Shown piece by piece: positions 1 through 59,652 of a stretch of 59,652 nt of DNA. Origin of the DNA: Candidatus Zambryskiibacteriota bacterium. Its GTDB lineage: Bacteria > Patescibacteriota > Minisyncoccia > Phycocordibacterales > Zambryskibacteraceae. Every line of letters begins with the position of its first letter. Within the stretch, counting starts at the first letter, position 1. The notes beneath the pieces were generated by a model that searched no databases, had not been told where the DNA came from, and saw only the letters and a program-made list of their open reading frames with translations. The stretch lies in contig JACOVQ010000002.1 in assembly GCA_016177225.1 (NCBI GenBank), positions 1 through 59,652 on the forward strand. The letters run 5' to 3'. The position numbers were made by a program, and so were the translations under genes.

Positions 1-125
1 TCGCGGACTCGCGTGTGCAAAAACCAAAAAATTTCCTTGCATTTTCCTCGCGCCTCCTCCCCCCACCCCTCCGCCGCGAAGCGGAAAAAGAAATGGAAAG
101 GAAATTTTTTGGTTTTGCTTCGCCG
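1..125. repeat. IR-L: left arm of a perfect 125-bp inverted repeat (partner 2043..2167); may continue beyond the window edge
   Basis: 1..125 is the exact reverse complement of 2043..2167. Each arm is internally palindromic (AAACCAAAAAATTTCC ... GGAAATTTTTTGGTTT) around a C-rich/G-rich core. Confidence 0.9.
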
Positions 126-427
126 TTTCAGTCTCCGAAAAGAGCAATCTTATTTTAACATTTTTGTTTGCTCTTTTCTCCACCCTCACGGCGACCGAGG
201 CGCTTCCTCTCCGCGTTCTGTGGTAGCTCTAAACCTCTGTGGCTTCGATACTGGTCGTGGTAACTCAAAGAATATGGATTGTGCTAAGCACAAACAAATC
301 TGTATGTGCTTGCCCACCCACCCTATGCGCGCACAAATCCCCACCGTTTTTAGGAAATATTATAAAACGGCGGGGATTGCTACCACGACGAGAAACATTT
401 AAATGTTTAGTATGAACAAAAAAATTA

Positions 428-1732
428 TTAAAGAGCCTTAGTGACCCTAAGAAAGAATCCTTGATCATTTTGCTCCACAGTTCCCTGTAAGGTAACTGTC
501 TTATCCAAATAGGTAGCCATAGTGGAAGGTTGTCCTCCGGTTGACTCTGGCATTGGTGGAGGAACCTCAAGCACTAACCATGTGGTTACTTGGAATTTAT
601 TTGTGCCATCAGTCAAAGCAAAATTAGGATCAGTGAAATAATTTTTTCCAGTGAGAATCAATTTTCCGGTTATTTGTACCTTTTTATTTAAGAAACTACT
701 GGGATTGTGGGCTAATGTGTCTATCGTTACTATTGAAGTATCAGTTTGTGAAGATGTATTACTCGAAATAAAAGGATTTTTTGTAATCAGTTTCCAATCA
801 GACGAATATACAACATCGCCAGTTCTTGTTGAAGAAAACTGATATGTCTGTAGAGTAAAAGAAGTATCGCCATATTTCTTTCTCCATGTGTTCCAAAGTG
901 TTTCAGAAACTTTAAATGGTGAAGACCTTAATCCGTCAAGGTAGGAAAATTGTTTTTGATTAGTGTCATAGCTCAATACAGCAAAAAGGGGATTGAAATC
1001 ATCTTGGTAGGAAATAACTATGCGATTATTTCCGATGAATTGGATAATATCTGGATAGCCATAAAAAGCTTGGCTTACAGCAGGAAAACCAGGAAGAATG
1101 TTTGGACCGATTTTTTTCCAATCGGTTACTAAACTATTGAGAATCGTTTGATTGGTAATAGCTGGCGGAGTTTGAGTAATTGCCTGCCCTGTAAATTTGA
1201 AAGTAGAAAGAATTTGGTTTAGTAAATTTTCTGCTGTGACTTTGTTTTCTGAATGATAAGATACATAACTTACATACCAACTACCACCTTTTTCAAATTG
1301 AATATAAATCTGATTTAGATTGTCATACATACCTCCGTCTAATTCAAACTTTTCCGATGAATAACCAGCTACTTTAGTTGATGGTACATGAGCACTACCT
1401 CCTTCTATTTTGTTTTTCTGAATTAGTAAATCATAAATAAAACAATCCTTTGGCCATTGACCTCCTCCAGTTCCTAAAATCTTTTCACAAGATTGAGAAG
1501 ATTGTATAGAAATCCCAGAATTATTTTCTTTTAAGGAATAACTATTTGCGTATTTTAGTTCAAAACCATATTTATTATTTGTGTATGTTTGTAAATTTGT
1601 GGTCGGTGAAACTTGCTCATTATTCGGTTCTTGAGATTTTTTAGAAAAGACAAAATATCCACCGACAGCTACGATAGCGACAATTACTACTATCAAAACA
1701 ATATTTGCAAAACCTTTTTGTGAGTTTTCCAT
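428..1732 (-). CDS. Hypothetical membrane-anchored/secreted protein
   Basis: ORF track 428..1792. Start moved to the internal MENSQKG so it does not overlap the upstream XRE gene. N-terminal hydrophobic helix IVLIVVIVAIVAVGGYFVF. No domain recognised. Confidence 0.6.
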   Translation of the reverse strand: MENSQKGFANIVLIVVIVAIVAVGGYFVFSKKSQEPNNEQVSPTTNLQTYTNNKYGFELKYANSYSLKENNSGISIQSSQSCEKILGTGGGQWPKDCFIYDLLIQKNKIEGGSAHVPSTKVAGYSSEKFELDGGMYDNLNQIYIQFEKGGSWYVSYVSYHSENKVTAENLLNQILSTFKFTGQAITQTPPAITNQTILNSLVTDWKKIGPNILPGFPAVSQAFYGYPDIIQFIGNNRIVISYQDDFNPLFAVLSYDTNQKQFSYLDGLRSSPFKVSETLWNTWRKKYGDTSFTLQTYQFSSTRTGDVVYSSDWKLITKNPFISSNTSSQTDTSIVTIDTLAHNPSSFLNKKVQITGKLILTGKNYFTDPNFALTDGTNKFQVTTWLVLEVPPPMPESTGGQPSTMATYLDKTVTLQGTVEQNDQGFFLRVTKAL

Positions 1733-1748
1733 AATTTTTATTGTACCA

Positions 1749-1967
1749 TTAATTAATAAAATAGTTAATATCTTTGTTATAAACTTTTGCAAACTCTGCC
1801 AATTCTACCGCATCAACTCCTCGCTCGCCCCGCTCTATCTTGGAAATATACGCTTGAGGTTTCTTTAATAGTTTTCCTGCCTCTACTTGCGTTAAACCTG
1901 CCTCTTGGCGAGCGGAGCGTAGTTTTGCGGTAAGTTTTTGATATTTTGCTTGGTATTTCTTCGACAT
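1749..1967 (-). CDS. XRE/Cro-C1-type helix-turn-helix transcriptional regulator (72 aa)
   Basis: LTQVEAGKLLKKPQAYISKIERGERGVDAVELAEFAKVY is a typical HTH_3/XRE signature. Confidence 0.8.
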   Translation of the reverse strand: MSKKYQAKYQKLTAKLRSARQEAGLTQVEAGKLLKKPQAYISKIERGERGVDAVELAEFAKVYNKDINYFIN

Positions 1968-2042
1968 ATAGATATTAACATAATATAGTCGAAAGTGGAA
2001 TATACCATTTTAGATTATTGTGATAAACTGTATTCATGCTAC

Positions 2043-2167
2043 CGGCGAAGCAAAACCAAAAAATTTCCTTTCCATTTCTTTTTCCGCTTCGCGGCGGAGG
2101 GGTGGGGGGAGGAGGCGCGAGGAAAATGCAAGGAAATTTTTTGGTTTTTGCACACGCGAGTCCGCGA
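2043..2167. repeat. IR-R: right arm of the perfect 125-bp inverted repeat
   Basis: Exact reverse complement of 1..125. It abuts the first canonical in-frame start (GTG 2170) of tsaD. Confidence 0.9.
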
Positions 2168-2169
2168 GC

Positions 2170-3342
2170 GTGTCCGAGGCGCGCATCATTGGTCATCAGG
2201 GTTCAATTCAAAATACATTCGAACTTCGTTCAATACACACCGCCAAAATTTTATCAATAGAAACTTCGTGTGATGAAACTGCGGTAGCTGTTTTGGATAT
2301 AAACGGCGAATTGGAGAAACCGGATATAAAAATTTTGGGTAATACGCTTTTGTCTCAAATGCATTTGCATGAGAAGTATGGCGGTGTTTATCCAAACTTG
2401 GCAAAGAGAGAGCATGAGAAAAATTTACCAATACTTCTAGAAAAAACTTTGGAGCAAGCGGGCTTTCCTTCCCCTGCTAAGGGGAAGGTGCCAAAGGCGG
2501 AAGGGGTCGATTTAATCGCAGTTACAAGCGGGCCCGGACTCGAGCCGGCGCTTTGGGTTGGCATAACATTTGCAGAAAAATTGGGCAAAAAATGGAATAA
2601 ACCAATCATTCCAGTTAATCACATGACAGGTCATATTTGGTCGGTATTATTTGAAGGTAAGAAAATGGAACTGCCGGCTATAGCCTTGCTCGTATCGGGC
2701 GGGCACACGGAACTGGTTTATATAAAAGATTTTGAAGAGTACAAAATTATGGGACGCACCAGAGACGATGCCGTCGGCGAAGCATTTGATAAAGTAGCCA
2801 GAATGCTTGGACTTCCCTATCCTGGAGGACCGCAAATTTCGAAATTGGCGGAAAAGAACAGGAGTATGAACCACGAATCACGAATCATGTTCCCGAGACC
2901 GATGATTAATTCCGGCGATTTGGATTTCTCTTATTCTGGATTGAAGACTGCCGTTTTATATAAACTCAGAGACCTCTCCCAACCCTCTCCTAGGCTAGGA
3001 GAGGGCGGGCTTAGCCCGGGTGAGGTCGAAGAAATGGCTCGAGCATTCGAAGACGCGGCGGTGGAAGTATTGATAAAGAAAACACGCAAAGCTATTTTAG
3101 AGAAAGGCGATATAAAAACTCTCATTGTCGGCGGCGGCGTCTCGGCTAATCATTATTTGCGCCAAGAGATTAAAAAAATGGCTCAAAATATAAACTTAGA
3201 GATTCAACTTCCAAGTGTAGAGATGACTGGAGACAACGCGTTAATGATAGGTCTTGCGGCATATGTAAAGGTCAAAAAAGACCCGGGAATCCTTAAAAAT
3301 CATGCTCCCATAATAGCTCGAGGTAATGCTACACTAGGGTAA
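2170..3342 (+). CDS. tsaD: tRNA N6-adenosine threonylcarbamoyltransferase TsaD (start uncertain)
   Basis: KILSIETSCDETAVAV, VTSGPGLEPALWVG and VNHMTGH motifs. The tracked start at 2020 reads through the IR. GTG 2170 is the only canonical start between the IR and the conserved core, which begins at about 2245. Confidence 0.85.
   Translation: MSEARIIGHQGSIQNTFELRSIHTAKILSIETSCDETAVAVLDINGELEKPDIKILGNTLLSQMHLHEKYGGVYPNLAKREHEKNLPILLEKTLEQAGFPSPAKGKVPKAEGVDLIAVTSGPGLEPALWVGITFAEKLGKKWNKPIIPVNHMTGHIWSVLFEGKKMELPAIALLVSGGHTELVYIKDFEEYKIMGRTRDDAVGEAFDKVARMLGLPYPGGPQISKLAEKNRSMNHESRIMFPRPMINSGDLDFSYSGLKTAVLYKLRDLSQPSPRLGEGGLSPGEVEEMARAFEDAAVEVLIKKTRKAILEKGDIKTLIVGGGVSANHYLRQEIKKMAQNINLEIQLPSVEMTGDNALMIGLAAYVKVKKDPGILKNHAPIIARGNATLG
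2467..2488 (+). repeat. In-frame palindrome CCTTCCCC-TGCTAA-GGGGAAGG inside tsaD
   Basis: Perfect 8-bp arms. It encodes part of the extra segment FPSPAKGKVPKAEG, located between LEQAG and VDLIAVTSGPG. Confidence 0.6.
2972..3026 (+). repeat. Family-A imperfect palindrome (~55 nt) in frame in tsaD
   Basis: ACCTCTCCC-AA-CCCTCTCC-TAGGCTA-GGAGAGGG-CGGGCTTAGCCC-GGGTGAGGT. Translated as LSQPSPRLGEGGLSPGEV. Related to the copies in secA and gatB. Confidence 0.8.
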
Positions 3343-5354
3343 TGAATGGCAAGTTTCTGAAACCCTATAATCCGCAAGAAACGGAGGGCCAGATATACAA
3401 ACTCTGGGAAGAATCGGGCTTTTTCAACCCGGACAAATTGCCAGAGCGGCACAAAGAACCGTTTTCAATAGTACTGCCACCTCCAAACGTAACTGGCGTG
3501 CTTCACCTTGGCTCGGCGCTAATGATAGCAATTGAGGATATGATGATGCGCTTTGAACGAATGCGCGGTAAGAAAACACTCTGGATTCCCGGCACCGACC
3601 ATGCTTCCATTGCCACTGAAACAAAATTTTTGAAAGAGAAGAAAATCTCGCGAAGCGATTATTCTAGAGAAGAATTCGTAGGAATGGTTAATGAGTACGC
3701 GTTAGAAAATCAAGAGGCAATTATCAAGCAAATCAAAGCTATTGGAGCCTCGCTGGATTGGTCGCGGCAAGCTTTCACTTTGGATAAGGAGAGAAGCCGT
3801 GCAGTAGAAGAAGCTTTTATGCGTATGGATAAAGCTGGACTGATTTACAAAGGAGAAAAAATCGTAAATTGGGACCCGAAGGGCCAGACAGTAATTTCAG
3901 ACGACGAGATAGTACATCAAGAAGAGAAGACAAAATTTTACTACCTAAAGTACGGGCCATTTACTATTGCTACAGCTCGGCCAGAGACAAAATTCGGCGA
4001 CAAATACGTTGTCATGCATCCGACGGACGTTAGGTACAAAGATTATTCGCACGGGCAAAAGCTCAAAGTCGAGTGGATCAATGGCCCCATCACCGCCACG
4101 GTTATAAAAGACGATGCTATAGATATGGAATTCGGTACCGGTGTGATGACTATCACTCCTTGGCACTCTCAAATCGATTTCGACATAGCCGAGAGACACA
4201 AGCTGGATAAAGAACAGATTATAGATAAGTACGGGAAACTGCTACCGATTGCTGGAGAGTTTGCCGGGATGAAAATCTCTGAAGCCAGAGCAAAGATTAT
4301 TGAAAAACTAAAAGATAAAGGGCTATTGATAAAAGAGGAAGCGTATGCGCACAATGTAGCCACAGCCGAACGCACCGGCGGCATCATAGAGCCGCAAATC
4401 ATGAATCAATGGTTCGTAGATGTAAATAAACCGATAAAATATCGCGGCAATAAAAGTTTAAAAGAATTGATGCTCGAACCGATTGCAGAGAAAAAAATAA
4501 AAATCATTCCCGAACACTTCGAAAAAACTTATTTCCACTGGATACATAACTTGCGTGATTGGTGTATTTCAAGGCAGATCTGGTATGGACATAAAATCCC
4601 TATCGAAGGCGAAACAGACACTTTGGATACATGGTTTTCTTCCGCCCTTTGGACATTCTCCACTCTGGGCTGGCCGGAAGAAACAGAGGATCTAGAGGCA
4701 TATTACCCCACTTCAGTACTAGAAACTGGCTACGATATTTTGTTTTTCTGGATAGCTAGGATGATTTTGATGAGCCAATTTTTGCTTGGGACAATTCCAT
4801 TCCGTACAGTTTACCTGCATGGACTAGTTCGTGATGAAAAGAATAGGAAAATCAGTAAGTCTCTGGGCAACAACATAGACCCGCTAGACGTCATCAGAAA
4901 CTTTGGTGCGGACGCATTGAGAATGGGACTAATTATAGGCACAAGTCCCGGCAATGATAGCAAAGTATCAATGGAGAAGTTCAAGGCTTATAAATATTTT
5001 TCCAACAAGATTTGGAATATAGCGCGATTTGTTTTATCTAAGGAAAGTGGGGGCGAAATAGATGCGAAACTCAAAGAAGAATTTGATGCTTTAGCGAAAA
5101 ATATCACGGAGGATATGGAAAACTATCGCTTTTATCTCGCGGCGGAGAAAATTTACGCTTATATCTGGCACCGCTTTGCTGACACAATACTAGAGGAGTC
5201 TAAAAAGAAGCCGGAACTAAATGCTACACTTTATTATCTTCTCGAAAACTCGCTCAAATTACTCCATCCGTTTATGCCGTTTATAACAGAGGAAATTTGG
5301 CGAGAATTTAAAAAAGATAATATATTAATGATAGAAAAATGGCCAACACCGTAA
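3342..5354 (+). CDS. valS: Valyl-tRNA synthetase, compact form (670 aa)
   Basis: PPPNVTGVLHLGSA (HIGH region), ATARPETKFGD, WCISRQIWYGHKIP, DTLDTWFSS and KISKSLGN (KMSKS). The start overlaps the tsaD stop (TAATG). Confidence 0.85.
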   Translation: MNGKFLKPYNPQETEGQIYKLWEESGFFNPDKLPERHKEPFSIVLPPPNVTGVLHLGSALMIAIEDMMMRFERMRGKKTLWIPGTDHASIATETKFLKEKKISRSDYSREEFVGMVNEYALENQEAIIKQIKAIGASLDWSRQAFTLDKERSRAVEEAFMRMDKAGLIYKGEKIVNWDPKGQTVISDDEIVHQEEKTKFYYLKYGPFTIATARPETKFGDKYVVMHPTDVRYKDYSHGQKLKVEWINGPITATVIKDDAIDMEFGTGVMTITPWHSQIDFDIAERHKLDKEQIIDKYGKLLPIAGEFAGMKISEARAKIIEKLKDKGLLIKEEAYAHNVATAERTGGIIEPQIMNQWFVDVNKPIKYRGNKSLKELMLEPIAEKKIKIIPEHFEKTYFHWIHNLRDWCISRQIWYGHKIPIEGETDTLDTWFSSALWTFSTLGWPEETEDLEAYYPTSVLETGYDILFFWIARMILMSQFLLGTIPFRTVYLHGLVRDEKNRKISKSLGNNIDPLDVIRNFGADALRMGLIIGTSPGNDSKVSMEKFKAYKYFSNKIWNIARFVLSKESGGEIDAKLKEEFDALAKNITEDMENYRFYLAAEKIYAYIWHRFADTILEESKKKPELNATLYYLLENSLKLLHPFMPFITEEIWREFKKDNILMIEKWPTP

Positions 5355-6040
5355 TCTACGCACTACTTGGAGGGATTTTGCCGGCACTTATCTGGCTTAT
5401 CTTTTGGCTAAGGGAAGACCGGCTTTCTCCGGAACCGCGGCTTTTTATATTTAGAACGTTCATCTTCGGCATGCTCGGAGTGCTTCTCATAACCGTCGGC
5501 GCAATTGTGTTTGAAGACCAAGTCGGAACTCTTCTAAATAACTTAACAATAGGAGCTATCTTTCTTCTCGCGACACTGGAAGAAAGCCTGAAGCTTCTCG
5601 CGGCATATTTTGGCGGGCTTGATACAAGCGAAGATAACGAGCCGATAGACCCGATGATTTACACAATCACAGCCGCCCTGGGATTTGTCGCGCTTGAAAA
5701 TGCTTTATTTATTTTGGGACCGCTTATGGACGGCCAGGTGGCAAAAAGCATTCTTACCGGCGACATGCGATTTATCGGCGCAAGCCTTTTGCACGTCGTT
5801 TCTTCCGGACTAATCGGAGTGGCGATATCGTTCTCTTTTTATAAGTCGAGAACAAAAAAAATACTAGCGAGCATTATCGGCCTAGTTGGAGCTATCATCT
5901 TCCATACTTTCTTTAACACCTTAATTACATTTCTAAATGGTACCGGCAATATGTGGTCATCTATTGCAGTCTGGATAGGCGTCATTTTCCTCTTGTGGGC
6001 ATTTGAGAAAGCCAAATCTATTGCGCCGCAAAACCAGTAG
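5339..6040 (+). CDS. PrsW-family intramembrane protease-like protein
   Basis: Polytopic membrane protein with the LEESLKLL (EExxK) and FHTFFN (HxxxN) motifs typical of PrsW. Confidence 0.55.
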   Translation: MANTVIYALLGGILPALIWLIFWLREDRLSPEPRLFIFRTFIFGMLGVLLITVGAIVFEDQVGTLLNNLTIGAIFLLATLEESLKLLAAYFGGLDTSEDNEPIDPMIYTITAALGFVALENALFILGPLMDGQVAKSILTGDMRFIGASLLHVVSSGLIGVAISFSFYKSRTKKILASIIGLVGAIIFHTFFNTLITFLNGTGNMWSSIAVWIGVIFLLWAFEKAKSIAPQNQ

Positions 6041-6042
6041 GG

Positions 6043-6048
6043 TATAAT
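6043..6048 (+). promoter_or_regulatory. -10 box TATAAT, 9 nt upstream of the hsp20 ATG
   Basis: GGGTATAATTAAATCAATATG. No Shine-Dalgarno sequence between the box and the ATG. Confidence 0.4.
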
Positions 6049-6057
6049 TAAATCAAT

Positions 6058-6516
6058 ATGGGAAGGTCTTTTTTTGAAAGATTGACCGGCGCCGTGAAGC
6101 TCGACGAAAATTCGAGTGAAGACAAAAGCTCTGTAGCAAAAGCTTCCAATTCCAAAATAAGCGCTTTCGAAGAAATGGCCGATGAAGAAGCTCAGCTTAC
6201 CGTAGACGTCTACCAGACCCCGTCGGAAATTATTATCAAAACCATGGTGGCGGGAGTGAAGCCAGACGACCTCGACGTTTCCATTACTCGAGAAAGCGTA
6301 ACTGTTAGAGGCAAAAGAGCCGAGGAAAGAACTGTTTCGGATGACGACTATTTCCATCGCGAGCTGTATTGGGGCGCCTTCTCGAGAACCGTTACTTTGC
6401 CGGAAGAAATCGACGTGGACGGAGCCGAAGCGGTGGAGAAGCACGGCATGCTCATTCTTCATCTTCCCAAACTCGACAAAAACCGCCAAACCAAACTTCG
6501 AGTAAAAGGGAACTAG
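6058..6516 (+). CDS. Hsp20/alpha-crystallin small heat-shock protein
   Basis: The alpha-crystallin domain pattern VDVYQT...IIIKTMVAGVKPDDLDVSI...VTVRGKR...ELYWGAFSRTVTLPEEID...GMLILHLPK. Confidence 0.85.
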   Translation: MGRSFFERLTGAVKLDENSSEDKSSVAKASNSKISAFEEMADEEAQLTVDVYQTPSEIIIKTMVAGVKPDDLDVSITRESVTVRGKRAEERTVSDDDYFHRELYWGAFSRTVTLPEEIDVDGAEAVEKHGMLILHLPKLDKNRQTKLRVKGN

Positions 6517-6552
6517 CATCTACAAGGCGAAACCTTGCAGAAAATCAGATTT

Positions 6553-6627
6553 TGGTGCTCTCCCCAGGAATCGGACCTGGAATAGCGCCTTAGGACGGCG
6601 CTGTTATATCCATTTAACTAGGAGAGC
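6553..6627 (-). tRNA. tRNA-Arg(CCU), CCA encoded
   Basis: Minus strand reads GCTCTCC-TA-GTTAAATGGATATAAC-A-GCGCC-GTCCTAA-GGCGC-TATT-CCAGG-TCCGATT-CCTGG-GGAGAGC-ACCA. This gives a cloverleaf with a 7-nt anticodon loop and anticodon CCT. Confidence 0.8.
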
Positions 6628-6805
6628 GTTTTCGAAATATAACATGAAATTTGAAAAAAACCGATATTTTGTTATATTTAAGACATGAATCCTGTTAGAG
6701 ATGGTCGCGCTCTAGCCGAAGTCACTTTGTTATATTCGGTCAAAACAGGAATTCATGTTAATTAACTATAAGACAGGAATCTAAAGATTCCTTATCTCTA
6801 ACAGG

Positions 6806-7036
6806 ATGAATCCCGAGGAAAGAGCTCTTTTGGAACAAACTCTTAAGCTGTCCGAAGAAAATAACAGGATGTTAAGAAATATCCGCAAAACGCAAAGAAG
6901 AGCGGCTATTTATGGATTCATCAAACTAGTAATAATTATTGTGCCATTGGTCGCTGGGTATCTTTTCCTACAACCATATTTGAACCAAGCGTTAGAAGGA
7001 TACAATGGAGTGCAGAGATTATTAAAGTCTTATTAA
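6806..7036 (+). CDS. Small hypothetical membrane protein (76 aa)
   Basis: One hydrophobic helix (IYGFIKLVIIIVPLVAGYLFL) after a charged N-terminus. Confidence 0.5.
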   Translation: MNPEERALLEQTLKLSEENNRMLRNIRKTQRRAAIYGFIKLVIIIVPLVAGYLFLQPYLNQALEGYNGVQRLLKSY

Positions 7037-7039
7037 AAC

Positions 7040-7113
7040 GCCCAGGTAGCTCAGTCGGTAGCAGCGCTTCCCTGAAGAGGAAGAGGTCGTCAGTTCGATC
7101 CTGACCCTGGGCA
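7040..7113 (+). tRNA. tRNA-Phe(GAA)
   Basis: GCCCAGG-TA-GCTCAGTCGGTAGCAGC-G-CTTCC-CTGAAGA-GGAAG-AGGTC-GTCAG-TTCGATC-CTGAC-CCTGGGC-A. Anticodon GAA. CCA is not encoded. Confidence 0.85.
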
Positions 7114-7169
7114 CAGATGCAGTATTAATTATGAATAAATAATACATCTGGTTGATGCGATATATCGAA

Positions 7170-7586
7170 TCAACCATGTTTACGCTTGTATTCAATGAAT
7201 TTTTCTCTACTTAGGTAATAAGGTGGCGGAGTCAGAAGATCAACCATAACATCTAGGAACTTTATCAATTTACTGTTTTTCTTTTTGCTGTGAAGAATCT
7301 TTAGAATACTTATGTAGTCTCCTTTTTCTAATCTCTTGCCTAAACGGCCAACCGTAGAAGAACTAACCTTAAGCCCTTTCCATATGCGATACGGAGATAT
7401 CCCTTTATCAAGTAGCAGAATTATCGCTAGGCGTTTAGAGAGCATGACTCTTTCTGTATGGGTCAAAAACTCTCCAAACAATCTTTCTATGTCATTGCCT
7501 TGGAATTTATTAAAAGCTTGAGTAAAACTCTTATAGATGTTTTGGAAATCTTTCTTGCTTAATGCTCTTTTTGAAACATGCGGCAT
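7170..7586 (-). CDS. TrpR-like (YerC/YecD family) HTH protein
   Basis: LTHTERVMLSKRLAIILLLDKGISPYRIWKGLKVSSSTVGRLGKRLEKG resembles the Trp-repressor-related YerC/YecD fold. Confidence 0.5.
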   Translation of the reverse strand: MPHVSKRALSKKDFQNIYKSFTQAFNKFQGNDIERLFGEFLTHTERVMLSKRLAIILLLDKGISPYRIWKGLKVSSSTVGRLGKRLEKGDYISILKILHSKKKNSKLIKFLDVMVDLLTPPPYYLSREKFIEYKRKHG

Positions 7587-7591
7587 ATATA

Positions 7592-7615
7592 ATTAGTGCG
7601 ATATATCGTACTAAT
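7592..7615. promoter_or_regulatory. 24-nt near-perfect palindrome ATTAGTGCGATATATCGTACTAAT; candidate operator
   Basis: Lies 6 nt upstream of the TrpR-like start. The core GCGATATATCG recurs at 7157..7167, just past the gene's stop. Confidence 0.4.
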
Positions 7616-7642
7616 GAGTATATCATACGTATGTAACCAAAC

Positions 7643-7885
7643 TTACATAGATACTCCGAGAGTATCTGCGAGTTTGAGCTTGTCGAAACCGACAATGACA
7701 TCCTTATCGTCAATGACGATAACCGGTACGCCCATTTGTCCGCTTTTCGATATCATCTCCTTGCGTTTTTCCAGGTCGGAAGCCACATTGTAATCGGTAA
7801 AAGAAATGCTGTTGGCCTTAAAAAATTCCTTGGCTTCATGGCAGAAGCGGCAGGTGGAGGTGGAATAAATTTCTACTTTTTTCAT
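7643..7885 (-). CDS. Glutaredoxin-like protein (NrdH/YruB type)
   Basis: MKKVEIYSTSTCRFCHEAKEFF with a CxxC motif, plus GVPVIVIDDK. 80 aa. Confidence 0.85.
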   Translation of the reverse strand: MKKVEIYSTSTCRFCHEAKEFFKANSISFTDYNVASDLEKRKEMISKSGQMGVPVIVIDDKDVIVGFDKLKLADTLGVSM

Positions 7886-7891
7886 ATGCGA

Positions 7892-7897
7892 ATTATA
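7892..7897 (-). promoter_or_regulatory. -10 box TATAAT, 6 nt upstream of the glutaredoxin ATG (leaderless-type)
   Basis: Minus strand reads GTTATAATTCGCATATG. Confidence 0.45.
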
Positions 7898-7904
7898 ACG
7901 AACT

Positions 7905-8267
7905 TTATCGAATGATGCGAATGAAAAGCTTTTTATACCAAGGCATCTTCAAAACATCGGTTGAGGTGGCGGAACGCTTCTCATCCACGATAATCGCCGC
8001 ATGTTCACCCTCGCGAACTACGCTAAATTTCTCTTTTATTTCTTCTTCAAGGCCTTCCGGAGTGCCGAGACGTTCAATTTTCTTTTTAAGCAACTCTTCA
8101 CGGACAGTCATCGCGCTGATTTCCTGCCGCAGCGCTTCTACTTTTTGACGACTCTCCTTCTCTTTTACCAAGATTTTTATCGCTCCTTTGGTCAGAGTAA
8201 AAGCAGCGATAGAGAGGAGTATTATTACCGGCAGAGAATACATGCCCTTATTTCGAAGCTCACGCAT
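7905..8267 (-). CDS. FtsB/DivIC-like septum formation initiator
   Basis: An N-terminal TM helix followed by a coiled coil (EKESRQKVEALRQEISAMTVREELLKKKIERL) and an EEIKEKFSVVREGE tail. Confidence 0.5.
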   Translation of the reverse strand: MRELRNKGMYSLPVIILLSIAAFTLTKGAIKILVKEKESRQKVEALRQEISAMTVREELLKKKIERLGTPEGLEEEIKEKFSVVREGEHAAIIVDEKRSATSTDVLKMPWYKKLFIRIIR

Positions 8268-8390
8268 TTCTTTATGGTATCATAGAGGCAATGCTATTCG
8301 ACAGGAAGCACAAGAAAAAGTTAAATGCCGTTTGGATAGTGCTCTGCGCGCTTATTATTTTAAGTATGATTCTTCTGTATTCTCCGATAT

Positions 8391-10226
8391 TTAACTCTTA
8401 AGCATTTTGATGAAGACATCTTGAGGAATGTTGATTTTGCCGAGGTTTTTCATCTTCTTCTTGCCTTTTTTCTGCTTCTCGCGCAGTTTCATTTTGCGGG
8501 TAATATCGCCGCCATACATATGCTGAGTAACGTCTTTTCTAAAAGCCGAAACACTTTTTGATGAGATGATTCTGCCGAGCGCTTTTGCCTGAATCTTCAT
8601 GGCAAACATTTGGCGCGGCAACAAGCCGTGAAGTTTTTCCACGGCGGCTTCGGCCTCTTCTTCCACAATCCTCCTTGATATCACTCTCGAAAATGCCGGC
8701 AGTACTTCATCGGCGACCAGAATGTCAAGACGCACTACGTCCGCGTCTCTCTGTCCCGCTATTTCATATGAGATGGATGCAAATCCGGAAGTGGCACGTT
8801 TCAGCTTATCAAAAAAATTGCGCATCAACTCTCGCAAAGGCATTTTCAAAGTCAATTTATTGCGGTTTTCTCCGAAAGTTTCGGTACTTTCTAGTTCGGC
8901 CTCGTATTCATACAAAAGCGGCATTACTGCGCCGAGATAATTCGCTGGCAATAATATTGCCAGCGAAACCCACGGTTCACGTATTTCTCTCAAAAGACCT
9001 TCATCTGGGAAATGCGCCGAGGAATAAATCGTCTCGTGTTTGCCGTTTTTATATGTAACTTCATAGGTAATCGTGGGCGTTGTTACAACCAGATTCAATC
9101 TAAACTCGCGCCGCAAACGTTCGGTAATAATTTCTAGGTGAAGCATGCCTAAAAATCCGCATCTAAATCCCCTGCCTAGCGCTCCGGAAGTTTCTTCTTC
9201 GTAGGTAAACGAGGAATCGGAAAGTTTCAGTTTGCCGAACGACTGTTTTAGAAAAATAAAATCATTGGCATTTTCCGGATAGACAGAAGCCCACACTACT
9301 GGATGCGGTTTTTCGTAACCAGGTAGCGCGGCGCGTGTGTCAGACATTGAAGCCACCGTATCTCCGACTGAAGCCGCGCCGGGCTCTTTGATACCGGTTA
9401 CGATATAGCCAATCTCTCCCGCCTCAAGCGAGTCTCTCGGTTTTTCGTCGGGAGAAAATATGCCCACTTCTATCGCACTAAATTTCTCTTTCGAAACTTT
9501 AAAAATGAGCGGAGTATTTCTCGATACGGAGCCGGACATGACCCGAACGAAAACAATCATTCCGCGGTGAGTCGAGTATTTGAAATCGAAAACCAAAGAC
9601 CTAAAGGTCGGACCTTGAGAATCAGTATTTAAGGTCCGACCTTGATTCGGAGGAGGAATCTTTTTTACTATTTCCGACAATAGATTTTCCACTCCCTCTC
9701 CGGTTTTTCCAGATACTTTGAGTACTTCTCGAGCTTCACAATTTAATAACTTGCAAACTTCTCCGCAAACTTCTTCCACTCGCGCCAGAGGCGAATCGAT
9801 TTTAGAAATAACTGGAATAATAGTAAGTCCCGACTTCGCGAGGCTGAAGCCTGCTTCGTCGTGGCAGAAGCCCGATTCGCGCGCCATGCCGAGAGTGGTC
9901 AGAGTTTGCGCTTGTACGCCCTGCGTGGCATCAACAAGCAATATCGACCCTTCCACTGCTTTAAGCGCGCGAGAAACTTCGTAAGAGAAATCAATGTGTC
10001 CCGGAGTATCAATCAAATTCAGAATGTAATCTTTGTACTTCATCCGCACGGGTTGCATCTTTATGGTAATGCCTCGTTCCCGTTCCAACTCCATAGAATC
10101 AAGCACCTGGTTCTGCATTTTCCGCTTCTCTATGGTTCCCGTTAATTCAAGCATTCGGTCGGCAAGCGTCGACTTGCCGTGGTCAACATGCGCAATAATT
10201 GAGAAATTTCTAATTTTATCGGTCAT
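8391..10226 (-). CDS. lepA: Elongation factor 4 (LepA)
   Basis: IRNFSIIAHVDHGKSTLADRML and LNLIDTPGHIDFSYEV, plus the LepA C-terminal domain. Start set at MTDKIRNF, which gives an ATGA overlap with the murJ stop. Confidence 0.92.
   Translation of the reverse strand: MTDKIRNFSIIAHVDHGKSTLADRMLELTGTIEKRKMQNQVLDSMELERERGITIKMQPVRMKYKDYILNLIDTPGHIDFSYEVSRALKAVEGSILLVDATQGVQAQTLTTLGMARESGFCHDEAGFSLAKSGLTIIPVISKIDSPLARVEEVCGEVCKLLNCEAREVLKVSGKTGEGVENLLSEIVKKIPPPNQGRTLNTDSQGPTFRSLVFDFKYSTHRGMIVFVRVMSGSVSRNTPLIFKVSKEKFSAIEVGIFSPDEKPRDSLEAGEIGYIVTGIKEPGAASVGDTVASMSDTRAALPGYEKPHPVVWASVYPENANDFIFLKQSFGKLKLSDSSFTYEEETSGALGRGFRCGFLGMLHLEIITERLRREFRLNLVVTTPTITYEVTYKNGKHETIYSSAHFPDEGLLREIREPWVSLAILLPANYLGAVMPLLYEYEAELESTETFGENRNKLTLKMPLRELMRNFFDKLKRATSGFASISYEIAGQRDADVVRLDILVADEVLPAFSRVISRRIVEEEAEAAVEKLHGLLPRQMFAMKIQAKALGRIISSKSVSAFRKDVTQHMYGGDITRKMKLREKQKKGKKKMKNLGKINIPQDVFIKMLKS
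9604..9643 (-). repeat. Family-B double hairpin element in frame in lepA
   Basis: AAGGTCGGACCTT-14 nt-AAGGTCCGACCTT, translated as QGRTLNTDSQGPTF in the loop after IPPP. Confidence 0.8.
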
Positions 10227-11896
10227 ACTATCTCCGGGTCTGTCGCAATGACGCGTGTTTTGACGAATTTTTGCCTGACGGCATCCCATATCTCGCTAAG
10301 CTCTTTATTTTTCAACGCCAATAAAACTGCGACTCCCGCAACCAAAGCTGTGATTCCGGAGAGAAACCCTTGGGCAAATATTCCCGGTAATGTGGCGGTG
10401 TTGAAGAGCGGACCGAAAATCTTAAGCGCAAGATAAGCAACAACGCCGATAATAAAAGACGCCCCCAGCGAATCAAAGAGGGTTCGCGCGATGCCGCGGG
10501 AAAAGCCGGGAAACTCGCGTTCAAAAGCCGCCCAAAGGATAACGCTGTTTAGAATAGTCGCAAGCGAGAATGCAAGCGGCAAGACCAAAACCGCGGTGTC
10601 AGGCAGATTTTGGACCCGCAGGACGGTGGCCGTCCAATGCCGGATAAATTCGGAGGCATAGAAAAGCTTGACCGAAGACCAAGCAAGAAAGAAAAGGACG
10701 ATTGTGGAAACCAAATTAATGAAAAACGGCTTTCTGGTAAAGCCCGCCGAGTAAAAACCTCTCATAAATAAAAGCAGGAGCGATTGCGAAAGAGAGGAGA
10801 TGATAAAGAGCGCAAGGGCCGCCGCCACAAGCCGAGTGTCCTCCCAGCCGAACTGCCCGGAACCCAAAAGCACGCGAACAATTTGGGCGCGAAGAATCAC
10901 GATAAGCGCCGTAAGCGGCAGGGACCAAAAGATGATAAACCTCGCGGTCGCCCTCATTTGGTTTTTGAAAGCCTCGAAATTGCGTTCCTTGAAATTTCTT
11001 GAAAGCGTGGGGAAGGCGGCCAGCGAATACGATACGCCAATGAGAGAGAGCGGCGCAGTCATAAGATTAATGGAGAAATAAAGTACCGAAATCGAACCGG
11101 CTGACATGAGCGATGCCAAAGATATCAAAAAGATAGCGCTCAATTGGCTCATGGATAACGTGAGCGTTCTGGGCAGAGAAATAGTGACCACATTTTTAAT
11201 CATTTTCCAGTCGATAAAACGGAGCCGGGGAAAGAGTCCGAGAGACATGACGGAAGGAACTTGGATGAACACATGGAAAAGCGCTCCGATAATTACTCCC
11301 AGAGCCACCCCTAAGACGCCCAGTTTCGTAGCGAAGACAAGCACTCCCAAGACGATGCCAGCATTGTAAAGCACGGGTGCCAAAGCGTAGACGGTAAAGC
11401 GTCCGTAAGCCTGAGTGATGGAGCCAAGCAAGTTTGACAGCCCTAAAATTATCGGCGACAAAAGAAGGACTCTTGAGAGAAAAATTGTTTCGGCAAGTTC
11501 GGACGGGTTAAAGCCTTTAAATAAAATTTTTGCCGCAAACGGCATGAGAAAGAACGCCAATACCGATATCGCGACAATGAAAATCGCGAAAAAAGAAAAA
11601 ATGTTGTCGACAAAACGGCGGAGAGACTCTTTGCCCTTGGATTCTTCATTGATGATAAAAGGTATCAGCACTGACAAAGAGACTATCGAAGCGGCAGTAA
11701 CAAATATAAAGTCCGGAATCCTAAAAGCCGCAGTGTAAATGTCGAGCGCTTGCCCGGCGCCAAAAATATGAGCCAAGAGCCTGTCTCTTAAAAGTCCGAG
11801 AATCTGGGAGAGAAAAGAAAACAGCCCCAAAAGAAACGCGGCTTGATTGAGACTCTTCGTCTCTTTGTATAAAAACCCCAAGATTTTGCGAACCAT
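10223..11896 (-). CDS. murJ: Lipid II flippase MurJ/MviN
   Basis: LGLLRDRLLAHIFGAGQALDIYTAAFRIPDFIF plus about 14 TM segments. Confidence 0.85.
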   Translation of the reverse strand: MVRKILGFLYKETKSLNQAAFLLGLFSFLSQILGLLRDRLLAHIFGAGQALDIYTAAFRIPDFIFVTAASIVSLSVLIPFIINEESKGKESLRRFVDNIFSFFAIFIVAISVLAFFLMPFAAKILFKGFNPSELAETIFLSRVLLLSPIILGLSNLLGSITQAYGRFTVYALAPVLYNAGIVLGVLVFATKLGVLGVALGVIIGALFHVFIQVPSVMSLGLFPRLRFIDWKMIKNVVTISLPRTLTLSMSQLSAIFLISLASLMSAGSISVLYFSINLMTAPLSLIGVSYSLAAFPTLSRNFKERNFEAFKNQMRATARFIIFWSLPLTALIVILRAQIVRVLLGSGQFGWEDTRLVAAALALFIISSLSQSLLLLFMRGFYSAGFTRKPFFINLVSTIVLFFLAWSSVKLFYASEFIRHWTATVLRVQNLPDTAVLVLPLAFSLATILNSVILWAAFEREFPGFSRGIARTLFDSLGASFIIGVVAYLALKIFGPLFNTATLPGIFAQGFLSGITALVAGVAVLLALKNKELSEIWDAVRQKFVKTRVIATDPEIV

Positions 11897-14172
11897 TATT
11901 TTTTATTGAGCCTGTTCAAAGCCTCTTTAATTTCCGCGCTATCAGGGTTAGTAACGAGAAGTTCTTCAAACTCTTTCTTAGCCTCTCCTTTACGGCCGAG
12001 CTTTTCAAGTGTCAGACCGAGGTAGTACTTGGCATTGGCATAATTAGGCAGAAATTCTAGAGCTTTGGAAAACGCCTCAACCGCTCCTTCATTATCGTTA
12101 TTAGAAGACTTAAGAAGCCCGAGCTCAAAATAGATACTCGGATTATTGGGGTCGAGCGTTACCAGCTTTTCTGTAGAAGCGATGGCGCCGCCGATATTTT
12201 TATCTTGTACTTCGATGCGCGCAAGCAAGACATATGCGTCGGTATAATCATTTTTGAGAATGATAGCCTGTCGGATGTAGTTTCTGGCCGCATCGAGCTT
12301 GCCATTATTGACTTCAAGCTGCGCCAGAAGCAACGCCGCTTCCGGACTGGCCGGATTTCTATTGGCCGCTTGCATATAGGCGAACTGGGCATTTTCGTAA
12401 GCTCCTTGCACGGAGAGCGGAGCGGGAACCAGAGCGCTGTAGATTGTGCCCAGAACGAGCCAATTTTCATAGCCGGCAGAATTAAGAGCAACGGCAGAAC
12501 GGGCGGCGGCGATACTTGAAGATATGGCGGATTGAAATGCGGCTTGGTTTTTCTCTGTCTGTTGTTGGTTGTCAGTTGTCGGTTGTTGTGCTATTTGTTG
12601 CGCTTTGGCAAAATAAAGTCTCGACAAAGCGGCATAGTAGACATCTGCGGGAGCGAATTTAACGGCCTTGCCAATCAAAACTGCCATTTCGTCAGCCGAC
12701 GCGCCTGCTTTGGTTGAAAGAGTGGATGCTTTTTGGAAGTAAACCACTCCGATTGTTTTTTTGACGGACGTGTATCCGATAAACAAAAGTCCAACTGCCG
12801 CCGCGCCAAGGAAAAATTTTGAGAGCAGGCGCCCGGCGGTGTCGCGCGAGAAGAGAATTAAACGAGAAGATATTACCCCCCTCGCCGATGATATAAAGAG
12901 AGCGGTAAAAATGAAGGTCAGCGCGAGAACTACGAGAGACGGAGCATAGAGAAAACTTGCCGTCCAAAGATAAACGGAAGCAAGGAAGGCAGATACGAGA
13001 GCGAAGCGAGGCCCGCGCGGTTCCGGCAAATTCGCCAGAGCTTTAATGCCCAGCCACAAAAGCATGGCGAGAAGCGCGAGCCAGAGAATGGTGCCGAGAA
13101 GTCCCGTAGAAGCAATTTGAGTAGGGATAAAGCCTGAGCCGAAAGAAAAATTGGCGCTCCAGAACGGAGTGGCGTTGATACCGGAAGGCTTATGAATGAG
13201 CCAATCGCGGCTAAAGGTGTTGGGACCGGAGCCAAAAAGCGTCCCTTGGGAAAGCACGGCTTTTGAGATATTGAGAGTGGCCGCAAAGGTTGGCCTGATA
13301 TCGGCATTATTGAGGCCGAAAGCGGAAGAGACCGCACTGCCGAGCGTGCCGCGCGAGGCAGAGATGTTGGGATTAATGATAAACAGCAGAGAAACTATGC
13401 CGAGTATAAGCGGCAAGACGATGGGGCGCCGATGGGAATCTTCTTTGGCAAGCAGCGCTTTTTCCATTCTGGAAAAATAGATAAAAATTATCACGGCAGC
13501 TACGAAAGTAAAGACAAAGAGCGATGAGAAATTAAGCGCTGCCGCGATGGCAAGCGAGATTAGAAATACCGCGTAGCCCAAGACACGCAGAGTCTTGGTC
13601 ATCGGTACCATGCCTAAAACAAGAGTGAGAATGACGGCCAATAAACCAAGAACGGTGGCCAGGTCGGTCCAGTTACCGATTAAGTTTGCCGTCTTACCGA
13701 CAAAAATTCCCCAAACCGGAGCCCCGAAAAGAATTTTAATCAGGGCAAATAAAGCCACAACGGAAAACGACGCGAGAAGCGTGCTTAATGCTTTAAGAAT
13801 TCTTGAGGTGTCGGAAACCACTACGCTTGTGATAAATAAAAGAACGGTAATCAACAGCACAAATCCAAAAGTGCCCACTTCGAAGTTGTAGCCGAAAAGC
13901 GACAATGAAGAGGGCGTAGTAAGAAGCGCCGAGAGGAAATAAATGGCCGGCAGCAGAGCCGCCACGAGCACTGCCGGATGCCAAGGTATTTCAATCTTTC
14001 CCGATTTCCAAGTTTCGAGAATAAAGACGAGACTTGCAACGATTACTCCGAGAGAAAGGAGTATTGCTTTAGAAACGGCCAGACTCATTACTCCTCCCGG
14101 GATAAAAAAGAGCGGTAGAAGGAAGAGAATGGCCAGAAGAATTTTAAAGGTTTTTGAATATGTTGAAGTCAT
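11896..14172 (-). CDS. Polytopic membrane protein with C-terminal TPR repeats (O-antigen-ligase-like architecture)
   Basis: About 12 TM helices followed by TPR units (LDAARNYIRQAIILKNDYTDAYVLLARI, AVEAFSKALEFLPNYANAKYYLGL). Same architecture as 29820..31778. Confidence 0.5.
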   Translation of the reverse strand: MTSTYSKTFKILLAILFLLPLFFIPGGVMSLAVSKAILLSLGVIVASLVFILETWKSGKIEIPWHPAVLVAALLPAIYFLSALLTTPSSLSLFGYNFEVGTFGFVLLITVLLFITSVVVSDTSRILKALSTLLASFSVVALFALIKILFGAPVWGIFVGKTANLIGNWTDLATVLGLLAVILTLVLGMVPMTKTLRVLGYAVFLISLAIAAALNFSSLFVFTFVAAVIIFIYFSRMEKALLAKEDSHRRPIVLPLILGIVSLLFIINPNISASRGTLGSAVSSAFGLNNADIRPTFAATLNISKAVLSQGTLFGSGPNTFSRDWLIHKPSGINATPFWSANFSFGSGFIPTQIASTGLLGTILWLALLAMLLWLGIKALANLPEPRGPRFALVSAFLASVYLWTASFLYAPSLVVLALTFIFTALFISSARGVISSRLILFSRDTAGRLLSKFFLGAAAVGLLFIGYTSVKKTIGVVYFQKASTLSTKAGASADEMAVLIGKAVKFAPADVYYAALSRLYFAKAQQIAQQPTTDNQQQTEKNQAAFQSAISSSIAAARSAVALNSAGYENWLVLGTIYSALVPAPLSVQGAYENAQFAYMQAANRNPASPEAALLLAQLEVNNGKLDAARNYIRQAIILKNDYTDAYVLLARIEVQDKNIGGAIASTEKLVTLDPNNPSIYFELGLLKSSNNDNEGAVEAFSKALEFLPNYANAKYYLGLTLEKLGRKGEAKKEFEELLVTNPDSAEIKEALNRLNKK

Positions 14173-14230
14173 AAGTGTTACGAATTAATAATTGAATATG
14201 GCTTTATTTTAGCATAAATAATTATCCCCA

Positions 14231-14306
14231 GCATTGTAATTTGACGAGGCAAGGCCTCGACCAAGCACAGCATTGTAACTTGACGAGGCAAGGCCTCGAC
14301 CAAGCA
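14231..14306 (+). repeat. Two tandem 37-nt REP units upstream of the RAYT gene
   Basis: GCATTGTAAyTTGACGAGGCAAGGCCTCGACCAAGCA occurs twice (14231..14267 and 14270..14306). Hairpin CGAGGC-AAG-GCCTCG. Confidence 0.85.
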
Positions 14307-14312
14307 ATTATA

Positions 14313-14321
14313 TGGTATAAT
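14313..14321 (+). promoter_or_regulatory. Extended -10 TGGTATAAT, 6 nt upstream of the RAYT ATG
   Basis: TATGGTATAATTTTTATATG. The identical TGGTATAAT precedes rnpB. Confidence 0.5.
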
Positions 14322-14327
14322 TTTTAT

Positions 14328-14972
14328 ATGAGTTTGCGTAAAATCCCATTTGTGCCAGATGAGTACTACCATATATACAGTCGCGGTAGTGATAAGCGCA
14401 AAATATTCCACGACAACTCAGATTACAATCGCTTCTTAAATATTCTTTACCTATCAAATTCCGACATTAATTTTAGATTCGATAGAATCGAAGATGTCTA
14501 CTCTACCGAACGTGGCCAAAGACTTGTTTCAATAGGAGCTTATTGTCTTATGCCAAATCACGTGCATATTCTCATAAAGCAAGTTGCGGAAAACGGTATA
14601 AGCAGATTTATGCATAAACTCTTAACCGCTTATTCCATGTATTACAATACCAAATATGAACGCACGGGAGGATTACTTGAAGGTAAGTTCAAAGCAGAAC
14701 TTCTTGATTCAGACAACTATCTTAAATATCTATTTTCTTATATACATTTAAACCCTGTGAAATTGATTGAGCCGAAGTGGAAAGAAAGTGGAATTAGAAA
14801 CAGAAATAAAGCTATAGATTTTCTTAATAAATACCGTTATTCAAGCTACCAAGATTTTATGAGAATAGACCGAAAGGAAAAAGCAATTCTAAATTTGGAA
14901 GATTTCCCGGAGTATTTCCCGACTAAGGAAAAATTCCAAGAAGAAATTTTCGACTGGATTGATTACAAATAA
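14328..14972 (+). CDS. REP-associated tyrosine transposase (RAYT, IS200/Y1 HUH family)
   Basis: YHIYSRG, LMPNHVHILI (HUH) and YIHLNPVK (catalytic Tyr region). Flanked by REP hairpins. Start taken at MSLRKIPF rather than the tracked TTG at 14241, which reads through the REPs. Confidence 0.85.
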   Translation: MSLRKIPFVPDEYYHIYSRGSDKRKIFHDNSDYNRFLNILYLSNSDINFRFDRIEDVYSTERGQRLVSIGAYCLMPNHVHILIKQVAENGISRFMHKLLTAYSMYYNTKYERTGGLLEGKFKAELLDSDNYLKYLFSYIHLNPVKLIEPKWKESGIRNRNKAIDFLNKYRYSSYQDFMRIDRKEKAILNLEDFPEYFPTKEKFQEEIFDWIDYK

Positions 14973-14982
14973 GTTGAAAAAC

Positions 14983-15037
14983 TGACGAGGCAAGGCCTCG
15001 ACCAAGAAGAACTTGTGGTGTAATTTAAAACCACTTT
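14983..15037 (+). repeat. 55-bp REP-plus-hairpin unit, left direct repeat
   Basis: TGACGAGGCAAGGCCTCGACCAAGAAGAACTTGTGGTGTAATTTAAAACCACTTT. Repeated at 18106..18160 with one mismatch. Confidence 0.9.
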
Positions 15038-15053
15038 GAAATACTAGGATATG

Positions 15054-15062
15054 TGGTATAAT
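15054..15062 (+). promoter_or_regulatory. Extended -10 TGGTATAAT for rnpB
   Basis: Lies about 6 nt upstream of the P1 5' strand of the RNase P RNA. Confidence 0.45.
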
Positions 15063-15067
15063 AATAG

Positions 15068-15384
15068 CGGTGTCGGATAGTTGCCCGCCATTGAGGCGGG
15101 AGGAAAGTCCGAACATTCAATTGTCTGTGCATGCATATGCGTGCAGATGATAAGGGTAGCGGGTAACGCCCGTCGGGAGCAATCCTAGAGATGAGAACAG
15201 AAATGACCCGGTTAAGTCCGGCTGAAACAGCAAAATTCTTACCTGAATGCAAGGCCGTGTCCAGCCCCAGTTTCTCAAAAATTGGAGGCGGAAGTGCCGC
15301 TAGAGGCTTCGAGTGATCGACGTCCCAGATAAATAACTATCTCCGCCGAAGAGGCGGAACAGAATTCGGCTTATAGACACCCGA
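15068..15384 (+). ncRNA. rnpB: RNase P RNA (bacterial type, compact)
   Basis: GGGAGGAAAGTCCGAAC (CR-I) and AACAGAATTCGGCTTAT (CR-V). P1 pairing GGTGTC/GACACC. GGGTAACGCCC module. Followed by the hairpin CGAACTCGCCCA-CATTG-TGGGCGAGTTCG. Confidence 0.85.
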
Positions 15385-15513
15385 ACTCGCCCACATTGTG
15401 GGCGAGTTCGTTTACCACGAGGAAAGACCTCGTGGTCTTTCCTGAATTTGTTTGACTTTTTCATTATTTATAGTACCTTTAATGTCAGAAATTGAACTTT
15501 TTGGAGGTATTGA

Positions 15514-16548
15514 ATGAAAAAAACGGCGCAACCTTTTTTTCCAAGATTGCTTGTTTGTGGAATGATAGTCCTGTCCGGGAGCTTACTATCGCACAACATC
15601 GCTGGCGAGTTCAATCGGGACGAGAACGATTTGTGGCTCGTAAAAAATCTGGCGGAAAATTATTACAAACTCTCCGGCTTCCCGAGCTTCGCAAGCGTTA
15701 GCGACGAAAAGACGACATTCGACACATCAATTGGCCAGCAAGTAAACAGCGTGCCGAGCGAGCTGTACGAATTTCGCCTGATACGGGACCGACGTCTGCT
15801 TCTTTTGAGAACATATGGCAGAACGGGACAGACGGCAAATCCAGTTGTGGTTGACGTCGCCTCGGTTGAAAAAGCGGCGGCATACGGGGAGATAAAAATT
15901 CCCCGTATGCTCATCAGCGTAAATCAGCAAGTAGAATTTCCACTGACTAACCTCAGTGAGAAGTCTATGGCTGAGTTGAGAAAATTTTATTCCGATTTCA
16001 CTCGACCCTTGCAGGTTCGACCGGACGACTTTAATCCGGAAAATGAAATCGGAAAACTGAAGAGCCACGCTTTCTGGCGGTCTATTGGCATATCTTTGTC
16101 TGTCGTTTCGACTGGCGGAATATGGCTTGGGGCAGTAAGTTCTGTACTAGGTTTCGCCGGACTTATCCTAAGCGGGTTGGCCTGGCATTCTCGCCAAAAC
16201 AAAAAAAGGGTTCTAGCGGCAGGTTATATCGGACAACAAAAGCAGGCGCGAGTAGAATACCAAGAAAAAGTCTTTATCAGACAGCCAGCGCCAGGACCGA
16301 AAAGATTTGCCGCGGCCAGAACTCCGGCAATGGAACGACAGCGATTGGTAGATTCTGTCTTGAGATTGACCAGCGGCACAGTGCCGTTATCGCCAAAAGT
16401 CCAAGAGTTGTTGGAAGAAGTGGAAAAAATACCACTGTCAGATTACCAAGAAACAGTGGGCAAAATTCGGCTAGCGAGAAATTTGCAGTGGAGAGCCTTC
16501 AGAAACGGAGGCGGTCCAAAGCAAATGGAACGTCTCCACACACATTAA
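15514..16548 (+). CDS. Hypothetical membrane protein (signal/anchor plus central TM pair)
   Basis: N-terminal LLVCGMIVLSGSLL and a central hydrophobic stretch ISLSVVSTGGIWLGAVSSVLGFAGLILSGLAW. GGAGG lies 6 nt upstream of the ATG. Visibly G+C-richer than its neighbours. Confidence 0.6.
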   Translation: MKKTAQPFFPRLLVCGMIVLSGSLLSHNIAGEFNRDENDLWLVKNLAENYYKLSGFPSFASVSDEKTTFDTSIGQQVNSVPSELYEFRLIRDRRLLLLRTYGRTGQTANPVVVDVASVEKAAAYGEIKIPRMLISVNQQVEFPLTNLSEKSMAELRKFYSDFTRPLQVRPDDFNPENEIGKLKSHAFWRSIGISLSVVSTGGIWLGAVSSVLGFAGLILSGLAWHSRQNKKRVLAAGYIGQQKQARVEYQEKVFIRQPAPGPKRFAAARTPAMERQRLVDSVLRLTSGTVPLSPKVQELLEEVEKIPLSDYQETVGKIRLARNLQWRAFRNGGGPKQMERLHTH

Positions 16549-16571
16549 AATCGTCCTTATTTGGGCAACTA

Positions 16572-16602
16572 GGCTACCTATTCTATAGGTAGCCGTTCTT
16601 TT
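16572..16602 (+). terminator. Rho-independent terminator
   Basis: GGCTACCTAT-TCT-ATAGGTAGCC followed by GTTCTTTT. Confidence 0.6.
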
Positions 16603-16604
16603 AC

Positions 16605-16633
16605 TTGACAAAATAATAAGTACCATATATAAT
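16605..16633 (+). promoter_or_regulatory. Consensus sigma70-type promoter TTGACA-17 nt-TATAAT
   Basis: TTGACA at 16605..16610, a 17-nt spacer, then TATAAT at 16628..16633. AGGAGG at 16653..16658 lies 5 nt upstream of ATG 16664. Confidence 0.65.
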
Positions 16634-16663
16634 ATAGATAGACAAATTCAATAGGAGGTTCCT

Positions 16664-18022
16664 ATGCGGAAAGTATTTGGGGTAATTTTTATCACATTCG
16701 TGGTCACAAATTTCCCTCTGGCACTTGCTCAACAACAAGACTGGTTGGCGCGATGCTGGACTATCAACGTCCAGCGAGTAAGTGGGGACATGATTTTCAT
16801 CTACCCCAACAGCGACAGCAGAGTCACTTCCAGCCTCATCGGCGGCAACTCGTTTGATGAGCAGGAAATGACTCGTTGTGTGTATAGTCGGCTGTACGGC
16901 AAAGGCAAGCCGGAAGAAGAGAACGACTTCGTTGCCTATGCGCAGACTATTCCAGACAACAATTCGTATCCAGCCTACTTCCTGCGGGCGATGAACGCCT
17001 CACCGGGACTCGGTCTGGGAAGGTACGACCGCTCGTTCATGTTCGGCAGCAAGGGACGATTGCTTGGTGTCATCAACACCGGATTCAGCATCGTCAACCT
17101 AAACGCCGAACTGCAAAACATTCACTTCGATGAGTTGAATCACGAAATAAGCCACACGAAATGTTGTTACGCGGGCCATCAGCATTACGAGTACATAAAT
17201 GCGTTCGGAGATGGTTTCGGACATTGGTCCCGCTATCTCGGACGCAACGCTCGCGGCGAAGACGGTCCGGACAATTGCTCTGTGATGAGAGCCTCTCCAT
17301 ATGTCGAGCTCGGCAACGGGGACGCGCAAACACGGAACTGCCATTACCAAAGCCGACCAACAATAAACTCGTTAGAGATGTATCTGTGGGGATTCAAAAA
17401 CGCAGATGCATCAAAAGGTAAACAATTCCCATCGGTATCGTCAAAAGGAACAAGCATTTCCCATGACATTTACCGGGCTCCGATTGAAAAGTGGCTGACC
17501 ATTGACGACCTCATTGCGAAGATGGACGGGGAGGTGGTTTGGCCATCGGCGGAAATTTCGCCGAAGCACTTGCGGGTTCTATTCGCTCTGGTTATCATGC
17601 CGGGAACGGACAACAGGCAACTGCAGGCAATGCAGAATCGCTGGCAAGAATTCGCGCGGTTGGCGAGAGGCACATGGAATGAAGCGACAGGTGGAGTGTC
17701 CACGCTGAATAATCCATCCAAACCAAATCCGACCATGTTGGTCAGCAAGGACTACTTGGGAAAGTGGGACTTCTCGTACCACCCGGGTGAGTGGCTGGTG
17801 TTAAACATCACTGGCGCCGTACCGAACCAGTGGGGTATTCTCGTCGGATTTGATGGAAAAAATCAGTATTCCATTTCCATCAAATCCGACGAGACAGGCA
17901 AGGCGGCGTTCTCCGCCTTACTGCTCAAGGACCATATCGGAACGTGGTCCGCAGTTGTGCACTTCGGGGATGGCGTGACCTCAAACGTGATCACGTTTGA
18001 GGTCACGCCTCCCGGTCAATAA
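16664..18022 (+). CDS. Secreted protein with an HExxH motif (putative zinc metallopeptidase)
   Basis: Signal peptide MRKVFGVIFITFVVTNFPLALAQ. LNHEISHTK is the only HExxH motif. Several Cys residues. No family recognised with confidence. Confidence 0.45.
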   Translation: MRKVFGVIFITFVVTNFPLALAQQQDWLARCWTINVQRVSGDMIFIYPNSDSRVTSSLIGGNSFDEQEMTRCVYSRLYGKGKPEEENDFVAYAQTIPDNNSYPAYFLRAMNASPGLGLGRYDRSFMFGSKGRLLGVINTGFSIVNLNAELQNIHFDELNHEISHTKCCYAGHQHYEYINAFGDGFGHWSRYLGRNARGEDGPDNCSVMRASPYVELGNGDAQTRNCHYQSRPTINSLEMYLWGFKNADASKGKQFPSVSSKGTSISHDIYRAPIEKWLTIDDLIAKMDGEVVWPSAEISPKHLRVLFALVIMPGTDNRQLQAMQNRWQEFARLARGTWNEATGGVSTLNNPSKPNPTMLVSKDYLGKWDFSYHPGEWLVLNITGAVPNQWGILVGFDGKNQYSISIKSDETGKAAFSALLLKDHIGTWSAVVHFGDGVTSNVITFEVTPPGQ

Positions 18023-18042
18023 CTGTTCATTTGAAAAATCTA

Positions 18043-18077
18043 GCCGCGGCGCTTCCAGCGCTCGCGGCCTTTTTTTC
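18043..18077 (+). terminator. Rho-independent terminator
   Basis: GCCGCGGCGC-TTCCA-GCGCTCGCGGC followed by CTTTTTTT. Confidence 0.7.
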
Positions 18078-18105
18078 TGCATATTTCTAGGCTTGCTTCT
18101 TAATT

Positions 18106-18160
18106 TGACAAGGCAAGGCCTCGACCAAGAAGAACTTGTGGTGTAATTTAAAACCACTTT
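18106..18160 (+). repeat. 55-bp REP-plus-hairpin unit, right direct repeat
   Basis: Identical to 14983..15037 except G to A at the fifth base. Confidence 0.9.
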
Positions 18161-18168
18161 TCAACCTA

Positions 18169-21100
18169 TCACTCTGCCGGTGGTTCTGGTGCAGGTTCTG
18201 CTTCGTCCGCCGTAGGTTCATCCGAAGACTGGGGAGTTACTTCAGGCGTAGGCGTAGGCTCAGGCTCAGGCTCAGATTCCGGAGTCGGTTCAGGTGTTGA
18301 AGTAACCTCTGATGTAGGTTCTGACACAGGTTCGACAGTTGGTGCGGGTTCCGATGTCGATATAGATTCCGGAATCACTTCTGGGCTTGCCTCTGGAGTT
18401 GCTTCCACGACAGGTGTTGATTCAGAATTTATTGATGGCTCTGAAGTCATCGCGCTTACGGTAACACCGATGCCATTCTTCTCGAGCAAAGTTTTGAACT
18501 GCTCTTTGTTTATGCAAATATCGTCGATGCAAAGCTCTTTGGTATAAACAATTTCCGAACTGATAGTCTTTACAAAGATACGTTCGATGCCGTTAGAGAC
18601 ATCAGCAAGCCAAGTGGTAATACGGGCGAAAAGATTTGAGAGAAACTTAGACGCGAGAGAGTCGGGGGCTGGTTCTTGACTCAACTTCTCTGTCAAATCG
18701 GTTAGGGAAAGCCCGGAGAGATTACTGTGTGTGACAAATAGTTGGATAGTACTTGCTGACGAGGTCTCCGTGTAATCTTCAAGAGCATACCCTATTGACT
18801 GTTCCCCGTCCCCTGCCTTCTTTGCTACACCTGGGATTGAGGAAAGTGACAAGTAATCACCGATGAGAATAGGCCCACCTTCAAGCGATACTTTAACAGG
18901 CACACGACCTGCAAGTGCGACTGGCTTCGAGTTCGTGAGTTCCTTGCCAAGTAAGACTCCGGGAGCAGTTGAGATAACACCCGCGAGTCTGTCCCCCGCT
19001 ATTGCCCTCTTTACCATTACCGCACCAGTAGTGTCGAACGCCACAACTTCTCCAGCAGAGAGTGTTGTATCTCTCGTGGAGTAATTTTCTGCCAAGTCGA
19101 TGTCGGTAATGGCCGCCGTGGTGGCGTATATCGTACCAGCTGTTGTACCACACGAGCCAGTGTCTCGAACGCACAAAGAACCTTGTATCGACAATGTAGA
19201 AACGGGCGTCGTCGTTCCTATCCCGACTTTGCCGTTGGCAATTACTAAATGACTGCAGGAAGTCGGGGAAACCCCGAATTCACTGTGGCAAAGCTCAAGT
19301 AAATTGTCGGTAGCATCATAACTAATACCTGCTTTTTCACTACCGTTTGAAATTATCCTGAAAAAGAAATCATTATCCCCTCCAACCTGCCATCGCGTAT
19401 CCAAATACGTGGCAGAAGATCGTATATCTAATTTTCCAGCTGGCCCCGTCGTCCCTATCCCGACGTTGCCTTGAATTATTAATCCCCCAGTTGGAGCCGC
19501 AGTTCCTGCGTAACCAATACCAACGCTAGCACCGCCTGCGAACGCACTTTCACCTAACACTGACAATTTTGAGACAGGACTCGTCGTCCCGATGCCGACG
19601 TTGCCGCTTCCGGTGTTTCTCATCGCTTCAGCCGCGGTCGTATTGTTTGCGGTGTAAAAACGCAAACCACCGGTGCCTGTTCCGCTCGCGTCTGCGTCCT
19701 TGAAACCGGCGACAATGCCGTATGTCGCTTGTGTAGCATCATTGTTGTTAAGCGGCCCTCCGAACACCAACGCGCTTCCACGGTCCACTCCTTGTCCTCC
19801 CGCTCCCGCTCCCAGGCGCAGTACTATTTCGTTTAATGTCGGTTCATTTGCAAATGTGGCTACTCCCACGCCGTTGATAATGGCGGCACCTGCCACATCC
19901 AATAGATACTGTGGGGTTGTCGTCCCGATGCCGACGTTGCCGCCGAATGGATTTAGTAACAACGGATAAGCGAAAGCCCCGCCCGTCTGTGTAGCTTGTA
20001 TGCCTTGTGCGTCGTTTGCCGTGTTCGCGTATCCCATGAAGATACCGTATTCGTTCGCGTGGCTTGAACCAAAAAATCTAAAGGATGCATCCGTGGCGGC
20101 GTCCGCCAGACTTGTCCATGTATTCACCGCTTGGCCAGTATCCTTGACGACGAGTCTTCCTTGCGGCCCCGTCGTCCCAATCCCCACATTCCCGCTGTTT
20201 TGCTGAACCACGAACTGCGAAGTGCCGACTGTAAGACCTCCGGTAGAGAAAGTGGAAGTGGCTGTAATGCCGGTAACGGTAATCTGATTCAGCCCGGTAA
20301 TGTTCTGTGAGTTGCCTGTGACCGCTCCTCCGAGGGTAAAGGTGTTGGCGCCGTTTGAATACAAAAGTTCGGAAGCGCCGTAAGTATCGGCTAAAGTGGC
20401 GGTACTGGCGATATAGTTGGTGCCGTTGCCCCGCAGGATTTTGCCTGCAGCGGCGGCATTACCGATTTTAAAGCCGGTGGCCACATTGAGCGTGCCGGTA
20501 AAGTCTGCGGCAGAGCTTATGGTCTGGCTGTTGATTAAGCCGGAAGTGATGGCTCCCAGTGTAGAGTTGCCGGTGGTGAGAGAAGTGGAAAACAGATTGG
20601 TCGATGAGGCGGTGGTGGAGAAGAAATTGGTGGTGGTAGCTGAAGTGCCGGTGGCGGTGGTGAAGGTAAAGTTTTGGAAAGTTGAGGAAGCATTAGCGAG
20701 AATATTAGCGAAAGTTCCTAAACCAGTGGAAGTAATGTTCCCGCCATTGCCCGTGGTAAAGAAAAGGTTAGTGCTTGATGCAGTGGTGCTAAAAAAACTA
20801 GTCGAAGTGGCGCTAGTAGAGGTGGATGTAGTAAAGATAGCGTTAGTGGCGGTGAGCCTAGAGAGCGTATTGTCCCAGAGGAGAGCGGAGGTGTCGGCCA
20901 GAAGCCCTGCGGTGGAAATGTACGGAATTCTACCGGAAGTAAGATTCGAGATGGTGGTTTGCCCGGAAGTGAGGGTGCCGATGGTGGCAGTATTAGTCCT
21001 GAAATCAGTAGTGGAAGCATTGGTAGTAAAGAAATTCGTCGTCGTAGCAGACGTTCCAGTGGCGTTCACGAAAGTGAAGTTCTGGAGGGTGGTGGAACCA

Positions 21101-22737
21101 ACTACCAAAAGGTCTCCCGAAGAATTAATGGTGGAGGTGGCTGAACCGCCGATGTTCAAGGTTCTGGCAAAGAGAGTACCGGCAAAGAAATCGGTGGAAG
21201 TAGCTGAAGTGGTGGTGGAGTTAGTGGCTGTTAAAGCGCCTGTAGTGATATCGTCAGCGACAATACTGGTAATGGTGGCAAGGAGAGAACGAATCTTGTC
21301 TGCATAGAAATTTGTAGTAGTAGCCGAAGTGCCTGTAGCATTTACAAAAGTAAAATTCTGCAGGGAAGTTGATGCGGATAGAACAAGATTGCCTAGAGTA
21401 GCGTTAGTAGCAAATAGATTCGTAGAGGTGGCATTCGTCGATGTAGCATCGACGATAGTAAGAGAAGAGCCATTGAAGCTTAAAGCGCTGACGTTGCCAT
21501 CAAAGACCGCATTGCCGTTTTTATCCAGAGTAATATTTGTCGCGTCGATAGTGACAGCATTACTCCCACCATTTAAAGCGATTTTGCCGCTGGCCGAGAA
21601 GTTGCCGGTGCCAAGACTGCCAAACGAGCCGCTTTTGCCAATCACGGAGCTTAACGATTCAAGGCCTCCTCTGACAGAAATATTTTTGCTGACGCTTAAA
21701 TTGCCGCTGATTTTGGCATCATTAGCTAGGGTAACCAAAGATTCAAAATACGCAGGGCCTAAGACATCCAGAGCTTGCCTGAATTCCGCATTACCAAACA
21801 CTTTGAGCTTTCCGCCAACATCAAGATTGGAAAGTAGTTTGGTAGCACCACGAATTAATAGTGTTTGTCCTATTTCCACCTTACCTTGCAACTCCACATT
21901 CTCTGCGGTTATATTGCCGTTGGCTGTCACAAACGCTAGAGTAAAATCGGTTGAACTTGCGCCTCCTAAAAATTCGGCATTTAAATTTTTGACTAAGGTT
22001 TTTGAGTCAACAACAATAGGCGCCATACCTTGAGCCACAAAAGATTTAAACTGACCTTTTGTCTCAATATGACCCATAATGGAAATGTTGCCTTCTTTAT
22101 CGAGAAGCAGAAGTTCGTTGGCGTGAGTTCCTGGACGGAAGCCCATCACAGTGTTGGCATCATTCAGAACTTCCTTAACATAATTCAGAGATTTATCAAA
22201 AAAACTGAATACTATCGGTATTGGCATTACAGAGAGAAGTATAAATAACGCAACAGTTGAACCGACTAACATTTTTGAAGAGAGAACCGTTTTGAAATGT
22301 GATTTATTTTCAGGTTCTATAAATTTAGATTCTCTGATTTTTACTCTCTCGGCTTCTAATCTATTTTTCGCTTCTTGTTCGGTAATTTTTTTTTCAAGAA
22401 CTTTTTCCAGTGCCTTCTCGATATGTTCTGTTTTCTCCGTAGGTAACGGAGTGTCGTCTTGAGGAAAATATTTATTGATGTCTCCGTAATAAGAGCGAAT
22501 GGGTTCCAACTCTATTTGAGCCTTGAACATCTGTCTCTGCATATAAGCATCCAAAGCATTCTTCGTTGTATACCATGTATTCTTAATTTTCTTAGAAGGA
22601 AGCTTCCCTTTACGAGCGAGTAAACTTAAGTACTCCGCGCTATATGGAGTAAACGGAGCCGCTTCCGACATTGAGAGCCATTTCTCGGTGCCGATATTAT
22701 GTATCGGTTCTTCTTTCACGTTGCATTTATTATACAT
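18169..22737 (-). CDS. Giant (1522 aa) protein: N-terminal HTH, one TM helix, beta-helix/fibre-like repeats, Pro/Glu/Thr-rich tail
   Basis: N-terminus WLSMSEAAPFTPYSAEYLSLLARKGKLPSKKIKNTWYTTKNALDAYM (excisionase/MerR-like HTH). TM helix at about aa 160-185. Three LQNFTFVNATGTSATTTNF repeats. Five GNVGIGTTxPxxxL motifs. C-terminal EPxP tract. Confidence 0.8.
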   Translation of the reverse strand: MYNKCNVKEEPIHNIGTEKWLSMSEAAPFTPYSAEYLSLLARKGKLPSKKIKNTWYTTKNALDAYMQRQMFKAQIELEPIRSYYGDINKYFPQDDTPLPTEKTEHIEKALEKVLEKKITEQEAKNRLEAERVKIRESKFIEPENKSHFKTVLSSKMLVGSTVALFILLSVMPIPIVFSFFDKSLNYVKEVLNDANTVMGFRPGTHANELLLLDKEGNISIMGHIETKGQFKSFVAQGMAPIVVDSKTLVKNLNAEFLGGASSTDFTLAFVTANGNITAENVELQGKVEIGQTLLIRGATKLLSNLDVGGKLKVFGNAEFRQALDVLGPAYFESLVTLANDAKISGNLSVSKNISVRGGLESLSSVIGKSGSFGSLGTGNFSASGKIALNGGSNAVTIDATNITLDKNGNAVFDGNVSALSFNGSSLTIVDATSTNATSTNLFATNATLGNLVLSASTSLQNFTFVNATGTSATTTNFYADKIRSLLATITSIVADDITTGALTATNSTTTSATSTDFFAGTLFARTLNIGGSATSTINSSGDLLVVGSTTLQNFTFVNATGTSATTTNFFTTNASTTDFRTNTATIGTLTSGQTTISNLTSGRIPYISTAGLLADTSALLWDNTLSRLTATNAIFTTSTSTSATSTSFFSTTASSTNLFFTTGNGGNITSTGLGTFANILANASSTFQNFTFTTATGTSATTTNFFSTTASSTNLFSTSLTTGNSTLGAITSGLINSQTISSAADFTGTLNVATGFKIGNAAAAGKILRGNGTNYIASTATLADTYGASELLYSNGANTFTLGGAVTGNSQNITGLNQITVTGITATSTFSTGGLTVGTSQFVVQQNSGNVGIGTTGPQGRLVVKDTGQAVNTWTSLADAATDASFRFFGSSHANEYGIFMGYANTANDAQGIQATQTGGAFAYPLLLNPFGGNVGIGTTTPQYLLDVAGAAIINGVGVATFANEPTLNEIVLRLGAGAGGQGVDRGSALVFGGPLNNNDATQATYGIVAGFKDADASGTGTGGLRFYTANNTTAAEAMRNTGSGNVGIGTTSPVSKLSVLGESAFAGGASVGIGYAGTAAPTGGLIIQGNVGIGTTGPAGKLDIRSSATYLDTRWQVGGDNDFFFRIISNGSEKAGISYDATDNLLELCHSEFGVSPTSCSHLVIANGKVGIGTTTPVSTLSIQGSLCVRDTGSCGTTAGTIYATTAAITDIDLAENYSTRDTTLSAGEVVAFDTTGAVMVKRAIAGDRLAGVISTAPGVLLGKELTNSKPVALAGRVPVKVSLEGGPILIGDYLSLSSIPGVAKKAGDGEQSIGYALEDYTETSSASTIQLFVTHSNLSGLSLTDLTEKLSQEPAPDSLASKFLSNLFARITTWLADVSNGIERIFVKTISSEIVYTKELCIDDICINKEQFKTLLEKNGIGVTVSAMTSEPSINSESTPVVEATPEASPEVIPESISTSEPAPTVEPVSEPTSEVTSTPEPTPESEPEPEPTPTPEVTPQSSDEPTADEAEPAPEPPAE

Positions 22738-22948
22738 TTTAATAAATCATTCCGAGAACGAATTTATATATTTTTGTGGATAACACTACAAAAAATTTTC
22801 AATTTTTAAATTACGAAATTAAATTGAATTTACAACGTTTAATTAGACAGCTGTTTATAATAAATTTGAGCTAAAAATTTAAAAATTCTAGATACTAAAA
22901 CATATATAAACCTTATTAACATTTATAGTAAACTATGATAAAGTTAGA

Positions 22949-23380
22949 TTAGAAAATACTGAATTTAAGCTCACTGAACCTAAATCGTGCGAATACTTTA
23001 CCTTTAATATCCCAACTATCAATCATTCCTAATTTGCGAGAATCAATGCTTACATCCAAGTTGTCTCCCAAAACGAAGTATTCCATCGGGTCAATATTCG
23101 TGGAAATTGTTCCTATTGAGAACTCATCTTCAGGCATACCAGCTATTCTCTTGATAATTTTCTGTTTGGAGTCGCGTGAAGTAGTCACAACAATATCTCC
23201 TCTCTCTGGCTTACTAAAGGTGAAGGCAAGCTTATTAATAAAGACGTAGTCGCCAGAACTGATGGTTGGTTCCATCGAATCACCAACTACAATAAAACCT
23301 TCGAAAACAAAAACGCGAATAAAAATTGTGAGAATAAAAGCGACGACAAATACTGAGAACATTTTTGACTTAATCGGCAT
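22949..23380 (-). CDS. lepB: Signal peptidase I (S26), short form
   Basis: VGDSMEPTISSGDYVF, GDIVV, IKRIAGMPED and YFVLGDNLDVSIDSR. Confidence 0.85.
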   Translation of the reverse strand: MPIKSKMFSVFVVAFILTIFIRVFVFEGFIVVGDSMEPTISSGDYVFINKLAFTFSKPERGDIVVTTSRDSKQKIIKRIAGMPEDEFSIGTISTNIDPMEYFVLGDNLDVSIDSRKLGMIDSWDIKGKVFARFRFSELKFSIF

Positions 23381-23386
23381 AGACTA

Positions 23387-23392
23387 ATTATA
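23387..23392 (-). promoter_or_regulatory. -10 box TATAAT, 6 nt upstream of the lepB ATG (leaderless-type)
   Basis: Minus strand reads CTATAATTAGTCTATG. Confidence 0.45.
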
Positions 23393-23420
23393 GATTATCA
23401 ATTACACTATAGCTAACCTT

Positions 23421-23660
23421 ATGAAGGAACTCTACTTCTCAATTAAAGAAGCGGCGCAGATTCTCGGGGTTTCTCCTCTTACTCTCCGCAACTGGGATAA
23501 ATCAGGCAAATTCCGCGCCTCTAGACATCCTATGAATAATTATCGTGTGTATAAATTGTCTGCCCTGGAGGACATTATCGCCGACATCGAAGGCGGCACC
23601 AACAAATCCAACGCAGAGAAGCAGATTAAGAAACTGATTATTAAACACGAAGAAGACTAG
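23421..23660 (+). CDS. MerR/excisionase-type HTH protein (79 aa)
   Basis: YFSIKEAAQILGVSPLTLRNWDKSGKF...YRVYKLSALEDI. Confidence 0.7.
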   Translation: MKELYFSIKEAAQILGVSPLTLRNWDKSGKFRASRHPMNNYRVYKLSALEDIIADIEGGTNKSNAEKQIKKLIIKHEED

Positions 23661-25072
23661 TTTTTAACCTGTTCGAAAAGTTCTGACAGAATTTTAGGAT
23701 TCGCTTTGTTCTCTGTTTTTTTCATGGCCTGACCAATCAAAAATTGAATAGATGCTTCCGGATTTTCATTTAATACTTCTTCAACAACTTTTTTCAAAAC
23801 TTCTTTGCTATTCTCCTGAATTAAATTTTTCTCTTTAGCAATTTGCCCCGGATCTCCACCTTTAATTTCAATAATTTTCAAAATATCTTTGGCGCCGCGG
23901 GAAGAGAGCTCTCCGCTATCTACCATCTTTATAACCTCGACCAAGGCTTCTGGCTCCACAGGTTTCTTCAAATCAGAGGTAATGTAATTCGAGGCTAGCG
24001 GTATTAGACGGATGTCTCCCAGACATTCGATTACTTCTTCGAAGTAATTCCCCCACTCCGGCTGGGTCACATAAATTTCAGCGTGTTCCGCGGTTATGCC
24101 AAGCTTTAATAACCTTTCTCGCTTCTGCCACGGCAGTTCCGGCAAGCTTTCAGCAAGGACAGTCCTTGTAAAATCGGGCACTTCATTTATGAAAAGCTTT
24201 GGCAAATCCGGCTCCGGGAAATAGCGGTAATCATGCGCCGATTCTTTCAGTCTTTGCGAAAACGTCGCCCCGACGTTTTCGTCCCACCCTCGCGTTTCTT
24301 GTATTACTTCGTTACCGTTTTCTAAGATTTCTATTTGTCTTTTATATTCAAATTCAACTGCCTTACCCACCGCCCTGAAAGAATTGATATTTTTTACTTC
24401 GACTTTTGTGCCCAAGGTCTGACCTTGGAAATCGGAATTCTTAAGGTCAGACCTTTGTACGGAAATATTTGCTTCCACCCGCATCTCGCCTTTCTCCATA
24501 TTTGCGTTGGAAATCCCAAGGTACTGTAGAAGCAATTGGAGCTCTTTGGCAAACTTTACAGCCTCTTCGCTTGTATGCATTACTGGCTCAGTCACTAATT
24601 CCATCAAGGGTACCCCCGCTCGATTGAAATCGATGAGACTTACCTCACCCCCTTTCCCCTCTCCTTGAGCAAGGAGAGGGGCTGGGGAGAGGTGGGTAGA
24701 TTTCGCTGTATCCTCCTCAAGGTGAATCCTTGTGATCTTTATACCATTTAGAGAACCGCCTTTCACCAACGGGTACTTGTATTGGCTGATTTGATAGCCT
24801 TTTGGAATATCGGGGTAAAAATAGTTTTTGCGGTCAAACTCGGTAAAGTCGGCCAGTTCTCCTCCCACAGCGACACCTAAGCGTAAAATACTTCTGACCG
24901 CTTCTTTATTAATAACAGGCAAAGTGCCCGGATAACCCATACACACTGGACAAATATTTACATTGGGACGCCTTTCATCCGGATGATTGGCGGAATTGCA
25001 AAACATTTTTGTTTTGGTGTTCAACTCGGCATGTATTTCGAGACCAATGGTTAATTTATAGTCTTTACCCAT
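23657..25072 (-). CDS. gatB: Asp/Glu-tRNA(Asn/Gln) amidotransferase subunit B
   Basis: YKLTIGLEIHAELNT, CPVCMGYPGTLPV, NRAGVPLMELVTEP and the C-terminal GatB_Yqey region. Start taken at MGKDYKL. Confidence 0.92.
   Translation of the reverse strand: MGKDYKLTIGLEIHAELNTKTKMFCNSANHPDERRPNVNICPVCMGYPGTLPVINKEAVRSILRLGVAVGGELADFTEFDRKNYFYPDIPKGYQISQYKYPLVKGGSLNGIKITRIHLEEDTAKSTHLSPAPLLAQGEGKGGEVSLIDFNRAGVPLMELVTEPVMHTSEEAVKFAKELQLLLQYLGISNANMEKGEMRVEANISVQRSDLKNSDFQGQTLGTKVEVKNINSFRAVGKAVEFEYKRQIEILENGNEVIQETRGWDENVGATFSQRLKESAHDYRYFPEPDLPKLFINEVPDFTRTVLAESLPELPWQKRERLLKLGITAEHAEIYVTQPEWGNYFEEVIECLGDIRLIPLASNYITSDLKKPVEPEALVEVIKMVDSGELSSRGAKDILKIIEIKGGDPGQIAKEKNLIQENSKEVLKKVVEEVLNENPEASIQFLIGQAMKKTENKANPKILSELFEQVKN
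24414..24455 (-). repeat. Family-B double hairpin element in frame in gatB
   Basis: AAGGTCTGACCTT-16 nt-AAGGTCAGACCTT, translated as RSDLKNSDFQGQTLG. Confidence 0.8.
24641..24698 (-). repeat. Family-A imperfect palindrome in frame in gatB (diverged copy)
   Basis: Core CCCCTCTCCTTGAGCAAGGAGAGGGG. Translated as HLSPAPLLAQGEGKGGEV. Confidence 0.75.
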
Positions 25073-25131
25073 AAAATGACAAATGACAAAAGCCAAATGT
25101 CGAATCAATTATTAAAGTCTGAATGTCTAAG

Positions 25132-25521
25132 TTATACATTAGATACAGGAATCTTATTGCTTGCCTTTCTTATAATAGCGGAAAATATTAAATGAAGTTC
25201 TTGAGCTTCCCTAAAAAGGACTTGCAGATCGACGGTGTGTTCTGGAGTGAATTCAGTCATCAATTTTAACCAGTACTTCGTTTCGTTAGCTTCTTTCTTG
25301 GAAATAGAGATTTTATTGATAAAATCTTTCTTAGAATTAGCTGAATCTGCTTCAGAATAATTGGCACCTATGCTCGTGCCCGATCTTATTAACTGGCTTA
25401 TCACGGGCTTAGTAATATGGTCTTGCCTAAGCTTACGACAGCACTTTAACAAATCCTGACTAAACTTAAAAGTTCTGTCTGCTAAATCGTAAGTCTTACT
25501 ATCTGTATTATCTTTAGTCAT
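25132..25521 (-). CDS. Four-helix-bundle protein (23S rRNA intervening-sequence protein family)
   Basis: SQLIRSGTSIGANYSEA, FINKISISKKEANETKYWLKL. Confidence 0.8.
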   Translation of the reverse strand: MTKDNTDSKTYDLADRTFKFSQDLLKCCRKLRQDHITKPVISQLIRSGTSIGANYSEADSANSKKDFINKISISKKEANETKYWLKLMTEFTPEHTVDLQVLFREAQELHLIFSAIIRKASNKIPVSNV

Positions 25522-25566
25522 TTATATTTTAGACTTGATTTATCATTCGTCATTAAACATTTGACA

Positions 25567-26526
25567 CTAAGAACTCGTCATCCATTTTTTCAAATTTTTA
25601 AGAGATTCATCGTCAATTATAGAAACCGGTAAAACCGCTTTCTTAAGCAAGGACAGTCCTTGCTGTTTGGTCTTGAGTTCCTTCTCGGAAATTAGGTCTG
25701 TCTTTGTAAGTACTACCAGCTCAGGTTTATTCATTAGTTCTTTATTATAAAGCTCAAGCTCCCGCCTTACCACTTTATACGCTTCCGGAGGATTCTCAAG
25801 CTCGGCTGAAACACAATGCAAGAGTGTTTTAGTGCGTTCAATATGCTTCAGAAATTTATGACCAAGGCCTTTGCCCCGGCTTGCCCCTTCAATAAGTCCG
25901 GGAATATCCGCCAAAATCAATCCGTACAATTCTCCCAAAGCGGGCTCAAGAGTCGTGAATGGGAAATCCCCCACCTTAGAACGCGCGCTAGTCAGAACAT
26001 TTAAGAGGTTGGACTTGCCGGCGTTCGGCAAACCAATTATTCCCACGTCGGCAACCAAGAGAAGTTCAATGTGAAAGTCTGCTTCTTCTCCTTCTTCTCC
26101 TTTAGTAGATTTTTTCGGCCTGATATTGGTAGACGATTTGAAATACTCGTTGCCCAAGCCGCCTCTGCCGCCGGAAAGCAATTGCACTCTTTCTCCATCT
26201 TTGAGAAGCTCAATCACATGTCCGGTAGTTAAATTAGTTAGGCGTGAGCCGACAGGCAGTCTAACTTCCACATATGCTCCAGTGCCGCCCTGCTTCAAAT
26301 CTTTCGCACCATTTTTGCCATCTTGAGCAGCAAAGACTTTTTCATTCCTATAAGCCGCGAGGATGCCAATGTCGCGTACGGCAACAGCATAGACATCTCC
26401 GCCTTTGCCGCCGTTGCCTCCGGACGGACCGCCAAATTCCTTGCCTTTCTCGTGACGCCATCGCACTACGCCGTCGCCGCCGCGCCCGGCTTTAAAATGA
26501 AGCTTGATTTCGTCTATAAACGCCAT
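25567..26526 (-). CDS. obg: GTPase Obg (short, no C-terminal domain)
   Basis: FIDEIKLHFKAGRGGDGVV, GGNGGKGGDVY, ADVGIIGLPNAGKSNLL and DIPGLIEGA. Confidence 0.92.
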   Translation of the reverse strand: MAFIDEIKLHFKAGRGGDGVVRWRHEKGKEFGGPSGGNGGKGGDVYAVAVRDIGILAAYRNEKVFAAQDGKNGAKDLKQGGTGAYVEVRLPVGSRLTNLTTGHVIELLKDGERVQLLSGGRGGLGNEYFKSSTNIRPKKSTKGEEGEEADFHIELLLVADVGIIGLPNAGKSNLLNVLTSARSKVGDFPFTTLEPALGELYGLILADIPGLIEGASRGKGLGHKFLKHIERTKTLLHCVSAELENPPEAYKVVRRELELYNKELMNKPELVVLTKTDLISEKELKTKQQGLSLLKKAVLPVSIIDDESLKNLKKWMTSS

Positions 26527-26528
26527 AG

Positions 26529-27080
26529 TTAAAGATACGACAGTCCGTGAACGCTCATGCCGACAAGGACGAGCGTCAGCATCATTCTGACAATAGAGCC
26601 CGTTACCGTTAAGACGAAGAACGGCAAGAATCTCATGCGAAGAATGCCGGCGCCGATATCCATGGGAATAGACGGCAGGATGGGAGCCGAGCGGAGGATA
26701 AAGAAAATTATTTCGTCATACCATGTCCCGTGGAAATAGCGGTTAACCTTCTCGACATCCTGCCAAGAGAAGTGAAGGAAACGATGATACTTATTGATTA
26801 CCGGCTTGCCGCCAAAATAAGCCAAAGCGTATAAAGGTACCGACCCTAAGGCGCTCCCCACCCCCACTGGCACAGCTACAAAAACCAGGAGTTTAGCCGA
26901 CAGAGCAAGCGTAAATTGAGAATCCAGAAATAAAAGCTGTCCCGCGATAACGAGTGAGAATGGAAAGATGCCGACAAGGTCATTTAAAAATGAGGCTACA
27001 AAAAGCGGCAGCATATGCGCGGCGCTCGGGTCGGTAACAACAGTTTTTATCGCCTCGACAATTTGGCTCGCCTCTTGCAT
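26529..27080 (-). CDS. DedA/VTT-domain membrane protein
   Basis: Multi-TM protein with YFGGKPVINKYHRFLHFSWQDVEKVNRYFHGTWYDEIIFFILRSAPILP, typical of the SNARE-associated/DedA family. Confidence 0.55.
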   Translation of the reverse strand: MQEASQIVEAIKTVVTDPSAAHMLPLFVASFLNDLVGIFPFSLVIAGQLLFLDSQFTLALSAKLLVFVAVPVGVGSALGSVPLYALAYFGGKPVINKYHRFLHFSWQDVEKVNRYFHGTWYDEIIFFILRSAPILPSIPMDIGAGILRMRFLPFFVLTVTGSIVRMMLTLVLVGMSVHGLSYL

Positions 27081-29512
27081 TACTTTTTCTCCGCCGCGAG
27101 CTTCTGATGCTCCGGCGTATTAAGCATACCGCACTTCTTGTACTTCTTGCCCGACCCGCAGAAACACGGGTCATTGCGACCAAGATTCACCTCATCCGGA
27201 CTGCGTCCACCCTCTCCTTGAGCAAGGAGAGGGTTGGGTGAGGTCGAGGAATTTGCGAGAGGAAGTTCCGCCGGAAGCGCTGTTATTAACTCATTAACTT
27301 GTTTTGCAATCGACTCTTCCATGTTTCGGAAAAATCTTAATCCTTCCTTTTTGTATTCGACAAGAGGCTCGCGCTGTCCGTAAGCGCGCAGATTTACCGA
27401 TGAGCGCAAATAATCCATCATTTCCAGATGGTCCACCCAGAACAGGTCTATGGTTTGTAAATTTATCCGGCGAATTATTTCATTCTCTTCTTCCATAAGA
27501 ATCTTGCGGCGCCTTTCGTAAATAATCTTTCTCTGAAAGTTTAATACGTCATCAAATTCCAAAACATGTTTGCGGGCGTCGAAATTGAACCCTTCTATTT
27601 TCTCCTGCGCTTTCTCCAGGGCATTGGTGATGAGTTTGTTTTCGATGGGCTCATCTTCCGGAATGTTGAAGCGGCCCATCATGTTTTTAATGGCATCGAC
27701 CGCAAAAATTCTCATAAGCGAATCTTCAAGAGATACAAAAAATTGCGTCTCTCCCGGGTCGCCCTGTCTGCCGGAGCGACCGCGCAACTGATTATCAATG
27801 CGCCGCGCGTCATGCCGTTCCGTACCGAGGACAAAAAGACCGCCGAGAGATTTTACCTCCTCATACTCTTCCGGAACGGCCAGTTTGCCACCGAGTTTAA
27901 TGTCAACGCCACGACCGGCCATGTTGGTGGCAATGGTAACCGCACCCTTCTTGCCCCCGCCCGCGATGATTTCGCCTTCCCTTTCGTGATTTTTGGCATT
28001 TAACACTTCGTGCTTAATGCCTTCGTCTTTCAAATAATCGGAAAGCAGTTCGTTGTGCTCGATGGAAACCGTGCCGATGAGTACAGGCTGGCCTTTTTTG
28101 TTCAATTCTTTGACGCACTTGGCGACCGCCTTCATTTTGCCGGCATGAGTTTGAAAAATTAGGTCCTGGTGGTCTTTGCGGGCGACTGGCTGATGCGTGG
28201 GAATGATAAAAGTTTCTAATCCATAGACTTTATAAAATTCTTCTTTGGAAGTGGCGGCCGTACCGGTCATGCCCGAGAGTTTTTTATACATGCGGAAATA
28301 ATTCTGAAAGGTAATGGAAGCGTAAGTGCGGCTCTCTTCTTTAATCCTGACACCTTCCTTGGCTTCTATAGCTTGATGCAATCCTTCGGACCAGCGTCTG
28401 CCGGGCTGAAGTCTGCCGGTAAAAGCGTCGACAATCACCACTTCATTATCCTTCACTACATATTCTTTATCTTTCTGGTACAAAGCCTTGGCCTTCACGG
28501 CGGTTTCCAGATGATGCACATATTTCACGCCGCCTTCGGTGTAGATGTTTTCGATGTTTAAAAGTTTTTCGGCGTGATTGATGCCCTGGTCAGTCAGAGA
28601 AACGGCACGGAGTTTTTCATCGATGGTGTAATCTGATTCTAGCTTTAAAGCTTCGGCAATTTTAGCGAATTTCTGATACAAGTCGTCCGCGGCTCCAGTA
28701 TTGCCCGATATAATCAAAGGCGTGCGCGCTTCGTCGATCAGAATGGAATCGATTTCGTCAACGACGGCGTAATGATGCTCTCTCTGTGATAAAAGATTTT
28801 TGTCATACAGAAGATTGTCGCGCAGATAATCAAAGCCGAATTCGTTGTTGGTGCCGTAAGTAATATCGGCGCGGTAAGCTTCCTGTTTGGTGGCCGGCCT
28901 TAAAAATTCGTGCACAACGTGAAATGAACCTTTCTCGTCGCGAGTTTTATCCACCTCACCCGGGCTGCGCCCACCCTCTCCTTGAGCAAGGAGAGGGTTG
29001 GGTGAGGTTATATGCTTCTCATCGTATATGAAAGATTCCAAATGAGTCAGAACTCCGACAGACAAACCAAGATAGTCGTAAATTTGACCCATCCACACGG
29101 CGTCGCGGCGAGAGAGATAGTCGTTCACTGTTACAACATGCACTCCTTTGCCTTCGAGCGCGGCAAGATAAGCGGGCATTGTCGCCACCAGAGTTTTGCC
29201 CTCGCCGGTTTTCATCTCGGCGATGCCGCCTTTAAACATGGCAATGCCGCCCAGAAGCTGAACATCAAAGTGCCTTTGGCCCAAAGTGCGCTTAGCCGCT
29301 TCTCTCACGACGGCAAAAGCTTCCGGAAGCATTTCTTCCAATGTTTTGCCTTCCGACAAAAGTTTTTTAAATTGCGAGGTCTTGCCTAACAATTCTTCGG
29401 GCAAAAGTTTTTCAAGCGCCGGTTCATATGCATTAATCTTGTCGACCAGAGGCCGCCATGATTTCAATAACTTTTCTTCCGGAGAACCGAAAAGGGCTTT
29501 AAATATGGCCAT
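27080..29512 (-). CDS. secA: Preprotein translocase ATPase SecA
   Basis: IAEMKTGEGKTLVATMPAYLAAL, DEIDSILIDEARTPLIISG, TNMAGRGVDIKLGG and the C-terminal zinc finger CFCGSGKKYKKCG. Confidence 0.95.
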   Translation of the reverse strand: MAIFKALFGSPEEKLLKSWRPLVDKINAYEPALEKLLPEELLGKTSQFKKLLSEGKTLEEMLPEAFAVVREAAKRTLGQRHFDVQLLGGIAMFKGGIAEMKTGEGKTLVATMPAYLAALEGKGVHVVTVNDYLSRRDAVWMGQIYDYLGLSVGVLTHLESFIYDEKHITSPNPLLAQGEGGRSPGEVDKTRDEKGSFHVVHEFLRPATKQEAYRADITYGTNNEFGFDYLRDNLLYDKNLLSQREHHYAVVDEIDSILIDEARTPLIISGNTGAADDLYQKFAKIAEALKLESDYTIDEKLRAVSLTDQGINHAEKLLNIENIYTEGGVKYVHHLETAVKAKALYQKDKEYVVKDNEVVIVDAFTGRLQPGRRWSEGLHQAIEAKEGVRIKEESRTYASITFQNYFRMYKKLSGMTGTAATSKEEFYKVYGLETFIIPTHQPVARKDHQDLIFQTHAGKMKAVAKCVKELNKKGQPVLIGTVSIEHNELLSDYLKDEGIKHEVLNAKNHEREGEIIAGGGKKGAVTIATNMAGRGVDIKLGGKLAVPEEYEEVKSLGGLFVLGTERHDARRIDNQLRGRSGRQGDPGETQFFVSLEDSLMRIFAVDAIKNMMGRFNIPEDEPIENKLITNALEKAQEKIEGFNFDARKHVLEFDDVLNFQRKIIYERRRKILMEEENEIIRRINLQTIDLFWVDHLEMMDYLRSSVNLRAYGQREPLVEYKKEGLRFFRNMEESIAKQVNELITALPAELPLANSSTSPNPLLAQGEGGRSPDEVNLGRNDPCFCGSGKKYKKCGMLNTPEHQKLAAEKK
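27189..27244 (-). repeat. Family-A imperfect palindrome (~56 nt) in frame in the secA C-terminal linker
   Basis: ACCTCATCC...CCCTCTCCTTGAGCAAGGAGAGGG...GGGTGAGGT. Translated as SPNPLLAQGEGGRSPDEV. Confidence 0.85.
28953..29008 (-). repeat. Family-A imperfect palindrome (~56 nt) in frame in mid secA
   Basis: ACCTCACCC...CCCTCTCCTTGAGCAAGGAGAGGG...GGGTGAGGT. Translated as SPNPLLAQGEGGRSPGEV. About 4 mismatches to 27189..27244. Confidence 0.85.
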
Positions 29513-29531
29513 CAGAACAATATTTTACTAT

Positions 29532-29560
29532 AAAAAAGACGCTCTTGCGAGCGTCTTTTT
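29532..29560 (-). terminator. Bidirectional-looking rho-independent terminator
   Basis: AAAAAAGACGCTC-TTGC-GAGCGTCTTTTT. Confidence 0.6.
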
Positions 29561-29583
29561 CAACAAAAAAACGGAAAACGCGA

Positions 29584-29661
29584 TTAACGTCGTCTCTTGG
29601 AAGACTTTCGTTTCTTTGCAGTCTTTCTTTTTTTTGCTGCCTTTCTTTTCTTCTTTGCCAT
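29584..29661 (-). CDS. Candidate 25-aa hyper-basic peptide MAKKKRKAAKKRKTAKKRKSSKRRR
   Basis: An ATG..TAA ORF below the track threshold. It lies directly upstream of the 29532..29560 terminator. No obvious Shine-Dalgarno sequence. Confidence 0.25.
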   Translation of the reverse strand: MAKKKRKAAKKRKTAKKRKSSKRRR

Positions 29662-29788
29662 TGAATTAGTTTACGATTAAGGTCTGCACAAAAACATATT
29701 TTGAGAAATATTTTTTTGTGCGACTTGATTTAATTATCTTACTTAATGCGCACGCATACAAGCGAAAAAAATAAATAAGTGTGGATAA

Positions 29789-29815
29789 CTGAATTTGTTT
29801 GGGAAACAAATTCAG
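29789..29815 (-). terminator. Hairpin just past the stop of 29820..31778
   Basis: CTGAATTTGTTT-GGG-AAACAAATTCAG. A T-rich stretch follows on the minus strand after about 15 nt. Confidence 0.4.
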
Positions 29816-29819
29816 AAGT

Positions 29820-31778
29820 CTAACGACCAATCGCTTTGTAAGCCGCGGCAACGCGCGGGTCTTTAGAAATTAACTCGCTCGGCAATTCGGAAATTAATTT
29901 ATTTTCCAAATTTCTGTCGCGAGCGTAAATAGCGCCGATAAGATAAATAATTTTCGCTTCCGTATAATCCGGCGCCAGTTCGTACGCATGTTTAAAAGCT
30001 TCCAGCGCTTTTTTTGCGTCCTCCTTGCCGATGTAGGCCGCTCCTATTTCAAAATAGACGCTTGGCTTGTTTGGCATCAGTTGGCGCGCGCGCTCCAGAT
30101 GCGCCAAAGCCTCGTCAAAAAAACCGAAATTTGTGATAAATCCTCCCACCGCCAACTGATACCTGGCCTCTTTTTCAAATTCTTTATTCTCCACAAGCTT
30201 AATAACCGCGCTTTTCGCAAACACAAAATACTGATTCTTTTCCGCTGTCGGCATATTGCTTGAAAGTATCCGGACGGAGTTTGAGATAATGCGCTCAACC
30301 ACTTCCGGCCGGCCGAGCCTTGAGACGCCGTAAGCCTTTTGCAAAGATTTTGCCGAGTTGGATTCGCCGCTCGGAGTTTGTAAAGCTTTCAACGACTCAA
30401 TGAGAAAGAGGTTGGACATCATCGGCTTGATATTGACAAAATAGAGCGGGATGAGCGCCAAAATGGAGACGGCCGGAAATAAAATTTTCTTAACCTGATT
30501 GTCATTAAAATTCTTTTGCCAAAGTGGCTCGCCGATATTTTTTACGTGGACATAAGCAAGAACGGAAAAGAAGAGGATATAACTGATAAGATTATCAAAG
30601 ACAAAAAAGTTGTGGAAGGCGTAGGCGGCCACCAGACCGACAAGGATGGATTTCTCAATATTTGGCAGGGAGCTTTTCCACAAGAGATATAGAAGAGCGC
30701 CATAGAGAGAAAGATAGCTTAAGAGTCCTAGAATGCCGCCGGCGATGCCCCAGTCCAGAAAGACATTGTGAGCGCGGTCGAACCACGGCTCAAGACTAAA
30801 CATCTCCGGACGATAATGTTCCTGGAAAACGTAAGGAAAGTTTTCCTGCCCCCAGCCGAGAATCGGCCTTTCTTTAATTCCCTTCAAAGCCATCGGCCAG
30901 ACAAAATATCGCCCTTGAGTCTTAACACTTTCTGATGTCAGCGATGTAAAGCGCGAAAGAGTCGGGCTTTCACGCACCATAGCAGTGTTCCTTACCAGGG
31001 AAAAGCCTCCCACCAGTAAGACCAGCGTCGAAAGAATAATGATGCTTGCTTTTCTGGCGAAGACAGATTCGCGATTTCTAATGTTGAGAACGGCTATTAT
31101 CAGTAAGCCCCCTAAAAGCCCGAGAATGGTACCCCGAGTGGCGGTATAATAGAGCACTAATGCATTCGACAAAATAAGAACGCCGTAAATCCATCGTGAA
31201 GCGGTATTTTTCCACTCGCGAACCATAAACAGAAGCGCGACAAAAATATGGAAGAGTGCGTAAACCGCCAAGTAGATGGCATTGCCGAGAGTGCCGTCAA
31301 TTCTGACCCCTCCTTGATTGATGGCTTTCAGGCCGGCAAGTTGCATCAGACTATACAAAAACATCAGAAACGACGCGGTAAGCGAAGCATTCCACCATTT
31401 CTTCCAGAGAGATTCGTTGAAAACCGACGAGATAACGGCAAAAAACATTCCCAAGTGAAGAATAGCCAGAAAGCCTTCCATGCGTTCAAAGTTTGACCAG
31501 AAGCTTTTAACCGGAGCAATGCCCAAAAGGTCAGCAACACCGACAATTAAAATGAAGATGCCGATTGCATACAATATTAAAGACTTTTTGGGACGGTATG
31601 AGCTGTCTAGAAGAGCAAGAACAAGCCACGCGGCGAAAATTACTTCGACAATAATTCTAAAGGCAAAAGCTTTGGTTGTAATAAAAGGAAAGAAAAAATA
31701 ACTTGAAACAAGAAACGGTATGAAAGGAATGGCAAAAAGGCCGGTAAAGATTATTGGCCTAAGGTATCGAGCTGACAT
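29820..31778 (-). CDS. O-antigen-ligase-like (Wzy_C) membrane protein with C-terminal TPR repeats
   Basis: YYTATRGTILGLLGGLL, WGQENFPYVF and multiple TM helices. C-terminal TPR (ALAHLERARQLMPNKPSVYFEIGAAY, ALEAFKHAYELAPDYTEA). Confidence 0.6.
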   Translation of the reverse strand: MSARYLRPIIFTGLFAIPFIPFLVSSYFFFPFITTKAFAFRIIVEVIFAAWLVLALLDSSYRPKKSLILYAIGIFILIVGVADLLGIAPVKSFWSNFERMEGFLAILHLGMFFAVISSVFNESLWKKWWNASLTASFLMFLYSLMQLAGLKAINQGGVRIDGTLGNAIYLAVYALFHIFVALLFMVREWKNTASRWIYGVLILSNALVLYYTATRGTILGLLGGLLIIAVLNIRNRESVFARKASIIILSTLVLLVGGFSLVRNTAMVRESPTLSRFTSLTSESVKTQGRYFVWPMALKGIKERPILGWGQENFPYVFQEHYRPEMFSLEPWFDRAHNVFLDWGIAGGILGLLSYLSLYGALLYLLWKSSLPNIEKSILVGLVAAYAFHNFFVFDNLISYILFFSVLAYVHVKNIGEPLWQKNFNDNQVKKILFPAVSILALIPLYFVNIKPMMSNLFLIESLKALQTPSGESNSAKSLQKAYGVSRLGRPEVVERIISNSVRILSSNMPTAEKNQYFVFAKSAVIKLVENKEFEKEARYQLAVGGFITNFGFFDEALAHLERARQLMPNKPSVYFEIGAAYIGKEDAKKALEAFKHAYELAPDYTEAKIIYLIGAIYARDRNLENKLISELPSELISKDPRVAAAYKAIGR

Positions 31779-31786
31779 TAGAGCTA

Positions 31787-32518
31787 TTATAGAGGAAATC
31801 CTTTTGTTTTCAAATCTGCCAGCATATATTCTGCCTTAATCCAGTCAAGAGGAGTGTCAATATCAATAGAGCGTTCTGTAGGAACGATATGGCCAGTTAT
31901 TCTGTCTCCATAGAGCCGACCATCTTTCATAATTAAATCTCTTCTCATCGCGTAAGCCGCACCGCTCCTTTTATACGCGATGGGAAAATCTTGGCGACGT
32001 AATCCTTCCGGCTCTTTCATACAGTATGGGACAACCAGCCCATTCTCCAGTTTTTTGGCTTTTATAGGATGCTCGCCACTATCTATTTGGACTAGACTAA
32101 CTGAACTATCTGTTTTTTCGTTAATTAATTTATCTATCGTCTTATCTATATCTTCTGGCAAGCGAAACGGCGAGGTTGGCTGAAGAATAACCACATAGTC
32201 AAAAACTACGCCATCTTTTTCCTCCATGAATTCGATCGCATGCTTCATGACTTCTAGGTGCCCTGACTTATCAGTAGCAAGATGCGAAGGCTGGATAAAA
32301 GGCACATCTGCCCCGCACCGCTCGCACACGGAAGCAATTTCCCGGTCATCCGTTGATATTATGAGGCGGGTTATTCGTTCGCTCTTTTTTGCCGCTTCAA
32401 TTGTATACGCTATTAGAGGCTTGCCTCCTAAAATTTTTATGTTCTTTCCAGGAATGCTTTTAGATCCGCCGCGAGCGGTTATCACGCCAAGAATAAGAGG
32501 TTTCCCTTTTTTAATCAT
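31787..32518 (-). CDS. neuA: CMP-nonulosonic acid synthetase (acylneuraminate cytidylyltransferase family)
   Basis: LGVITARGGSKSIPGKNIKILGGKPLIAYTIEAA, LQPTSPFR. Start taken at MIKKGKPL, overlapping the neuC stop. Confidence 0.8.
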   Translation of the reverse strand: MIKKGKPLILGVITARGGSKSIPGKNIKILGGKPLIAYTIEAAKKSERITRLIISTDDREIASVCERCGADVPFIQPSHLATDKSGHLEVMKHAIEFMEEKDGVVFDYVVILQPTSPFRLPEDIDKTIDKLINEKTDSSVSLVQIDSGEHPIKAKKLENGLVVPYCMKEPEGLRRQDFPIAYKRSGAAYAMRRDLIMKDGRLYGDRITGHIVPTERSIDIDTPLDWIKAEYMLADLKTKGFPL

Positions 32519-33677
32519 AGAATTTCTTTTGGACATAGAGAGGAATCTTGGCCAGAGTGGAAGCGATGTTCTGGCCAGTGTTCTTTTTAAAGTAAAGCTG
32601 TGATGGTTCATATCTTCCTTTTTTTAATTGGAGTGCCACTGCTTTCTTGATTCTATCTGAGTCGTGGCCGACATCGATAATATTTTTGGCTCTGAGCCTA
32701 TGATTCTGCCTTGACCCAATATTAACTACGGGAACGCCGAGGTACGAACATTCTTTCACTCCGGCAGACGAATTACCGATAAAGCATCGGGCTTGATGAA
32801 GAAGCGAAATAAATTTTTTCGGAGGCAGATACCTCATAAAGCGAATCTTATGGTCACCAACTTCGTTATTGAATACACGCAGCTTATGGGAAATCTCTTC
32901 AGACCCTGTATCTACATTCGGCCAGAACCAAATTGTCGGAATATCGAGCTCGTAAATGGCTCTTAAAAGCTCGCGAGTATTTTTAGCCATTTTACCAATT
33001 TCTGTATTAACTGGATGATACATAACCATGATGTAGTCCTTATGGGGATCCAAAAAAGCGCCTATGCCGGTCTTCTGCAGGTTAACGCCATTAGCCATTT
33101 TTTTTCTAGAAACTTTTTGAACTACCTCAACATCAGGACTGCCAAAATTAAAAACATACTTATTATTTTCTCCCATAGATAAAATCCTCTTCTTTGCCGG
33201 CTCGTTAGTAGAGAAATGAATATGGGAAAGTTTGGTAATAGCGTGCCTGACGCTCTCATCGAGACCGCCGGAAATGTCCCCCCCTTCTATATGTGCTACC
33301 GTAATATTCATGTAAGAAGCGGCTATGGCAACGGACAGAACTTCAAATCTGTCACCCCGAACCACGACTAAATCCGGTTTTATGTCATTAAAGAAATTTG
33401 AAAATTCAACGACCCCCAAACCGGCAGTCTTGGCTTTGACAACCGCAGTGTCCCCTTCCAGATTAAAAAACACTTCATGAATATCTTTTATACCGTCTGC
33501 TTTTAAAAGTTTTTTGATATCGGCATACTTTGATACATACTTGGACAATAAGGCGCTGCCGCCGAGAGCGATGGATAATTCCACATCCTTGCGTTTATTG
33601 AGTTCCTTCAAAACAAGCATATTTCTGCTGTAATGGATGAAGGAGGTTATAACAAAACAGATTTTCCGCTTTTTCAT
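32511..33677 (-). CDS. neuC: UDP-N-acetylglucosamine 2-epimerase (hydrolysing), NeuC-like
   Basis: VVRGDRFEVLSVAIAASYMNITVAHIEGGDISGGLDESVRHAITKLSHIHF. Confidence 0.8.
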   Translation of the reverse strand: MKKRKICFVITSFIHYSRNMLVLKELNKRKDVELSIALGGSALLSKYVSKYADIKKLLKADGIKDIHEVFFNLEGDTAVVKAKTAGLGVVEFSNFFNDIKPDLVVVRGDRFEVLSVAIAASYMNITVAHIEGGDISGGLDESVRHAITKLSHIHFSTNEPAKKRILSMGENNKYVFNFGSPDVEVVQKVSRKKMANGVNLQKTGIGAFLDPHKDYIMVMYHPVNTEIGKMAKNTRELLRAIYELDIPTIWFWPNVDTGSEEISHKLRVFNNEVGDHKIRFMRYLPPKKFISLLHQARCFIGNSSAGVKECSYLGVPVVNIGSRQNHRLRAKNIIDVGHDSDRIKKAVALQLKKGRYEPSQLYFKKNTGQNIASTLAKIPLYVQKKFYD

Positions 33678-33689
33678 TTAAATATTATA

Positions 33690-34772
33690 CTATGATTTAC
33701 GTTCAATCGCAAGAGGCGTGATGGGTTCGTATTTTGTTAGACTTTTTGCAACCTTTTGACCGACTATGTCTGGTAGTTTCGATGAAGACAAGCCGCCTAG
33801 TTGTTCAATATGAAAGAGCGGCCTCATGGCATATATCATTTCTTTTTTTACAATAGATCCTTTTTTAATATCTTCTCCTGCTACCAAACCTTTTTTAAAA
33901 TAATTCCTAAATATATTATTAGCCCCCTCTAATTCTTTTTCTTTTTTCCCGTAAAATAAAGCGGGATTAATATTCTCATAATTTTTATTTCTTATTGCTT
34001 CCACCATATTTTTCATTTCTTCCGGCTCCATGGAAACCTTGTGATCGGGACCCCAAAGATTCCTGGACAAAGAGAGATGCTTTTCGATAACTCTGGCTCC
34101 GAGTTTGATGGCGGCAAGCGCCGCTTCAAAGCCGCGAGAGTGGTCAGAGAAACCTATTTTTGCCCAGGGATATTGTTCTTTAAAATATTCTAGAGTTCCG
34201 AGATTGAATCTTTCAGAGGGACAAGGATAGAGACTGACGCAATAGAGAAGAGTCGTTTCGACTTGATTTTTTTTAAGATAATTCATTACCGCTTCCAACT
34301 CAAGATGACTTACCATACCGCTCGATATGGTTATAGGCTTGTTTGTACGGACAAGATATTCGAGCATAACAAAATCATCCACATCCCCAGAACCAACCTT
34401 CCAGAAGGGTACGCCAACTTTTTCTAGCTTAATAGCAGCCTTTCTGCTCATGGGGGTGGAGAAGAAAATGATATTTCTATCCCGGCAATAATCTCTTAAC
34501 TCCAGCCAGAACCCAAGCGGCGTAGCTTCCGTATTTCTCTTAACCCAGCTATATCTATCGCTCCCACTAAAGTGGGGCGAGACTACATTTATATCAAGCT
34601 GTTCGTCTTCCACCTCGTGGGTCTGGAACTTTATAGCGTCAACACCGGCGTATACAGCCGCATCAACAAGCTTCTTGGCGTTATCCAAATATTCTGCCAC
34701 CGCCCTATCTTTTTTAGACTGGATAAAGTTTTTACCCGCCTCCGCGATTATAAATACCTCATTTTCTTTCAT
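33690..34772 (-). CDS. neuB: Nonulosonic (sialic/legionaminic-type) acid synthase, NeuB-like
   Basis: IIAEAGKNF, DAIKFQTH, IGFSDHS and a C-terminal SAF-like segment (GEDIKKGSIVKKEMIYAMRP). Confidence 0.8.
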   Translation of the reverse strand: MKENEVFIIAEAGKNFIQSKKDRAVAEYLDNAKKLVDAAVYAGVDAIKFQTHEVEDEQLDINVVSPHFSGSDRYSWVKRNTEATPLGFWLELRDYCRDRNIIFFSTPMSRKAAIKLEKVGVPFWKVGSGDVDDFVMLEYLVRTNKPITISSGMVSHLELEAVMNYLKKNQVETTLLYCVSLYPCPSERFNLGTLEYFKEQYPWAKIGFSDHSRGFEAALAAIKLGARVIEKHLSLSRNLWGPDHKVSMEPEEMKNMVEAIRNKNYENINPALFYGKKEKELEGANNIFRNYFKKGLVAGEDIKKGSIVKKEMIYAMRPLFHIEQLGGLSSSKLPDIVGQKVAKSLTKYEPITPLAIERKS

Positions 34773-36124
34773 ATAAACTTGTTTAAGTATAAAGCTATTC
34801 TTTCGGCTGATTTTCCATCAGTGTATTCGCATTGTCTCTGCACAAGCTTTTTTCTTCCTTCTCTATCTACGGACGGGTCTTCTAAGTATTTCCTAACCCA
34901 ATGGATAAGTTCTTCCTCATTATCTACTAACCTGATACCTCCAGCTCCAAGCGCTTTTTTATAATGTGTCATTTTATAGAAAACCGTGGGCGACTTGGAC
35001 AGATTGCCGTTATTTTTAATCTCAAAATTGATGTTTATGGCTGGCTTATCGAACACGGCGGCGTCCATAGAAAGACTGGATGCGTAACATACAATCAGAG
35101 ATGCATGAAAAAGGAGGCTTTTTAGATTATCTAGCTCCTTCTTGGTCATATCCCAGTCAGTGGACCTGACATTGGAAAACCTGGTTCCGAGATATTGATA
35201 AAGAAGCCAGGGCCTTTTTTCCAATTCTTCTTCTTTGATAAAATCATTTGGCGGAAAACTGACAAAAATTTTTACCTGTTCGCCAAATTTGCCTCTATTG
35301 TTTAAATCATAAAGAAGGTCTATCATTTCCCAGTCAGAATTGCTAAACATGCCTCCGATTGGCGAATAAAACATGACTCTGCTTTCATCTTCAATGCCAA
35401 GTTTATCGAGGAAGTCTTTCCTAGAAAAATTAACTGGAGAAAAATAGTAATCATATTGCGGCAAGCCCGATACGAAAATATCTTCCGGCTTTACATAGTT
35501 AGCATCCACTACTTCTTGCTTTATCACGCTGTTAAAGACGACAAATTTATCTGGAAGAATCCTTAAGATACATCTGGCAGTTACCCTATCCCAGCTGTTG
35601 ATGAGGCCTATACTGAATACGGCGTGTTTCTTGGCCGAACGCAAGAAATTTGCTTCAAAATCTTCAAAAAGATTGGCAAGAAAAATTAAATTTGGCTTAT
35701 ATTTTTCAAAATATTTATCAAAATACGCATCTTTTACAAGGACCAGGTCGAGAAAGCGAAATATTTTGACAAAAAAACTGCGCGCCAAAATTCTATGGAG
35801 TAGCAGGGTGTAATAGTAATACAATCTGCCTCTATCTTGGGCGATAATTTTTGCTCTGAGGTCGGTGGTATCTGTCTGTAGAAAGTGGAACTTCCGCCTG
35901 CCGAAAAATCGATTGAGTCGATTTGGTTCATACGGCTTTGCTATCTCATAAACTATTCTGGGATGGTTAAATTCTTTTTGATAATGATCCATTCTGGACT
36001 CATTTTTAACAAAAAGCACCACGCGCAATTCCGGATTATTAGACAGCATTTTATCCACAATCCCGGTACGCAATATATTTTTTGATTCTACTCCCTCGAA
36101 TATTGTTATAAATACTGTTTTCAT
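34769..36124 (-). CDS. TagB/TagF-like (GT-B) transferase; candidate nonulosonate or polyol-phosphate transferase
   Basis: VSGLPQYDYYF and VCYASSLSMDAAVFDKPAININF resemble the CDP-glycerol glycerophosphotransferase motifs. Sits directly downstream of neuB with a 4-nt overlap. Confidence 0.35.
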   Translation of the reverse strand: MKTVFITIFEGVESKNILRTGIVDKMLSNNPELRVVLFVKNESRMDHYQKEFNHPRIVYEIAKPYEPNRLNRFFGRRKFHFLQTDTTDLRAKIIAQDRGRLYYYYTLLLHRILARSFFVKIFRFLDLVLVKDAYFDKYFEKYKPNLIFLANLFEDFEANFLRSAKKHAVFSIGLINSWDRVTARCILRILPDKFVVFNSVIKQEVVDANYVKPEDIFVSGLPQYDYYFSPVNFSRKDFLDKLGIEDESRVMFYSPIGGMFSNSDWEMIDLLYDLNNRGKFGEQVKIFVSFPPNDFIKEEELEKRPWLLYQYLGTRFSNVRSTDWDMTKKELDNLKSLLFHASLIVCYASSLSMDAAVFDKPAININFEIKNNGNLSKSPTVFYKMTHYKKALGAGGIRLVDNEEELIHWVRKYLEDPSVDREGRKKLVQRQCEYTDGKSAERIALYLNKFI

Positions 36125-36504
36125 TATTTATTTAAGAAATAGTTCAAGATATTTTTTAGTTCGTCCCATTCTCCTGAGTGGTCTTTTATTGTGCCGTCTT
36201 TTTGCGCTCCTTGAAGATGAAGGCCAAACGGCTCCGACTGCCACATAAATTCATCTCCCAAACCACTAAAACCTTTAGTATAATAATCTTTCTTTTTGGG
36301 CAGATAGCACAAATTCTCTGGCAAGAATTGCTCGATAAAAATATTTAATGGAGATTTAAGATAAGCCGGATTTATATCTTTGAATACAGGTTGAATACAC
36401 TCGCTTTTTCTATCACGATATTTTTCGTATATACGATAGCCAGTATCTCTGGACGAGCCGATGATTGATTTCCTTTTAAGCATTACTTTCAAGAATTGCT
36501 TCAT
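36124..36504 (-). CDS. Hypothetical protein (126 aa)
   Basis: ORF with 4-nt (ATGA-type) coupling to the upstream gene. No motif recognised. Confidence 0.45.
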   Translation of the reverse strand: MKQFLKVMLKRKSIIGSSRDTGYRIYEKYRDRKSECIQPVFKDINPAYLKSPLNIFIEQFLPENLCYLPKKKDYYTKGFSGLGDEFMWQSEPFGLHLQGAQKDGTIKDHSGEWDELKNILNYFLNK

Positions 36505-37016
36505 ACTTTATATTGCGGGGTAAAATCAAGTTCGCCCTGAGGAACTTTCTCCAAGTCTATAAACATACAGTGTATGCACGGGAAGTATCTATATTTGAGG
36601 TAGCGTTTAGGATTATACGGCGCGCCGAAAAATGCAAGATTGTTTTTCTTCATATGTTTTACCACTTCCTCTATCCAATTGTTTCTGACAATGTAGAAAT
36701 CTGGGTCAAGAATAAGCGCGAATCTTGTCTTTACTTCCTGAATTGCGGTGTTTAGTCCAGAAGCATGGTGCTGGCTCGCCTTGGCTATGCCTTGAAAATT
36801 ATTCTCCATTCCTTTGATTACTTTTATATTCCCGGTTTCGCCTATGTCGAATCTATCTCCTTTTCCCTCTGGAGTATTTTCTACAATAACCCAGTTTACG
36901 GAAAAATTGGGGTTAATCTTTTTGATGAATTTGATGTTTGTCTCGATAAGAGAGCGGTGTCCATATGAGACAGTACAGATAGTTAAGGCGCCTAGAGTCT
37001 CGGGATAAATACTCAT
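36501..37016 (-). CDS. GT-A (family 2-like) glycosyltransferase domain protein (171 aa)
   Basis: LTICTVSYGHRSL and ALILDPDFY (DxD-like). Confidence 0.45.
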   Translation of the reverse strand: MSIYPETLGALTICTVSYGHRSLIETNIKFIKKINPNFSVNWVIVENTPEGKGDRFDIGETGNIKVIKGMENNFQGIAKASQHHASGLNTAIQEVKTRFALILDPDFYIVRNNWIEEVVKHMKKNNLAFFGAPYNPKRYLKYRYFPCIHCMFIDLEKVPQGELDFTPQYKV

Positions 37017-37182
37017 GAATACATGCTAGAATAGCATAAAATTGCCTGAATATCGTGGATAAGCTAAAGACTGATGGAGAAAAAACCAAAGATACTTCTG
37101 GCTTTGGTTTTCAAAATAAGATTCTGATTGAAATATTATGAGATTTCCTTATAATTGCATCTAAAACTAATAAATATAAAAA

Positions 37183-37893
37183 ATGTGCCACGTAAGTTGT
37201 ATAATATTCGGAGCTAAAAGTCTATCTAAGGAGGAAATTGCCGGTAAAGAGGTGCTTGAAGCTGGGTCATATGATGTTAACGGCACCCTCCGTCCTCTCC
37301 TTGAATCTTATGGACCTAAAGAATATGTAGGCACGGATATTATGCATGGGCCTGGAGTAGACATTGTCTGTGACGCAGAAGACCTCGTAAAGCACTTTGG
37401 TGATAAGAAATTTGACGTTATTGTTTCTACTGAAATGCTGGAACACGCCAAAGACTGGCAACAGGTCATCTCCAACCTTAAAAACGTTGCGAAGCCAGGA
37501 GCTATTTTCTTGCTTACTACCCGATCGTACGGATTTGCTTACCATGCATATCCTCACGACTATTGGAGATACGAGAAAGAAGATATGGAAAATATTTTTT
37601 CAGATATGGAAATCTTGGATATTGAAAAAGACAAGATGGCGCCGGATATCTTCTTAAAGTTACGCAAACCTAAAAACTTTAAAGAGAGGAAACTGGGCGA
37701 TTACAATCTTTACAGTATTGTTACAGATACAAAAATAACTCATGTAAGCGATGGAGATTATAAAAATCCTTATTTTCATAAATTACGAATAAAGATGCAG
37801 GTTAATCACCTAATATATAAGGTGGAGAATACGCTAAAATCCCTTATTAAATTTCTCATAAGTTCTGGTAATAAAGCCGACTCTCTTTCCTAG
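37183..37893 (+). CDS. Class I SAM-dependent methyltransferase
   Basis: VLEAGSYDVNG, FDVIVSTEMLEHAKDW, KPGAIFLLTT. Confidence 0.7.
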   Translation: MCHVSCIIFGAKSLSKEEIAGKEVLEAGSYDVNGTLRPLLESYGPKEYVGTDIMHGPGVDIVCDAEDLVKHFGDKKFDVIVSTEMLEHAKDWQQVISNLKNVAKPGAIFLLTTRSYGFAYHAYPHDYWRYEKEDMENIFSDMEILDIEKDKMAPDIFLKLRKPKNFKERKLGDYNLYSIVTDTKITHVSDGDYKNPYFHKLRIKMQVNHLIYKVENTLKSLIKFLISSGNKADSLS

Positions 37894-37992
37894 CTCCAAA
37901 AACTGTCTAACCTTAGTAGACAGTCTTTTAACTAGGATATAGCTGAATCTCAATTGACAATCCAGTAACTCAAATCTTCTGATTTCAGATTA

Positions 37993-39360
37993 TTATAAAG
38001 AAAATCTTTTCACCAAATATTTCTTCGCATCCGTAGCCACATTCCTCATAAAAATTATATCCTCCTTATTGAATTTAAGCGCATCAACCCAGCTCGCAAG
38101 AAGGCGCGGTTCTGTGCTCTTAAGATAAATTGATATTGAGATTAACGCGACGATGAGCCAGATATAATTCTGTATAACCAATCCCCAGAGACCGAATATC
38201 GGCAATAGGATTATATAAAGAGGTATAACTACAAAGCTTTTCAAAACCTTTTGAAAAAATAGGAATTTCTGTCGTCGGAGAGAAATCAGAAAGGCTGAAG
38301 ACACAATAATTGCAGCATGCAACGGAAGGGTAAAGAGAAGAGCCTTAAAATACGGCAAGGAAACAAGATATTTGGCAAAGAAAGTGCTGACAATAAGCGG
38401 GATAACAAACAGGGATACAAGACCAAGCCCCAAAGATAAGGTGGCAAGATACTTTACTCCTCTCTCATATATTCTCCTCAATTTTTCTTCGTTGTCGGCC
38501 TCCATAGGTATAAGAGTGAGAAGTGTTTTAACCGGCAAGAGCCCAGCTAGAGTAGCTATGAGCATTTGGGCTATGGAGAAGATGGCTACAGCTTCGGTGC
38601 TGATAAACAGCTTAATGGCCCATGTCTCAAAGAAAGCCGTGAATTTATTGAAGACGGGTTCTCCTACTTCCCACTTGCCATAAGAGCGCAGTATTTTGAA
38701 TAAGAAATTTTCTTGAGATTTTATGACACTTCTCCACGAAGAATAGGACTCTCTAGCCGGCTGGAGAAGGAAAAATAAACTTATGAAAAGTGAGACGACC
38801 ATGGACACGACCACCACCCGCAGGTTCACTCGGTATAAAACCAGAGAAAAAATCAGTATTGCGAGCTGGCTAAATTTAGCAATGGACAACCTGCTTGCTA
38901 CAACATTGAATTTCTTTCTCATTTCAATAGGAATGGTTAGTACCGCCAGTAGAGCGTCATGGAGAAACACGAATGACATTATCCTTATAAGCAGGATAAA
39001 ATCCGGACCATACTTAAACGAAAGCAGGGGCGCAAGAAAGAAAACGGCAATCCATAAAGCTATTCCCGTGCACATTCTCAGAAGAAATAATTCATAAAAA
39101 AGCTTTTTTGCTTGAGAACTTTTGCCCTCGGATTCAAACCTGATTATGTCGTTGCGCAATACTCCACCGCCTACATGCAATAACACAGACGCTCCCGCGT
39201 AAGAAACCAAAAGAAGTTGGAAAGACCCATACTCATACAGAGTAAGGGCTGTTATGACTATAAATGTGTTGGCCGCCGCTACGCCCCTCGCGACGAGATT
39301 CCAAAAACCATAGGAAGCTTCGCCTTTCAGATAGCTTTTCAGGAAAGAATTATCGCTCAT
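37993..39360 (-). CDS. Wzx/MOP-type polysaccharide flippase
   Basis: About 12-14 TM helices, 455 aa. The N-terminus (SFLKSYLKGEASYGFWNLVARG) is typical of polysaccharide biosynthesis protein/flippase families. Confidence 0.6.
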   Translation of the reverse strand: MSDNSFLKSYLKGEASYGFWNLVARGVAAANTFIVITALTLYEYGSFQLLLVSYAGASVLLHVGGGVLRNDIIRFESEGKSSQAKKLFYELFLLRMCTGIALWIAVFFLAPLLSFKYGPDFILLIRIMSFVFLHDALLAVLTIPIEMRKKFNVVASRLSIAKFSQLAILIFSLVLYRVNLRVVVVSMVVSLFISLFFLLQPARESYSSWRSVIKSQENFLFKILRSYGKWEVGEPVFNKFTAFFETWAIKLFISTEAVAIFSIAQMLIATLAGLLPVKTLLTLIPMEADNEEKLRRIYERGVKYLATLSLGLGLVSLFVIPLIVSTFFAKYLVSLPYFKALLFTLPLHAAIIVSSAFLISLRRQKFLFFQKVLKSFVVIPLYIILLPIFGLWGLVIQNYIWLIVALISISIYLKSTEPRLLASWVDALKFNKEDIIFMRNVATDAKKYLVKRFSL

Positions 39361-39405
39361 TTAATTGGCCCAATATATCAAAAATTGGGCTATAATGCAC
39401 TGAAT

Positions 39406-40293
39406 ATGAAATCGCCGCTGACGTTGAGCATAGTTACCGCAACCTACAACCAATCTAAATATATAAGCCAATGCATCAAGAGTGTCATCTCACAAGAAGG
39501 TAATTTTTATATTGACTACATAATTATCAACGATGGCTCCACGGACGATACTGCCTCCGTCATTGAAAAATACGATGTGACTTTGAAAAATGGACAGTGG
39601 CCTGTTAAATGCATGGGCGTAGAATACCGATTCGTACATCGCCAGAACGGGGGTCAAGCAAGCGCTCTTAACGACGGGTTTAGAATGGCTCACGGCGATA
39701 TTTTTGCCTGGATGAACTCCGATGACTACTACCTTCCGGGAGCGTTCCAAGTTGTTGCCAAAGTTTTTGAAGAAGACCCTGAACTAGATTTCATCTACAC
39801 AGATTGCCTGAAGATATATGCGAACGGACGGCCCTCCAGTATAGAGCCGCGTCCCCGACCGAATGAAACCTTCGAAAGCATTCGCACCCGCGGAAGCTCT
39901 TTTTCTCTCAATTTTTTTACCAAGCACATTTTAGAAAAGACGGGTTATTTGAACGAATCTCTGAAATATTGCATTGACCTTGACCAGTGGTACCGCATTT
40001 TTCAAGTAGCCAAAGTAAAGTATGTACCATATACAGCCGGTGCCTTTAGATGGCACCCGCTTTCAAAAACAGCCACTAGCCAGAAAAAGTTCGCTGAAGA
40101 AAGGGGAATTTTAGCCAAAAGATACGGCGGCAACATTATACCATCAAGAAAGATATATAAATTTCGCGGCAAAATGAAAATTCTTGATGTTATGAAACAG
40201 AGATTTCCAAAAATATACGGCGTATTGAAAAAAATATTCTACAAAATAGTAGACTCTTTTAAATACCGTAATAATCCTTCATCCAATCTATAG
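39406..40293 (+). CDS. Family 2 glycosyltransferase
   Basis: LSIVTATYNQSKYISQCIKSV, IIINDGSTDDT, AWMNSDDYY. TATAAT at 39391..39396 lies 9 nt upstream of the ATG. Confidence 0.8.
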   Translation: MKSPLTLSIVTATYNQSKYISQCIKSVISQEGNFYIDYIIINDGSTDDTASVIEKYDVTLKNGQWPVKCMGVEYRFVHRQNGGQASALNDGFRMAHGDIFAWMNSDDYYLPGAFQVVAKVFEEDPELDFIYTDCLKIYANGRPSSIEPRPRPNETFESIRTRGSSFSLNFFTKHILEKTGYLNESLKYCIDLDQWYRIFQVAKVKYVPYTAGAFRWHPLSKTATSQKKFAEERGILAKRYGGNIIPSRKIYKFRGKMKILDVMKQRFPKIYGVLKKIFYKIVDSFKYRNNPSSNL

Positions 40294-41212
40294 TGCGCTT
40301 GACGCCATCCTCCAAACTGACGGTAAGCTTGTGGCCAAGGTCTTTGATTGCTTTGGAAATATCAACCTTCTTGGATTTAGTGGTTAAGATTTCCGTGTCT
40401 TTATAATTGATGAGGCTTTTGTCTGCGCCGGTATAGTCCCAAATGATATTAACCAGTTTTTCAATATCATGATACTCCAGACCTCCTATATTGTAGACCC
40501 TGCCAGATTGAAAGTTGTCGACTATATTGGAAAGGGTCCTGCATGTATCTTCAAGGTAAGTAGAAGTTCTATAATGGCCTTTGTAGACTGTCACGGGGAG
40601 ATTATGAAGGGCATGGTAGCAAAATTTGGCGTTGACACTCCGATAAGGATGGTACCATTCGCCCGGTCCATACGTATTAAACATGCGTACAATTACTGAT
40701 TCTGTCTCATGTTGGATTATTGAGTTCCGTATCTGCATCTCATTCACCCATTTAGACATGGCGTAATCATTCATCTGTTTAACTTCTACTCTGTCCATAA
40801 CATCTTCCGACATCACATCTTCGTAGTCGCCATATACTTCAGAAGAGGAGAAATGTATCAGTTTAAATCTATACCTTTCCTGCAAACGGATAACATTTTT
40901 GGTTCCGATGGCGTTAGACTTCCAAACCTGTTCGTAGTAATCTTCTCCATTCCAGCGTCCGAATTCCGCCGCCGTGTGATAGACAAAATCAAACGGACCA
41001 GCTTTTTCAAAGATTCTCTCAAGTTGACGGAATTCGGAAACATCGCATCTGGCGTAGGTAAAATCAGTTTTCGTCATTTCATGCTCAAAACCGATTTCGC
41101 CAAATCCGTGCTCAAGATCAATGCCGAAAACAGAATGCCCTTTATCCCGAAGCATTTTTACCAGGCACGAGCCGATGACGCCCTTGCTGCCGGTAACTAA
41201 AATTTTTGCCAT
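40259..41212 (-). CDS. NAD-dependent sugar epimerase/dehydratase (extended SDR)
   Basis: KILVTGSKGVIGSCLV, SSSEVYG, YAMSKWVNE (YxxxK). Confidence 0.8.
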   Translation of the reverse strand: MAKILVTGSKGVIGSCLVKMLRDKGHSVFGIDLEHGFGEIGFEHEMTKTDFTYARCDVSEFRQLERIFEKAGPFDFVYHTAAEFGRWNGEDYYEQVWKSNAIGTKNVIRLQERYRFKLIHFSSSEVYGDYEDVMSEDVMDRVEVKQMNDYAMSKWVNEMQIRNSIIQHETESVIVRMFNTYGPGEWYHPYRSVNAKFCYHALHNLPVTVYKGHYRTSTYLEDTCRTLSNIVDNFQSGRVYNIGGLEYHDIEKLVNIIWDYTGADKSLINYKDTEILTTKSKKVDISKAIKDLGHKLTVSLEDGVKRTIDWMKDYYGI

Positions 41213-41244
41213 GAGTTTGAGAATAGCACATTATTTCCTGATAA

Positions 41245-41285
41245 AAAAGAAGAGGCGTCCTGTTTGGACGCCTCGGTTTTTTGAG
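41245..41285 (-). terminator. Rho-independent terminator after the radical SAM gene
   Basis: GAGGCGTCC-TGTTT-GGACGCCTC flanked by A-run and T-run. Confidence 0.65.
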
Positions 41286-41292
41286 GAGAAAC

Positions 41293-43233
41293 CTAACTCC
41301 ATGTTGCTGGCTCGACGGCGCGGCTGTCGCGCCTGCCAAACCAGATGACCTGTCTTGCGAACTCTTCCTTATCGCTTCGATAGTCCGTCCTCTCCACACG
41401 GACAGTCTGCTTTCCTTCTTTGAGAGTTGCCGGTTTGTCGAGAAGGATGTTCTTGAAATATTCGGGAACAGTGTGCAAAAACTCGAACGCCGATTGCCGT
41501 AGTACCGGCGCCGCTATGCGAGCGTACTGATACTTAAAAACCTCGTTAAGCTCCCGGAGCGGCACCATAACGCCCCGTTCTTCTAGAAAACTCTGCGTCA
41601 ACCCTTTGAACTCTTGATAGAAGTTCTCAAAGTCGCCGGACAGACGAAGAAAAGTTGCTTCTTCGACCTGCCATGAGATCTTGCCGTATTCCGGAAGGAA
41701 GACACACTGGGGTTTCCCAGTCATGATTCCTTCCAGATACTCGGCGTAACGGTTTAGTTCCCGAGAAAAAATCGGGAACCGATTGGTGTCCGTGCCGTTC
41801 GCGATTAAGTACTCGAAAAGTTCCGTGTACTTGAGGCCGAACTCGCGGAAGAGATAGAGCGAAACAAAGAACCCAAGTTTCAGACCGTGGAGTGTTTGGG
41901 CCATCCACATGAGAGTCGCCGACCTCCTCCATTCAGGATGGGGCATTGATCTCGTGGCCACCACAACATCTTCATATTCGGCCACTTCGCCCGGACGGCG
42001 TTTCGAGGCGTGGGTTTCCACGAGTTCGATGCACCGCGTTTCTATCCCATGCAATTTCACATATTCCGGATCATACATAGGAGTGTTGGGAAGAACCTGG
42101 CATAAAAAGATTCCCACCTGGTCATAGAGACCAGCTTGGAAAACTTCTTCAATCCCCTTTTTGAACGACTCGTAGGTCTCGCCCGGAAGCCCGAGAATGA
42201 GCTCGGTATAGACGCGGATGCCATCGCGTCTATAGAGTTTGAGCAGCTCGCGGTAGGTATCCACCTTGATGTTATCTCGGTGGATAATTTTGAGCGTGTC
42301 AGGATCAGTACTCTGAAACGAGAGAGTGACTCCCGTTGTCAGATGATTTGTTTCGAGAATCTGCGCCACTTCGTAAATCCTGTCGGTGGCGTTCTTGCCG
42401 TAACAAACCCGGAACGAGCGCGGATGCGAGTAGCGGCGCTTAACTTCAGCAAACATTTCCGCGATTTCCTTGTCTCTCGGGAACATGCCGAAGTTGGCGT
42501 CGGCGCCGAAGACGAAAGAGATTTCTTTCTCGCCAAGCCATTCAATCTCGCGCGCTAAGCGTTCGAAGTTGAAGAAGCGCACTTTGGTAATAGAGTTGCC
42601 CCAAGCGCAGAAACTGCAATGAAACGGGCAGCCTCTGTTTGTTTCGAAAATAACCTGGAACTCCATATCGCCACGCCGTTCAAGCGCTCTGTCATAGAGA
42701 CCGGAAAGATACGGCGACGGCAGGAAATTGATATCGACAAGCGGACGATCTGGTGTGCGGACTATACGGCCGGTACTCCGGTCACGGAAAACGAGACCCC
42801 TTACCGTTGAGAAATCGCGACTCGTGATCAAGGTTTTGAGTACTTCGGCAAACGTTATTTCGCCTTCGCTCAAAACAGTTATGTCCACAAATGGGTGTTC
42901 TTTCAGAAACAGTTCGGCTCGATGATCGTCCGGAACATGTGGTCCGCCGAAGACAATGAGCGAATCCGGGAATCGCTCGCGAGCGAGGCGGGCCAGAACC
43001 AGATTAAGCTCGTGGTTCCACATAGATGACGAGAACGCCAGAACCGATGGATTGTCCCATTCGTCAGCAATTTTCTCTGGCTCTTTGCGAATAAACTGAA
43101 ACTGACTGAAGTGGAAATGTTCCACTACTTCGGGTACTCCAACTGCATAAGCTTGGAGCATCCCGGAAACATTGGGCAAATACACTTTCTTGTCCATGAG
43201 GATGTTGAACTCATGCAATTGGATATTCTTCAT
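41293..43233 (-). CDS. B12-binding-domain radical SAM protein (646 aa)
   Basis: FETNRGCPFHCSFCAW (CxxxCxxC) follows an N-terminal cobalamin-binding-like domain (VLAFSSSMWNHELN...LIVFGGPH). AAGAGGT lies 9 nt upstream of the ATG. G+C-rich. Confidence 0.8.
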   Translation of the reverse strand: MKNIQLHEFNILMDKKVYLPNVSGMLQAYAVGVPEVVEHFHFSQFQFIRKEPEKIADEWDNPSVLAFSSSMWNHELNLVLARLARERFPDSLIVFGGPHVPDDHRAELFLKEHPFVDITVLSEGEITFAEVLKTLITSRDFSTVRGLVFRDRSTGRIVRTPDRPLVDINFLPSPYLSGLYDRALERRGDMEFQVIFETNRGCPFHCSFCAWGNSITKVRFFNFERLAREIEWLGEKEISFVFGADANFGMFPRDKEIAEMFAEVKRRYSHPRSFRVCYGKNATDRIYEVAQILETNHLTTGVTLSFQSTDPDTLKIIHRDNIKVDTYRELLKLYRRDGIRVYTELILGLPGETYESFKKGIEEVFQAGLYDQVGIFLCQVLPNTPMYDPEYVKLHGIETRCIELVETHASKRRPGEVAEYEDVVVATRSMPHPEWRRSATLMWMAQTLHGLKLGFFVSLYLFREFGLKYTELFEYLIANGTDTNRFPIFSRELNRYAEYLEGIMTGKPQCVFLPEYGKISWQVEEATFLRLSGDFENFYQEFKGLTQSFLEERGVMVPLRELNEVFKYQYARIAAPVLRQSAFEFLHTVPEYFKNILLDKPATLKEGKQTVRVERTDYRSDKEEFARQVIWFGRRDSRAVEPATWS

Positions 43234-43280
43234 CTAATTTCTACCTCTTTTTCTTCCGTGAAAGATCTAAGATTCTACGA

Positions 43281-44417
43281 TTAGACTACCTTATAAAGCT
43301 CATCAAAAGCAAGGAGCACTTGAGAAACGCTTATGTTTTCAAGGGCTTTCCGGGCAAGATAAGCAGGACCGAATGCTTGAAAAGCAAATATGGTAGAGGG
43401 TATTTCTGGATTCGGTTTTATTATTTTTATATTACCGTCTCTGGGAGTAAGCTCTATATCATTTACCGGCCCAAGAATATCTATAAGCGGAACGCCTAGA
43501 GCATGAGCAATATGCGTCGGCCCGGTATCTACTGATATAAATACTGAAAAATTTTTCATCAGAACCACAAGTTCTTCGAGACTCAAGCCGGCCGCGTCTA
43601 TGTATTTGCTGCCAGAGCCTAATTTCCTCACAAAATTGCCGACTCTCTCTTTCTCATAAAAGGAGCCGATAAAGGCTATCTTTATAGGATACTTCTTACT
43701 TATCTCTCTAGCCAAAGATTCAAACTTGTCATCTCCCCATTCTTTTACATTATTACCTGCGGTCAAGCTGATACCAATCAATTTATCTTTTTCCATTACT
43801 CCATTAGTTGCCAGAAACTTTTTCATCTTCGCCTCCGCCTCGTAGCCAGCATAGATTTCTTTAGTGTAATTCTCATTATCAATACCTAAATGTCGCAGCA
43901 TCTTGAGATAAAAAAGCGGTAGATAAGTCAGCTCTTTATATTCTTCCTTGAAGTTCGTCATCCAGTCTGAAAGCGCTTCTGCCAAAGACTTGTTGGGCCT
44001 AGTGATTTTTAAGCGGTTTGGTATGAGGCTTAAGAAAAACAGGGTTGAGCTTAAAGCTGTTCCAGAAAGCGAGACTCCCCATTTGAAGTTTCCTCTTCTT
44101 ATCTTTCTAACTAATTCCGGGAATTTGTGCCAATAATCCTCAACAATGATAATCTCGTCTACCCTTGGATTATTCTTTAAGACCCCTGCTGCCATGCTAG
44201 AAACTATGACCGTAATCCGGCTTTCAGGGTATTTTTCCTTAATGGCTCGGAACACTGGGGTGGAGCAGACTATGTCCCCGATTCTTTTAAACTGAGGGAT
44301 GACAAGGATATTGTTTTTCTCGCTTTTTCGCAGCCAAATCATAAAGTAAATAATAGGAGAAAAAACTATCGATATTAAGGTAAATACTCTGGTGTAAAAA
44401 GATTGAACTTTATCCAT
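43281..44417 (-). CDS. Family 9 glycosyltransferase (heptosyltransferase-like)
   Basis: ILVIPQFKRIGDIVCSTPVFRAIKEKYP, DTGPTHIAHALGVPLIDILGP. Confidence 0.7.
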   Translation of the reverse strand: MDKVQSFYTRVFTLISIVFSPIIYFMIWLRKSEKNNILVIPQFKRIGDIVCSTPVFRAIKEKYPESRITVIVSSMAAGVLKNNPRVDEIIIVEDYWHKFPELVRKIRRGNFKWGVSLSGTALSSTLFFLSLIPNRLKITRPNKSLAEALSDWMTNFKEEYKELTYLPLFYLKMLRHLGIDNENYTKEIYAGYEAEAKMKKFLATNGVMEKDKLIGISLTAGNNVKEWGDDKFESLAREISKKYPIKIAFIGSFYEKERVGNFVRKLGSGSKYIDAAGLSLEELVVLMKNFSVFISVDTGPTHIAHALGVPLIDILGPVNDIELTPRDGNIKIIKPNPEIPSTIFAFQAFGPAYLARKALENISVSQVLLAFDELYKVV

Positions 44418-45501
44418 TTCTTTGTAGGAATTCTATGATTTTCCTTGCTTTATTTTCCCACGTAAATTCTTTTAGTTTTTCATATGCCAATGTGGCCTTC
44501 TCTGAAACTTCTCCCAGATTCTCTTCAGAAATCACATATTTTATAGTGTCGGCTAGGCTCACTTCACTATCTGGAACAAATGTAAATCCACAATCTTTTA
44601 AGATTTCTTCAGTCAAATCAAGTTTTGAATAAACAATCGGTTTTTCGGCCGCCATATATTCATACACTTTCATGGGAAAGCCGTAATTCCTGAAATGCGG
44701 CCTGTCAGGATAAGGGATAACCAAGACATTCATCGCTTGTTCAATATTAAATATTTCTTTTTGATCAGGTATTTTTTCTATAAAGATACACTGATTGCGA
44801 ACCCCTATCTCTCCGGCAAGAGTCTCGTATGCAGAAACTTCATTTTTCTTACCCCCGACAAAAACCATAAGCGTATCTTGATTTAAAAATTTTAAAGAGC
44901 GAATCATTATATCAATTCCTTTTTCCATACCCATAGTTCTGAATAAGCCAATATAACCTATAAGAACTTTGTCGGTGGGAATACCGTACTTCTTTTTTGT
45001 CGCAGATGAATCTACATTGCCAAAATCGGCAAGATTTACGCCGCCGTAAACAACCAGCGCTTTTTCGCTTGGCACTCCTATTTCCAAAAGCGACTTCTTG
45101 AGCTTCTCTGATGTCGTAATCAAACTATCGCTGTTTTTAGATATAAAACGATCTTTCCAATCGTCATGGAGCATGTGCCAATCAGACGTAATCCTGAATT
45201 TAAGAGAAAAAAGTTTTTTCCAAAAAATAACAATCCATAAAAGATGGGGGTCGCTCGCGAACAAAACTGTTTTGTTGTCAGTCTTTACCTTAAACAAAAG
45301 AAAGTATGGCAGCCAGAAGAAATAACCAAGATAAGGGATGACAAAGTGAAAGAATCCCGCACCGTTCAAACGAAAATTGAGATTAACAAGCTGATACCGA
45401 TTACCTAAGATTTTTGCAAACTGTTTTGTAAGACTCGAAATGTATATACTGTCAGCGCTAAGAGACTCGAATCTTTTGGCTGTTAAGTGTATGAGCTTCA
45501 T
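44410..45501 (-). CDS. Family 4 (GT-B) glycosyltransferase
   Basis: IGYIGLFRTMGMEKGID, FPMKVYEYMAAEKPIV. Confidence 0.75.
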   Translation of the reverse strand: MKLIHLTAKRFESLSADSIYISSLTKQFAKILGNRYQLVNLNFRLNGAGFFHFVIPYLGYFFWLPYFLLFKVKTDNKTVLFASDPHLLWIVIFWKKLFSLKFRITSDWHMLHDDWKDRFISKNSDSLITTSEKLKKSLLEIGVPSEKALVVYGGVNLADFGNVDSSATKKKYGIPTDKVLIGYIGLFRTMGMEKGIDIMIRSLKFLNQDTLMVFVGGKKNEVSAYETLAGEIGVRNQCIFIEKIPDQKEIFNIEQAMNVLVIPYPDRPHFRNYGFPMKVYEYMAAEKPIVYSKLDLTEEILKDCGFTFVPDSEVSLADTIKYVISEENLGEVSEKATLAYEKLKEFTWENKARKIIEFLQRNG

Positions 45502-46091
45502 TATTTGATGGCGTAGATATAATAGCCAGAAGTGGTAGTCCTATTTTCCGTCTTAAATAATGTATCCAAAAAGTTTGCGGTAGGGTCAATAAGAAATCTC
45601 AATTTGTGCTGAAACGGAATAAAAAAGGAAAGCGCTTTAAAATATCCGCCCCTTTTTTGTACTTCAACTCTCGAGAAATCTTTGAAAAGTAATTTAACGG
45701 CATCTCCAAAGAATCTCCAGTAATCAAGATAATGCCCTGCACGAGCGTGGTACGGATATATAGAAGGAATATGAACAAATATCTTCCCGCCAACCCTTAA
45801 AATCCTGTAAAGCTCTTTTATCGCGACTGAAGGATTTTCCACATGCTCTAACACACAATTGCAGATAACCGCATCAACAGACTCTTCTCCCAGAGGAATG
45901 CTAAGAATATCGCCGACAATGTCAGCGCCGGTTGATTCGTCATAGTCGAATGTTTTATATTCGCAATCTTTAAACAAATGCTTATATGTCGAAAGCCATT
46001 TACCAAAACGCTCTCCACCCCCTATATCCAATACGGTTTTCTCTTTCGCTATTTCCGCTATCTTTTCGTTTATAAATTTATTGTATTTCAT
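45501..46091 (-). CDS. Class I SAM-dependent methyltransferase
   Basis: VLDIGGGERFG, VDAVICNCVLEHVENP, LRVGGKIFVHIP. Confidence 0.75.
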   Translation of the reverse strand: MKYNKFINEKIAEIAKEKTVLDIGGGERFGKWLSTYKHLFKDCEYKTFDYDESTGADIVGDILSIPLGEESVDAVICNCVLEHVENPSVAIKELYRILRVGGKIFVHIPSIYPYHARAGHYLDYWRFFGDAVKLLFKDFSRVEVQKRGGYFKALSFFIPFQHKLRFLIDPTANFLDTLFKTENRTTTSGYYIYAIK

Positions 46092-46969
46092 AATTCTTTC
46101 TTTAATTTATCCATGAGAACCTTGAGACTGTACGCTTCCAAATTTAGATTTTTAACATCAGGATTTTTAACGAACAATTTAGCTCCGCAGGCATGAGCTT
46201 CAAAAATCGTTTTATCGAAACTGCCGATTGGAGTAAAATTGGCATAAATTTCGTGTGATTGGTAAAGCCTTCGTGCTTCTTCTTGAGTCACCGGACCAAG
46301 AAATTTAATTTTGTCATTTAGATTGAGCTTAACTTGTTCTCCATACTCTTTGTCTGTTGGCAATATTGGTCCGGCAATAGTCGCCTGACATCCATTTTCT
46401 TTCACCCAATCTATAAATTCTAAAACTTTTTTAACGGGAGAAATTCGCCCCAAGAAAAGAACTGCATTTGGAATCCTCACAACACTTGAATCTGGCTTGA
46501 AGAAATCTGTATCAATCCCCACTGGCATTTGCACTGATTTTTTGAAGCGAGCAGTGTACGAGCTTGGCGAAGTATAGAAAACTTTATTAGACACAAGCAC
46601 AGCAAATCTCGTCCAGAGATTGCCTTTAGCATGGTTGCGCCAAAGATAAATCTTTTTGCCCCATAATTTCCAAAATTTCCAACCAAGCAATACATATTCC
46701 TGATTCATATGGATAAAGACGGCATCATAGTTTTTTCTCTCAGACCAAATATATTTGTAGAAATTCAGAATATAGCCTAATTTCGAAGCTTTTCTTTCTT
46801 TTCCTAACGACAGAACCTTAATATTACTTGGCAAATTATACTCGCCTTTTTCAAGACAAATAACTGTCACTTTTTCAAAATTTTTCACAAACTCTTCCAG
46901 CCATCGATGGAAAAATCCAAGTATTGGATCATTCTTATCCACTTTCTGCGTAATGATGAGCAATCTCAT
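46088..46969 (-). CDS. GT-B glycosyltransferase (short)
   Basis: VLFLGRISPVKK, FDKTIFEAHACGAKLF. Confidence 0.6.
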   Translation of the reverse strand: MRLLIITQKVDKNDPILGFFHRWLEEFVKNFEKVTVICLEKGEYNLPSNIKVLSLGKERKASKLGYILNFYKYIWSERKNYDAVFIHMNQEYVLLGWKFWKLWGKKIYLWRNHAKGNLWTRFAVLVSNKVFYTSPSSYTARFKKSVQMPVGIDTDFFKPDSSVVRIPNAVLFLGRISPVKKVLEFIDWVKENGCQATIAGPILPTDKEYGEQVKLNLNDKIKFLGPVTQEEARRLYQSHEIYANFTPIGSFDKTIFEAHACGAKLFVKNPDVKNLNLEAYSLKVLMDKLKKEL

Positions 46970-48048
46970 TTAATTTTCTTGGCAGTATTTTCCCAATTTT
47001 CTTTTAACTTTGAAAGATACTGTTCTTTGGATAAAAGTTTTGATTCAAGAGTTTTTTTTAGATTAAATCTTAGGTTTTCTCTCTTCTGATTACTCTCAAT
47101 CAGTTCGATAATGCCTAAAGCAAATAAGTCTGGTCGAGATGCCGGGTAAATATATGCGTCTTTGCCATTTTCCAACTCTTGGGCAATACCTACCGGCGTA
47201 GTCACTACCGGCAAACCGGATAGTCCAGCTTCCACCAAAGACAATCCATAACCTTCAAAAAGAGACGTCTGGATAAAAGCATTGGCAGTTTTGTAAAATG
47301 ATGCTAATTCATTTTGCCATCCGGCAAAATACACTGCAGTTTCTAGACCCATTTTCTTTACCAAATTTTTGAGTCTAGATTCTTCAGGGCCAGAACCGAC
47401 AATGACAAGACCTGTATCAGGATATTTTTCTCTGACTAAAGAGAGTATTTGAATCGCCAAATCCAAATTTTTCTCCTTAGATAAGCGCGAGACGGCAAGC
47501 AAGATAAAATGCCACGGGTAGAGAGCGTGAAGGTCAAATTTAATCGGCGCATTCTCGATTTTTTCCTTATCAACATAAATCGGCAGTGTTTTGACATCTC
47601 TGACACTGTCCGCTTTAGCAAGGACGGTCCTTGCTATAATTTTCCTGATGTAATTTAGAAAGCCGGAAAAATACGGAGAGTTTGGGTCCGTGTGAATCTG
47701 CACTTCAAGAGGCAAGCGCCATCTTTTTTTAATTTTTAAGCCGGTCCAGCCTGATTCAAACGGGTCCTGGGTTGTGATGACAGATTCTCCTCTGACAAAT
47801 TTTCTATCAAAGACGATTTTCTTCCCAATACGCGCCGCGTCGAAAACGTAAAACCACCTACTCCACGAGTTCGTGGGGTATATCCAAATATTTTGGCCAA
47901 GCTGTTTCGGTTTCAATTCCAATGATTTCAATGCGAAGACAACGACATGATACTCCTCAACCATTTCGGCATATTCTTTAATACGTTCTGAAACAGCACT
48001 GTCTTCTTCAAAAAGCCTTCTATCAGAGCTTATGCTTAAAACTTTCAT
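46966..48048 (-). CDS. Family 4 glycosyltransferase
   Basis: MKVLSISSD, LAVSRLSKEKNLD, EGYGLSLVEAGLSGLPVVTTPVG. Start taken at the internal ATG 48048. Confidence 0.75.
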   Translation of the reverse strand: MKVLSISSDRRLFEEDSAVSERIKEYAEMVEEYHVVVFALKSLELKPKQLGQNIWIYPTNSWSRWFYVFDAARIGKKIVFDRKFVRGESVITTQDPFESGWTGLKIKKRWRLPLEVQIHTDPNSPYFSGFLNYIRKIIARTVLAKADSVRDVKTLPIYVDKEKIENAPIKFDLHALYPWHFILLAVSRLSKEKNLDLAIQILSLVREKYPDTGLVIVGSGPEESRLKNLVKKMGLETAVYFAGWQNELASFYKTANAFIQTSLFEGYGLSLVEAGLSGLPVVTTPVGIAQELENGKDAYIYPASRPDLFALGIIELIESNQKRENLRFNLKKTLESKLLSKEQYLSKLKENWENTAKKIK

Positions 48049-48078
48049 GTTTATTGGCGCTATTATATACTTTTCTCT

Positions 48079-49233
48079 ATGAAAATCCTTATAGCTACGC
48101 CAATTTATCCGCCGGAAATCGGCGGCCCAGCCACTTATACCAAGGAGCTTTCTCGTCAATTACAAAATAAACACAAGCTTACGATAGTAGCTTATACGGA
48201 TGTACACGATCCATTTCCTGGTACGACTTTAGTAGCTATTTCGAAACAAGAACCTCTGCCTATACGTTTGCTGAAATTTTTTCTAGCCGTTTTTAAACTT
48301 TCGAGGGAGGCTGATCTTATTTATGTCCAGAATGCTATGGCCGCCGGATTACCAGTGGCCTTAGTAAATTTATTCACAGGCAAACCTTTTGTTCTCAAAT
48401 TTGTTGGCGACGAAGCTTGGGAGAGAGCAACGCAACATCATCTAACTGAAAAAAGGTTGGAAGAATTTTTAGAAGCTCCTGAAGGCAATTGGAAAACTAA
48501 AGCGATGATGATGGTCCAAGGTTGGGTATTGCGCCGCGCCAAAATTGTGACCACTCCTTCTCTCTATCTTTCTAAAGAAATTATCAAAGCTTATGGAGTC
48601 CATCCTGAAAGAGCTATCGTCAATTACAATGCTGCCGACGATACAGTAAAAAATCTCCCATTTGGCACCACGCGTATCCCCCACCAGATAGCCACCACGG
48701 CTCGTTTAGTCGTATGGAAAGGAATTGATGGCATCATTAGAGCACTGCCTCTCGTTCAAGAAAAATACAAGGATGCCCGATTGGTAGTGGCTGGTGATGG
48801 TCCTGAGATAGATAATTTAAATAAACTGATCAAAGAACTCCACCTTGAAGGAAGCGTTACACTTCTCGGTAAAATCTCTCGAGTAGAAACATGGCAATTG
48901 CGCAAAAATTCTGAAATCTATGTATTAAACTCGACTTATGAAGGACTGCCACATACAGTGCTTACAAGTTTTGCAGCAGAGATACCAACAGTAGCTACAA
49001 ATATTTCTGGTACTAATGAAGCCATATATGGCGAAAAGACTGGACTATTAGTAGAGCCGGGCGATACTCAAGCCTTGGCTCATGCCATCATGCGTCTTTT
49101 TGAAGACAAAGCTCTACGAGAAAGATTGGTAGTAAATGGTACAAAACTTCTCAAAGAGAAATTCTCATGGGAAGCGCATGTCAGAAATCTTGAAGGTCTC
49201 TTCAGACTAGCGATGAGAAAGCCAGGTAAGTAA
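48079..49233 (+). CDS. Family 4 glycosyltransferase
   Basis: MKILIATPIYPPEIGGPATY, ARLVVWKGIDG, EGLPHTVLTSFAAEIPTVATNISG. Confidence 0.8.
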   Translation: MKILIATPIYPPEIGGPATYTKELSRQLQNKHKLTIVAYTDVHDPFPGTTLVAISKQEPLPIRLLKFFLAVFKLSREADLIYVQNAMAAGLPVALVNLFTGKPFVLKFVGDEAWERATQHHLTEKRLEEFLEAPEGNWKTKAMMMVQGWVLRRAKIVTTPSLYLSKEIIKAYGVHPERAIVNYNAADDTVKNLPFGTTRIPHQIATTARLVVWKGIDGIIRALPLVQEKYKDARLVVAGDGPEIDNLNKLIKELHLEGSVTLLGKISRVETWQLRKNSEIYVLNSTYEGLPHTVLTSFAAEIPTVATNISGTNEAIYGEKTGLLVEPGDTQALAHAIMRLFEDKALRERLVVNGTKLLKEKFSWEAHVRNLEGLFRLAMRKPGK

Positions 49234-50157
49234 TCTACCAATACCCTTTTCTATTTTCATTTTAGGCTCCCAGCCAAGCAGTTTTTTAGCCTTAGAAATA
49301 TCCGCATAAGTTGATTCCATACTGACAGAATTACTTGGTCGACTTTTGACATTGGCTTTCTTGCCACTGACCTTCTCGAATATTGAAACCAATTCCTTCA
49401 GTGAAACAGGGCTAGAGTTGCCAATATTTATAATTTCGAAGCCAAGTGGTTTTTCTAATGCCAAAACAGTTGCGTCTACCACGTCTCCTACATAAGTATA
49501 ATCGCGCTTACGACTGCCATCTCCAGAAATTTCTATTTCTTCGTCACTAAGAATGGCTTTACCCCAAATGTACGGAACAAGGTCGGGACGATTGTTCTCC
49601 CCGTAAGCGTTGAAGTAGCGTAGGCAAGTGATGTTAAGGTTGTGATTACGATGATAAGTATAAGCAAGAAGTTCACAGGCTCGTTTGGTCGCTCCATAAG
49701 GAGAAACTGGTTTGTCTGTGAGATGGTCTTCGCTCCAGGGCATATTAGGGTCATCTCCGTAGACAGAACCAGATGAAGCTATTACCAAGTTTTTAACGTT
49801 GAAATCGCGTGATAGCTCTAAAATATTGATAGTGCCTTCTATGTTTATACTTACGTAAGGATAGGGGTCTTTGGCAGCATTTCTGACATTAGCACGAGCG
49901 GCCAGATGCGCTATATACTGCGGTTTCTCTTTTTCAAATATATCTTTGAGAGCTTCTTTCTCTCGAATATCGACTCTGTATAAAATAAAATTTTTATCAC
50001 TAAGAACAGATTTAATATTCTTTTCTTTAAAAGATGCTTCGTATAAACCATCATCAAAGTTATCAACCCCGACTACTTTATTCCCCTTCTTCAAAAGAGC
50101 TTCAACCAAATTTGAGCCAATGAAGCCGGCAGCACCTGTAACAAGGACGGTTTCCAT
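49207..50157 (-). CDS. NAD-dependent nucleotide-sugar epimerase (GalE/UDP-glucuronate epimerase-like)
   Basis: VLVTGAAGFIGSNLVEALL, ASSGSVYG, YGATKRACE. Confidence 0.8.
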   Translation of the reverse strand: METVLVTGAAGFIGSNLVEALLKKGNKVVGVDNFDDGLYEASFKEKNIKSVLSDKNFILYRVDIREKEALKDIFEKEKPQYIAHLAARANVRNAAKDPYPYVSINIEGTINILELSRDFNVKNLVIASSGSVYGDDPNMPWSEDHLTDKPVSPYGATKRACELLAYTYHRNHNLNITCLRYFNAYGENNRPDLVPYIWGKAILSDEEIEISGDGSRKRDYTYVGDVVDATVLALEKPLGFEIINIGNSSPVSLKELVSIFEKVSGKKANVKSRPSNSVSMESTYADISKAKKLLGWEPKMKIEKGIGRLLTWLSHR

Positions 50158-50252
50158 AAATTGCGTAATGTTTAAGGCTACTATAAGCTTAAAAAGCTGT
50201 GGAATCAACCCTGAAGTTTTTGGGTTTTACCCTAGATGCCGAACAGCCTCAT

Positions 50253-51227
50253 ATGTCAGGTGAGCGCTTTTTAATGATGAAAGACAAGTCTGTTTTGGTT
50301 GCTACAGACGAAAAGGGGCGCAAAGTTATCGTCAAAATAGCAGATATACCAGGGGGACAGAAAGAAATCGAACACGAGAAACAGACTCGAGATCTTTTGA
50401 AATCAATGGTTTTCGCCAACGACAAAATTCTCTTCCCCACTGAAACATATTTTGGTAAAAAGAATGGTTACTTGATATGGGCTACAGAATTTGTACCTCA
50501 AGAGAAAGTTTACGTAGCACATACATTAGAAGAACAATTTTTCCTCATTTTGAAAGCTTTAGAAGAACAAGAAGCCTTTCATGCTACGACTTTCGAGCAC
50601 TTGAAATCAGTAGATGGATTCTTCCCAGTTTATACTACACAAACATATCTTAAAAAATTTGAGGAATTTAAAAAGAAAGTATCAACTCACAATGATAAAA
50701 ATATTATAGAAACATTAGAGAAAGCTGAACAATTTTTGGTAGCCAATAAAAAGACTCTCAATAAATATGTCAATTATCTGACTCATACGGATTTCGTACC
50801 TCACAACTTCCGAGTGAGAGACAAGAGCATATACATGCTTGACCTTTCGGCAGTCCACTTCGGCAACAAATATGAGGGCTGGGCACGCTTCTTAAACTAT
50901 ATGGTTATCCATAACCCAAAGCTTGAGAAGTTCCTAGCTGATTATGTCAGAGAAAATCGCGGAGAAGAAGAATATTTTTGCTTGAGATTAATGCGGGTCT
51001 ATAAACTAGGGTTTCTTTTAGACTTCTACGTTAGATCTCTGAATAAAACGGAAGGAAATCTTAAAGAATTAACTCTTGAACGTATAGATTTCTGGCATCA
51101 AATTCTCAAATATATTTTGAATGACGAAAAGATCCCTGAAAACTTTGTGGAAGAATACAAGAAAAAACGTGACGATCTTCGAAGCGAAGATGAGAAAAAA
51201 CGTCAGAGAGAATTCGCTATCGCCTAA
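50253..51227 (+). CDS. Aminoglycoside/choline-kinase-like phosphotransferase (start uncertain)
   Basis: LTHTDFVPHNFRV (HxDxxxxN) and MLDLSAVHFGNKYEGWARF. The tracked GTG at 50199 is also possible. Confidence 0.55.
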   Translation: MSGERFLMMKDKSVLVATDEKGRKVIVKIADIPGGQKEIEHEKQTRDLLKSMVFANDKILFPTETYFGKKNGYLIWATEFVPQEKVYVAHTLEEQFFLILKALEEQEAFHATTFEHLKSVDGFFPVYTTQTYLKKFEEFKKKVSTHNDKNIIETLEKAEQFLVANKKTLNKYVNYLTHTDFVPHNFRVRDKSIYMLDLSAVHFGNKYEGWARFLNYMVIHNPKLEKFLADYVRENRGEEEYFCLRLMRVYKLGFLLDFYVRSLNKTEGNLKELTLERIDFWHQILKYILNDEKIPENFVEEYKKKRDDLRSEDEKKRQREFAIA

Positions 51228-51997
51228 ATCACTGCTTTCAAAGCATCCAGAACCTCTCTGTTATTTGCTGCCACTAGCATCTGCGGAGTCTTGGATACAG
51301 CATCAATAGGCCCGGATTTTCCTTCTATTATTCCACCGGCTTCTCGCAGAATTCCTATCGCTGCTATAGAATCTAGCGTGGTTAAGTTGGCATATATGCA
51401 AGCTTCGGACCTGCCTGAAGCCACAAAACATATGTCCAATGCTGAAGATGACATGCCTCTAACTGAGTGAGTGTTTTCTAAGAGAAATCTATATACTTTA
51501 GCTCCCCAATCCCAATATTCTTTAGTGCGGCCAGTAGTTAGAAAGACTACTGACTTATTTAATTCAGTCTTATCAGAAACATTGATTGGCTTACTATTGA
51601 GAAAAGCTCCTTTATCTTTCTCAAAACTAAACAACTCTTTAGTCACCGGATTATAGACAGCACCAACAACCGACTCGCCATTTTCTACATAGGCGATAAC
51701 TGTCGAGAAGAAGGGTAGGTCTCTGACAAAATTTTTTGTGCCATCGATTGGATCAAGTGCCCAGAAAGAACCACCCACAATATCAACATCTGCCTCTTCG
51801 GAATAAATAGTTTCTCCGGGAAAAGTCTCTTTTATATGGTCAGATATAAAATTACTGATTTCAATATCAACATTCGTTACTAGATCTCTCGGGTCATTAT
51901 TTTTAATAGAAACAACAAGATATTTTTCTTTAAGCATTAAAATCTTCTCTCCTGCTTCTCTCGCTAAATTTACAGTAAATTTGTATCTCTCTGACAT
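51224..51997 (-). CDS. Inositol monophosphatase-family phosphatase
   Basis: IYSEE and WALDPIDGTKNF, plus the C-terminal family motif region. Start taken at MSERYKF. Confidence 0.8.
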   Translation of the reverse strand: MSERYKFTVNLAREAGEKILMLKEKYLVVSIKNNDPRDLVTNVDIEISNFISDHIKETFPGETIYSEEADVDIVGGSFWALDPIDGTKNFVRDLPFFSTVIAYVENGESVVGAVYNPVTKELFSFEKDKGAFLNSKPINVSDKTELNKSVVFLTTGRTKEYWDWGAKVYRFLLENTHSVRGMSSSALDICFVASGRSEACIYANLTTLDSIAAIGILREAGGIIEGKSGPIDAVSKTPQMLVAANNREVLDALKAVI

Positions 51998-52010
51998 ATG
52001 GCAACTATAA

Positions 52011-52048
52011 CACAAAAAGAAAAGGCCCCGGCGCGTAAACACGCCGGG
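52011..52048 (-). terminator. Rho-independent terminator after 52062..52784
   Basis: CCCGGCG-CGTAAACA-CGCCGGG, followed on the minus strand by CCTTTTCTTTTTGTG. Confidence 0.6.
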
Positions 52049-52061
52049 AACCTGAAACGAG

Positions 52062-52784
52062 CTACTCCACAATCTCGATGTGCCGGTTGAGCCATTCAAT
52101 GGTTTTGCCAGCTCTCTGAGCTTCTTTCTCTTGCCGTTCTCGTTTGGTTTCTTTCACTTCCTTGTGACGATTCCGGCCATCTTCCGAATGGCGAATACTA
52201 AGTTGGCCATCAACCCCAGATATAAGCGCCGCGCACTGACCGTACTTCCTTGTAATTCTGATGAGAGGAGTTATTTCTTCAACCCCCACCTCACTGTCAA
52301 ACCAGCCGACACGCTTGAGAGCATTGAGCTCCCAGAATGCCAGCGTGTTCTCGATTTGCATTTCGTGCACGTCGTCGAGTTCCTTAATCCGCACACCGAC
52401 CACTCTCATGCCAACACCGAACTGAGCCATAGCTCTTCTTACCACATCTTCATCCAGGTAGGATATTGCTTTGTTTGACGCAATAAGAACATGGGTAAAG
52501 TTGTGAAATGCTAGGTCTTTCAGCACCACGTTAATAGCAAAAGAGCTGTGATGTCCCTCGGCCGAAACTACATCTGCCTTGCTAAAATTCAGTAAGGCCT
52601 CATCAAGAGCATGCGATGTCCCGCCGAAATCGTAATCTGTTGGAACGAGAAAGCATGTCTTGGTTACAGATGGAATTTCTTGCATCCGTCGAGCAGTCTC
52701 AACTGCCCTTTTAACGACTTCGTCCAGTAATTTTGCCTCCTTCGCATAAGAGCGAAAAAGAGCACAAACCACATTGTTGCGCAC
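52062..52784 (-). CDS. Hypothetical protein (240 aa), G+C-rich, GTG start
   Basis: No motif recognised. Lys/Glu/Arg-rich C-terminus. GAGAGGTG Shine-Dalgarno-like sequence 4 nt upstream of the GTG. Confidence 0.5.
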   Translation of the reverse strand: MRNNVVCALFRSYAKEAKLLDEVVKRAVETARRMQEIPSVTKTCFLVPTDYDFGGTSHALDEALLNFSKADVVSAEGHHSSFAINVVLKDLAFHNFTHVLIASNKAISYLDEDVVRRAMAQFGVGMRVVGVRIKELDDVHEMQIENTLAFWELNALKRVGWFDSEVGVEEITPLIRITRKYGQCAALISGVDGQLSIRHSEDGRNRHKEVKETKRERQEKEAQRAGKTIEWLNRHIEIVE

Positions 52785-52867
52785 TTAACACCTCTCTTTC
52801 TTTCCCGAATCGAAAAAATTGAAAATCCTGTTATAGAATACCACACTTCGTATCAAAGAGTCAATAG

Positions 52868-53953
52868 CTATAAAATTGGCTCAAATACTCGCTTTTTCAT
52901 GTCTCGAGCAATCAAATCCCAGTCATATTTTTCTTCTACCATTTTTTTGGCACTTGCAATAATTTTATTTCTTAGCGATTCGTCTTTTATCAATCTCTCC
53001 ACTTGTTCGGCAATACTTTGTGGATTACTGACTTCACAAAAAAGTCCAGTTTCCTTGTCTTTCAAAAAATCCGGTATGCCGCCAACAGGCGTGGCAATAA
53101 CCGGTAATCCCGCCGCCATCGCTTCGATAAACGAAATCCCCTGCCCTTCCGAGAGCGAAGGCCGTATGAAAATATCCGCTTGATGTAAATATCTTGGTAT
53201 CTCTTCTTGACCCACATTTCCCAAAAATTTAACCATGTTCTCTAATTTTAAATTTTTTGTTTTTAATTTTAAACTTTCCTCCAGCGGCCCACTGCCAAGA
53301 ATTTGCAATTCTATATTTTCCGGCATAAACTTTACGGCTTCAATAATATCTCCTACCGCATTTTTCTCCACCAATCGCGACGTCGTAATGAGTGTGATTC
53401 TATCTTTTTGTAATTTGTCATTTGTAATTTGGAATTTCGCCATGTCTACTCCGTTAGGGATTACCAGCACATCGTCTCTTTTTGCCCATTTTGCCAAGAA
53501 GGTCGATATGGCTTGAATTTTAGCCGCATGTTTGATGCCATAATGAAGCAACGGGCGAAATGGCAATGTAAACCATCGATTGAAGACATGTTCGAACGGG
53601 TCGCCATCTTGAAGAGTCAGAACATAAGGCGCTCGCCCGGCAAGAACCGCCGGAAAAAGCATATAAGTCATGATGCACCAATAAAAATCATACTTCCTTC
53701 GCAAAGCAAACAGAGTGGCTCGCGGTACAAAAAGAATCTTATTTAAATATGATGCGTTATTCCCCACTCGGTACACGTTAATATTGCCTATCTTTTCAAA
53801 TTTAGGGTGTGATTTGCTAAACCGCATCGTAACCATGTCCCATTCAATGTCATTCGTGGAGATTCGTGTCGTAATTTCCTTAACAGCGACTTCAGCGCCG
53901 CCCACAACAGGAAAATATGACAAGGAAAATATTAGGATTTTTTTAAGAGCCAT
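52868..53953 (-). CDS. Family 4 glycosyltransferase
   Basis: ILIFSLSYFPVVGGAEVAV, TSRLVEKNAVGD, EGQGISFIEAMAAGLPVIATPVGG. Confidence 0.8.
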   Translation of the reverse strand: MALKKILIFSLSYFPVVGGAEVAVKEITTRISTNDIEWDMVTMRFSKSHPKFEKIGNINVYRVGNNASYLNKILFVPRATLFALRRKYDFYWCIMTYMLFPAVLAGRAPYVLTLQDGDPFEHVFNRWFTLPFRPLLHYGIKHAAKIQAISTFLAKWAKRDDVLVIPNGVDMAKFQITNDKLQKDRITLITTSRLVEKNAVGDIIEAVKFMPENIELQILGSGPLEESLKLKTKNLKLENMVKFLGNVGQEEIPRYLHQADIFIRPSLSEGQGISFIEAMAAGLPVIATPVGGIPDFLKDKETGLFCEVSNPQSIAEQVERLIKDESLRNKIIASAKKMVEEKYDWDLIARDMKKRVFEPIL

Positions 53954-55529
53954 TGAGAATTTTCTTCAGTTCTTCTGAACTTGGTCCGTTTTGTTTTGAT
54001 TCTGGTTTAGGTTGTATTGTCGGTTGTCGGTTGTCGGTTGTCGGTTGATTTCCTACTACCGCCTTGAGAGCACTGCGTAGGTCCGAGATATGTTTCGGGT
54101 CAGGTTTTCTCTGATTATCTGGTGGCTTAACTAAAGTTTTGAGGAAAATGACGGGTTTTGGAACTGGAGGTGGAACGAGCGGTTTATAAGGAGTCATAGG
54201 CTTGCCCAACGCAGGCGCAGATTTAGTATCAATCATTTTCCCTTCCGCATGCCAGTCGGCAATCCCTTTTTCGACATCCGGACGCGGGCGGGAGAACATC
54301 TTCCGGGAACTTTCGATAATCTCAGAAACGCGCGGGAGTTCGGTTTGTTCCAGCGGCGGCATGGTAACCGCAGAAAACGGCGCCGAGGCTACGGAATCTA
54401 TCATTAGTTTAAGGTAAATTTGCCGCAACCCCAGATTAACCAAATCTTCCGCCATAAAGGTCGGAGCAAATTCTTTCTCCAAGATTTCCGCGTCATAGGC
54501 GCCGACACGGAAAGTAATCATGGTGCCGACATTGCCAAACACCGCGTCCCGCACCTCTTCTTCCATTTGCTCGATGTACTGATGTGCCATCGTAAGATTG
54601 AGTTTATATTTACGAGCTTCCGAAAGAATATCGGCAAAAGAACGGTCAGCGAAAGACTGGAATTCATCTACATATAGATAAAACGATGGTAACTTGGCAA
54701 GCGTAGCGGCATTCTCATCAGCGCGGCTCATGGCGGCCAGATAAATTTTGGTAATAAGCATGGAGCCTAAAAGCCTGGCATTGCCTTCTCCCACACGACC
54801 TTTGGACAGGTTTACAATTAAAATTTTCTTCTCGTCCATTAATTTTCTCACGTCAAAGCTCGATTTCGGCTGGCCGATAATATTTCGAATCAAGGGATTT
54901 CCCGCAAACTGGCCGATTTTGTTTTGAATGGCGGGGGTAGCTTCCTGCGTATATTTGTCGGTATATTTGGCATACTCATCAACCCAAAAGCTTTTGACGG
55001 AAATATCGGTAACATTATCGACCACTTTGGTTCTGAAAGCTTTGTCCGTATACATGCGATTGACGGCAAGAAGCGTTGCTCCGGGATATTCCAGAAGCGC
55101 CAGAAGCGTGTTTTGTAAGATATAAGCCATGCGGGCGCTCCAGGCGTCTTCCCAAATCTTTTCAAATACGCTCATCAACCCATTGACTACCAAGTGGCGC
55201 TTCTCCACGCCGACATCTTCCATGATATTGAAAGAAACCGGGTGGTCCATATCAAAAGGGGCGAAGTATAAAACATCTTTGATGCGTTCGGACGGCACAT
55301 ATTCAAGAAGCTTCTCCGCTGTACCGCCATGCGGGTCGACAAAAGCCAGACCTTCACTATTCCTAATATCCTGAATGGCCATGTTCTCAAGCAGAGTGGA
55401 CTTGCCCATACCAGTCTTGCCGATAACATAGACATGCTTGGAACGGTCGGGGCTTTTGATGCCAAACTTGACGCGCTGGCCGCGCGCGTCCGTTTCCGCA
55501 AAATATGTAATCTTTTGAGGATCTTCCAT
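53943..55529 (-). CDS. VirD4/TraD-like (type IV coupling protein-like) P-loop ATPase, soluble
   Basis: HVYVIGKTGMGKSTLL (Walker A), FYLYVDEFQSF (Walker B) and KYKLNLTMAHQYIEQ. No N-terminal TM helices. Start taken at MEDPQKI. Confidence 0.65.
   Translation of the reverse strand: MEDPQKITYFAETDARGQRVKFGIKSPDRSKHVYVIGKTGMGKSTLLENMAIQDIRNSEGLAFVDPHGGTAEKLLEYVPSERIKDVLYFAPFDMDHPVSFNIMEDVGVEKRHLVVNGLMSVFEKIWEDAWSARMAYILQNTLLALLEYPGATLLAVNRMYTDKAFRTKVVDNVTDISVKSFWVDEYAKYTDKYTQEATPAIQNKIGQFAGNPLIRNIIGQPKSSFDVRKLMDEKKILIVNLSKGRVGEGNARLLGSMLITKIYLAAMSRADENAATLAKLPSFYLYVDEFQSFADRSFADILSEARKYKLNLTMAHQYIEQMEEEVRDAVFGNVGTMITFRVGAYDAEILEKEFAPTFMAEDLVNLGLRQIYLKLMIDSVASAPFSAVTMPPLEQTELPRVSEIIESSRKMFSRPRPDVEKGIADWHAEGKMIDTKSAPALGKPMTPYKPLVPPPVPKPVIFLKTLVKPPDNQRKPDPKHISDLRSALKAVVGNQPTTDNRQPTIQPKPESKQNGPSSEELKKILNGS
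54018..54045 (-). repeat. Tandem heptamer (TGTCGGT)x4 inside the ATPase C-terminal tail
   Basis: Read directly from the sequence. Encodes PTTDNRQPT. A degenerate relative lies at about 12565..12590, inside 11896..14172 (QPTTDNQQQ). Confidence 0.85.
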
Positions 55530-55580
55530 TACACGAATTATAGCGAATTTTATCGAATGATACGAATGATAAACAAATAG

Positions 55581-55606
55581 CCGAAGCGCGCTTCCGCACG
55601 CTTCGG
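55581..55606 (-). terminator. Hairpin terminator after 55614..56102
   Basis: CCGAAGCG-CGCTTCCGCA-CGCTTCGG, then T-rich on the minus strand. TATAAT (55537..55542) follows, 7 nt upstream of the ATPase ATG. Confidence 0.5.
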
Positions 55607-55613
55607 CCAAAAT

Positions 55614-56102
55614 TTAACGTTCAAGAGATATCTTGCGTCTTTTGAGTTCGGTACGAATCTTCTCTTCCTGGTCTTTAGAGACTCGCTCTGCAAGGGAGAG
55701 AGCTTTGATGAGAAACGACCTTGATGTCAAAAGGTCTTTGCCGATAGCGAGATAGGAGAATCCGATAGCGGCGAGCACTCGCACAAGCTGCTTCTCATCT
55801 TCGATTATCGTGACTAAACGTTCCGCCGCACGAAACTGAGCAAAAGCCTCACCTCTACGCTTTGCACTCAGTTCAATGTTGCCAAGAGTAATATGCATCA
55901 ACGCTTTGGTATGTGGCTTGATCGTGGTATCAGGAAACCTATTGAGAATAAAATCAATAGCATCCTTTGCTCGCTCAACATCACCGCCGAGCCATATTGG
56001 CGCCTTGGACCAAATAGTAGCGCAAACGTCAATTTGGTCCGCCGATAGCTGAGTAAAGCTTACATTTTTTAGGTTACTCACTGCCCGCCACATGTGCCAC
56101 AT
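55614..56102 (-). CDS. Hypothetical all-helical (TPR-like?) protein (162 aa)
   Basis: ORF track only. No motif recognised. Confidence 0.5.
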   Translation of the reverse strand: MWHMWRAVSNLKNVSFTQLSADQIDVCATIWSKAPIWLGGDVERAKDAIDFILNRFPDTTIKPHTKALMHITLGNIELSAKRRGEAFAQFRAAERLVTIIEDEKQLVRVLAAIGFSYLAIGKDLLTSRSFLIKALSLAERVSKDQEEKIRTELKRRKISLER

Positions 56103-56117
56103 GGCAATCGGTTTTTG

Positions 56118-56285
56118 TTACCATTGTTCCATGTAGCGCTTGACTAGCGAGTAATGAACGCTGGCCAACGCCACATATGGTGCCAAGATTTGTCCACGAG
56201 CAATTTCATCCAAAAATCGTTTACGCGCTTCGTGCATAACCTGCCACGCGCTTCCGCGCTGCCAAATCATTTCTGAAAGATTCAT
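56118..56285 (-). CDS. Small hypothetical protein (55 aa) MNLSEMIWQRGSAWQVMHEARKRF...
   Basis: An ATG..TAA ORF below the track threshold. AAAGGAG lies 7 nt upstream. It ends 15 nt before the next gene. Confidence 0.4.
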   Translation of the reverse strand: MNLSEMIWQRGSAWQVMHEARKRFLDEIARGQILAPYVALASVHYSLVKRYMEQW

Positions 56286-56414
56286 GCTGAACTCCTTTGC
56301 TGAACTTTATCTGTTCAAAACTATATCACATTATTTTTATATTTACAAATACATAATAAGAAAGCGGTCGTTTTCTTATTATGTATTTGGGTTAATTTGC
56401 GAATAACACTTCTA

Positions 56415-56684
56415 TTATAATTGCCCGTCTTCTTCTGGTTTTGATAATACTTCCTCTAACTGCTTTTCCGCCACAAGTTCTGCCTGGAGTTTTTTATGAG
56501 CTTGACGTTTTTGCGCTTTGGCTTTAAGCGAGAGTTTTCTATCAAAATTAGCCCAAACCGAGAGCAGGATTATGGAAAGACCGGCAAATACTTGAAAAAA
56601 TGATTCCCATGCGCGAGGAAAGCCGAGAACCGGCAATAGAGCAATTAGAACTCCGAGTGTGACTATAATTCTTGATTTTGGCAT
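56415..56684 (-). CDS. Small two-TM membrane protein (89 aa)
   Basis: IIVTLGVLIALLPVLGF and FAGLSIILLSVWANF, followed by a charged tail. Confidence 0.5.
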   Translation of the reverse strand: MPKSRIIVTLGVLIALLPVLGFPRAWESFFQVFAGLSIILLSVWANFDRKLSLKAKAQKRQAHKKLQAELVAEKQLEEVLSKPEEDGQL

Positions 56685-56685
56685 T

Positions 56686-57525
56686 TCAAATATTATACAC
56701 TTCCTTCAAAATCTCGGCATCTTTCCTGCTTTCTTTTAATAATTCAATGTTTTTATCGCGTATCGACTCTAAAACTTTGAGACCTTTTTCATCTTTAACC
56801 TTATCTTTATATGAGCGGAGAAGCGCTTCAAAATCTTTAGGAAAGCAACGCCCACCGGCTCCACGTCCGCTCTTATGAATAGGTCGAGCGTAACGATTAG
56901 GGACAAATGGATCTGCCTGCATAGCTTCTTCGATCTTTCCCCAATTGGCTTCCAAAGCTTGCGAAAGGTCGTATATTAAGTTGAAGAAAATTATTTGGGT
57001 ATAGCCGCCGCAATTGTGCGCATACTTTATCAATTCGGCTTCTTCGCTAGACACAGTGGTAGAAAATGGAGCTTTAGGAAGAAGAGTATGGACCAGTTCT
57101 GCCGCTTTTTTATATGTATCAGTATCTTTAGGTATACCTACAATATTGGCAAATGGATGAGAGGTATCATATGCAACAGTCGCTTCGCTCAAGAATTCTG
57201 GAGAGTGTATCAGAATAACATCAGGATTTTCTTCTTGAAGTTTCTTTGTAAGACCAGGGTAAATCGTGGATTTAAGGATAGCGATTTTCCCTTTCCCAAC
57301 CAGAGGAATGACTGCACGAAGAATTGAAGCATCATAACCTTCCAGAGTAGTGGAAGTGGGCACCGCGATAAAGACCACATCGCAATCTTTAATTTTTGCT
57401 TCATTGGCAATGTAAGGCTCTTCTTTCGAATATCTAACAACTTCATATCCGCAAGATTCGAAATTATCGGCAAAATGTTTGCCGACCATCCCTTGACCTA
57501 TAAATCCTATTTTAATGTCTTTCAT
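56686..57525 (-). CDS. UDP-glucose/GDP-mannose dehydrogenase-family protein lacking the C-terminal domain
   Basis: IKIGFIGQGMVGKHF (Rossmann) and GRGAGGRCFPKDF (catalytic Cys motif). About 280 aa from MKDIKIG. The tracked TTG start reads through tRNA-like sequence. Confidence 0.6.
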   Translation of the reverse strand: MKDIKIGFIGQGMVGKHFADNFESCGYEVVRYSKEEPYIANEAKIKDCDVVFIAVPTSTTLEGYDASILRAVIPLVGKGKIAILKSTIYPGLTKKLQEENPDVILIHSPEFLSEATVAYDTSHPFANIVGIPKDTDTYKKAAELVHTLLPKAPFSTTVSSEEAELIKYAHNCGGYTQIIFFNLIYDLSQALEANWGKIEEAMQADPFVPNRYARPIHKSGRGAGGRCFPKDFEALLRSYKDKVKDEKGLKVLESIRDKNIELLKESRKDAEILKEVYNI

Positions 57526-57529
57526 CCGG

Positions 57530-57566
57530 TGCGCGCGCCAAGGGTCGAACTTGGGACCTTTCGAGT
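57530..57566 (-). pseudogene. tRNA 3'-half-like fragment (anticodon-stem 3' strand, variable loop, T arm, acceptor 3' strand)
   Basis: Minus strand reads ACTCGAAAGGTC-CCAAG-TTCGACC-CTTGG-CGCGCGC-A. Paralogous to the 3' half of tRNA-Ile with compensatory T-stem changes. No matching 5' half lies adjacent. Confidence 0.45.
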
Positions 57567-57633
57567 GAGAAAGCGTGGGACGCTTTCGCAAGACCTTTTG
57601 AGATATTTTAAATAAATTTGATACCGAGCTTCG

Positions 57634-57706
57634 TGCGCGCACTTGGGGTCGAACCAAGGACCTTTCGAGTATCAGTCGAATGCTCTACCAACTGAGCTAT
57701 GCGCGC
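57634..57706 (-). tRNA. tRNA-Ile(GAU)
   Basis: GCGCGCA-TA-GCTCAGTTGGTAGAGC-A-TTCGA-CTGATAC-TCGAA-AGGTC-CTTGG-TTCGACC-CCAAG-TGCGCGC-A. TATAAT lies 9 nt upstream. Confidence 0.9.
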
Positions 57707-57864
57707 ACGAAGCTAATTATACGATTTATTTATAAATATCCAAAAGGTGTACAGTTCCTGTAAGGAATCAGTCGAAGTCACAAGTCAAAGCCTACTGGCT
57801 TTGCTTGCGACCCCGCCTCGCGTCGTCACGCTCCGACCTTCCGGTCGGGTCCCACCCCGACCTC

Positions 57865-57889
57865 ACTCCGCCAGCTGAGCTACACGCGC
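57865..57889 (-). pseudogene. tRNA 5'-fragment-like sequence (acceptor 5' strand plus D arm)
   Basis: GCGCGTG-TA-GCTC-AGCTGGCG-GAGT. Its acceptor strand is complementary to the 3' fragment at 57530..57566. No anticodon or T arm follows. Confidence 0.35.
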
Positions 57890-57969
57890 CTTCGCCAAGC
57901 CATAGCTTGGCTTCGGCGACGCGAAGCGCGCTAAGACAAGCGAAGGCTAGATTACCAAAAGAATATATC

Positions 57970-57997
57970 AAAAAGCTCGCCATCTGGCGAGCTTTTT
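57970..57997 (-). terminator. Rho-independent terminator downstream of the 16S rRNA gene
   Basis: AAAAAGCTCGCC-AGAT-GGCGAGCTTTTT (minus strand). Confidence 0.6.
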
Positions 57998-58184
57998 GCA
58001 TTTGATTCATATCATTCTCTCTTTTGTTCCGGAGAGACTTACTCTCATACAAATCGTTTTTAGGACTACGATTATCGTCCTATGCCTTGCGGCAAAATCG
58101 ACCATATAAGTCCTTTCCCTATTCGGGAAGAACGGAATTATATTGAATTACTCCACGAGCAGGTTCTCCTACCCGTGCCTTGTT

Positions 58185-58950
58185 CATGTTCTACCCTCAT
58201 GTCGCCATGAGGCACGGACTATATCATCACCCTTGTTTGAAGAATTTTCCCTTTGATAGGATGTGCTGATCCAATCTTTGAGGCAAAATTTTTATGAGAT
58301 TTTGCTCTTACATAGACTCTCCAGTAGTCCGGGTCAACACGTTCGCTAGGATTGTGTATTTTCCCTGTACTGATGTCTAACGTAGAGAGCATTCTCACAA
58401 GCTTCTCAATTTTAGTTCGATCTTTCTGAACTAGCTGAATATAGAATCCAGCTTTTACATTTCGAGGAACGCCTCCTTCGGCGTCAAAGAAACCTCTAAT
58501 ATATGCCGCTTTTTCTGCATTCGTAACCAGTGTTAGTGGATCGAATCGAAAATCAAGAAACTTCGCAAGTGTTTCCAATGTGTAGACTTCGCGATTTCTC
58601 TCTCTGTAGATCCAGGACTTATATCCAAGTTCCTGAAATAACTTTTGAAGAAACGTTAGCCATTCTGTACCCTTCTGGGTAAAACGGTATCGTTTCTTCT
58701 TATTGAGAGAGGCGTCGTGAAGCGCACCCAATAGATAAGCTTGTATTTCTTCACAAGGGGCTCGGCGTGTAGTCTCTGAGGGGTCAACAACGACTTCCCT
58801 GCTGATTCTCTGCACCTGTAACTTTGTTACAATTATGATACTTAATTATATCATAGCTGTAGTCCAGGATTCCCAGAATTTCCAGCATATAGCCAAGCTT
58901 ATTTTTCCAGAAATTACTTTCTGGCGTCGCAACGGACGCAGTTTGCGTCT
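58185..58950 (-). mobile_element. 766-nt intervening sequence in 16S at the AAGTCGT|AACAAGG site (E. coli ~1500)
   Basis: The exon junction reconstitutes the universal AAGTCGTAACAAGG. The 5' exon ends in U and the insert ends in G. It contains a LAGLIDADG ORF. Confidence 0.8.
58219..58815 (-). CDS. Double-motif LAGLIDADG homing endonuclease
   Basis: YLLGALHDAS and YIRGFFDAEGG motifs, about 90 aa apart. Confidence 0.85.
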   Translation of the reverse strand: MQRISREVVVDPSETTRRAPCEEIQAYLLGALHDASLNKKKRYRFTQKGTEWLTFLQKLFQELGYKSWIYRERNREVYTLETLAKFLDFRFDPLTLVTNAEKAAYIRGFFDAEGGVPRNVKAGFYIQLVQKDRTKIEKLVRMLSTLDISTGKIHNPSERVDPDYWRVYVRAKSHKNFASKIGSAHPIKGKILQTRVMI

Positions 58951-58984
58951 ACGACTTCGCCTTTGTCATTGAGTTTACCGTGGG

Positions 58985-59039
58985 CCCAGCCCCAGTTTTA
59001 CGATTTTAGAAAATTCTACTTCCTAAAACTGGGGCTGGG
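58985..59039 (-). repeat. Expansion at the tip of 16S helix 44 (16-bp perfect stem)
   Basis: CCCAGCCCCAGTTTTA ... TAAAACTGGGGCTGGG. This region is about 30 nt longer than in E. coli. Confidence 0.6.
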
Positions 59040-59303
59040 ACTTCGGGTACTCCCAACTTCCCTGGCGTGACGGGCGGTGAGTACAAGACTTGAGAACGTA
59101 TTCACCGCGGTATGGCTGACCCGCGATTACTAGCAATTCCAACTTCATGGGGTCGAGTTGCAGCCCCCAATCCGAACTGACGCCGCTTTTCTTACGATTA
59201 GCTCGGGGTTACCCCGTCGCAACGCGTTGTGGCGGCGATTGTATTATGCGTGTAGCCCAAGGTATCAAGGGACATGCTGACCTGGCGTCATCCTCGCCTT
59301 CCT

Positions 59304-59387
59304 CCCCGATTTAAATTTTTGATTAAAGGTTCGACCTTTAGAATTCCCAAGGTCGAACCTTGGGAACTTCAAAAACTTAAATCGGGG
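59304..59387 (-). repeat. ~70-nt expansion of 16S helix 40 containing a family-B double hairpin
   Basis: CCCCGATTTAA ... TTAAATCGGGG encloses AAGGTTCGACCTT (59326..59338) and AAGGTCGAACCTT (59349..59361). E. coli has a 15-nt hairpin at this position. Confidence 0.8.
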
Positions 59388-59621
59388 CAGTCTCGCCAGA
59401 CACTTATAACTGGCAACGAGGGTTGCGTTCGTTACCCCACTTAAGGGAACAGCTCAAACCACGAACTGACGACGGCCATGCATCACCTGTCCAGCACATA
59501 CCTTTCGGTATTCTGCTCATTTCTGAGACGGCATTATGTGCTGGGTTTCTAACCTTGGTAAGGTTCTTCGTTTACCTACGAATTAAACCGCATAATCCAC
59601 TGCTTGTGCAAGTCCCCGTCT

Positions 59622-59652
<31 letters not shown>

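Follow-up and report, generated by a model that had tools for sequence, protein, structure and literature searches.

Why should three intact housekeeping genes of one bacterium, secA, tsaD and gatB, carry the same palindrome within their reading frames? In the window, by which we mean the whole stretch of 59,652 nucleotides that was analysed, an imperfect palindrome of 52-58 nt is found in four copies, two in secA and one each in tsaD and gatB. As the preliminary description had stated, all are in frame, and all point the same way with respect to the host gene (4/4). A scan for intrastrand triplexes added a related element at a further site in tsaD (Table 1). These are probably (at a probability of about 0.6) copies, inserted in frame, of a structured DNA repeat that spreads by copy-and-paste and is of the BoxC/PIT/triplex-motif kind, with the triplex itself a prediction from sequence.

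Table 1. Host genes, elements and the transposase gene discussed in the text, with positions in the window
Feature	Position	Strand	Properties
secA, host gene	27080..29512	-	810 aa, intact; E = 7e-233 to solved SecA structures
secA, upstream copy	28953..29008	-	SecA residues 170-188, first nucleotide-binding domain; both strands triplex-competent by scan
secA, second copy	27189..27244	-	C-terminal linker, immediately ahead of the SEC-C zinc finger
tsaD, host gene	2170..3342	+	390 aa as called; conserved core from about 2245; E = 9e-73 to solved TsaD structures
tsaD, main copy	2971..3027	+	both strands triplex-competent by scan
tsaD, second-family triplex-motif element	2467..2507	+	sense strand alone triplex-competent; peptide FPSPAKGKVPKAEGV
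gatB, host gene	23657..25072	-	471 aa; E = 2e-100 to solved GatB structures
gatB, copy	24641..24698 (element proper 24642-24693)	-	both strands triplex-competent by scan
Y1 transposase gene	14328-14972		

Each copy consists of a pyrimidine block (CCCTCTCC), a loop, a purine block (GGAGAGGG) complementary to the first, and a G-rich block (GGGTGAGG) as mirror image of the purine one, which together give the core CCCTCTCC-loop-GGAGAGGG-NN-GGGTGAGG. The pattern CCCTCTCC-N4-12-GGAGAGGG occurs exactly four times in the window and not once in 100 shuffles. The triplex scan required a pyrimidine block, a loop, a complementary purine block, a second loop and a G-rich block mirroring the purine block, with at least 8 triads of the types G*G:C, A*A:T and T*A:T. 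It returned five loci with perfect geometry, three of them on both strands, against none in 20 shuffles. Among the four main copies, perfect geometry is present on both strands in three; in the second secA copy one arm is mutated (GGATGAGG), hence the triplex is perfect on the + strand only.

The sense strand of three of the four main copies has a mini-hairpin of the C-GNA-G type as connecting loop. What had been described as a 12-nt arm is itself a 4-bp hairpin with a 3-nt loop, and the gatB copy has a 6-nt spacer (GAAAGG) in its place. In 14 of 18 distinct elements the second loop contains a hairpin of at least 3 bp with a 3-nt loop, against a mean of 1.6 and a maximum of 6 in shuffles. Its closing pair is C:G in 14/14, the loop is GNA in 12/14 (GAA in eight, GCA in three, GTA in one), and stem pairs two and three vary on both sides among the copies. 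These statistics were obtained by script; a MAFFT alignment of 15 elements mis-registered the length-variable mini-hairpin. Loops of the d(GNA) type closed by C:G form a very stable DNA mini-hairpin (PMC3201870, PMC13037366).

The two secA copies are even closer to each other than the roughly four differences first reported, as they differ at 3/56 positions. Two of these compensate each other within the small internal hairpin (GGGC/GCCC versus GGAC/GTCC), and the third is a G -> A change in one outer arm. The upstream copy has outer arms ACCTCACCC/GGGTGAGGT, a main hairpin CCCTCTCCTTG-CT-CAAGGAGAGGG and a mini-hairpin GGGC-GCA-GCCC, and its DNA folds at -24.2 kcal/mol (z -7.1); the mini-hairpin of the second copy is GGAC-GCA-GTCC. 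Both copies encode the same peptide, (I/S)TSPNPLLAQGEGGRSP(G/D)EV, as had been noticed, but the one assigned to the middle of SecA lies in the first nucleotide-binding domain. The main tsaD copy, with a left arm CCTCTCCC and a mini-hairpin GGGC-TTA-GCCC, does have the shorter loop that had been pointed out (7 nt, TAGGCTA, versus 8 nt), and its left arm is read in another frame, giving the peptide DLSQPSPRLGEGGLSPGEV. In the gatB copy (peptide HLSPAPLLAQGEGKGGEV) each of the four blocks is one C/G longer. The second-family element in tsaD is laid out as CCTTCCCCT-GCTA-AGGGGAAGG-[TGCCAAAGGC mini-hairpin]-GGAAGGGGT. Its third block has no Watson-Crick partner, yet the mirror symmetry is kept: in orthologous copies of the relatives L141-L143, each of the three blocks has changed to match the others (T:A*A -> C:G*G), and the change in the third block is synonymous (GAA -> GAG).

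The preliminary description knew of no account of such an element for this kind of genome, but its core, going by block sequences and geometry, is the published BoxC/PIT/TM repeat. This is a G/C-rich intrastrand-triplex repeat of E. coli, cyanobacteria and more than 260 genomes (Holder 2015, PMC4666352). The BoxC copy at hrpB-mrcB reads ACCCTCACCC-TAA-CCCTCTCCC-TCAA-GGGAGAGGG (E. coli K-12 164480-164700) and its counterpart in the window ACCTCACCC-AA-CCCTCTCC-TTGCTCAA-GGAGAGGG, so that the arm, spacer and hairpin of E. coli are nearly superimposable on the left half of our element. The shared blocks CCCTCTCC / GGAGAGGG / GGGTGAGG agree with the E. coli family CCCTCNCC / GGNGAGGG (Table 1 of PMC4666352 and the K-12 sequence). 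Both repeats have the class II purine-motif geometry with a mirror-repeat third strand. Both occur in multiple copies, among which the stems are highly conserved and the loops vary. No transposase is known for either, and each has been tied to local rearrangement.

The element nevertheless differs from the E. coli repeat in several respects. Its blocks are 8 nt long instead of 9, and its second loop is either 2 nt or a segment of 6-14 nt, mostly the mini-hairpin, instead of 3 nt. A single hairpin stands between two third-strand arms, leaving both strands competent, whereas E. coli has pairs of separate motifs. The strict TMECO consensus CCCTCNCCC-N3-6-GGGNGAGGG-N3-GGGNGAGGG has 0 matches in the window, because the blocks here are 8 nt and the second loop 2, 6 or 12 nt. 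E. coli BoxC/TM repeats are "always located intergenically" (PMC4666352), while 5/5 window copies lie inside intact ORFs of essential genes, and the host is a Parcubacteria-type bacterium of the candidate phyla radiation (CPR), not a proteobacterium or cyanobacterium. Three features set this variant apart, namely the triplex potential of both strands in most copies, the C-GNA-G mini-hairpin on the sense strand of most copies, and the location in housekeeping genes of a Zambryskibacteria-like bacterium. No Rfam family covers the elements. BLAST of the 56-mer against E. coli genomes and phage records gave no match, which is probably due to the short, low-complexity query.

The proposed mobility is supported by gain and loss at orthologous sites in secA, tsaD and lepA: presence and absence among close orthologues, as aligned here, shows that the elements are insertions. 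The closest relatives of the window SecA belong to Zambryskibacteria/Parcubacteria. At the upstream secA site the element is absent in 26/26 of them, so that the window alone is filled among 27 orthologues. The main tsaD site is filled in 2/27 orthologues, with P0122/L130 the only one among 27 TsaD relatives to share the element; L130 has nothing inserted at the second-family tsaD site. In LepA, the relative L124 carries the element and the window does not. Alignment with orthologues had been suggested as a check on whether the peptide is ancestral. Most close relatives lack the inserts, but the same peptide stands at the same position in the related TsaD of P0122/L130 and SecA of P0008, and these insertions are therefore apparently inherited within a sub-lineage. 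The suspicion that the copies could be assembly artefacts was dispelled, as independent assemblies from NCBI, ENA and JGI contain these inserts again, at orthologous sites.

Besides the genes of the window, CPR assemblies carry the element in DnaG, LepA, the large subunit of ribonucleotide reductase, ATP synthase beta (AtpD) and a beta-CASP protein. Altogether, eight different host protein families carry it in frame. Intergenic copies in relatives lie at the 3' ends of genes, and identical DNA is found between genes.

Where orthologous copies could be compared, the element is conserved far better than its host. The tsaD copy of P0122/L130 is identical to that of the window at 55/57 nt, against 75% over the remaining gene, and the copy at the second secA site of P0008/L139 at 53/57 nt, against 72%. 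Over all orthologous sites, nucleotide identity is 89-98% within the element and 63-84% in the host gene. Third codon positions are 84-95% identical inside the element versus 38-66% outside (Fisher p 1e-4 to 4e-6), and where the amino acid is unchanged, so is the codon in 15-18 of 16-19 cases inside versus 43-67% outside. Since synonymous codons are almost unchanged in an element so much better conserved than its host, the constraint or homogenisation evidently acts on the nucleic acid and not on the peptide. The earlier view that the unit is defined at this level thereby holds, and it agrees with the other reading frames in tsaD and in the LepA of L124 and with the reverse reading in L121. 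Part of the high conservation could come from recent independent insertion at preferred sites, or from gene conversion.

The tsaD and gatB copies are placed in variable loops and the second secA copy in a linker, and the upstream secA copy would likewise sit in a surface loop. For TsaD this rests on a structure model (mean pLDDT 84.6), in which the main insert is coil (pLDDT 57) between helices 256-270 and 283-312, and the second-family insert is likewise coil (pLDDT 59). TsaD shows gaps at the insert relative to solved structures, and the gatB copy coincides with a gap of 13 residues in the comparison with solved GatB structures. The GatB of L139 has a different insert in the same loop. The AlphaFold model of SecA has a mean pLDDT of 47.9, too low to locate the two secA sites. 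The idea of a palindrome tolerated in protein loops is supported insofar as both TsaD inserts lie in low-confidence inter-helix loops, but tolerance alone is too weak a description of copies that, at orthologous sites, are so much better conserved than the host genes.

This placement invites comparison with the Rickettsia palindromic elements, which the preliminary description had offered as the closest analogy. The analogy is a fair one, as in both cases a palindrome sits in frame in several unrelated genes. The Rickettsia elements, too, belong to a bacterium with a small genome, whose housekeeping genes carry them in frame (Ogata et al. 2000, 2002; PMC10969869). In both systems, translation is predicted, insertion is compatible with the protein fold (here from the TsaD model and the GatB and TsaD gaps against solved structures), and no transposase is known. 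The Rickettsia elements are, however, about 100-150 bp long, AT-richer, of unrelated sequence and without a triplex motif, as compared with 52-58 nt in the window, and our host is a CPR/Parcubacteria-type bacterium, which places the window elements outside that family. Furthermore, copies of the Rickettsia elements diverge along with their hosts, unlike the orthologous copies described above. The ERIC and RU elements of enterobacteria are also small repeats with terminal inverted repeats that occasionally lie in frame within ORFs (Delihas 2007, PMC2759123), but they are 100-170 bp long, of DDE-type origin, sporadic in ORFs and without triplex geometry.

How, then, could such a repeat come to sit in essential genes? 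Under the copy-and-paste reading, a single DNA strand would fold as a hairpin clasped by a third strand through G*G:C, A*A:T and T*A:T triads. The repeat may spread via a single-stranded DNA intermediate or template switching, leaving no target duplication. As the genome is about 88% coding, the copies that persist would be those that keep the frame, avoid stop codons and landed in permissive protein loops. Judging from the intact frames, they would be transcribed and translated as loops of about 17-19 residues rich in Pro, Gly and Glu. Their sequence would be held constant by the DNA structure, or by a protein reading that structure, and not by the peptide. The terminal arms are 9 bp, and no target duplication is visible at the filled and empty sites of the upstream secA copy or LepA (species about 20% diverged). 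A search for a transposase acting on the element, for a target duplication and for a clean empty site found none, with a divergence of about 20% between the species in every comparison. A parent insertion sequence with the same ends, as expected for a DDE-type MITE, did not appear in Pfam scans of 52 window ORFs, which include all long non-overlapping ORFs outside the three host genes. As for the triplex, an in vivo footprint in E. coli detected none (PMC4666352). Only tentatively would we go further and regard the elements as cis-acting DNA signals under purifying selection in CPR essential genes, be it as pause sites of replication or transcription, as binding sites for a structure-reading protein, or as recombination joints that shuffle protein ends.

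The selected structure could instead reside in the mRNA, where a hairpin with a three-way junction would pause ribosomes between folding units or shield the transcript from RNases, the DNA triplex being incidental. The sense-strand RNA does fold into a Watson-Crick three-way junction at -32 to -41 kcal/mol (z -4.5 to -5.9, in nearest-neighbour folding that considers Watson-Crick pairs only), and copies are found between structural units, namely before the SecA zinc finger, at the C-terminal junction of DnaG and in the inter-helix loops of TsaD. An RNA fold, however, gives no reason why the outer blocks should mirror the inner purine block, and purine-motif triplexes are not formed by RNA, according to the introduction of the triplex-repeat paper (PMC4666352). 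In the second-family element the third block co-varies although it has no Watson-Crick partner. A T in the left arm, as in CCTCTCCC, breaks the outer Watson-Crick stem but is allowed in the triplex, and it occurs in 5/18 distinct elements, as opposed to 0/18 with C or G. The 3-nt GNA loops closed by C:G are also a DNA-specific stability motif. The orientation shared by all ORF copies except those of L121, which has two in reverse, seems to favor RNA, but with two of three sense frames and one of three antisense frames free of stop codons, the bias is not significant (8/9 versus an expected 2:1, p ~0.14). Altogether, we consider a role in the mRNA unlikely. Far less probable is that the inserted peptide (SPNPLLAQGEGGRSPGEV) is the functional module, as a flexible linker or binding epitope, with the palindrome secondary. 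Every sense-oriented ORF copy does give G-E-V for its right half, and the peptide is conserved at orthologous sites; against this, the left half in tsaD and the middle in LepA (LLGKERVAKPGEV) are read in other frames, L121 reads the element in reverse (SPLASRDPLLDKERVGRG), synonymous sites are conserved beyond the amino-acid level, and intergenic DNA contains the identical sequence as well. A profile-free search of 1.8 billion representative proteins revealed no family based on this peptide; phmmer with a 30-aa window segment matched just two repetitive proteins, both unrelated. The three open frames joined into a 55-aa query gave no candidate in a 5.8-billion-protein index.

We also weighed whether the elements are hairpins of the REP kind that an IS200-type HUH tyrosine transposase (RAYT) mobilises in trans, which would make them part of a REP/RAYT system that spilled into coding regions. 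The window encodes a Y1 transposase (PF01797, E = 9e-9), homologues lie a few kb from element-bearing genes in L124 and L138, and the absence of target duplication suits insertion of single-stranded DNA by an HUH enzyme. Like REP sequences, the elements are short GC-rich hairpin repeats. The best NCBIfam match of the Y1 protein is indeed the REP-associated tyrosine transposase, but its score of 40 is below the cut-off of 80. Moreover, the gene is flanked by a 23-nt hairpin repeat of its own (GACGAGGCAAGGCCTCGACCAAG, 4 copies), the homologues in L124 and L138 each have still other hairpins, and none of these resembles the triplex element, which is intragenic, lacks a GTAG-type 5' motif and occurs as singletons and not as inverted doublets. 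In E. coli, the RAYT recognises REP and is not known to recognise BoxC. Movement by such an enzyme thus seems slightly more doubtful still than a role in the mRNA. That the inserts are missing from the mature protein, through RNA removal or ribosome skipping of the kind seen with T4 gene 60 and with the byp elements of yeast mitochondria, or that they are artefacts of assembly, is hardly credible. GC-rich, strongly folding inserts of 50-60 nt in essential genes are of a size similar to known bypass elements, yet in all five window inserts, and likewise in each ORF copy of the relatives, the frame is kept without a stop codon, which neither excision nor bypass needs, and the host frame is unbroken, with no take-off stop. 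The recurrence across independent assemblies rules out the artefact.

BoxC/PIT/TM repeats are abundant across bacteria and have gone three decades without a known function or means of spread. Copies within essential genes are exposed to selection on protein, mRNA and DNA together, and an element more conserved than the surrounding synonymous sites gives a measurable constraint at the nucleic-acid level. Such a signal is much harder to obtain in intergenic DNA, because there are no aligned synonymous sites for comparison. The copy-and-paste reading would extend the protein-coding palindromes known from Rickettsia to the CPR and may explain part of the lineage-specific loop insertions in CPR core proteins. 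Such inserts inflate apparent protein divergence and could confuse the alignment and phylogeny of marker genes (SecA, DnaG, LepA, AtpD, GatB, TsaD). If the elements were indeed cis-acting signals, the function of BoxC/PIT repeats, a puzzle for 30 years, would for the first time become approachable, and this in a lineage that does not let the element hide between genes.

Related sequences extend to viral contigs. About one third of the IMG/VR matches lie deep within long ORFs, though most such contigs are GC-rich and prone to spurious ORFs. In this superfamily the lengths of the G-runs in the purine block and the third block correlate ambiguously, as loop residues are often G. Among the cellular relatives, one DnaG has a SecA-type SEC-C zinc tail as its C-terminus, which follows directly on the element and would be an example of a joint at which protein ends were shuffled.

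All four copies of the preliminary description, two in secA and one each in tsaD and gatB, have the sequence described and share one orientation relative to their host gene. The pattern CCCTCTCC-N4-12-GGAGAGGG has exactly four matches in the window, and 100 dinucleotide-preserving shuffles produced none. The three host ORFs are intact, and the elements have a G+C content of ~65% in a window of 43%. The secA copies are near-identical, with differences at three of 56 positions rather than the four or so first estimated, and two of the three form a compensatory pair within a small internal hairpin. The left half of the tsaD copy is indeed read in another frame, because its main loop has 7 nt and not 8.

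Positions of the elements, their host genes and other features in the window
Feature	Position	Strand	Remarks
tsaD ORF	end at 3342	plus	E = 9e-73 vs solved structures
Element in tsaD, second family	2467-2507		
Element in tsaD, main family	2971-3027		
gatB ORF	23657-25072	minus	E = 2e-100 vs solved structures
Element in gatB	24641-24698		
secA ORF	27080-29512	minus	810 aa; E = 7e-233 vs solved SecA structures
Element in secA, C-terminal linker	27189-27244		
Element in secA, upstream site	28953-29008		
RAYT-like transposase gene	14328-14972		region 14229-15010
Fourth 23-nt hairpin copy	18107-18129		one mismatch
G-rich 50-nt segments	39-88; 2080-2129		exact reverse complements of each other
ORF between the G-rich segments	428-1792		
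344- and 452-aa ORFs	15514-18022		no Pfam or NCBIfam match
1522-aa ORF	18169-22737		no Pfam or NCBIfam match
23S rRNA intervening sequence protein	25132-25521		four-helix bundle; between gatB and obg
Glycosyltransferase, sugar-nucleotide and O-antigen-ligase gene cluster	29820-53953		24 kb
Group I intron with LAGLIDADG ORF	58195-58945; 58219-58815		Rfam RF00028

Single strands of the copies with a mini-hairpin, whether RNA or DNA, are predicted to fold into a three-way junction, in which a main hairpin (CCCTCTCCTTG-NN-CAAGGAGAGGG) and the mini-hairpin (GGGC-GCA-GCCC) join an outer stem (ACCTCACCC/GGGTGAGGT). The predicted DNA fold of the upstream secA copy reaches -24 kcal/mol (z = -7), and the gatB copy, which has no mini-hairpin, is predicted to form two nested stems. 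More telling than this fold is a mirror symmetry: the outer G-rich block is a mirror image of the inner purine block, and 5'-GGGTGAGG-3' laid antiparallel on 5'-GGAGAGGG-3' gives G*G, A*A or T*A at every position. Judging from sequence, such an arrangement corresponds to a purine-motif (class II) intrastrand triple helix. A scan for an uninterrupted block of 8 or more pyrimidines, a first loop of 2-10 nt, the exact complement, a second loop of 1-16 nt and the mirror block retrieved five loci in the window; 20 shuffles yielded none. The main tsaD copy, the gatB copy and the upstream secA copy have this geometry on both strands, the other secA copy on a single strand, owing to the mutation of one arm to GGATGAGG. 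The fifth locus, missed in the preliminary description, also lies in tsaD (CCTTCCCCT-GCTA-AGGGGAAGG-TGCCAAAGGC-GGAAGGGGT, encoding FPSPAKGKVPKAEGV). It represents a second family, which differs in its block sequences but shares the architecture, including the mini-hairpin in the second loop, and its third block has no Watson-Crick partner.

Several observations suggest that it is in DNA that the structure matters. Purine-motif triplexes do not form in RNA (introduction of PMC4666352). We compared 18 different two-armed elements, taken from the window and from related loci. The second loop of 14 of them contains a hairpin with a stem of 3 bp or more and a 3-nt loop (shuffled controls: mean 1.6, maximum 6, 2000 trials). 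All 14 hairpins are closed by C:G, and 12 have a GAA (8), GCA (3) or GTA (1) loop. The next stem pair is A:T in nine and G:C in five, and the one after that G:C in ten, C:G in three and A:T in one, both sides being changed. A d(GNA) loop with a C:G closing pair is the classic, very stable DNA mini-hairpin, for example d(GCGAAGC) (PMC3201870, PMC13037366). Furthermore, the variable left-arm position is A in 13 and T in five of the 18 elements, never C or G, and the matching right-arm position is always T (18/18); a left-arm T breaks the outer Watson-Crick stem, but still permits the triplex. At the second-family site, three relatives have C:G*G and the window T:A*A, with a synonymous GAA to GAG change in the third block. 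This co-variation is supportive, not decisive, because it is a single event.

The elements are better conserved than the genes around them. For tsaD, the window and L130, a locus from a related assembly, agree at 55/57 nucleotides of the element and 75% of the rest of the gene (third positions 18/19 vs 53%). The values are 53/57 and 72% (16/19 vs 45%) for the secA C-terminal site against locus L139. Between dnaG genes of related loci, they are 56/57 and 84% (18/19 vs 66%) for L134 and L136, and 52/57 and 64% (17/19 vs 38%) for L134 and L127. Fisher tests over all positions gave p values between 6e-4 and 4e-6. When only codons with an identical amino acid in both species were considered, the same codon was used in 15-18 of 16-19 cases inside the element, and in 43-67% outside (four pairs, p = 4e-5 to 6e-3). 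In the second family, the trend is the same (7/9 vs 38%, p = 0.02). Synonymous codons are kept beyond what the amino acids account for, in agreement with the earlier claim of a nucleic-acid-level unit and not a peptide. We conclude that what keeps the nucleotide sequence constant is probably not the peptide. Recent, site-specific re-insertion could also produce such conservation and retains some probability. For tsaD, the two copies have rare variants in common (TTA loop, 7-nt main loop, left-arm T), which favours a single, vertically inherited insertion over within-genome homogenisation.

A full-text search with the three octamers pointed to the work of Holder et al. 2015 (PMC4666352), and, as far as sequence can tell, the window motif is the E. 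coli BoxC repeat. In 2000, Hoyne and Maher rediscovered BoxC, so named in the 1990s, and called it the "potential intrastrand triplex" (PIT) element; TM or TMECO is its later name (PMC4666352). There are 3,610 copies across 262 proteobacterial genomes, and many in cyanobacteria, too. Isolated single-stranded TM DNA forms a stable triplex in vitro, and in vivo footprinting detected none. TM has neither promoter nor terminator activity, is linked with local genome variability but not with transposons, and in E. coli K-12 is "always located intergenically" (PMC4666352). The E. coli locus 3' of hrpB, which we inspected directly (ACCCTCACCC-TAA-CCCTCTCCC-TCAA-GGGAGAGGG), can be superimposed almost completely on the left half of the window element. 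The window elements, two-armed and built of 8-nt blocks, are a variant form and do not match the strict published TM consensus. The triplex-motif superfamily is very large; a loose pattern retrieved more than 120 loci on viral-labelled contigs. One of these contigs, IMGVR_UViG_3300020057_000061 (L060/L010/L014), carries 11 copies of a triplex-motif variant, part of them in a regular array with a 72-nt period.

The core motif is already known. In the searchable literature, we found triplex-motif repeats described neither inside genes nor for the candidate phyla radiation (CPR). Protein-coding palindromes as such are known from Rickettsia (PMC10969869). Apparently new are the two-armed form, competent on both strands and with a DNA mini-hairpin, the systematic occupation of essential-protein loops, and a conservation that clearly exceeds that of the host genes.

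The closest SecA and TsaD homologues belong to Candidatus Zambryskibacteria and other Parcubacteria assemblies (at most 81% identity). The upstream secA site encodes TSPNPLLAQGEGGRSPGEV in the window, where 26 close relatives lack 9-17 residues. The C-terminal linker of SecA is hypervariable: among related proteins, P0008 has the same element in the same place, P0007 carries a variant read in the tsaD-type frame, and other GC palindromes occur in P0002. The tsaD insert is common only to the protein encoded at L130 (P0122), the remaining relatives having short loops or unrelated inserts. The gatB insert falls within a 13-residue gap relative to solved structures, and L139 has a different insert in this loop. 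In the AlphaFold model of TsaD (mean pLDDT 84.6), both inserts are low-confidence coil (57-59) between confident helices and strands.

Across genome and metagenome collections, the two-armed pattern was found at only 17 loci, nearly all from CPR. Further in-frame hosts are DnaG (three related contigs and one more distant), LepA, the ribonucleotide reductase large subunit, ATP synthase beta and a beta-CASP metallo-beta-lactamase protein (two copies, reverse orientation). There are also copies between genes, in tiny gaps at gene 3' ends. The window LepA is an empty site for the insertion in L124; neither there nor at the upstream secA site can a target duplication be seen. Different GC-rich palindrome-like inserts are found in relatives, for example FTPTNLPLIKGEVPEAEGVGDE in GatB, SPLAGGEITPPLPRGRLGGV in the SecA linker and INNPPAPSKSAQAPEGGAEEW in DnaG (L139, 14736-16121; L138, 3740-3820; L135/L136 DnaG). 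They occupy the same protein loops, so that several element families use the same permissive sites. The DnaG orthologues of L127 (2635-2810) and L134 (3009-3340) have the element at the same site and differ in the C-termini beyond it, with a SEC-C zinc tail in L127 (70% nucleotide identity to the window secA tail) and a coiled-coil tail in L134-L136. The element thus coincides exactly with the junction of a domain swap, a hint of recombination between element copies.

Taken jointly, we favour, at a probability of roughly 0.6, a structured DNA repeat of the BoxC/TM kind, which probably spreads via single-stranded DNA. In this genome, 88% of which is coding, it would survive only where the frame is kept, stops are avoided and the loop is permissive; two sense frames and one antisense frame of the element are open. 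The ribosome would read through it, and conservation would act via the DNA structure, or via a protein reading it. Were the element to play its role at the RNA level, the mirror symmetry, the one-sided second family and the DNA-type mini-hairpin would be left unexplained, and we consider this unlikely. Mobilisation by the RAYT-like HUH transposase, whose gene is present in the window, seems unlikely. The flanks of this gene carry their own, different 23-nt hairpin repeat, and its homologues in L124 and L138 each have yet other hairpins, so that mobilisation of the element is possible but unsupported. A peptide module, and RNA excision or ribosomal bypass, are contradicted by the frame data and the recurrence in independent assemblies. 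The same data contradict an assembly artefact, which the preliminary description had named as a potential objection.

The transposase is of the IS200 type (Y1), and direct copies of its hairpin, GACGAGGCAAGGCCTCGACCAAG, are found twice upstream and once downstream. Some hairpins of the L124 and L138 homologues lie in frame inside ORFs, including the transposase gene itself. The two G-rich segments combine a GCGAAGC-type mini-hairpin with a G-run tract (GGAGGGGTGGGGGGAGGAGG), and the second lies just upstream of tsaD. All five window elements are hosted by conserved housekeeping genes, and the 24-kb cluster of glycosyltransferase, sugar-nucleotide and O-antigen-ligase genes is free of the triplex motif. 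Around residues ~675-685, the window SecA lacks a segment of ~20-50 residues (size varying by relative, ~40 in most), which is present in 26/26 close relatives between ...RRRKIL and ...RRxILQTIDLFW. The group I intron lies within the 16S rRNA gene and carries a homing-endonuclease ORF; such introns are common in CPR.

Follow-up and report, generated by a model that had tools for sequence, protein, structure and literature searches.

Probable inherited loss of the anti-Shine-Dalgarno core from the single 16S rRNA gene of a groundwater Parcubacteria bacterium

The 16S rRNA gene and its surroundings

The window, which is the whole 59,652-nt stretch of DNA analysed here, ends within a 16S rRNA gene on the minus strand (58097-59652, including the downstream spacer). 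The Rfam bacterial small-subunit rRNA model (RF00177) matches 58931-59652(-) with 476.9 bits over model positions 880-1533, and the gene is truncated by the window end; its 5′ half lies outside the window, and gene integrity was judged on the 3′ half. The 5′ exon (58951..59652, minus strand) corresponds to approximately E. coli position 880 to U1498, with U58951 as its last base. A match to the group I intron model was found at 58195-58945(-) (RF00028, 51.3 bits compared with a gathering score of 50). Intron boundaries were set using the group I rule, under which U is the last base of the 5′ exon and G the last base of the intron, and this rule gives a 766-nt intron at 58185..58950(-), directly after U1498, so the label of 3′ exon that had been given to the remaining segment is correct. 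A LAGLIDADG homing-endonuclease ORF is located inside the intron (58219-58815(-); Pfam LAGLIDADG_3, E = 7.7e-18), which is classed as a group I intron with a homing endonuclease in 16S, and which is predicted to be spliced. Exon joining restores GUCGU/AACAAGG, matching intron-less relatives, and five other relatives (L007, L008, L010, L150 and L152) have an intron at the identical site, ending ...CATG before AACAAGG. The gene also carries two CPR-type insertions relative to the bacterial model, one of 72 nt near model position 1160 (~59310-59385(-)) and one of 37 nt that enlarges the tip of helix 44 (~58985-59040(-)); both segments are skipped or replaced in RNA and DNA contigs from related organisms.

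The 3′ exon begins at A58184 and reads AACAAGG-CACGGGUAGG-AGAA-CCUGCUCGUG-GAGUAAUUCAAUAU, the minus strand over 58140-58184 being AACAAGGCACGGGTAGGAGAACCTGCTCGTGGAGTAATTCAATAT. The exon start, AACAAGG (1499-1505) followed by helix 45 (58154..58184(-)), was assigned from the sequence, the fold and the relatives. Helix 45 itself (58154-58177(-), CACGGGUAGG-AGAA-CCUGCUCGUG) folds into a 10-bp stem with an AGAA loop, and G1530 and A1531 are kept as in E. coli. The spacer beyond the 16S tail spans 58097..58132(-), and contains a predicted hairpin (UUCCC-GAAUA-GGGAA, 58115-58129(-)) and a conserved GTCGAT motif (58097-58102(-)) that is probably the 3′ strand of a 16S processing stem. The motif, as GTCGAT or GTCGGY, is present in relatives with and without a canonical tail alike, at a similar distance from helix 45.

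The 16S gene is a stand-alone transcription unit with its own intrinsic terminator at 57969..57998(-), a 13-bp stem and T run identical in the close relative L189; the hairpin had previously been placed at 57970..57997. A tRNA-Ile(GAU) gene at 57633-57706(-) has a separate promoter (TTGGAT at 57738-57743, a 16-nt spacer and TATAAT at 57716-57721), and because the 16S and tRNA-Ile genes are followed by a protein-coding gene instead of a 23S gene, the rRNA genes are unlinked. A GC-rich structured element (57750-57905(-)) separates the 16S terminator from the tRNA-Ile promoter. Its 5′ end resembles a tRNA acceptor strand and D-arm (GCGCGUGUAGCUCAGCUGGCGGAGU) and is followed by a 7-bp stem-loop and a long hairpin; the element is kept in L189 (994-1168) with three compensatory pair changes, and matches nothing in ARAGORN or Rfam. 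Downstream of tRNA-Ile, the segment at 57527-57600(-) resembles a tRNA 3′ half (UCGAA-AGGUC-CCAAG-UUCGACC-CUUGG-CGCGCGC-A) without a matching 5′ half, stops 3 nt short of the start codon (ATG, 57525) of a gene resembling UDP-glucose dehydrogenase, and is also kept in L189 (~1310-1378). This segment could be a tRNA-Ala relic or an integration scar. Permissive Rfam scans of 57500-57960, covering both tRNA-like elements, returned no family, and a split tRNA with 57750-57905 as the 5′ half and 57527-57600 as the 3′ half was rejected as the anticodon-stem strands are, by inspection, not complementary. A low-depth variant (~5x compared with 500-900x) in the groundwater DNA runs X1 and X3 has 130 nt containing tRNA-Ile (57606-57737) replaced by the 14 nt ATTTGTATTCAAAG, and could represent a strain or relative without tRNA-Ile at that site.

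The 16S 3′ tail and its distribution among relatives

Downstream of helix 45 the 3′ exon continues GGAGUAAUUCAAUAU, giving a 16S 3′ tail (GAGUAAUUCAAUAU, 58140..58153(-)) that corresponds to positions 1530-1542 plus one more base. After the retained G1530 and A1531 the window has GUAAUUCAAUA, compared with UCACCUCCUUA in E. coli. AUUCA replaces the anti-Shine-Dalgarno (aSD) core CCUCC at 1535-1539 (58144-58148), such that three of the five core positions are altered and U1537 and C1538 are left; the other changes are UCA to GUA at 1532-1534 and UUA to AUA. The GAUCA box directly after helix 45, which is the Era-binding site, is thereby altered to GAGUA. A canonical tail (GAUCACCUCCUUA) has CCUCC within ~6-10 nt 3′ of helix 45, and none is present at that distance here, where GGAUCACCUCCUUA has become GGAGUAAUUCAAUA by substitution in a tail of normal length.

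The sequence-only reading had reported a tail without CCUCC at 58140-58184 and no plus-strand GGAGG across 57707-58150, and both observations hold over a wider range, with GGAGG absent from the plus strand everywhere above 56500, CCUCC (RNA sense) absent from 57500-58200, and a single plus-strand GGAG in the latter interval, at 58031. Searches for GATCACCTCCTTTCT (up to 3 mismatches) and CACCTCCTT (up to 1 mismatch) gave only chance-level matches across the whole window on both strands. Relatives with an identical helix 45 show GGATCACCTCCTTTCTA exactly at this place, which indicates more than chance, and the deviation of the window begins exactly at 1532.

Tail degeneration is shared by most relatives with this helix 45. 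Species-representative genomes from GTDB were scanned for this helix 45 with ACC at tail positions 3-5 excluded, and 61 genomes with degenerate tails were found, all Patescibacteria (labelled Kaiser-, Adler-, Nomura-, Vogel-, Taylor-, Niyogi- and Staskawiczbacteria, Paceibacterota and Minisyncoccia). Those labelled Minisyncoccia or Minisyncoccales include L180 and L183; Minisyncoccia is also the class of the cultured Minisyncoccus archaeiphilus. The complementary scan, requiring the same helix 45 followed by TCACCTCC, returned only 5 species genomes. The comparison with relatives that had been proposed as a check therefore gives a canonical tail (GGAUCACCUCC or GGATCACCTCC) in only 5 of 66 species genomes with this helix 45, and 61 of 66 without CCUCC. 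Neither CTCC nor CCTC occurs within 17 nt after GGA in any of 62 tails (the 61 species and the window), and the column consensus of the aSD-less set is GGA-W-Y-A-W-U-U-C-M-A-A.

The best blastn matches of the window 16S are L179 (Taylorbacteria, 83-88%) followed by L138 and L121 (Adlerbacteria), all of which are aSD-less, whereas canonical relatives are farther away (73-81%). The host is a Parcubacteria/Paceibacteria (CPR) bacterium from groundwater, whose nearest relatives here are Taylorbacteria-like; the presence of obgE in the window fits the Paceibacteria pattern (PMC12641178). The exact helix 45 and tail of the window had no match in the first genome scan, so the GTDB representatives searched do not include the species. 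Closer relatives were recovered from a metagenome scan, of which L188 and L190 read GGAGUAUUUCAAUUGAAAC, and L187, L189 and L191 read GGAGUAAUUCAAUUCAAUACCUCCUCAUAC.

The first 12 tail nucleotides (GGAGUAWUUCAA) are common to the window, L179, L188 and L189, and the sequences diverge beyond them, which suggests by homology a mature 16S 3′ end near 58141, ~12-14 nt past helix 45. Contigs in four groundwater metatranscriptomes come from relatives only (likeness at least 96%), and the window tail sequence was not found in the indexed RNA runs. An RNA contig of one relative (X6) has the intron-less junction and the tail GGAUUCUUUCCAAAAUUGG, and since it extends 169 nt into the spacer it defines no 3′ end. 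Two other features of the tail were considered and rejected. The TATAAT at 58136-58141 is not conserved in L189 and is probably a chance occurrence rather than a promoter, and a fold-back mini-hairpin (GGAN-NNN-NUCC) has its fourth pair in only 46% of 37 unique tails, with no covariation.

CCUCC does occur farther down the spacer in some aSD-less relatives. L187, L189 and L191 have ACCUCCU 19 nt after GGA, partly within the spacer hairpin, and in L160 and L179 the motif is ~63 nt away. In the aSD-less L138 and L158, a spacer CCUCC ~23 nt after helix 45 lies in the first hairpin and is paired to GGAG, resembling an intramolecular SD-aSD helix. These motifs were rejected as displaced aSDs on account of hairpin pairing (L138, L158) or distance (L160, L179), with L189 ambiguous. 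L189's own genes have no Shine-Dalgarno (SD) motifs and its CCUCC is probably incidental, with a displaced aSD in that lineage remaining a caveat.

Shine-Dalgarno motifs and start-site geometry

Use of SD motifs was assessed upstream of long non-overlapping ORFs, which are crude gene calls beginning at the first ATG near the 5′ end, with internal ATGs as controls. GGAG or GAGG was present at -20 to -3 in 4 of 46 window genes, compared with 10.8% of internal ATGs. Strong SD 5-mers preceded 3 of 46 genes against a control rate of 3.2% (p = 0.19), and the mean duplex energy to CACCUCCUUUCU was -2.32 kcal/mol for the window compared with -3.42 kcal/mol for controls. Firmicutes loci that had been fetched by chance were run through the same pipeline and served as a positive control, showing GGAG or GAGG in 35% of genes versus 8% of controls, strong 5-mers in 22.8% versus 2.7% (p = 6e-14), and duplex energies of -6.30 versus -3.71 kcal/mol (p = 8e-7); as the caller recovers only 35% SD in Firmicutes, the test is insensitive, though valid. 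The window behaves like Bacteroidota negative-control loci (-2.13 versus -3.65 kcal/mol). SD/aSD complementarity at -20 to -3 is thus not enriched in the ~46 window genes, whereas the Firmicutes control is strongly positive; clear enrichment is the result that the sequence-only reading had named as counting against it.

Good SD-like motifs with proper spacing were seen in three or four genes (15514, 16664, 41293 and 52062), of which one encodes a radical-SAM enzyme and the other three match no Pfam family. The only strong motifs in the window, GGAGGT and AGGAGGT, each 5 nt before ATG, belong to two adjacent hypothetical genes without Pfam families at 15514-18022(+). These genes adjoin RNase P RNA (15065-15388) and an IS200-like Y1 transposase (14328-14972), and may have been horizontally acquired. 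Among relatives, the pooled aSD-less set (388 genes) showed a weak enrichment of strong SD 5-mers (5.9% versus 3.1%, p = 0.003), and Parcubacteria with a canonical aSD showed no SD signal (3 of 47 genes at 7 loci; -2.54 versus -3.51 kcal/mol).

Among 5-mers in the 25 nt preceding window starts, TATAA and ATAAT were enriched the most (11 of 46 observed compared with 1.7 expected), with the hexamer beginning at -15 to -12. A near-consensus -10 box ending 4-9 nt before the start was found for 11 of 57 ORFs versus 8 of 503 internal ATGs, which bears out the proposed tie between the altered tail and leaderless-type starts. Starts of this type occur in core genes such as those for SecA (27080), signal peptidase (22949), Hsp20 (6058) and glutaredoxin (7643), and also in UDP-GlcNAc 2-epimerase (32511) and an O-antigen-ligase-like gene (29820). 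Another 11 genes reach back across the upstream stop codon, with overlaps of 1-16 nt. A gene of the '23S rRNA intervening sequence protein' family (PF05635), free-standing between gatB and obgE at 25132-25521(-), likewise shows leaderless-type geometry, with TAAAAT 4 nt upstream of its ATG. The peak at -12 to -14 is present in aSD-less relatives and canonical relatives alike. Taken as predicted start sites, this signature points to leaderless first cistrons and coupled re-initiation downstream.

Interpretation and comparison with known systems

Very probably, the aSD core has truly been lost from the only 16S gene of this bacterium, and the loss is inherited. With the core altered, the ribosome would be unable to form an SD-aSD helix, a proposal of the sequence-only reading with which the absence of an SD signal in ~46 window genes is consistent. 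First cistrons would be translated from leaderless mRNAs, in which a -10 box 4-9 nt before ATG would place the start codon at or near the 5′ end, and translation of downstream cistrons would re-initiate where the start codon overlaps or adjoins the stop codon before it. Relatives with CCUCC intact have no SD signal and do have the leaderless signature (only 47 genes at 7 loci), so SD use was probably lost before the aSD, which may then have decayed under relaxed selection. Era recognises GAUCACCUCC (PMC10582724), and era is missing from most CPR, including most Paceibacteria (PMC10582724, PMC12641178). Because Era reads this sequence, its absence from most Paceibacteria fits the decay, and would remove a second constraint on the tail.

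An assembly chimera at helix 45, or a pseudogene accompanied by a functional canonical 16S elsewhere, was considered as an alternative. In its favour, helix 45 is part of a 29-nt segment (58156-58184) common to other community members and the only segment at which the Logan contigs and unitigs of runs X1 and X2 break. Sampled words of the window are, however, present at 87-93% in four groundwater DNA runs, and Logan contigs from the four independent runs show 0 differences over the junction at 58150, including single contigs that cross it in X3 (58104-58344) and in X4 (1411 nt, 57685-59095). A second rRNA operon, which had been named as a possible refutation, is not supported by contig depth; in X2, depth is 30-33 over the organism-specific 16S pieces compared with 29.7 over the single-copy protein-coding flank, and this uniformity speaks for a single 16S per genome. 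Depth is noisier in X1 and X3, where the rRNA region reaches ~1.5-1.8x the flank, an excess attributed to co-occurring strains. As the tail and whole spacer architecture also recur in the independently assembled L187, L189 and L191, and the 16S body scores well against the bacterial model, an artefact or dead copy is very improbable. It is extremely improbable that splicing or processing restores the UCACCUCCUUA tail from behind another, unrecognised intervening sequence or from a fragment encoded separately, an idea lent some plausibility by the group I intron and two insertions already present in this gene, and by the several that CPR 16S genes often have. Canonical relatives (labelled Yanofskybacteria, Giovannonibacteria and other Parcubacteria) have the order helix 45, GGAUCACCUCCUUUCUA, hairpin and GTCGAT, with 39-65 nt from GGA to GTCGAT compared with 49 nt in the window, which leaves no room for an extra insertion and indicates that the tail differs by substitution. 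The terminator follows 150 nt downstream, no Rfam intron match lies downstream of helix 45, no canonical tail was found on either strand of the window (~58 kb beyond the gene), and 61 other species have the same tail type.

A displaced or cryptic aSD was also considered, in which a longer mature 16S would use the pyrimidine-rich UUCCGUUCUUCCC (58125-58137), or the altered tail would itself be a new anti-SD for a non-canonical mRNA motif. The ACCUCCU of L189 occupies the equivalent spacer position, and retention of AUUCMAA in more than 60 species hints at selection on the tail. The pyrimidine stretch is, however, the 5′ strand of the spacer hairpin, and L189's genes lack SD motifs. Upstream regions in the window pair worse than controls with the window's own tail (-1.62 versus -1.98 kcal/mol) and with an extended tail (-3.51 versus -4.88 kcal/mol), and 455 genes from aSD-less genomes, each compared with its own tail, show no complementarity upstream or downstream of starts, so the altered tail was rejected as a new anti-SD. 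Among 128 aSD-less organisms, Amin et al. (PMC6107228) likewise saw no variant SD/aSD pairs. This alternative is therefore rated as quite improbable, and inherited loss of the aSD core is retained as the preferred explanation. A broader reading, to which we give about even weight, is that the clade with helix 45 CACGNGUAGGRGAACCUGCNCGUG may have shifted the whole of initiation to a leaderless and re-initiation mode like that of archaea and mitochondria, with SD use abandoned first, the aSD and the Era-binding GAUCA then decaying in >90% of species, and the tail keeping its length and a new conserved motif, GGA-WYAWUUCMAA.

The SD-aSD helix is the textbook mechanism of bacterial start-site selection, and the aSD ranks with the most conserved parts of rRNA. 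Outright loss of the aSD, beyond mere disuse, in an entire free-standing bacterial clade would mark the mechanism as dispensable and provide a natural system in which to study SD-independent initiation. Gene callers that weight ribosome-binding sites will misplace starts in aSD-less genomes, 16S annotation pipelines that seek CCUCC will misannotate the 3′ end, and expression of CPR genes in other hosts, or tools for the few cultured Paceibacteria, should avoid reliance on SD motifs.

Absence of the aSD is already on record for this clade. Tsurumaki, Saito, Tomita and Kanai 2022 (RNA 28:1041; PMC9297842) found the anti-SD CCTCCT in only 48% of Parcubacteria, with the lineages without it overlapping the uL1-lacking group, and SD helices are thought not to form there. 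The window is a Parcubacteria sequence without CCTCCT, and its nearest relatives (Taylor-, Adler-, Kaiser- and Nomurabacteria labels) all have degenerate tails, as in that subgroup. It therefore adds one more member, and its value is confirmatory. To the motif absence and uL1 overlap of that study, the present analysis adds a tail of normal length with a conserved replacement consensus, the lack of CCUCC in 61 of 66 genomes, the absence of SD motifs even in aSD-keeping relatives, and the leaderless-type or stop-overlapping starts. Three of these points may be new, on the basis of crude gene calls and small loci: the consensus that replaces the canonical tail, the division of 61 to 5 among genomes with this helix 45, and the sign that SD use gave way to leaderless initiation before the aSD was lost.

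Beyond this clade, Amin et al. 2018 (PMC6107228) described 128 aSD-less organisms, in which absence of CCUCCU generally goes with absence of SD motifs, and Lim et al. 2012 described 15 aSD-less organisms, also without SD motifs. Organisms without CCUCCU in these studies include Flavobacteriia (Chryseobacterium, Elizabethkingia, Riemerella and Blattabacterium), some Mycoplasma and Candidatus Carsonella, which resemble the window in having an altered 13-nt tail, no matching SD enriched and no compensating SD/aSD pair, but belong to other phyla and represent independent losses. To our knowledge, leaderless -10/ATG geometry is not the stated alternative in these organisms. Bacteroidota use A-rich unstructured leaders and have an anti-SD that is sequestered by ribosomal proteins. 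They share SD-independent initiation with the window, in line with the match in SD statistics to the Bacteroidota control loci, but retain an unused CCUCC that is absent here; the CCUCC-keeping Parcubacteria without SD use (L001, L006, L007 and L008) are nearer to the Bacteroidota state than the window is.

A literature search returned no report describing leaderless initiation in CPR, Patescibacteria or Parcubacteria. Leaderless-dominant translation is known from GeneMarkS-2 'class C' bacteria (Deinococcus and many Actinobacteria), haloarchaea and mammalian mitochondria. The predicted starts in the window resemble these systems in the -10 element enriched directly upstream of the start, the lack of SD motifs and the stop/start overlaps downstream. 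Most leaderless-rich bacteria differ in keeping a canonical aSD and using SD for part of their genes, whereas mammalian mitochondria, like the window, have a small-subunit rRNA (12S) without an anti-SD.

Follow-up and report, generated by a model that had tools for sequence, protein, structure and literature searches.

REP and REPIN elements are defined as extragenic, and the classical REPs, extragenic themselves, form a hairpin whose foot bears a GTAG/GTGG tetranucleotide (PMC3337134, PMC6006769). In-frame palindromes are known mainly from Rickettsia, with no transposase identified for them, and the short palindromes of Volvox mitochondria, apart from those in an rRNA module, are confined to intergenic and intronic DNA (PMC2670323). 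As for the CPR, insertions are known to abound in their rRNA genes, and the survey that described them counted only inserts of at least 100 bp and left the short ones that hold no ORF uncharacterised (PMC11270868). In the literature that we searched, most subscription journals being outside its scope, we found no description of REP, RAYT, REPIN or palindromic elements in CPR/Patescibacteria. The case reported here joins the situation of the REPs with that of the Rickettsia palindromes, as it concerns a hairpin repeat that is physically tied to Y1/HUH transposase genes and that resides mostly inside essential genes and rRNA, in a very large bacterial radiation.

The window, by which we mean the whole stretch of 59,652 nt of DNA that was analysed, from a Zambryskibacteria-like parcubacterium and thus from one of the ultra-small CPR bacteria, holds six exact copies of the 13-mer AAGGTNNNACCTT, which occur only as inverted pairs and make up three doublets, one in lepA, one in gatB and one in the loop of helix 40 (h40) of the 16S rRNA gene (Table 1). 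About 0.06 exact copies would be expected by chance in the window, as calculated for uniform sequence, and when up to two mismatches are allowed 11 matches are seen against 1.76 expected, a number that was reached by none of 100 shuffles. The architecture of a doublet is that of a 13-nt near-palindrome, AAGGT-NNN-ACCTT, present twice in inverted orientation around a polar spacer (RRGAAT...) of 10-16 nt, with a core of 36-47 nt across copies and of 36-42 nt in the window. The two units of each window pair are exact reverse complements of each other down to their centres, which are not palindromic in themselves, and the three spacers have an RRGAAT(T/C) motif in common with the same polarity. 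Folded as DNA, the window doublets yield z values of -4.6 to -5.5. The three copies are one family by unit, architecture and spacer motif, and the original prediction that the h40 insert is built like the elements in lepA and gatB was borne out in the unit, in the inverted pair and in the polarity of the motif.

Table 1. Coordinates in the window of the doublets, of their 16S host and of the RAYT-like gene with its hairpins.
Feature	Positions	Strand	Remarks
Doublet in lepA	9604..9643	host ORF 8391-10289, minus	units 9604-9616 and 9631-9643; spacer GAGAATCAGTATTT
REP-A hairpin (GACGAGGCAAGGCCTCGAC), two direct copies	14243..14300	+	upstream of the RAYT-like gene; copies 14243-14261 and 14282-14300
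RAYT-like Y1/HUH gene	14328..14972	+	214 aa; Pfam Y1_Tnp 36.5 bits (cut-off 23); only candidate mobilising enzyme in the window
REP-A hairpin	14984..15002	+	directly downstream of the RAYT-like gene; repeat runs on to ~15040
REP-A hairpin, fourth, dispersed copy	18107..18125	+	1 mismatch; intergenic; repeated stretch to ~18163
Doublet in gatB	24414..24455	host ORF 23657-25108, minus	units 24414-24426 and 24443-24455; minus-strand spacer AAGAATTCCGATTTCC
16S rRNA, 3' part, host of the h40 insert	58931..59652	minus	Rfam SSU_rRNA_bacteria, 476.9 bits; 5' end beyond the window edge
h40 expansion, whole	59304..59387	minus	84 nt including the native CCCCG/CGGGG stem; older, lineage-specific outer stem plus apical doublet; inverted repeats I10 and I14
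h40 core doublet	59326..59361		plus-strand units 59326-59338 (AAGGTTCGACCTT) and 59349-59361 (AAGGTCGAACCTT), exact reverse complements; spacer 59339-59348 (TAGAATTCCC, with GAATTC, on the plus strand; GGGAATTCTA in RNA sense)

The lepA doublet, which falls between IPPP and FRSLVFDF in a loop of the protein, encodes QGRTLNTDSQGPTF, and the gatB doublet encodes QRSDLKNSDFQGQTL. Both units of lepA are read in one frame (QGRTL...QGPTF) and those of gatB in two, one for each unit (QRSDL...QGQTL), and because the window units are read in differing frames, conservation lies at the DNA and not at the peptide level. The lepA copy is 100% identical in four independently assembled contigs that come from other sequencing runs and is, therefore, not an assembly artefact; the four other contigs with the same RAYT-like gene are 100% identical to the window, and so uninformative as to strain polymorphism. 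The organism is present in the metagenome runs SRR12113385, SRR12113420, SRR12113422 and SRR12113430. A doublet with 36 of 40 positions identical to the lepA copy, spacer included, lies in a second Zambryskibacteria genome (L019a), where its host is a different gene, and the best matches of the 16S h40 doublet among the fetched genomes are copies within protein genes (36/38 in L071b and 91% in L001). Such near-identical doublets in different genes of related genomes argue for recent mobility of the family.

Concerning the rRNA copy, an ~84-nt hairpin had been predicted in place of the short h40 of E. coli, and alignment to the Rfam covariance model agrees with this, given that the hairpin ACcgCCggcGa..gccGGagGAAGG has a loop of 72 nt, compared to 3 in the model. 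This hairpin is the counterpart of E. coli h40, GAGACUGCCAGUGAUAAACUGGAGGAAGG. The core is enclosed by a 19-nt outer inverted repeat (59304-59322 and 59369-59387) whose arms are 95% complementary, and the RNA fold of a 94-nt stretch comprising h40 reaches -48 kcal/mol, where shuffles give -21 +/- 2.9 (z = -9.35), with the predicted structure being either a single long hairpin or an 18-bp stem topped by two small hairpins. Neither an Rfam match nor an ORF was found between 59304 and 59387, and the insert is thus no intron or known RNA family. The same 16S gene also carries a group I intron at 58195-58945, with a LAGLIDADG_3 ORF, followed by tRNA-Ile. The suggested likeness of the hairpins to a tRNA T-arm has to be abandoned, as GGTTCGA occurs only in the subtype with TCG/CGA centres and the predicted loops are of 3 nt instead of the 7 nt of a T-loop; such an origin was rejected also because ARAGORN and Rfam find no tRNA at the insert.

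The history of this helix could be followed in a sample of 116 related 16S genes having a 39-mer beside h40 in common. Of these genes, 37 have a minimal h40, and the remaining 79 show expansions of between 13 and more than 200 nt whose contents are highly diverse and mainly palindromic or repetitive. An extension of ~40 nt is common in the clade, and its stem (AAGTTTTTGA...TCGAAA) is homologous to the outer stem of the window (AAGTTTTTGA...TCAAAAA). Empty sites, which the original prediction had proposed to look for among relatives, do exist both here, as in L043 (CCTCG-GTATA-CGGGG; 16S 85-91% identical over aligned blocks), and in the lepA loop, as described below. The apical doublet of the window was found in only one 16S gene of the sample (L167, contig Ga0082335_1000028), which is also the closest there, at 89% identity; spacer and flanks of the two h40 sequences are ~93% identical, and their centres are CAG/CTG versus TCG/CGA, that is, they differ by two compensatory pairs. 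Other families of hairpins sit at h40 tips as well, namely an inverted pair of a REP-A-like unit in L122 and, in L175, a single CTTGGAAGC...GCTTCCAAG palindrome, which is the unit type seen in the LepA of L121. Judging from these alignments, the outer stem of h40 is an old lineage feature and the mobile repeat is limited to the apical ~46 nt. The initial view of the entire 84-nt hairpin as the element holds, consequently, for this apical part and fails for the outer stem, homologous as it is to the ~40-nt extension of the clade; by the same token, an old and conserved lineage feature, the finding said to speak against a mobile insertion, is what the outer stem alone is, and not the doublet on top of it.

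Helix 40 is not the only rRNA site involved. The tip of a 23S hairpin carries an AAGGT doublet in L011, where it measures 78 nt compared to 6 in the model, and in L082, and a further doublet lies in the spacer between 16S and tRNA in L218. The proposal that one element occupies protein loops as well as an rRNA helix is, hence, upheld by the match of the h40 copy to those of protein genes and extended by the 23S tips of two genomes.

When 185,579 species, with one genome each, were scanned for the doublet pattern, at least 119 loci were obtained, compared to a calculated ~8 chance matches expected in the whole collection. Among the matches listed, the taxa are overwhelmingly Patescibacteria (Zambryski-, Kaiser-, Lloyd-, Nomura- and Taylorbacteria, Paceibacterota and others), and to these matches applies the restriction of the element to that group. 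Of 135 doublets, 113 have 3-nt centres that form exact reverse complements, versus 1/64 by chance, and TCG/CGA turned out to be one of at least five centre subtypes, with CNG, TCA and TAA among the others. Spacer lengths over the 135 doublets peak at 10, 11 and 14 nt, and a purine-rich GAAT motif is common. Copy number is three in the 59.6-kb window and reaches six in four fetched stretches of one MAG.

The bias of these copies is towards intragenic, in-frame positions: about 70% of the perfect doublets (79/113) lie inside ORFs of at least 150 aa. Twenty hosts were typed by Pfam, and they include LeuRS (4), another class I tRNA synthetase, UvrA (2), UvrB, topoisomerase I, SecA, NAD-dependent ligase (3), primase, GatA (2), a P-type ATPase and TPR proteins, with one host having no match. 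LepA and GatB are hosts again in other lineages, and the proteins closest to those of the window, at 79-80% identity, belong to Candidatus Zambryskibacteria and other Parcubacteria. Units are translated in all frames, as RSDL, G[RQP]TL or KV[GR]P, with nine of nine frame combinations present. No enrichment of core lengths divisible by three was seen within ORFs (26/79), nor is there a clear bias in orientation relative to the host gene, 10 doublets being sense and 15 antisense.

Orthologous sites are filled in a patchy manner. The lepA loop (IPPP-FRSLIFDF) has ~7 aa in most relatives and extends to as many as 26 aa in others. It lacks any insert in L120, whose LepA is 78% identical, and holds a different doublet, CTTGGAAAC-CGA-GTTTCCAAG / CTTGGAAAC-TCG-GTTTCCAAAG, in L121 (79%), and a AAGGTCTGACCTT doublet in L083 (58%). 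In the gatB loop of 120 relatives ~6 aa are found in 35, a doublet in at least 50, a lone unit in P0138 and inserts of other kinds in further relatives, and these states are interspersed on a neighbour-joining tree, on which they require at least 10 changes, while doublets occupy the same loop even in lineages whose GatB is only 64-70% identical. Such filled and empty patterns fit a history in which permissive sites gained and lost inserts repeatedly. In the same GatB loop, P0205 and P0209 carry an in-frame PD-(D/E)XK insert (PF13366), which was considered as an autonomous partner and rejected, as its flanks form a weak inverted repeat of 8-12 nt and hold no AAGGT units.

The boundaries of the insertions are less sharp. 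Net gains in length amount to ~7 aa in lepA and 9 aa in gatB, both below the length of the core, and to 17 aa in the GatB of L036, above its 41-nt core, and since gains and core lengths are unequal the exact inserted unit is undefined. The nearest empty orthologues (LepA 78%, GatB 72%) are too diverged for the junctions of the lepA and gatB inserts to be placed, and alignments to PDB entries gave a usable boundary for the UvrB of L025 alone, and none for L023 and L024. Compared to solved UvrB, that protein has 14 additional aa (42 nt), corresponding to a 35-nt core and ~7 nt mirroring host codons on the upstream side. In 30 of 135 copies, in fact, at least four complementary bases directly adjoin the units on the outside, against ~0.4% expected per copy, and these complementary flanks vary from copy to copy even inside one MAG. 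Such mirroring suggests either that palindromes grew by template switching after insertion or that insertion itself copied the flank in inverted form.

A candidate for the mobilising activity is offered by the RAYT-like genes. The one in the window encodes a protein that is 60% identical to that of L121 and keeps the HxH motif and the tyrosine; REP_Tyr_transpos is its best and sole NCBIfam match, at 40.4 bits and under the cut-off of 80. As the enzyme of the AAGGT doublets this gene was rejected, because its own flanks and those of its nearest relatives (83-85% identical) are REP-A or REP-A-like hairpins and not AAGGT units, so that no AAGGT-cognate enzyme is seen in this genome over the 59.6-kb window. 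The situation elsewhere differs. In L121 a gene for a Y1_Tnp protein lies between inverted hairpins, and tblastn with this protein retrieved, besides the window gene, 12 homologues from the doublet loci that were fetched. In L070, L032, L075, L093, L030, L013 and L026, doublets or singlets of AAGGTnnnACCTT flank the Y1 gene on both sides at ~60 nt or less, with the two flanking doublets of L070 having inverted spacers. The RAYT-like proteins of the doublet loci keep HxH and the tyrosine of YxxxNP and score above the Pfam Y1_Tnp cut-off, and the family they belong to comprises more than 4,700 sequence clusters, some with the source name 'REP element-mobilizing transposase RayT'. A profile of 13 RAYT-like sequences matches ISDra2 TnpA weakly (E = 0.04), and a search of PDB sequences with the RAYT-like protein gave spurious cyclin matches only. 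In-frame doublets are present in the RAYT ORFs of L013, L118 and L026, and in L013 and L026 they are of the flanking unit type, L118 being devoid of flanking units. For the window copies, the putative link to a RAYT is indirect and passes through the AAGGT-flanked Y1 genes of other genomes.

We consider it probable that the AAGGT doublet is a non-autonomous mobile hairpin of the REP/REPIN type that survives inside genes and rRNA. This reading draws on the architecture, the adjacency of transposase genes, the doublets within RAYT ORFs, the apparent mobility, the conservation at the DNA level, the patchiness of the sites and the copies in rRNA. Counted against it are the mismatch with REP-A, the lack of a GTAG/GTGG foot, the mostly intragenic location and the missing preference for lengths divisible by three, as well as the copy-specific complementary flanks, which would not be predicted if a Y1 enzyme simply cut and pasted the element. 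Doublets would fold into hairpins in single-stranded DNA, and such hairpins would be where RAYT-type Y1/HUH tyrosine transposases probably bind and cut the doublets and insert them anew, with movement most likely taking place during replication. Because Y1/HUH enzymes act on single-stranded DNA hairpins and adjoin members of this family, the structure-driven insertion envisaged in the original prediction appears plausible. Since parcubacterial genomes are nearly without intergenic space, insertions fall in genes, and selection would act as a filter, with persistence presumably limited to insertions that do little harm. Among proteins the survivors would be stop-free and frame-restoring, placed in surface loops of large housekeeping proteins and adding 7-17 hydrophilic residues; in rRNA they would be found at the tips of peripheral hairpins, and the h40 copy of the window sits atop an h40 already extended.

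Alternatively, the doublet could be an old, orphan selfish palindrome of the kind found in Rickettsia, spread by a route unknown or extinct and now passive in permissive protein loops and rRNA tips, with the adjacency to Y1 genes being secondary, for instance because these are favoured landing sites. The window holds no cognate RAYT, the gatB copy shares its loop with lineages at 64-70% GatB identity, which suggests long persistence, RAYT ORFs are insertion targets themselves, and in-frame palindromes of Rickettsia do persist without a known transposase (PMC10969869). We find this improbable, however, as the units are placed symmetrically on both sides of Y1 genes, with inverted spacers in L070, which is the arrangement of RAYTs and REPINs (PMC3337134) and not that of random landing; moreover, each RAYT lineage has its own type of flanking hairpin, in a manner that resembles co-evolution of enzyme and repeat, and near-identical doublets in different genes of related genomes speak for movement in recent times. 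A function for the host, such as a motif for protein binding or for RNA processing, stability or translational pausing, possibly in a shared regulation of translation genes, might account for the perfect complementarity of the arms in most copies, for the two compensatory pairs that separate the h40 of the window from that of L167 against ~93% identical spacer and flanks, for the occupation of the same loops in distant lineages and for the fact that lepA, gatB and 16S all act in translation. This possibility appears highly improbable to us, given that hosts also serve in DNA repair, replication and secretion or are ATPases and TPR proteins, that the same sites are without the element in close relatives, that doublets lie in both orientations to the host gene, that other hairpin families occupy the same loops and that units flank transposase genes.

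Chance, or local palindromes arising from template switching during replication, could explain the copy-specific complementary flanks and the ~7 extra nt that mirror upstream host codons in the UvrB of L025, and such switching could operate, if at all, as a secondary process on the flanks. As an origin of the element itself it has almost no probability: no local process can give rise to one and the same 13-mer and spacer in genes that are unrelated, the exact units in the window exceed the number expected by chance, they have a spacer motif in common, and the loci lie mostly in one phylum and outnumber the chance matches expected. A different question is the fate of the RNA, since the h40 insert might be an intervening sequence that RNase III cuts from the 16S precursor, with the 16S rRNA ending up fragmented or trimmed. 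The insert does form a long and almost perfect duplex (a stem of ~18 bp plus the 13-bp arms of the doublet), short ORF-less insertions in CPR rRNA have been proposed to be intervening sequences of the RNase III type (PMC11270868), and the tolerance of h40 in the clade towards unrelated inserts of more than 200 nt would be easier to understand if these were removed; the conservation of the ~40-nt basal extension in many relatives, on the contrary, is as expected of a retained expansion segment, and we treat excision as possible while leaning against it. The compensatory change in the arms of h40 fits a processing stem and a retained helix alike.

Returning to a RAYT-mobilised repeat, a bolder version would see in such doublets a general engine by which Parcubacteria write protein loops and rRNA expansion segments. 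Its insertion chemistry would differ from that of known Y1 enzymes, with junctions comprising an inverted host copy and with arms kept complementary over the long term by compensatory or concerted change, and mature ribosomes and proteins would still contain some of the copies, which may have been recruited for function. In this full form we regard the idea as doubtful. Even the narrower reading, if true, would provide an origin for some of the short, uncharacterised insertions in CPR rRNA and for lineage-specific loop insertions in CPR housekeeping proteins, as well as a tractable system to study how selfish DNA survives in genomes without spare space. The movement of elements like those of Rickettsia would become testable, as candidate enzymes are now at hand. 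Such a finding would also call for caution on the part of annotators and phylogeneticists, because indels in CPR marker genes and 16S helices may be recurrent mobile insertions rather than signs of shared ancestry.

Compared to known systems, the AAGGT element recalls the mitochondrial palindromes of Volvox, found in an rRNA module (PMC2670323), and those in coding sequences of Nematomorpha (PMC6649704) in being a short selfish hairpin of a compact genome, although these are eukaryotic, unrelated in sequence and associated with no known transposase. Like the intervening sequences and other insertions in CPR rRNA (PMC11270868), the h40 copy caps a stem-loop with additional sequence that relatives lack; unlike the usual ones, it is not an intron, and the repeat is identical in kind to the copies in protein genes. 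With Rickettsia palindromic elements (PMC10969869) the family shares in-frame hairpin repeats in many unrelated housekeeping genes of a reduced genome, with a tolerated surface peptide. Those elements, however, are ~100-150 bp in length, have been described with a conserved peptide and have no known transposase, whereas the AAGGT element measures 36-47 nt, can be read in any of the three frames and in either orientation, adjoins Y1 genes and has no sequence similarity to them. From the REPIN-RAYT systems of Pseudomonas, E. coli and others (PMC3116915, PMC3337134) it differs in that ~70% of the copies are inside ORFs or rRNA and not extragenic, and in that its units are shorter (13 nt), start with AAGG and have no conserved GTAG/GTGG adjoining; the proteins, in addition, fall below the NCBIfam RAYT cut-off and are longer (~215 aa), the doublet and the resident RAYT-like gene of the window are mismatched, and the host is a Patescibacterium. 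In spite of these differences, inverted short imperfect palindromes that are separated by a short spacer and form a hairpin, a Y1/HUH gene flanked by the repeats, lineage-specific pairs of enzyme and repeat, and the occurrence of both singlets and doublets are all traits in which the AAGGT family resembles REPIN-RAYT.

Several types of selfish DNA seem to land in the GatB loop that carries the AAGGT doublet (two inverted 13-nt near-palindromes and a spacer). In some relatives, an in-frame PD-(D/E)XK nuclease domain of about 150 aa (PF13366) is inserted in GatB at exactly the loop that the doublet occupies in the window GatB, and the same domain is carried by one LepA (proteins P0205 and P0209, positions 2085-3935 of locus L242 from another genome, and P0039). 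Genes for 23S_rRNA_IVP proteins (PF05635) adjoin gatB in L242 and lie near lepA in L121, a locus of Zambryskibacteria RIFCSPHIGHO2_01_FULL_44_22b. In the latter, the LepA loop (gene at 10001-11803) is filled by a doublet of a second hairpin family, CTTGGAAAC-NNN-GTTTCCAAG, and palindromes related to it are found at the tips of 16S rRNA helix 40 in other genomes (L175, where the palindrome is single, and L128); the AAGGT family is thus not the only one to pair a protein loop with helix 40.

The 16S gene and its operon carry further features (see table). The 3' end of the gene is interrupted by a group I intron, past which the 3' exon seems to restart near 58190 (GAACAAGGCACGGGTAGGAGAACCTGC), and beyond this restart no clear anti-Shine-Dalgarno CCUCC was found. 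The tip of helix 44 is likewise enlarged, to 37 nt vs 10 in the model, and forms a hairpin with 26-nt arms whose sequence is unrelated to the AAGGT doublet. Both ends of tRNA-Ile are overlapped by the inverted repeat that brackets it; in the transcript of the rRNA operon this repeat could fold into a long stem for processing.

Repeats and hairpin features in the window
Feature	Position (nt)	Detail
~97-nt hairpin element, two copies	20-116; 2052-2148	opposite orientation; arms 27 nt, 89% complementary
ORF between the two copies	428-1792	no clear Pfam family
TsaD-like ORF	2020-3342	annotated 5' end overlapped by second ~97-nt copy
Repeats around RAYT-like gene	14241-15040	GACGAGGCAAGGCCTCGAC hairpin
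ORF of unknown function	16664-18022	two in-frame palindromes at 3' end
Perfect palindrome	17839-17894	21-nt arms, loop AAATCAGTATTCCA
Perfect palindrome	17972-18009	38 nt
Second copy of ~55-nt repeat	18107-18163	between convergent genes
Inverted repeat around tRNA-Ile	57593-57748	49 nt, 76% complementary
Group I intron	58195-58945	Rfam, 51.3 bits
LAGLIDADG_3 ORF	58219-58815	198 aa, inside the intron
Helix 44 tip	58978-59046	enlarged

Other hairpins occur elsewhere in the window. The two ~97-nt copies flank a 1.9-kb segment with one ORF. The palindromes of the unknown-function ORF may be additional hairpin elements with other arms; the 10-mer AATCAGTATT, present only 4 times in the window, is common to the loop of the first and to the spacer of the lepA doublet.

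The hairpin repeats around the RAYT-like Y1 transposase gene are a second repeat family, separate from the AAGGT doublet. Upstream, a 39-nt direct repeat is present twice with the hairpin inside each copy, and downstream a single copy, in the same orientation as the other two, belongs to a repeat of about 55 nt that joins the hairpin to GAAGAACTTGTGGTGTAATTTAAAACCAC.

Some sites hold three units instead of two, namely the gatB loop of locus L074 (AAGGTCCGACCTT, AAGGTCGGACCTT and a diverged AAGGACGGTCCTT) and locus L026 (2692-2995), where the triple units adjoin a RAYT gene, and in this they resemble higher-order REP arrays.
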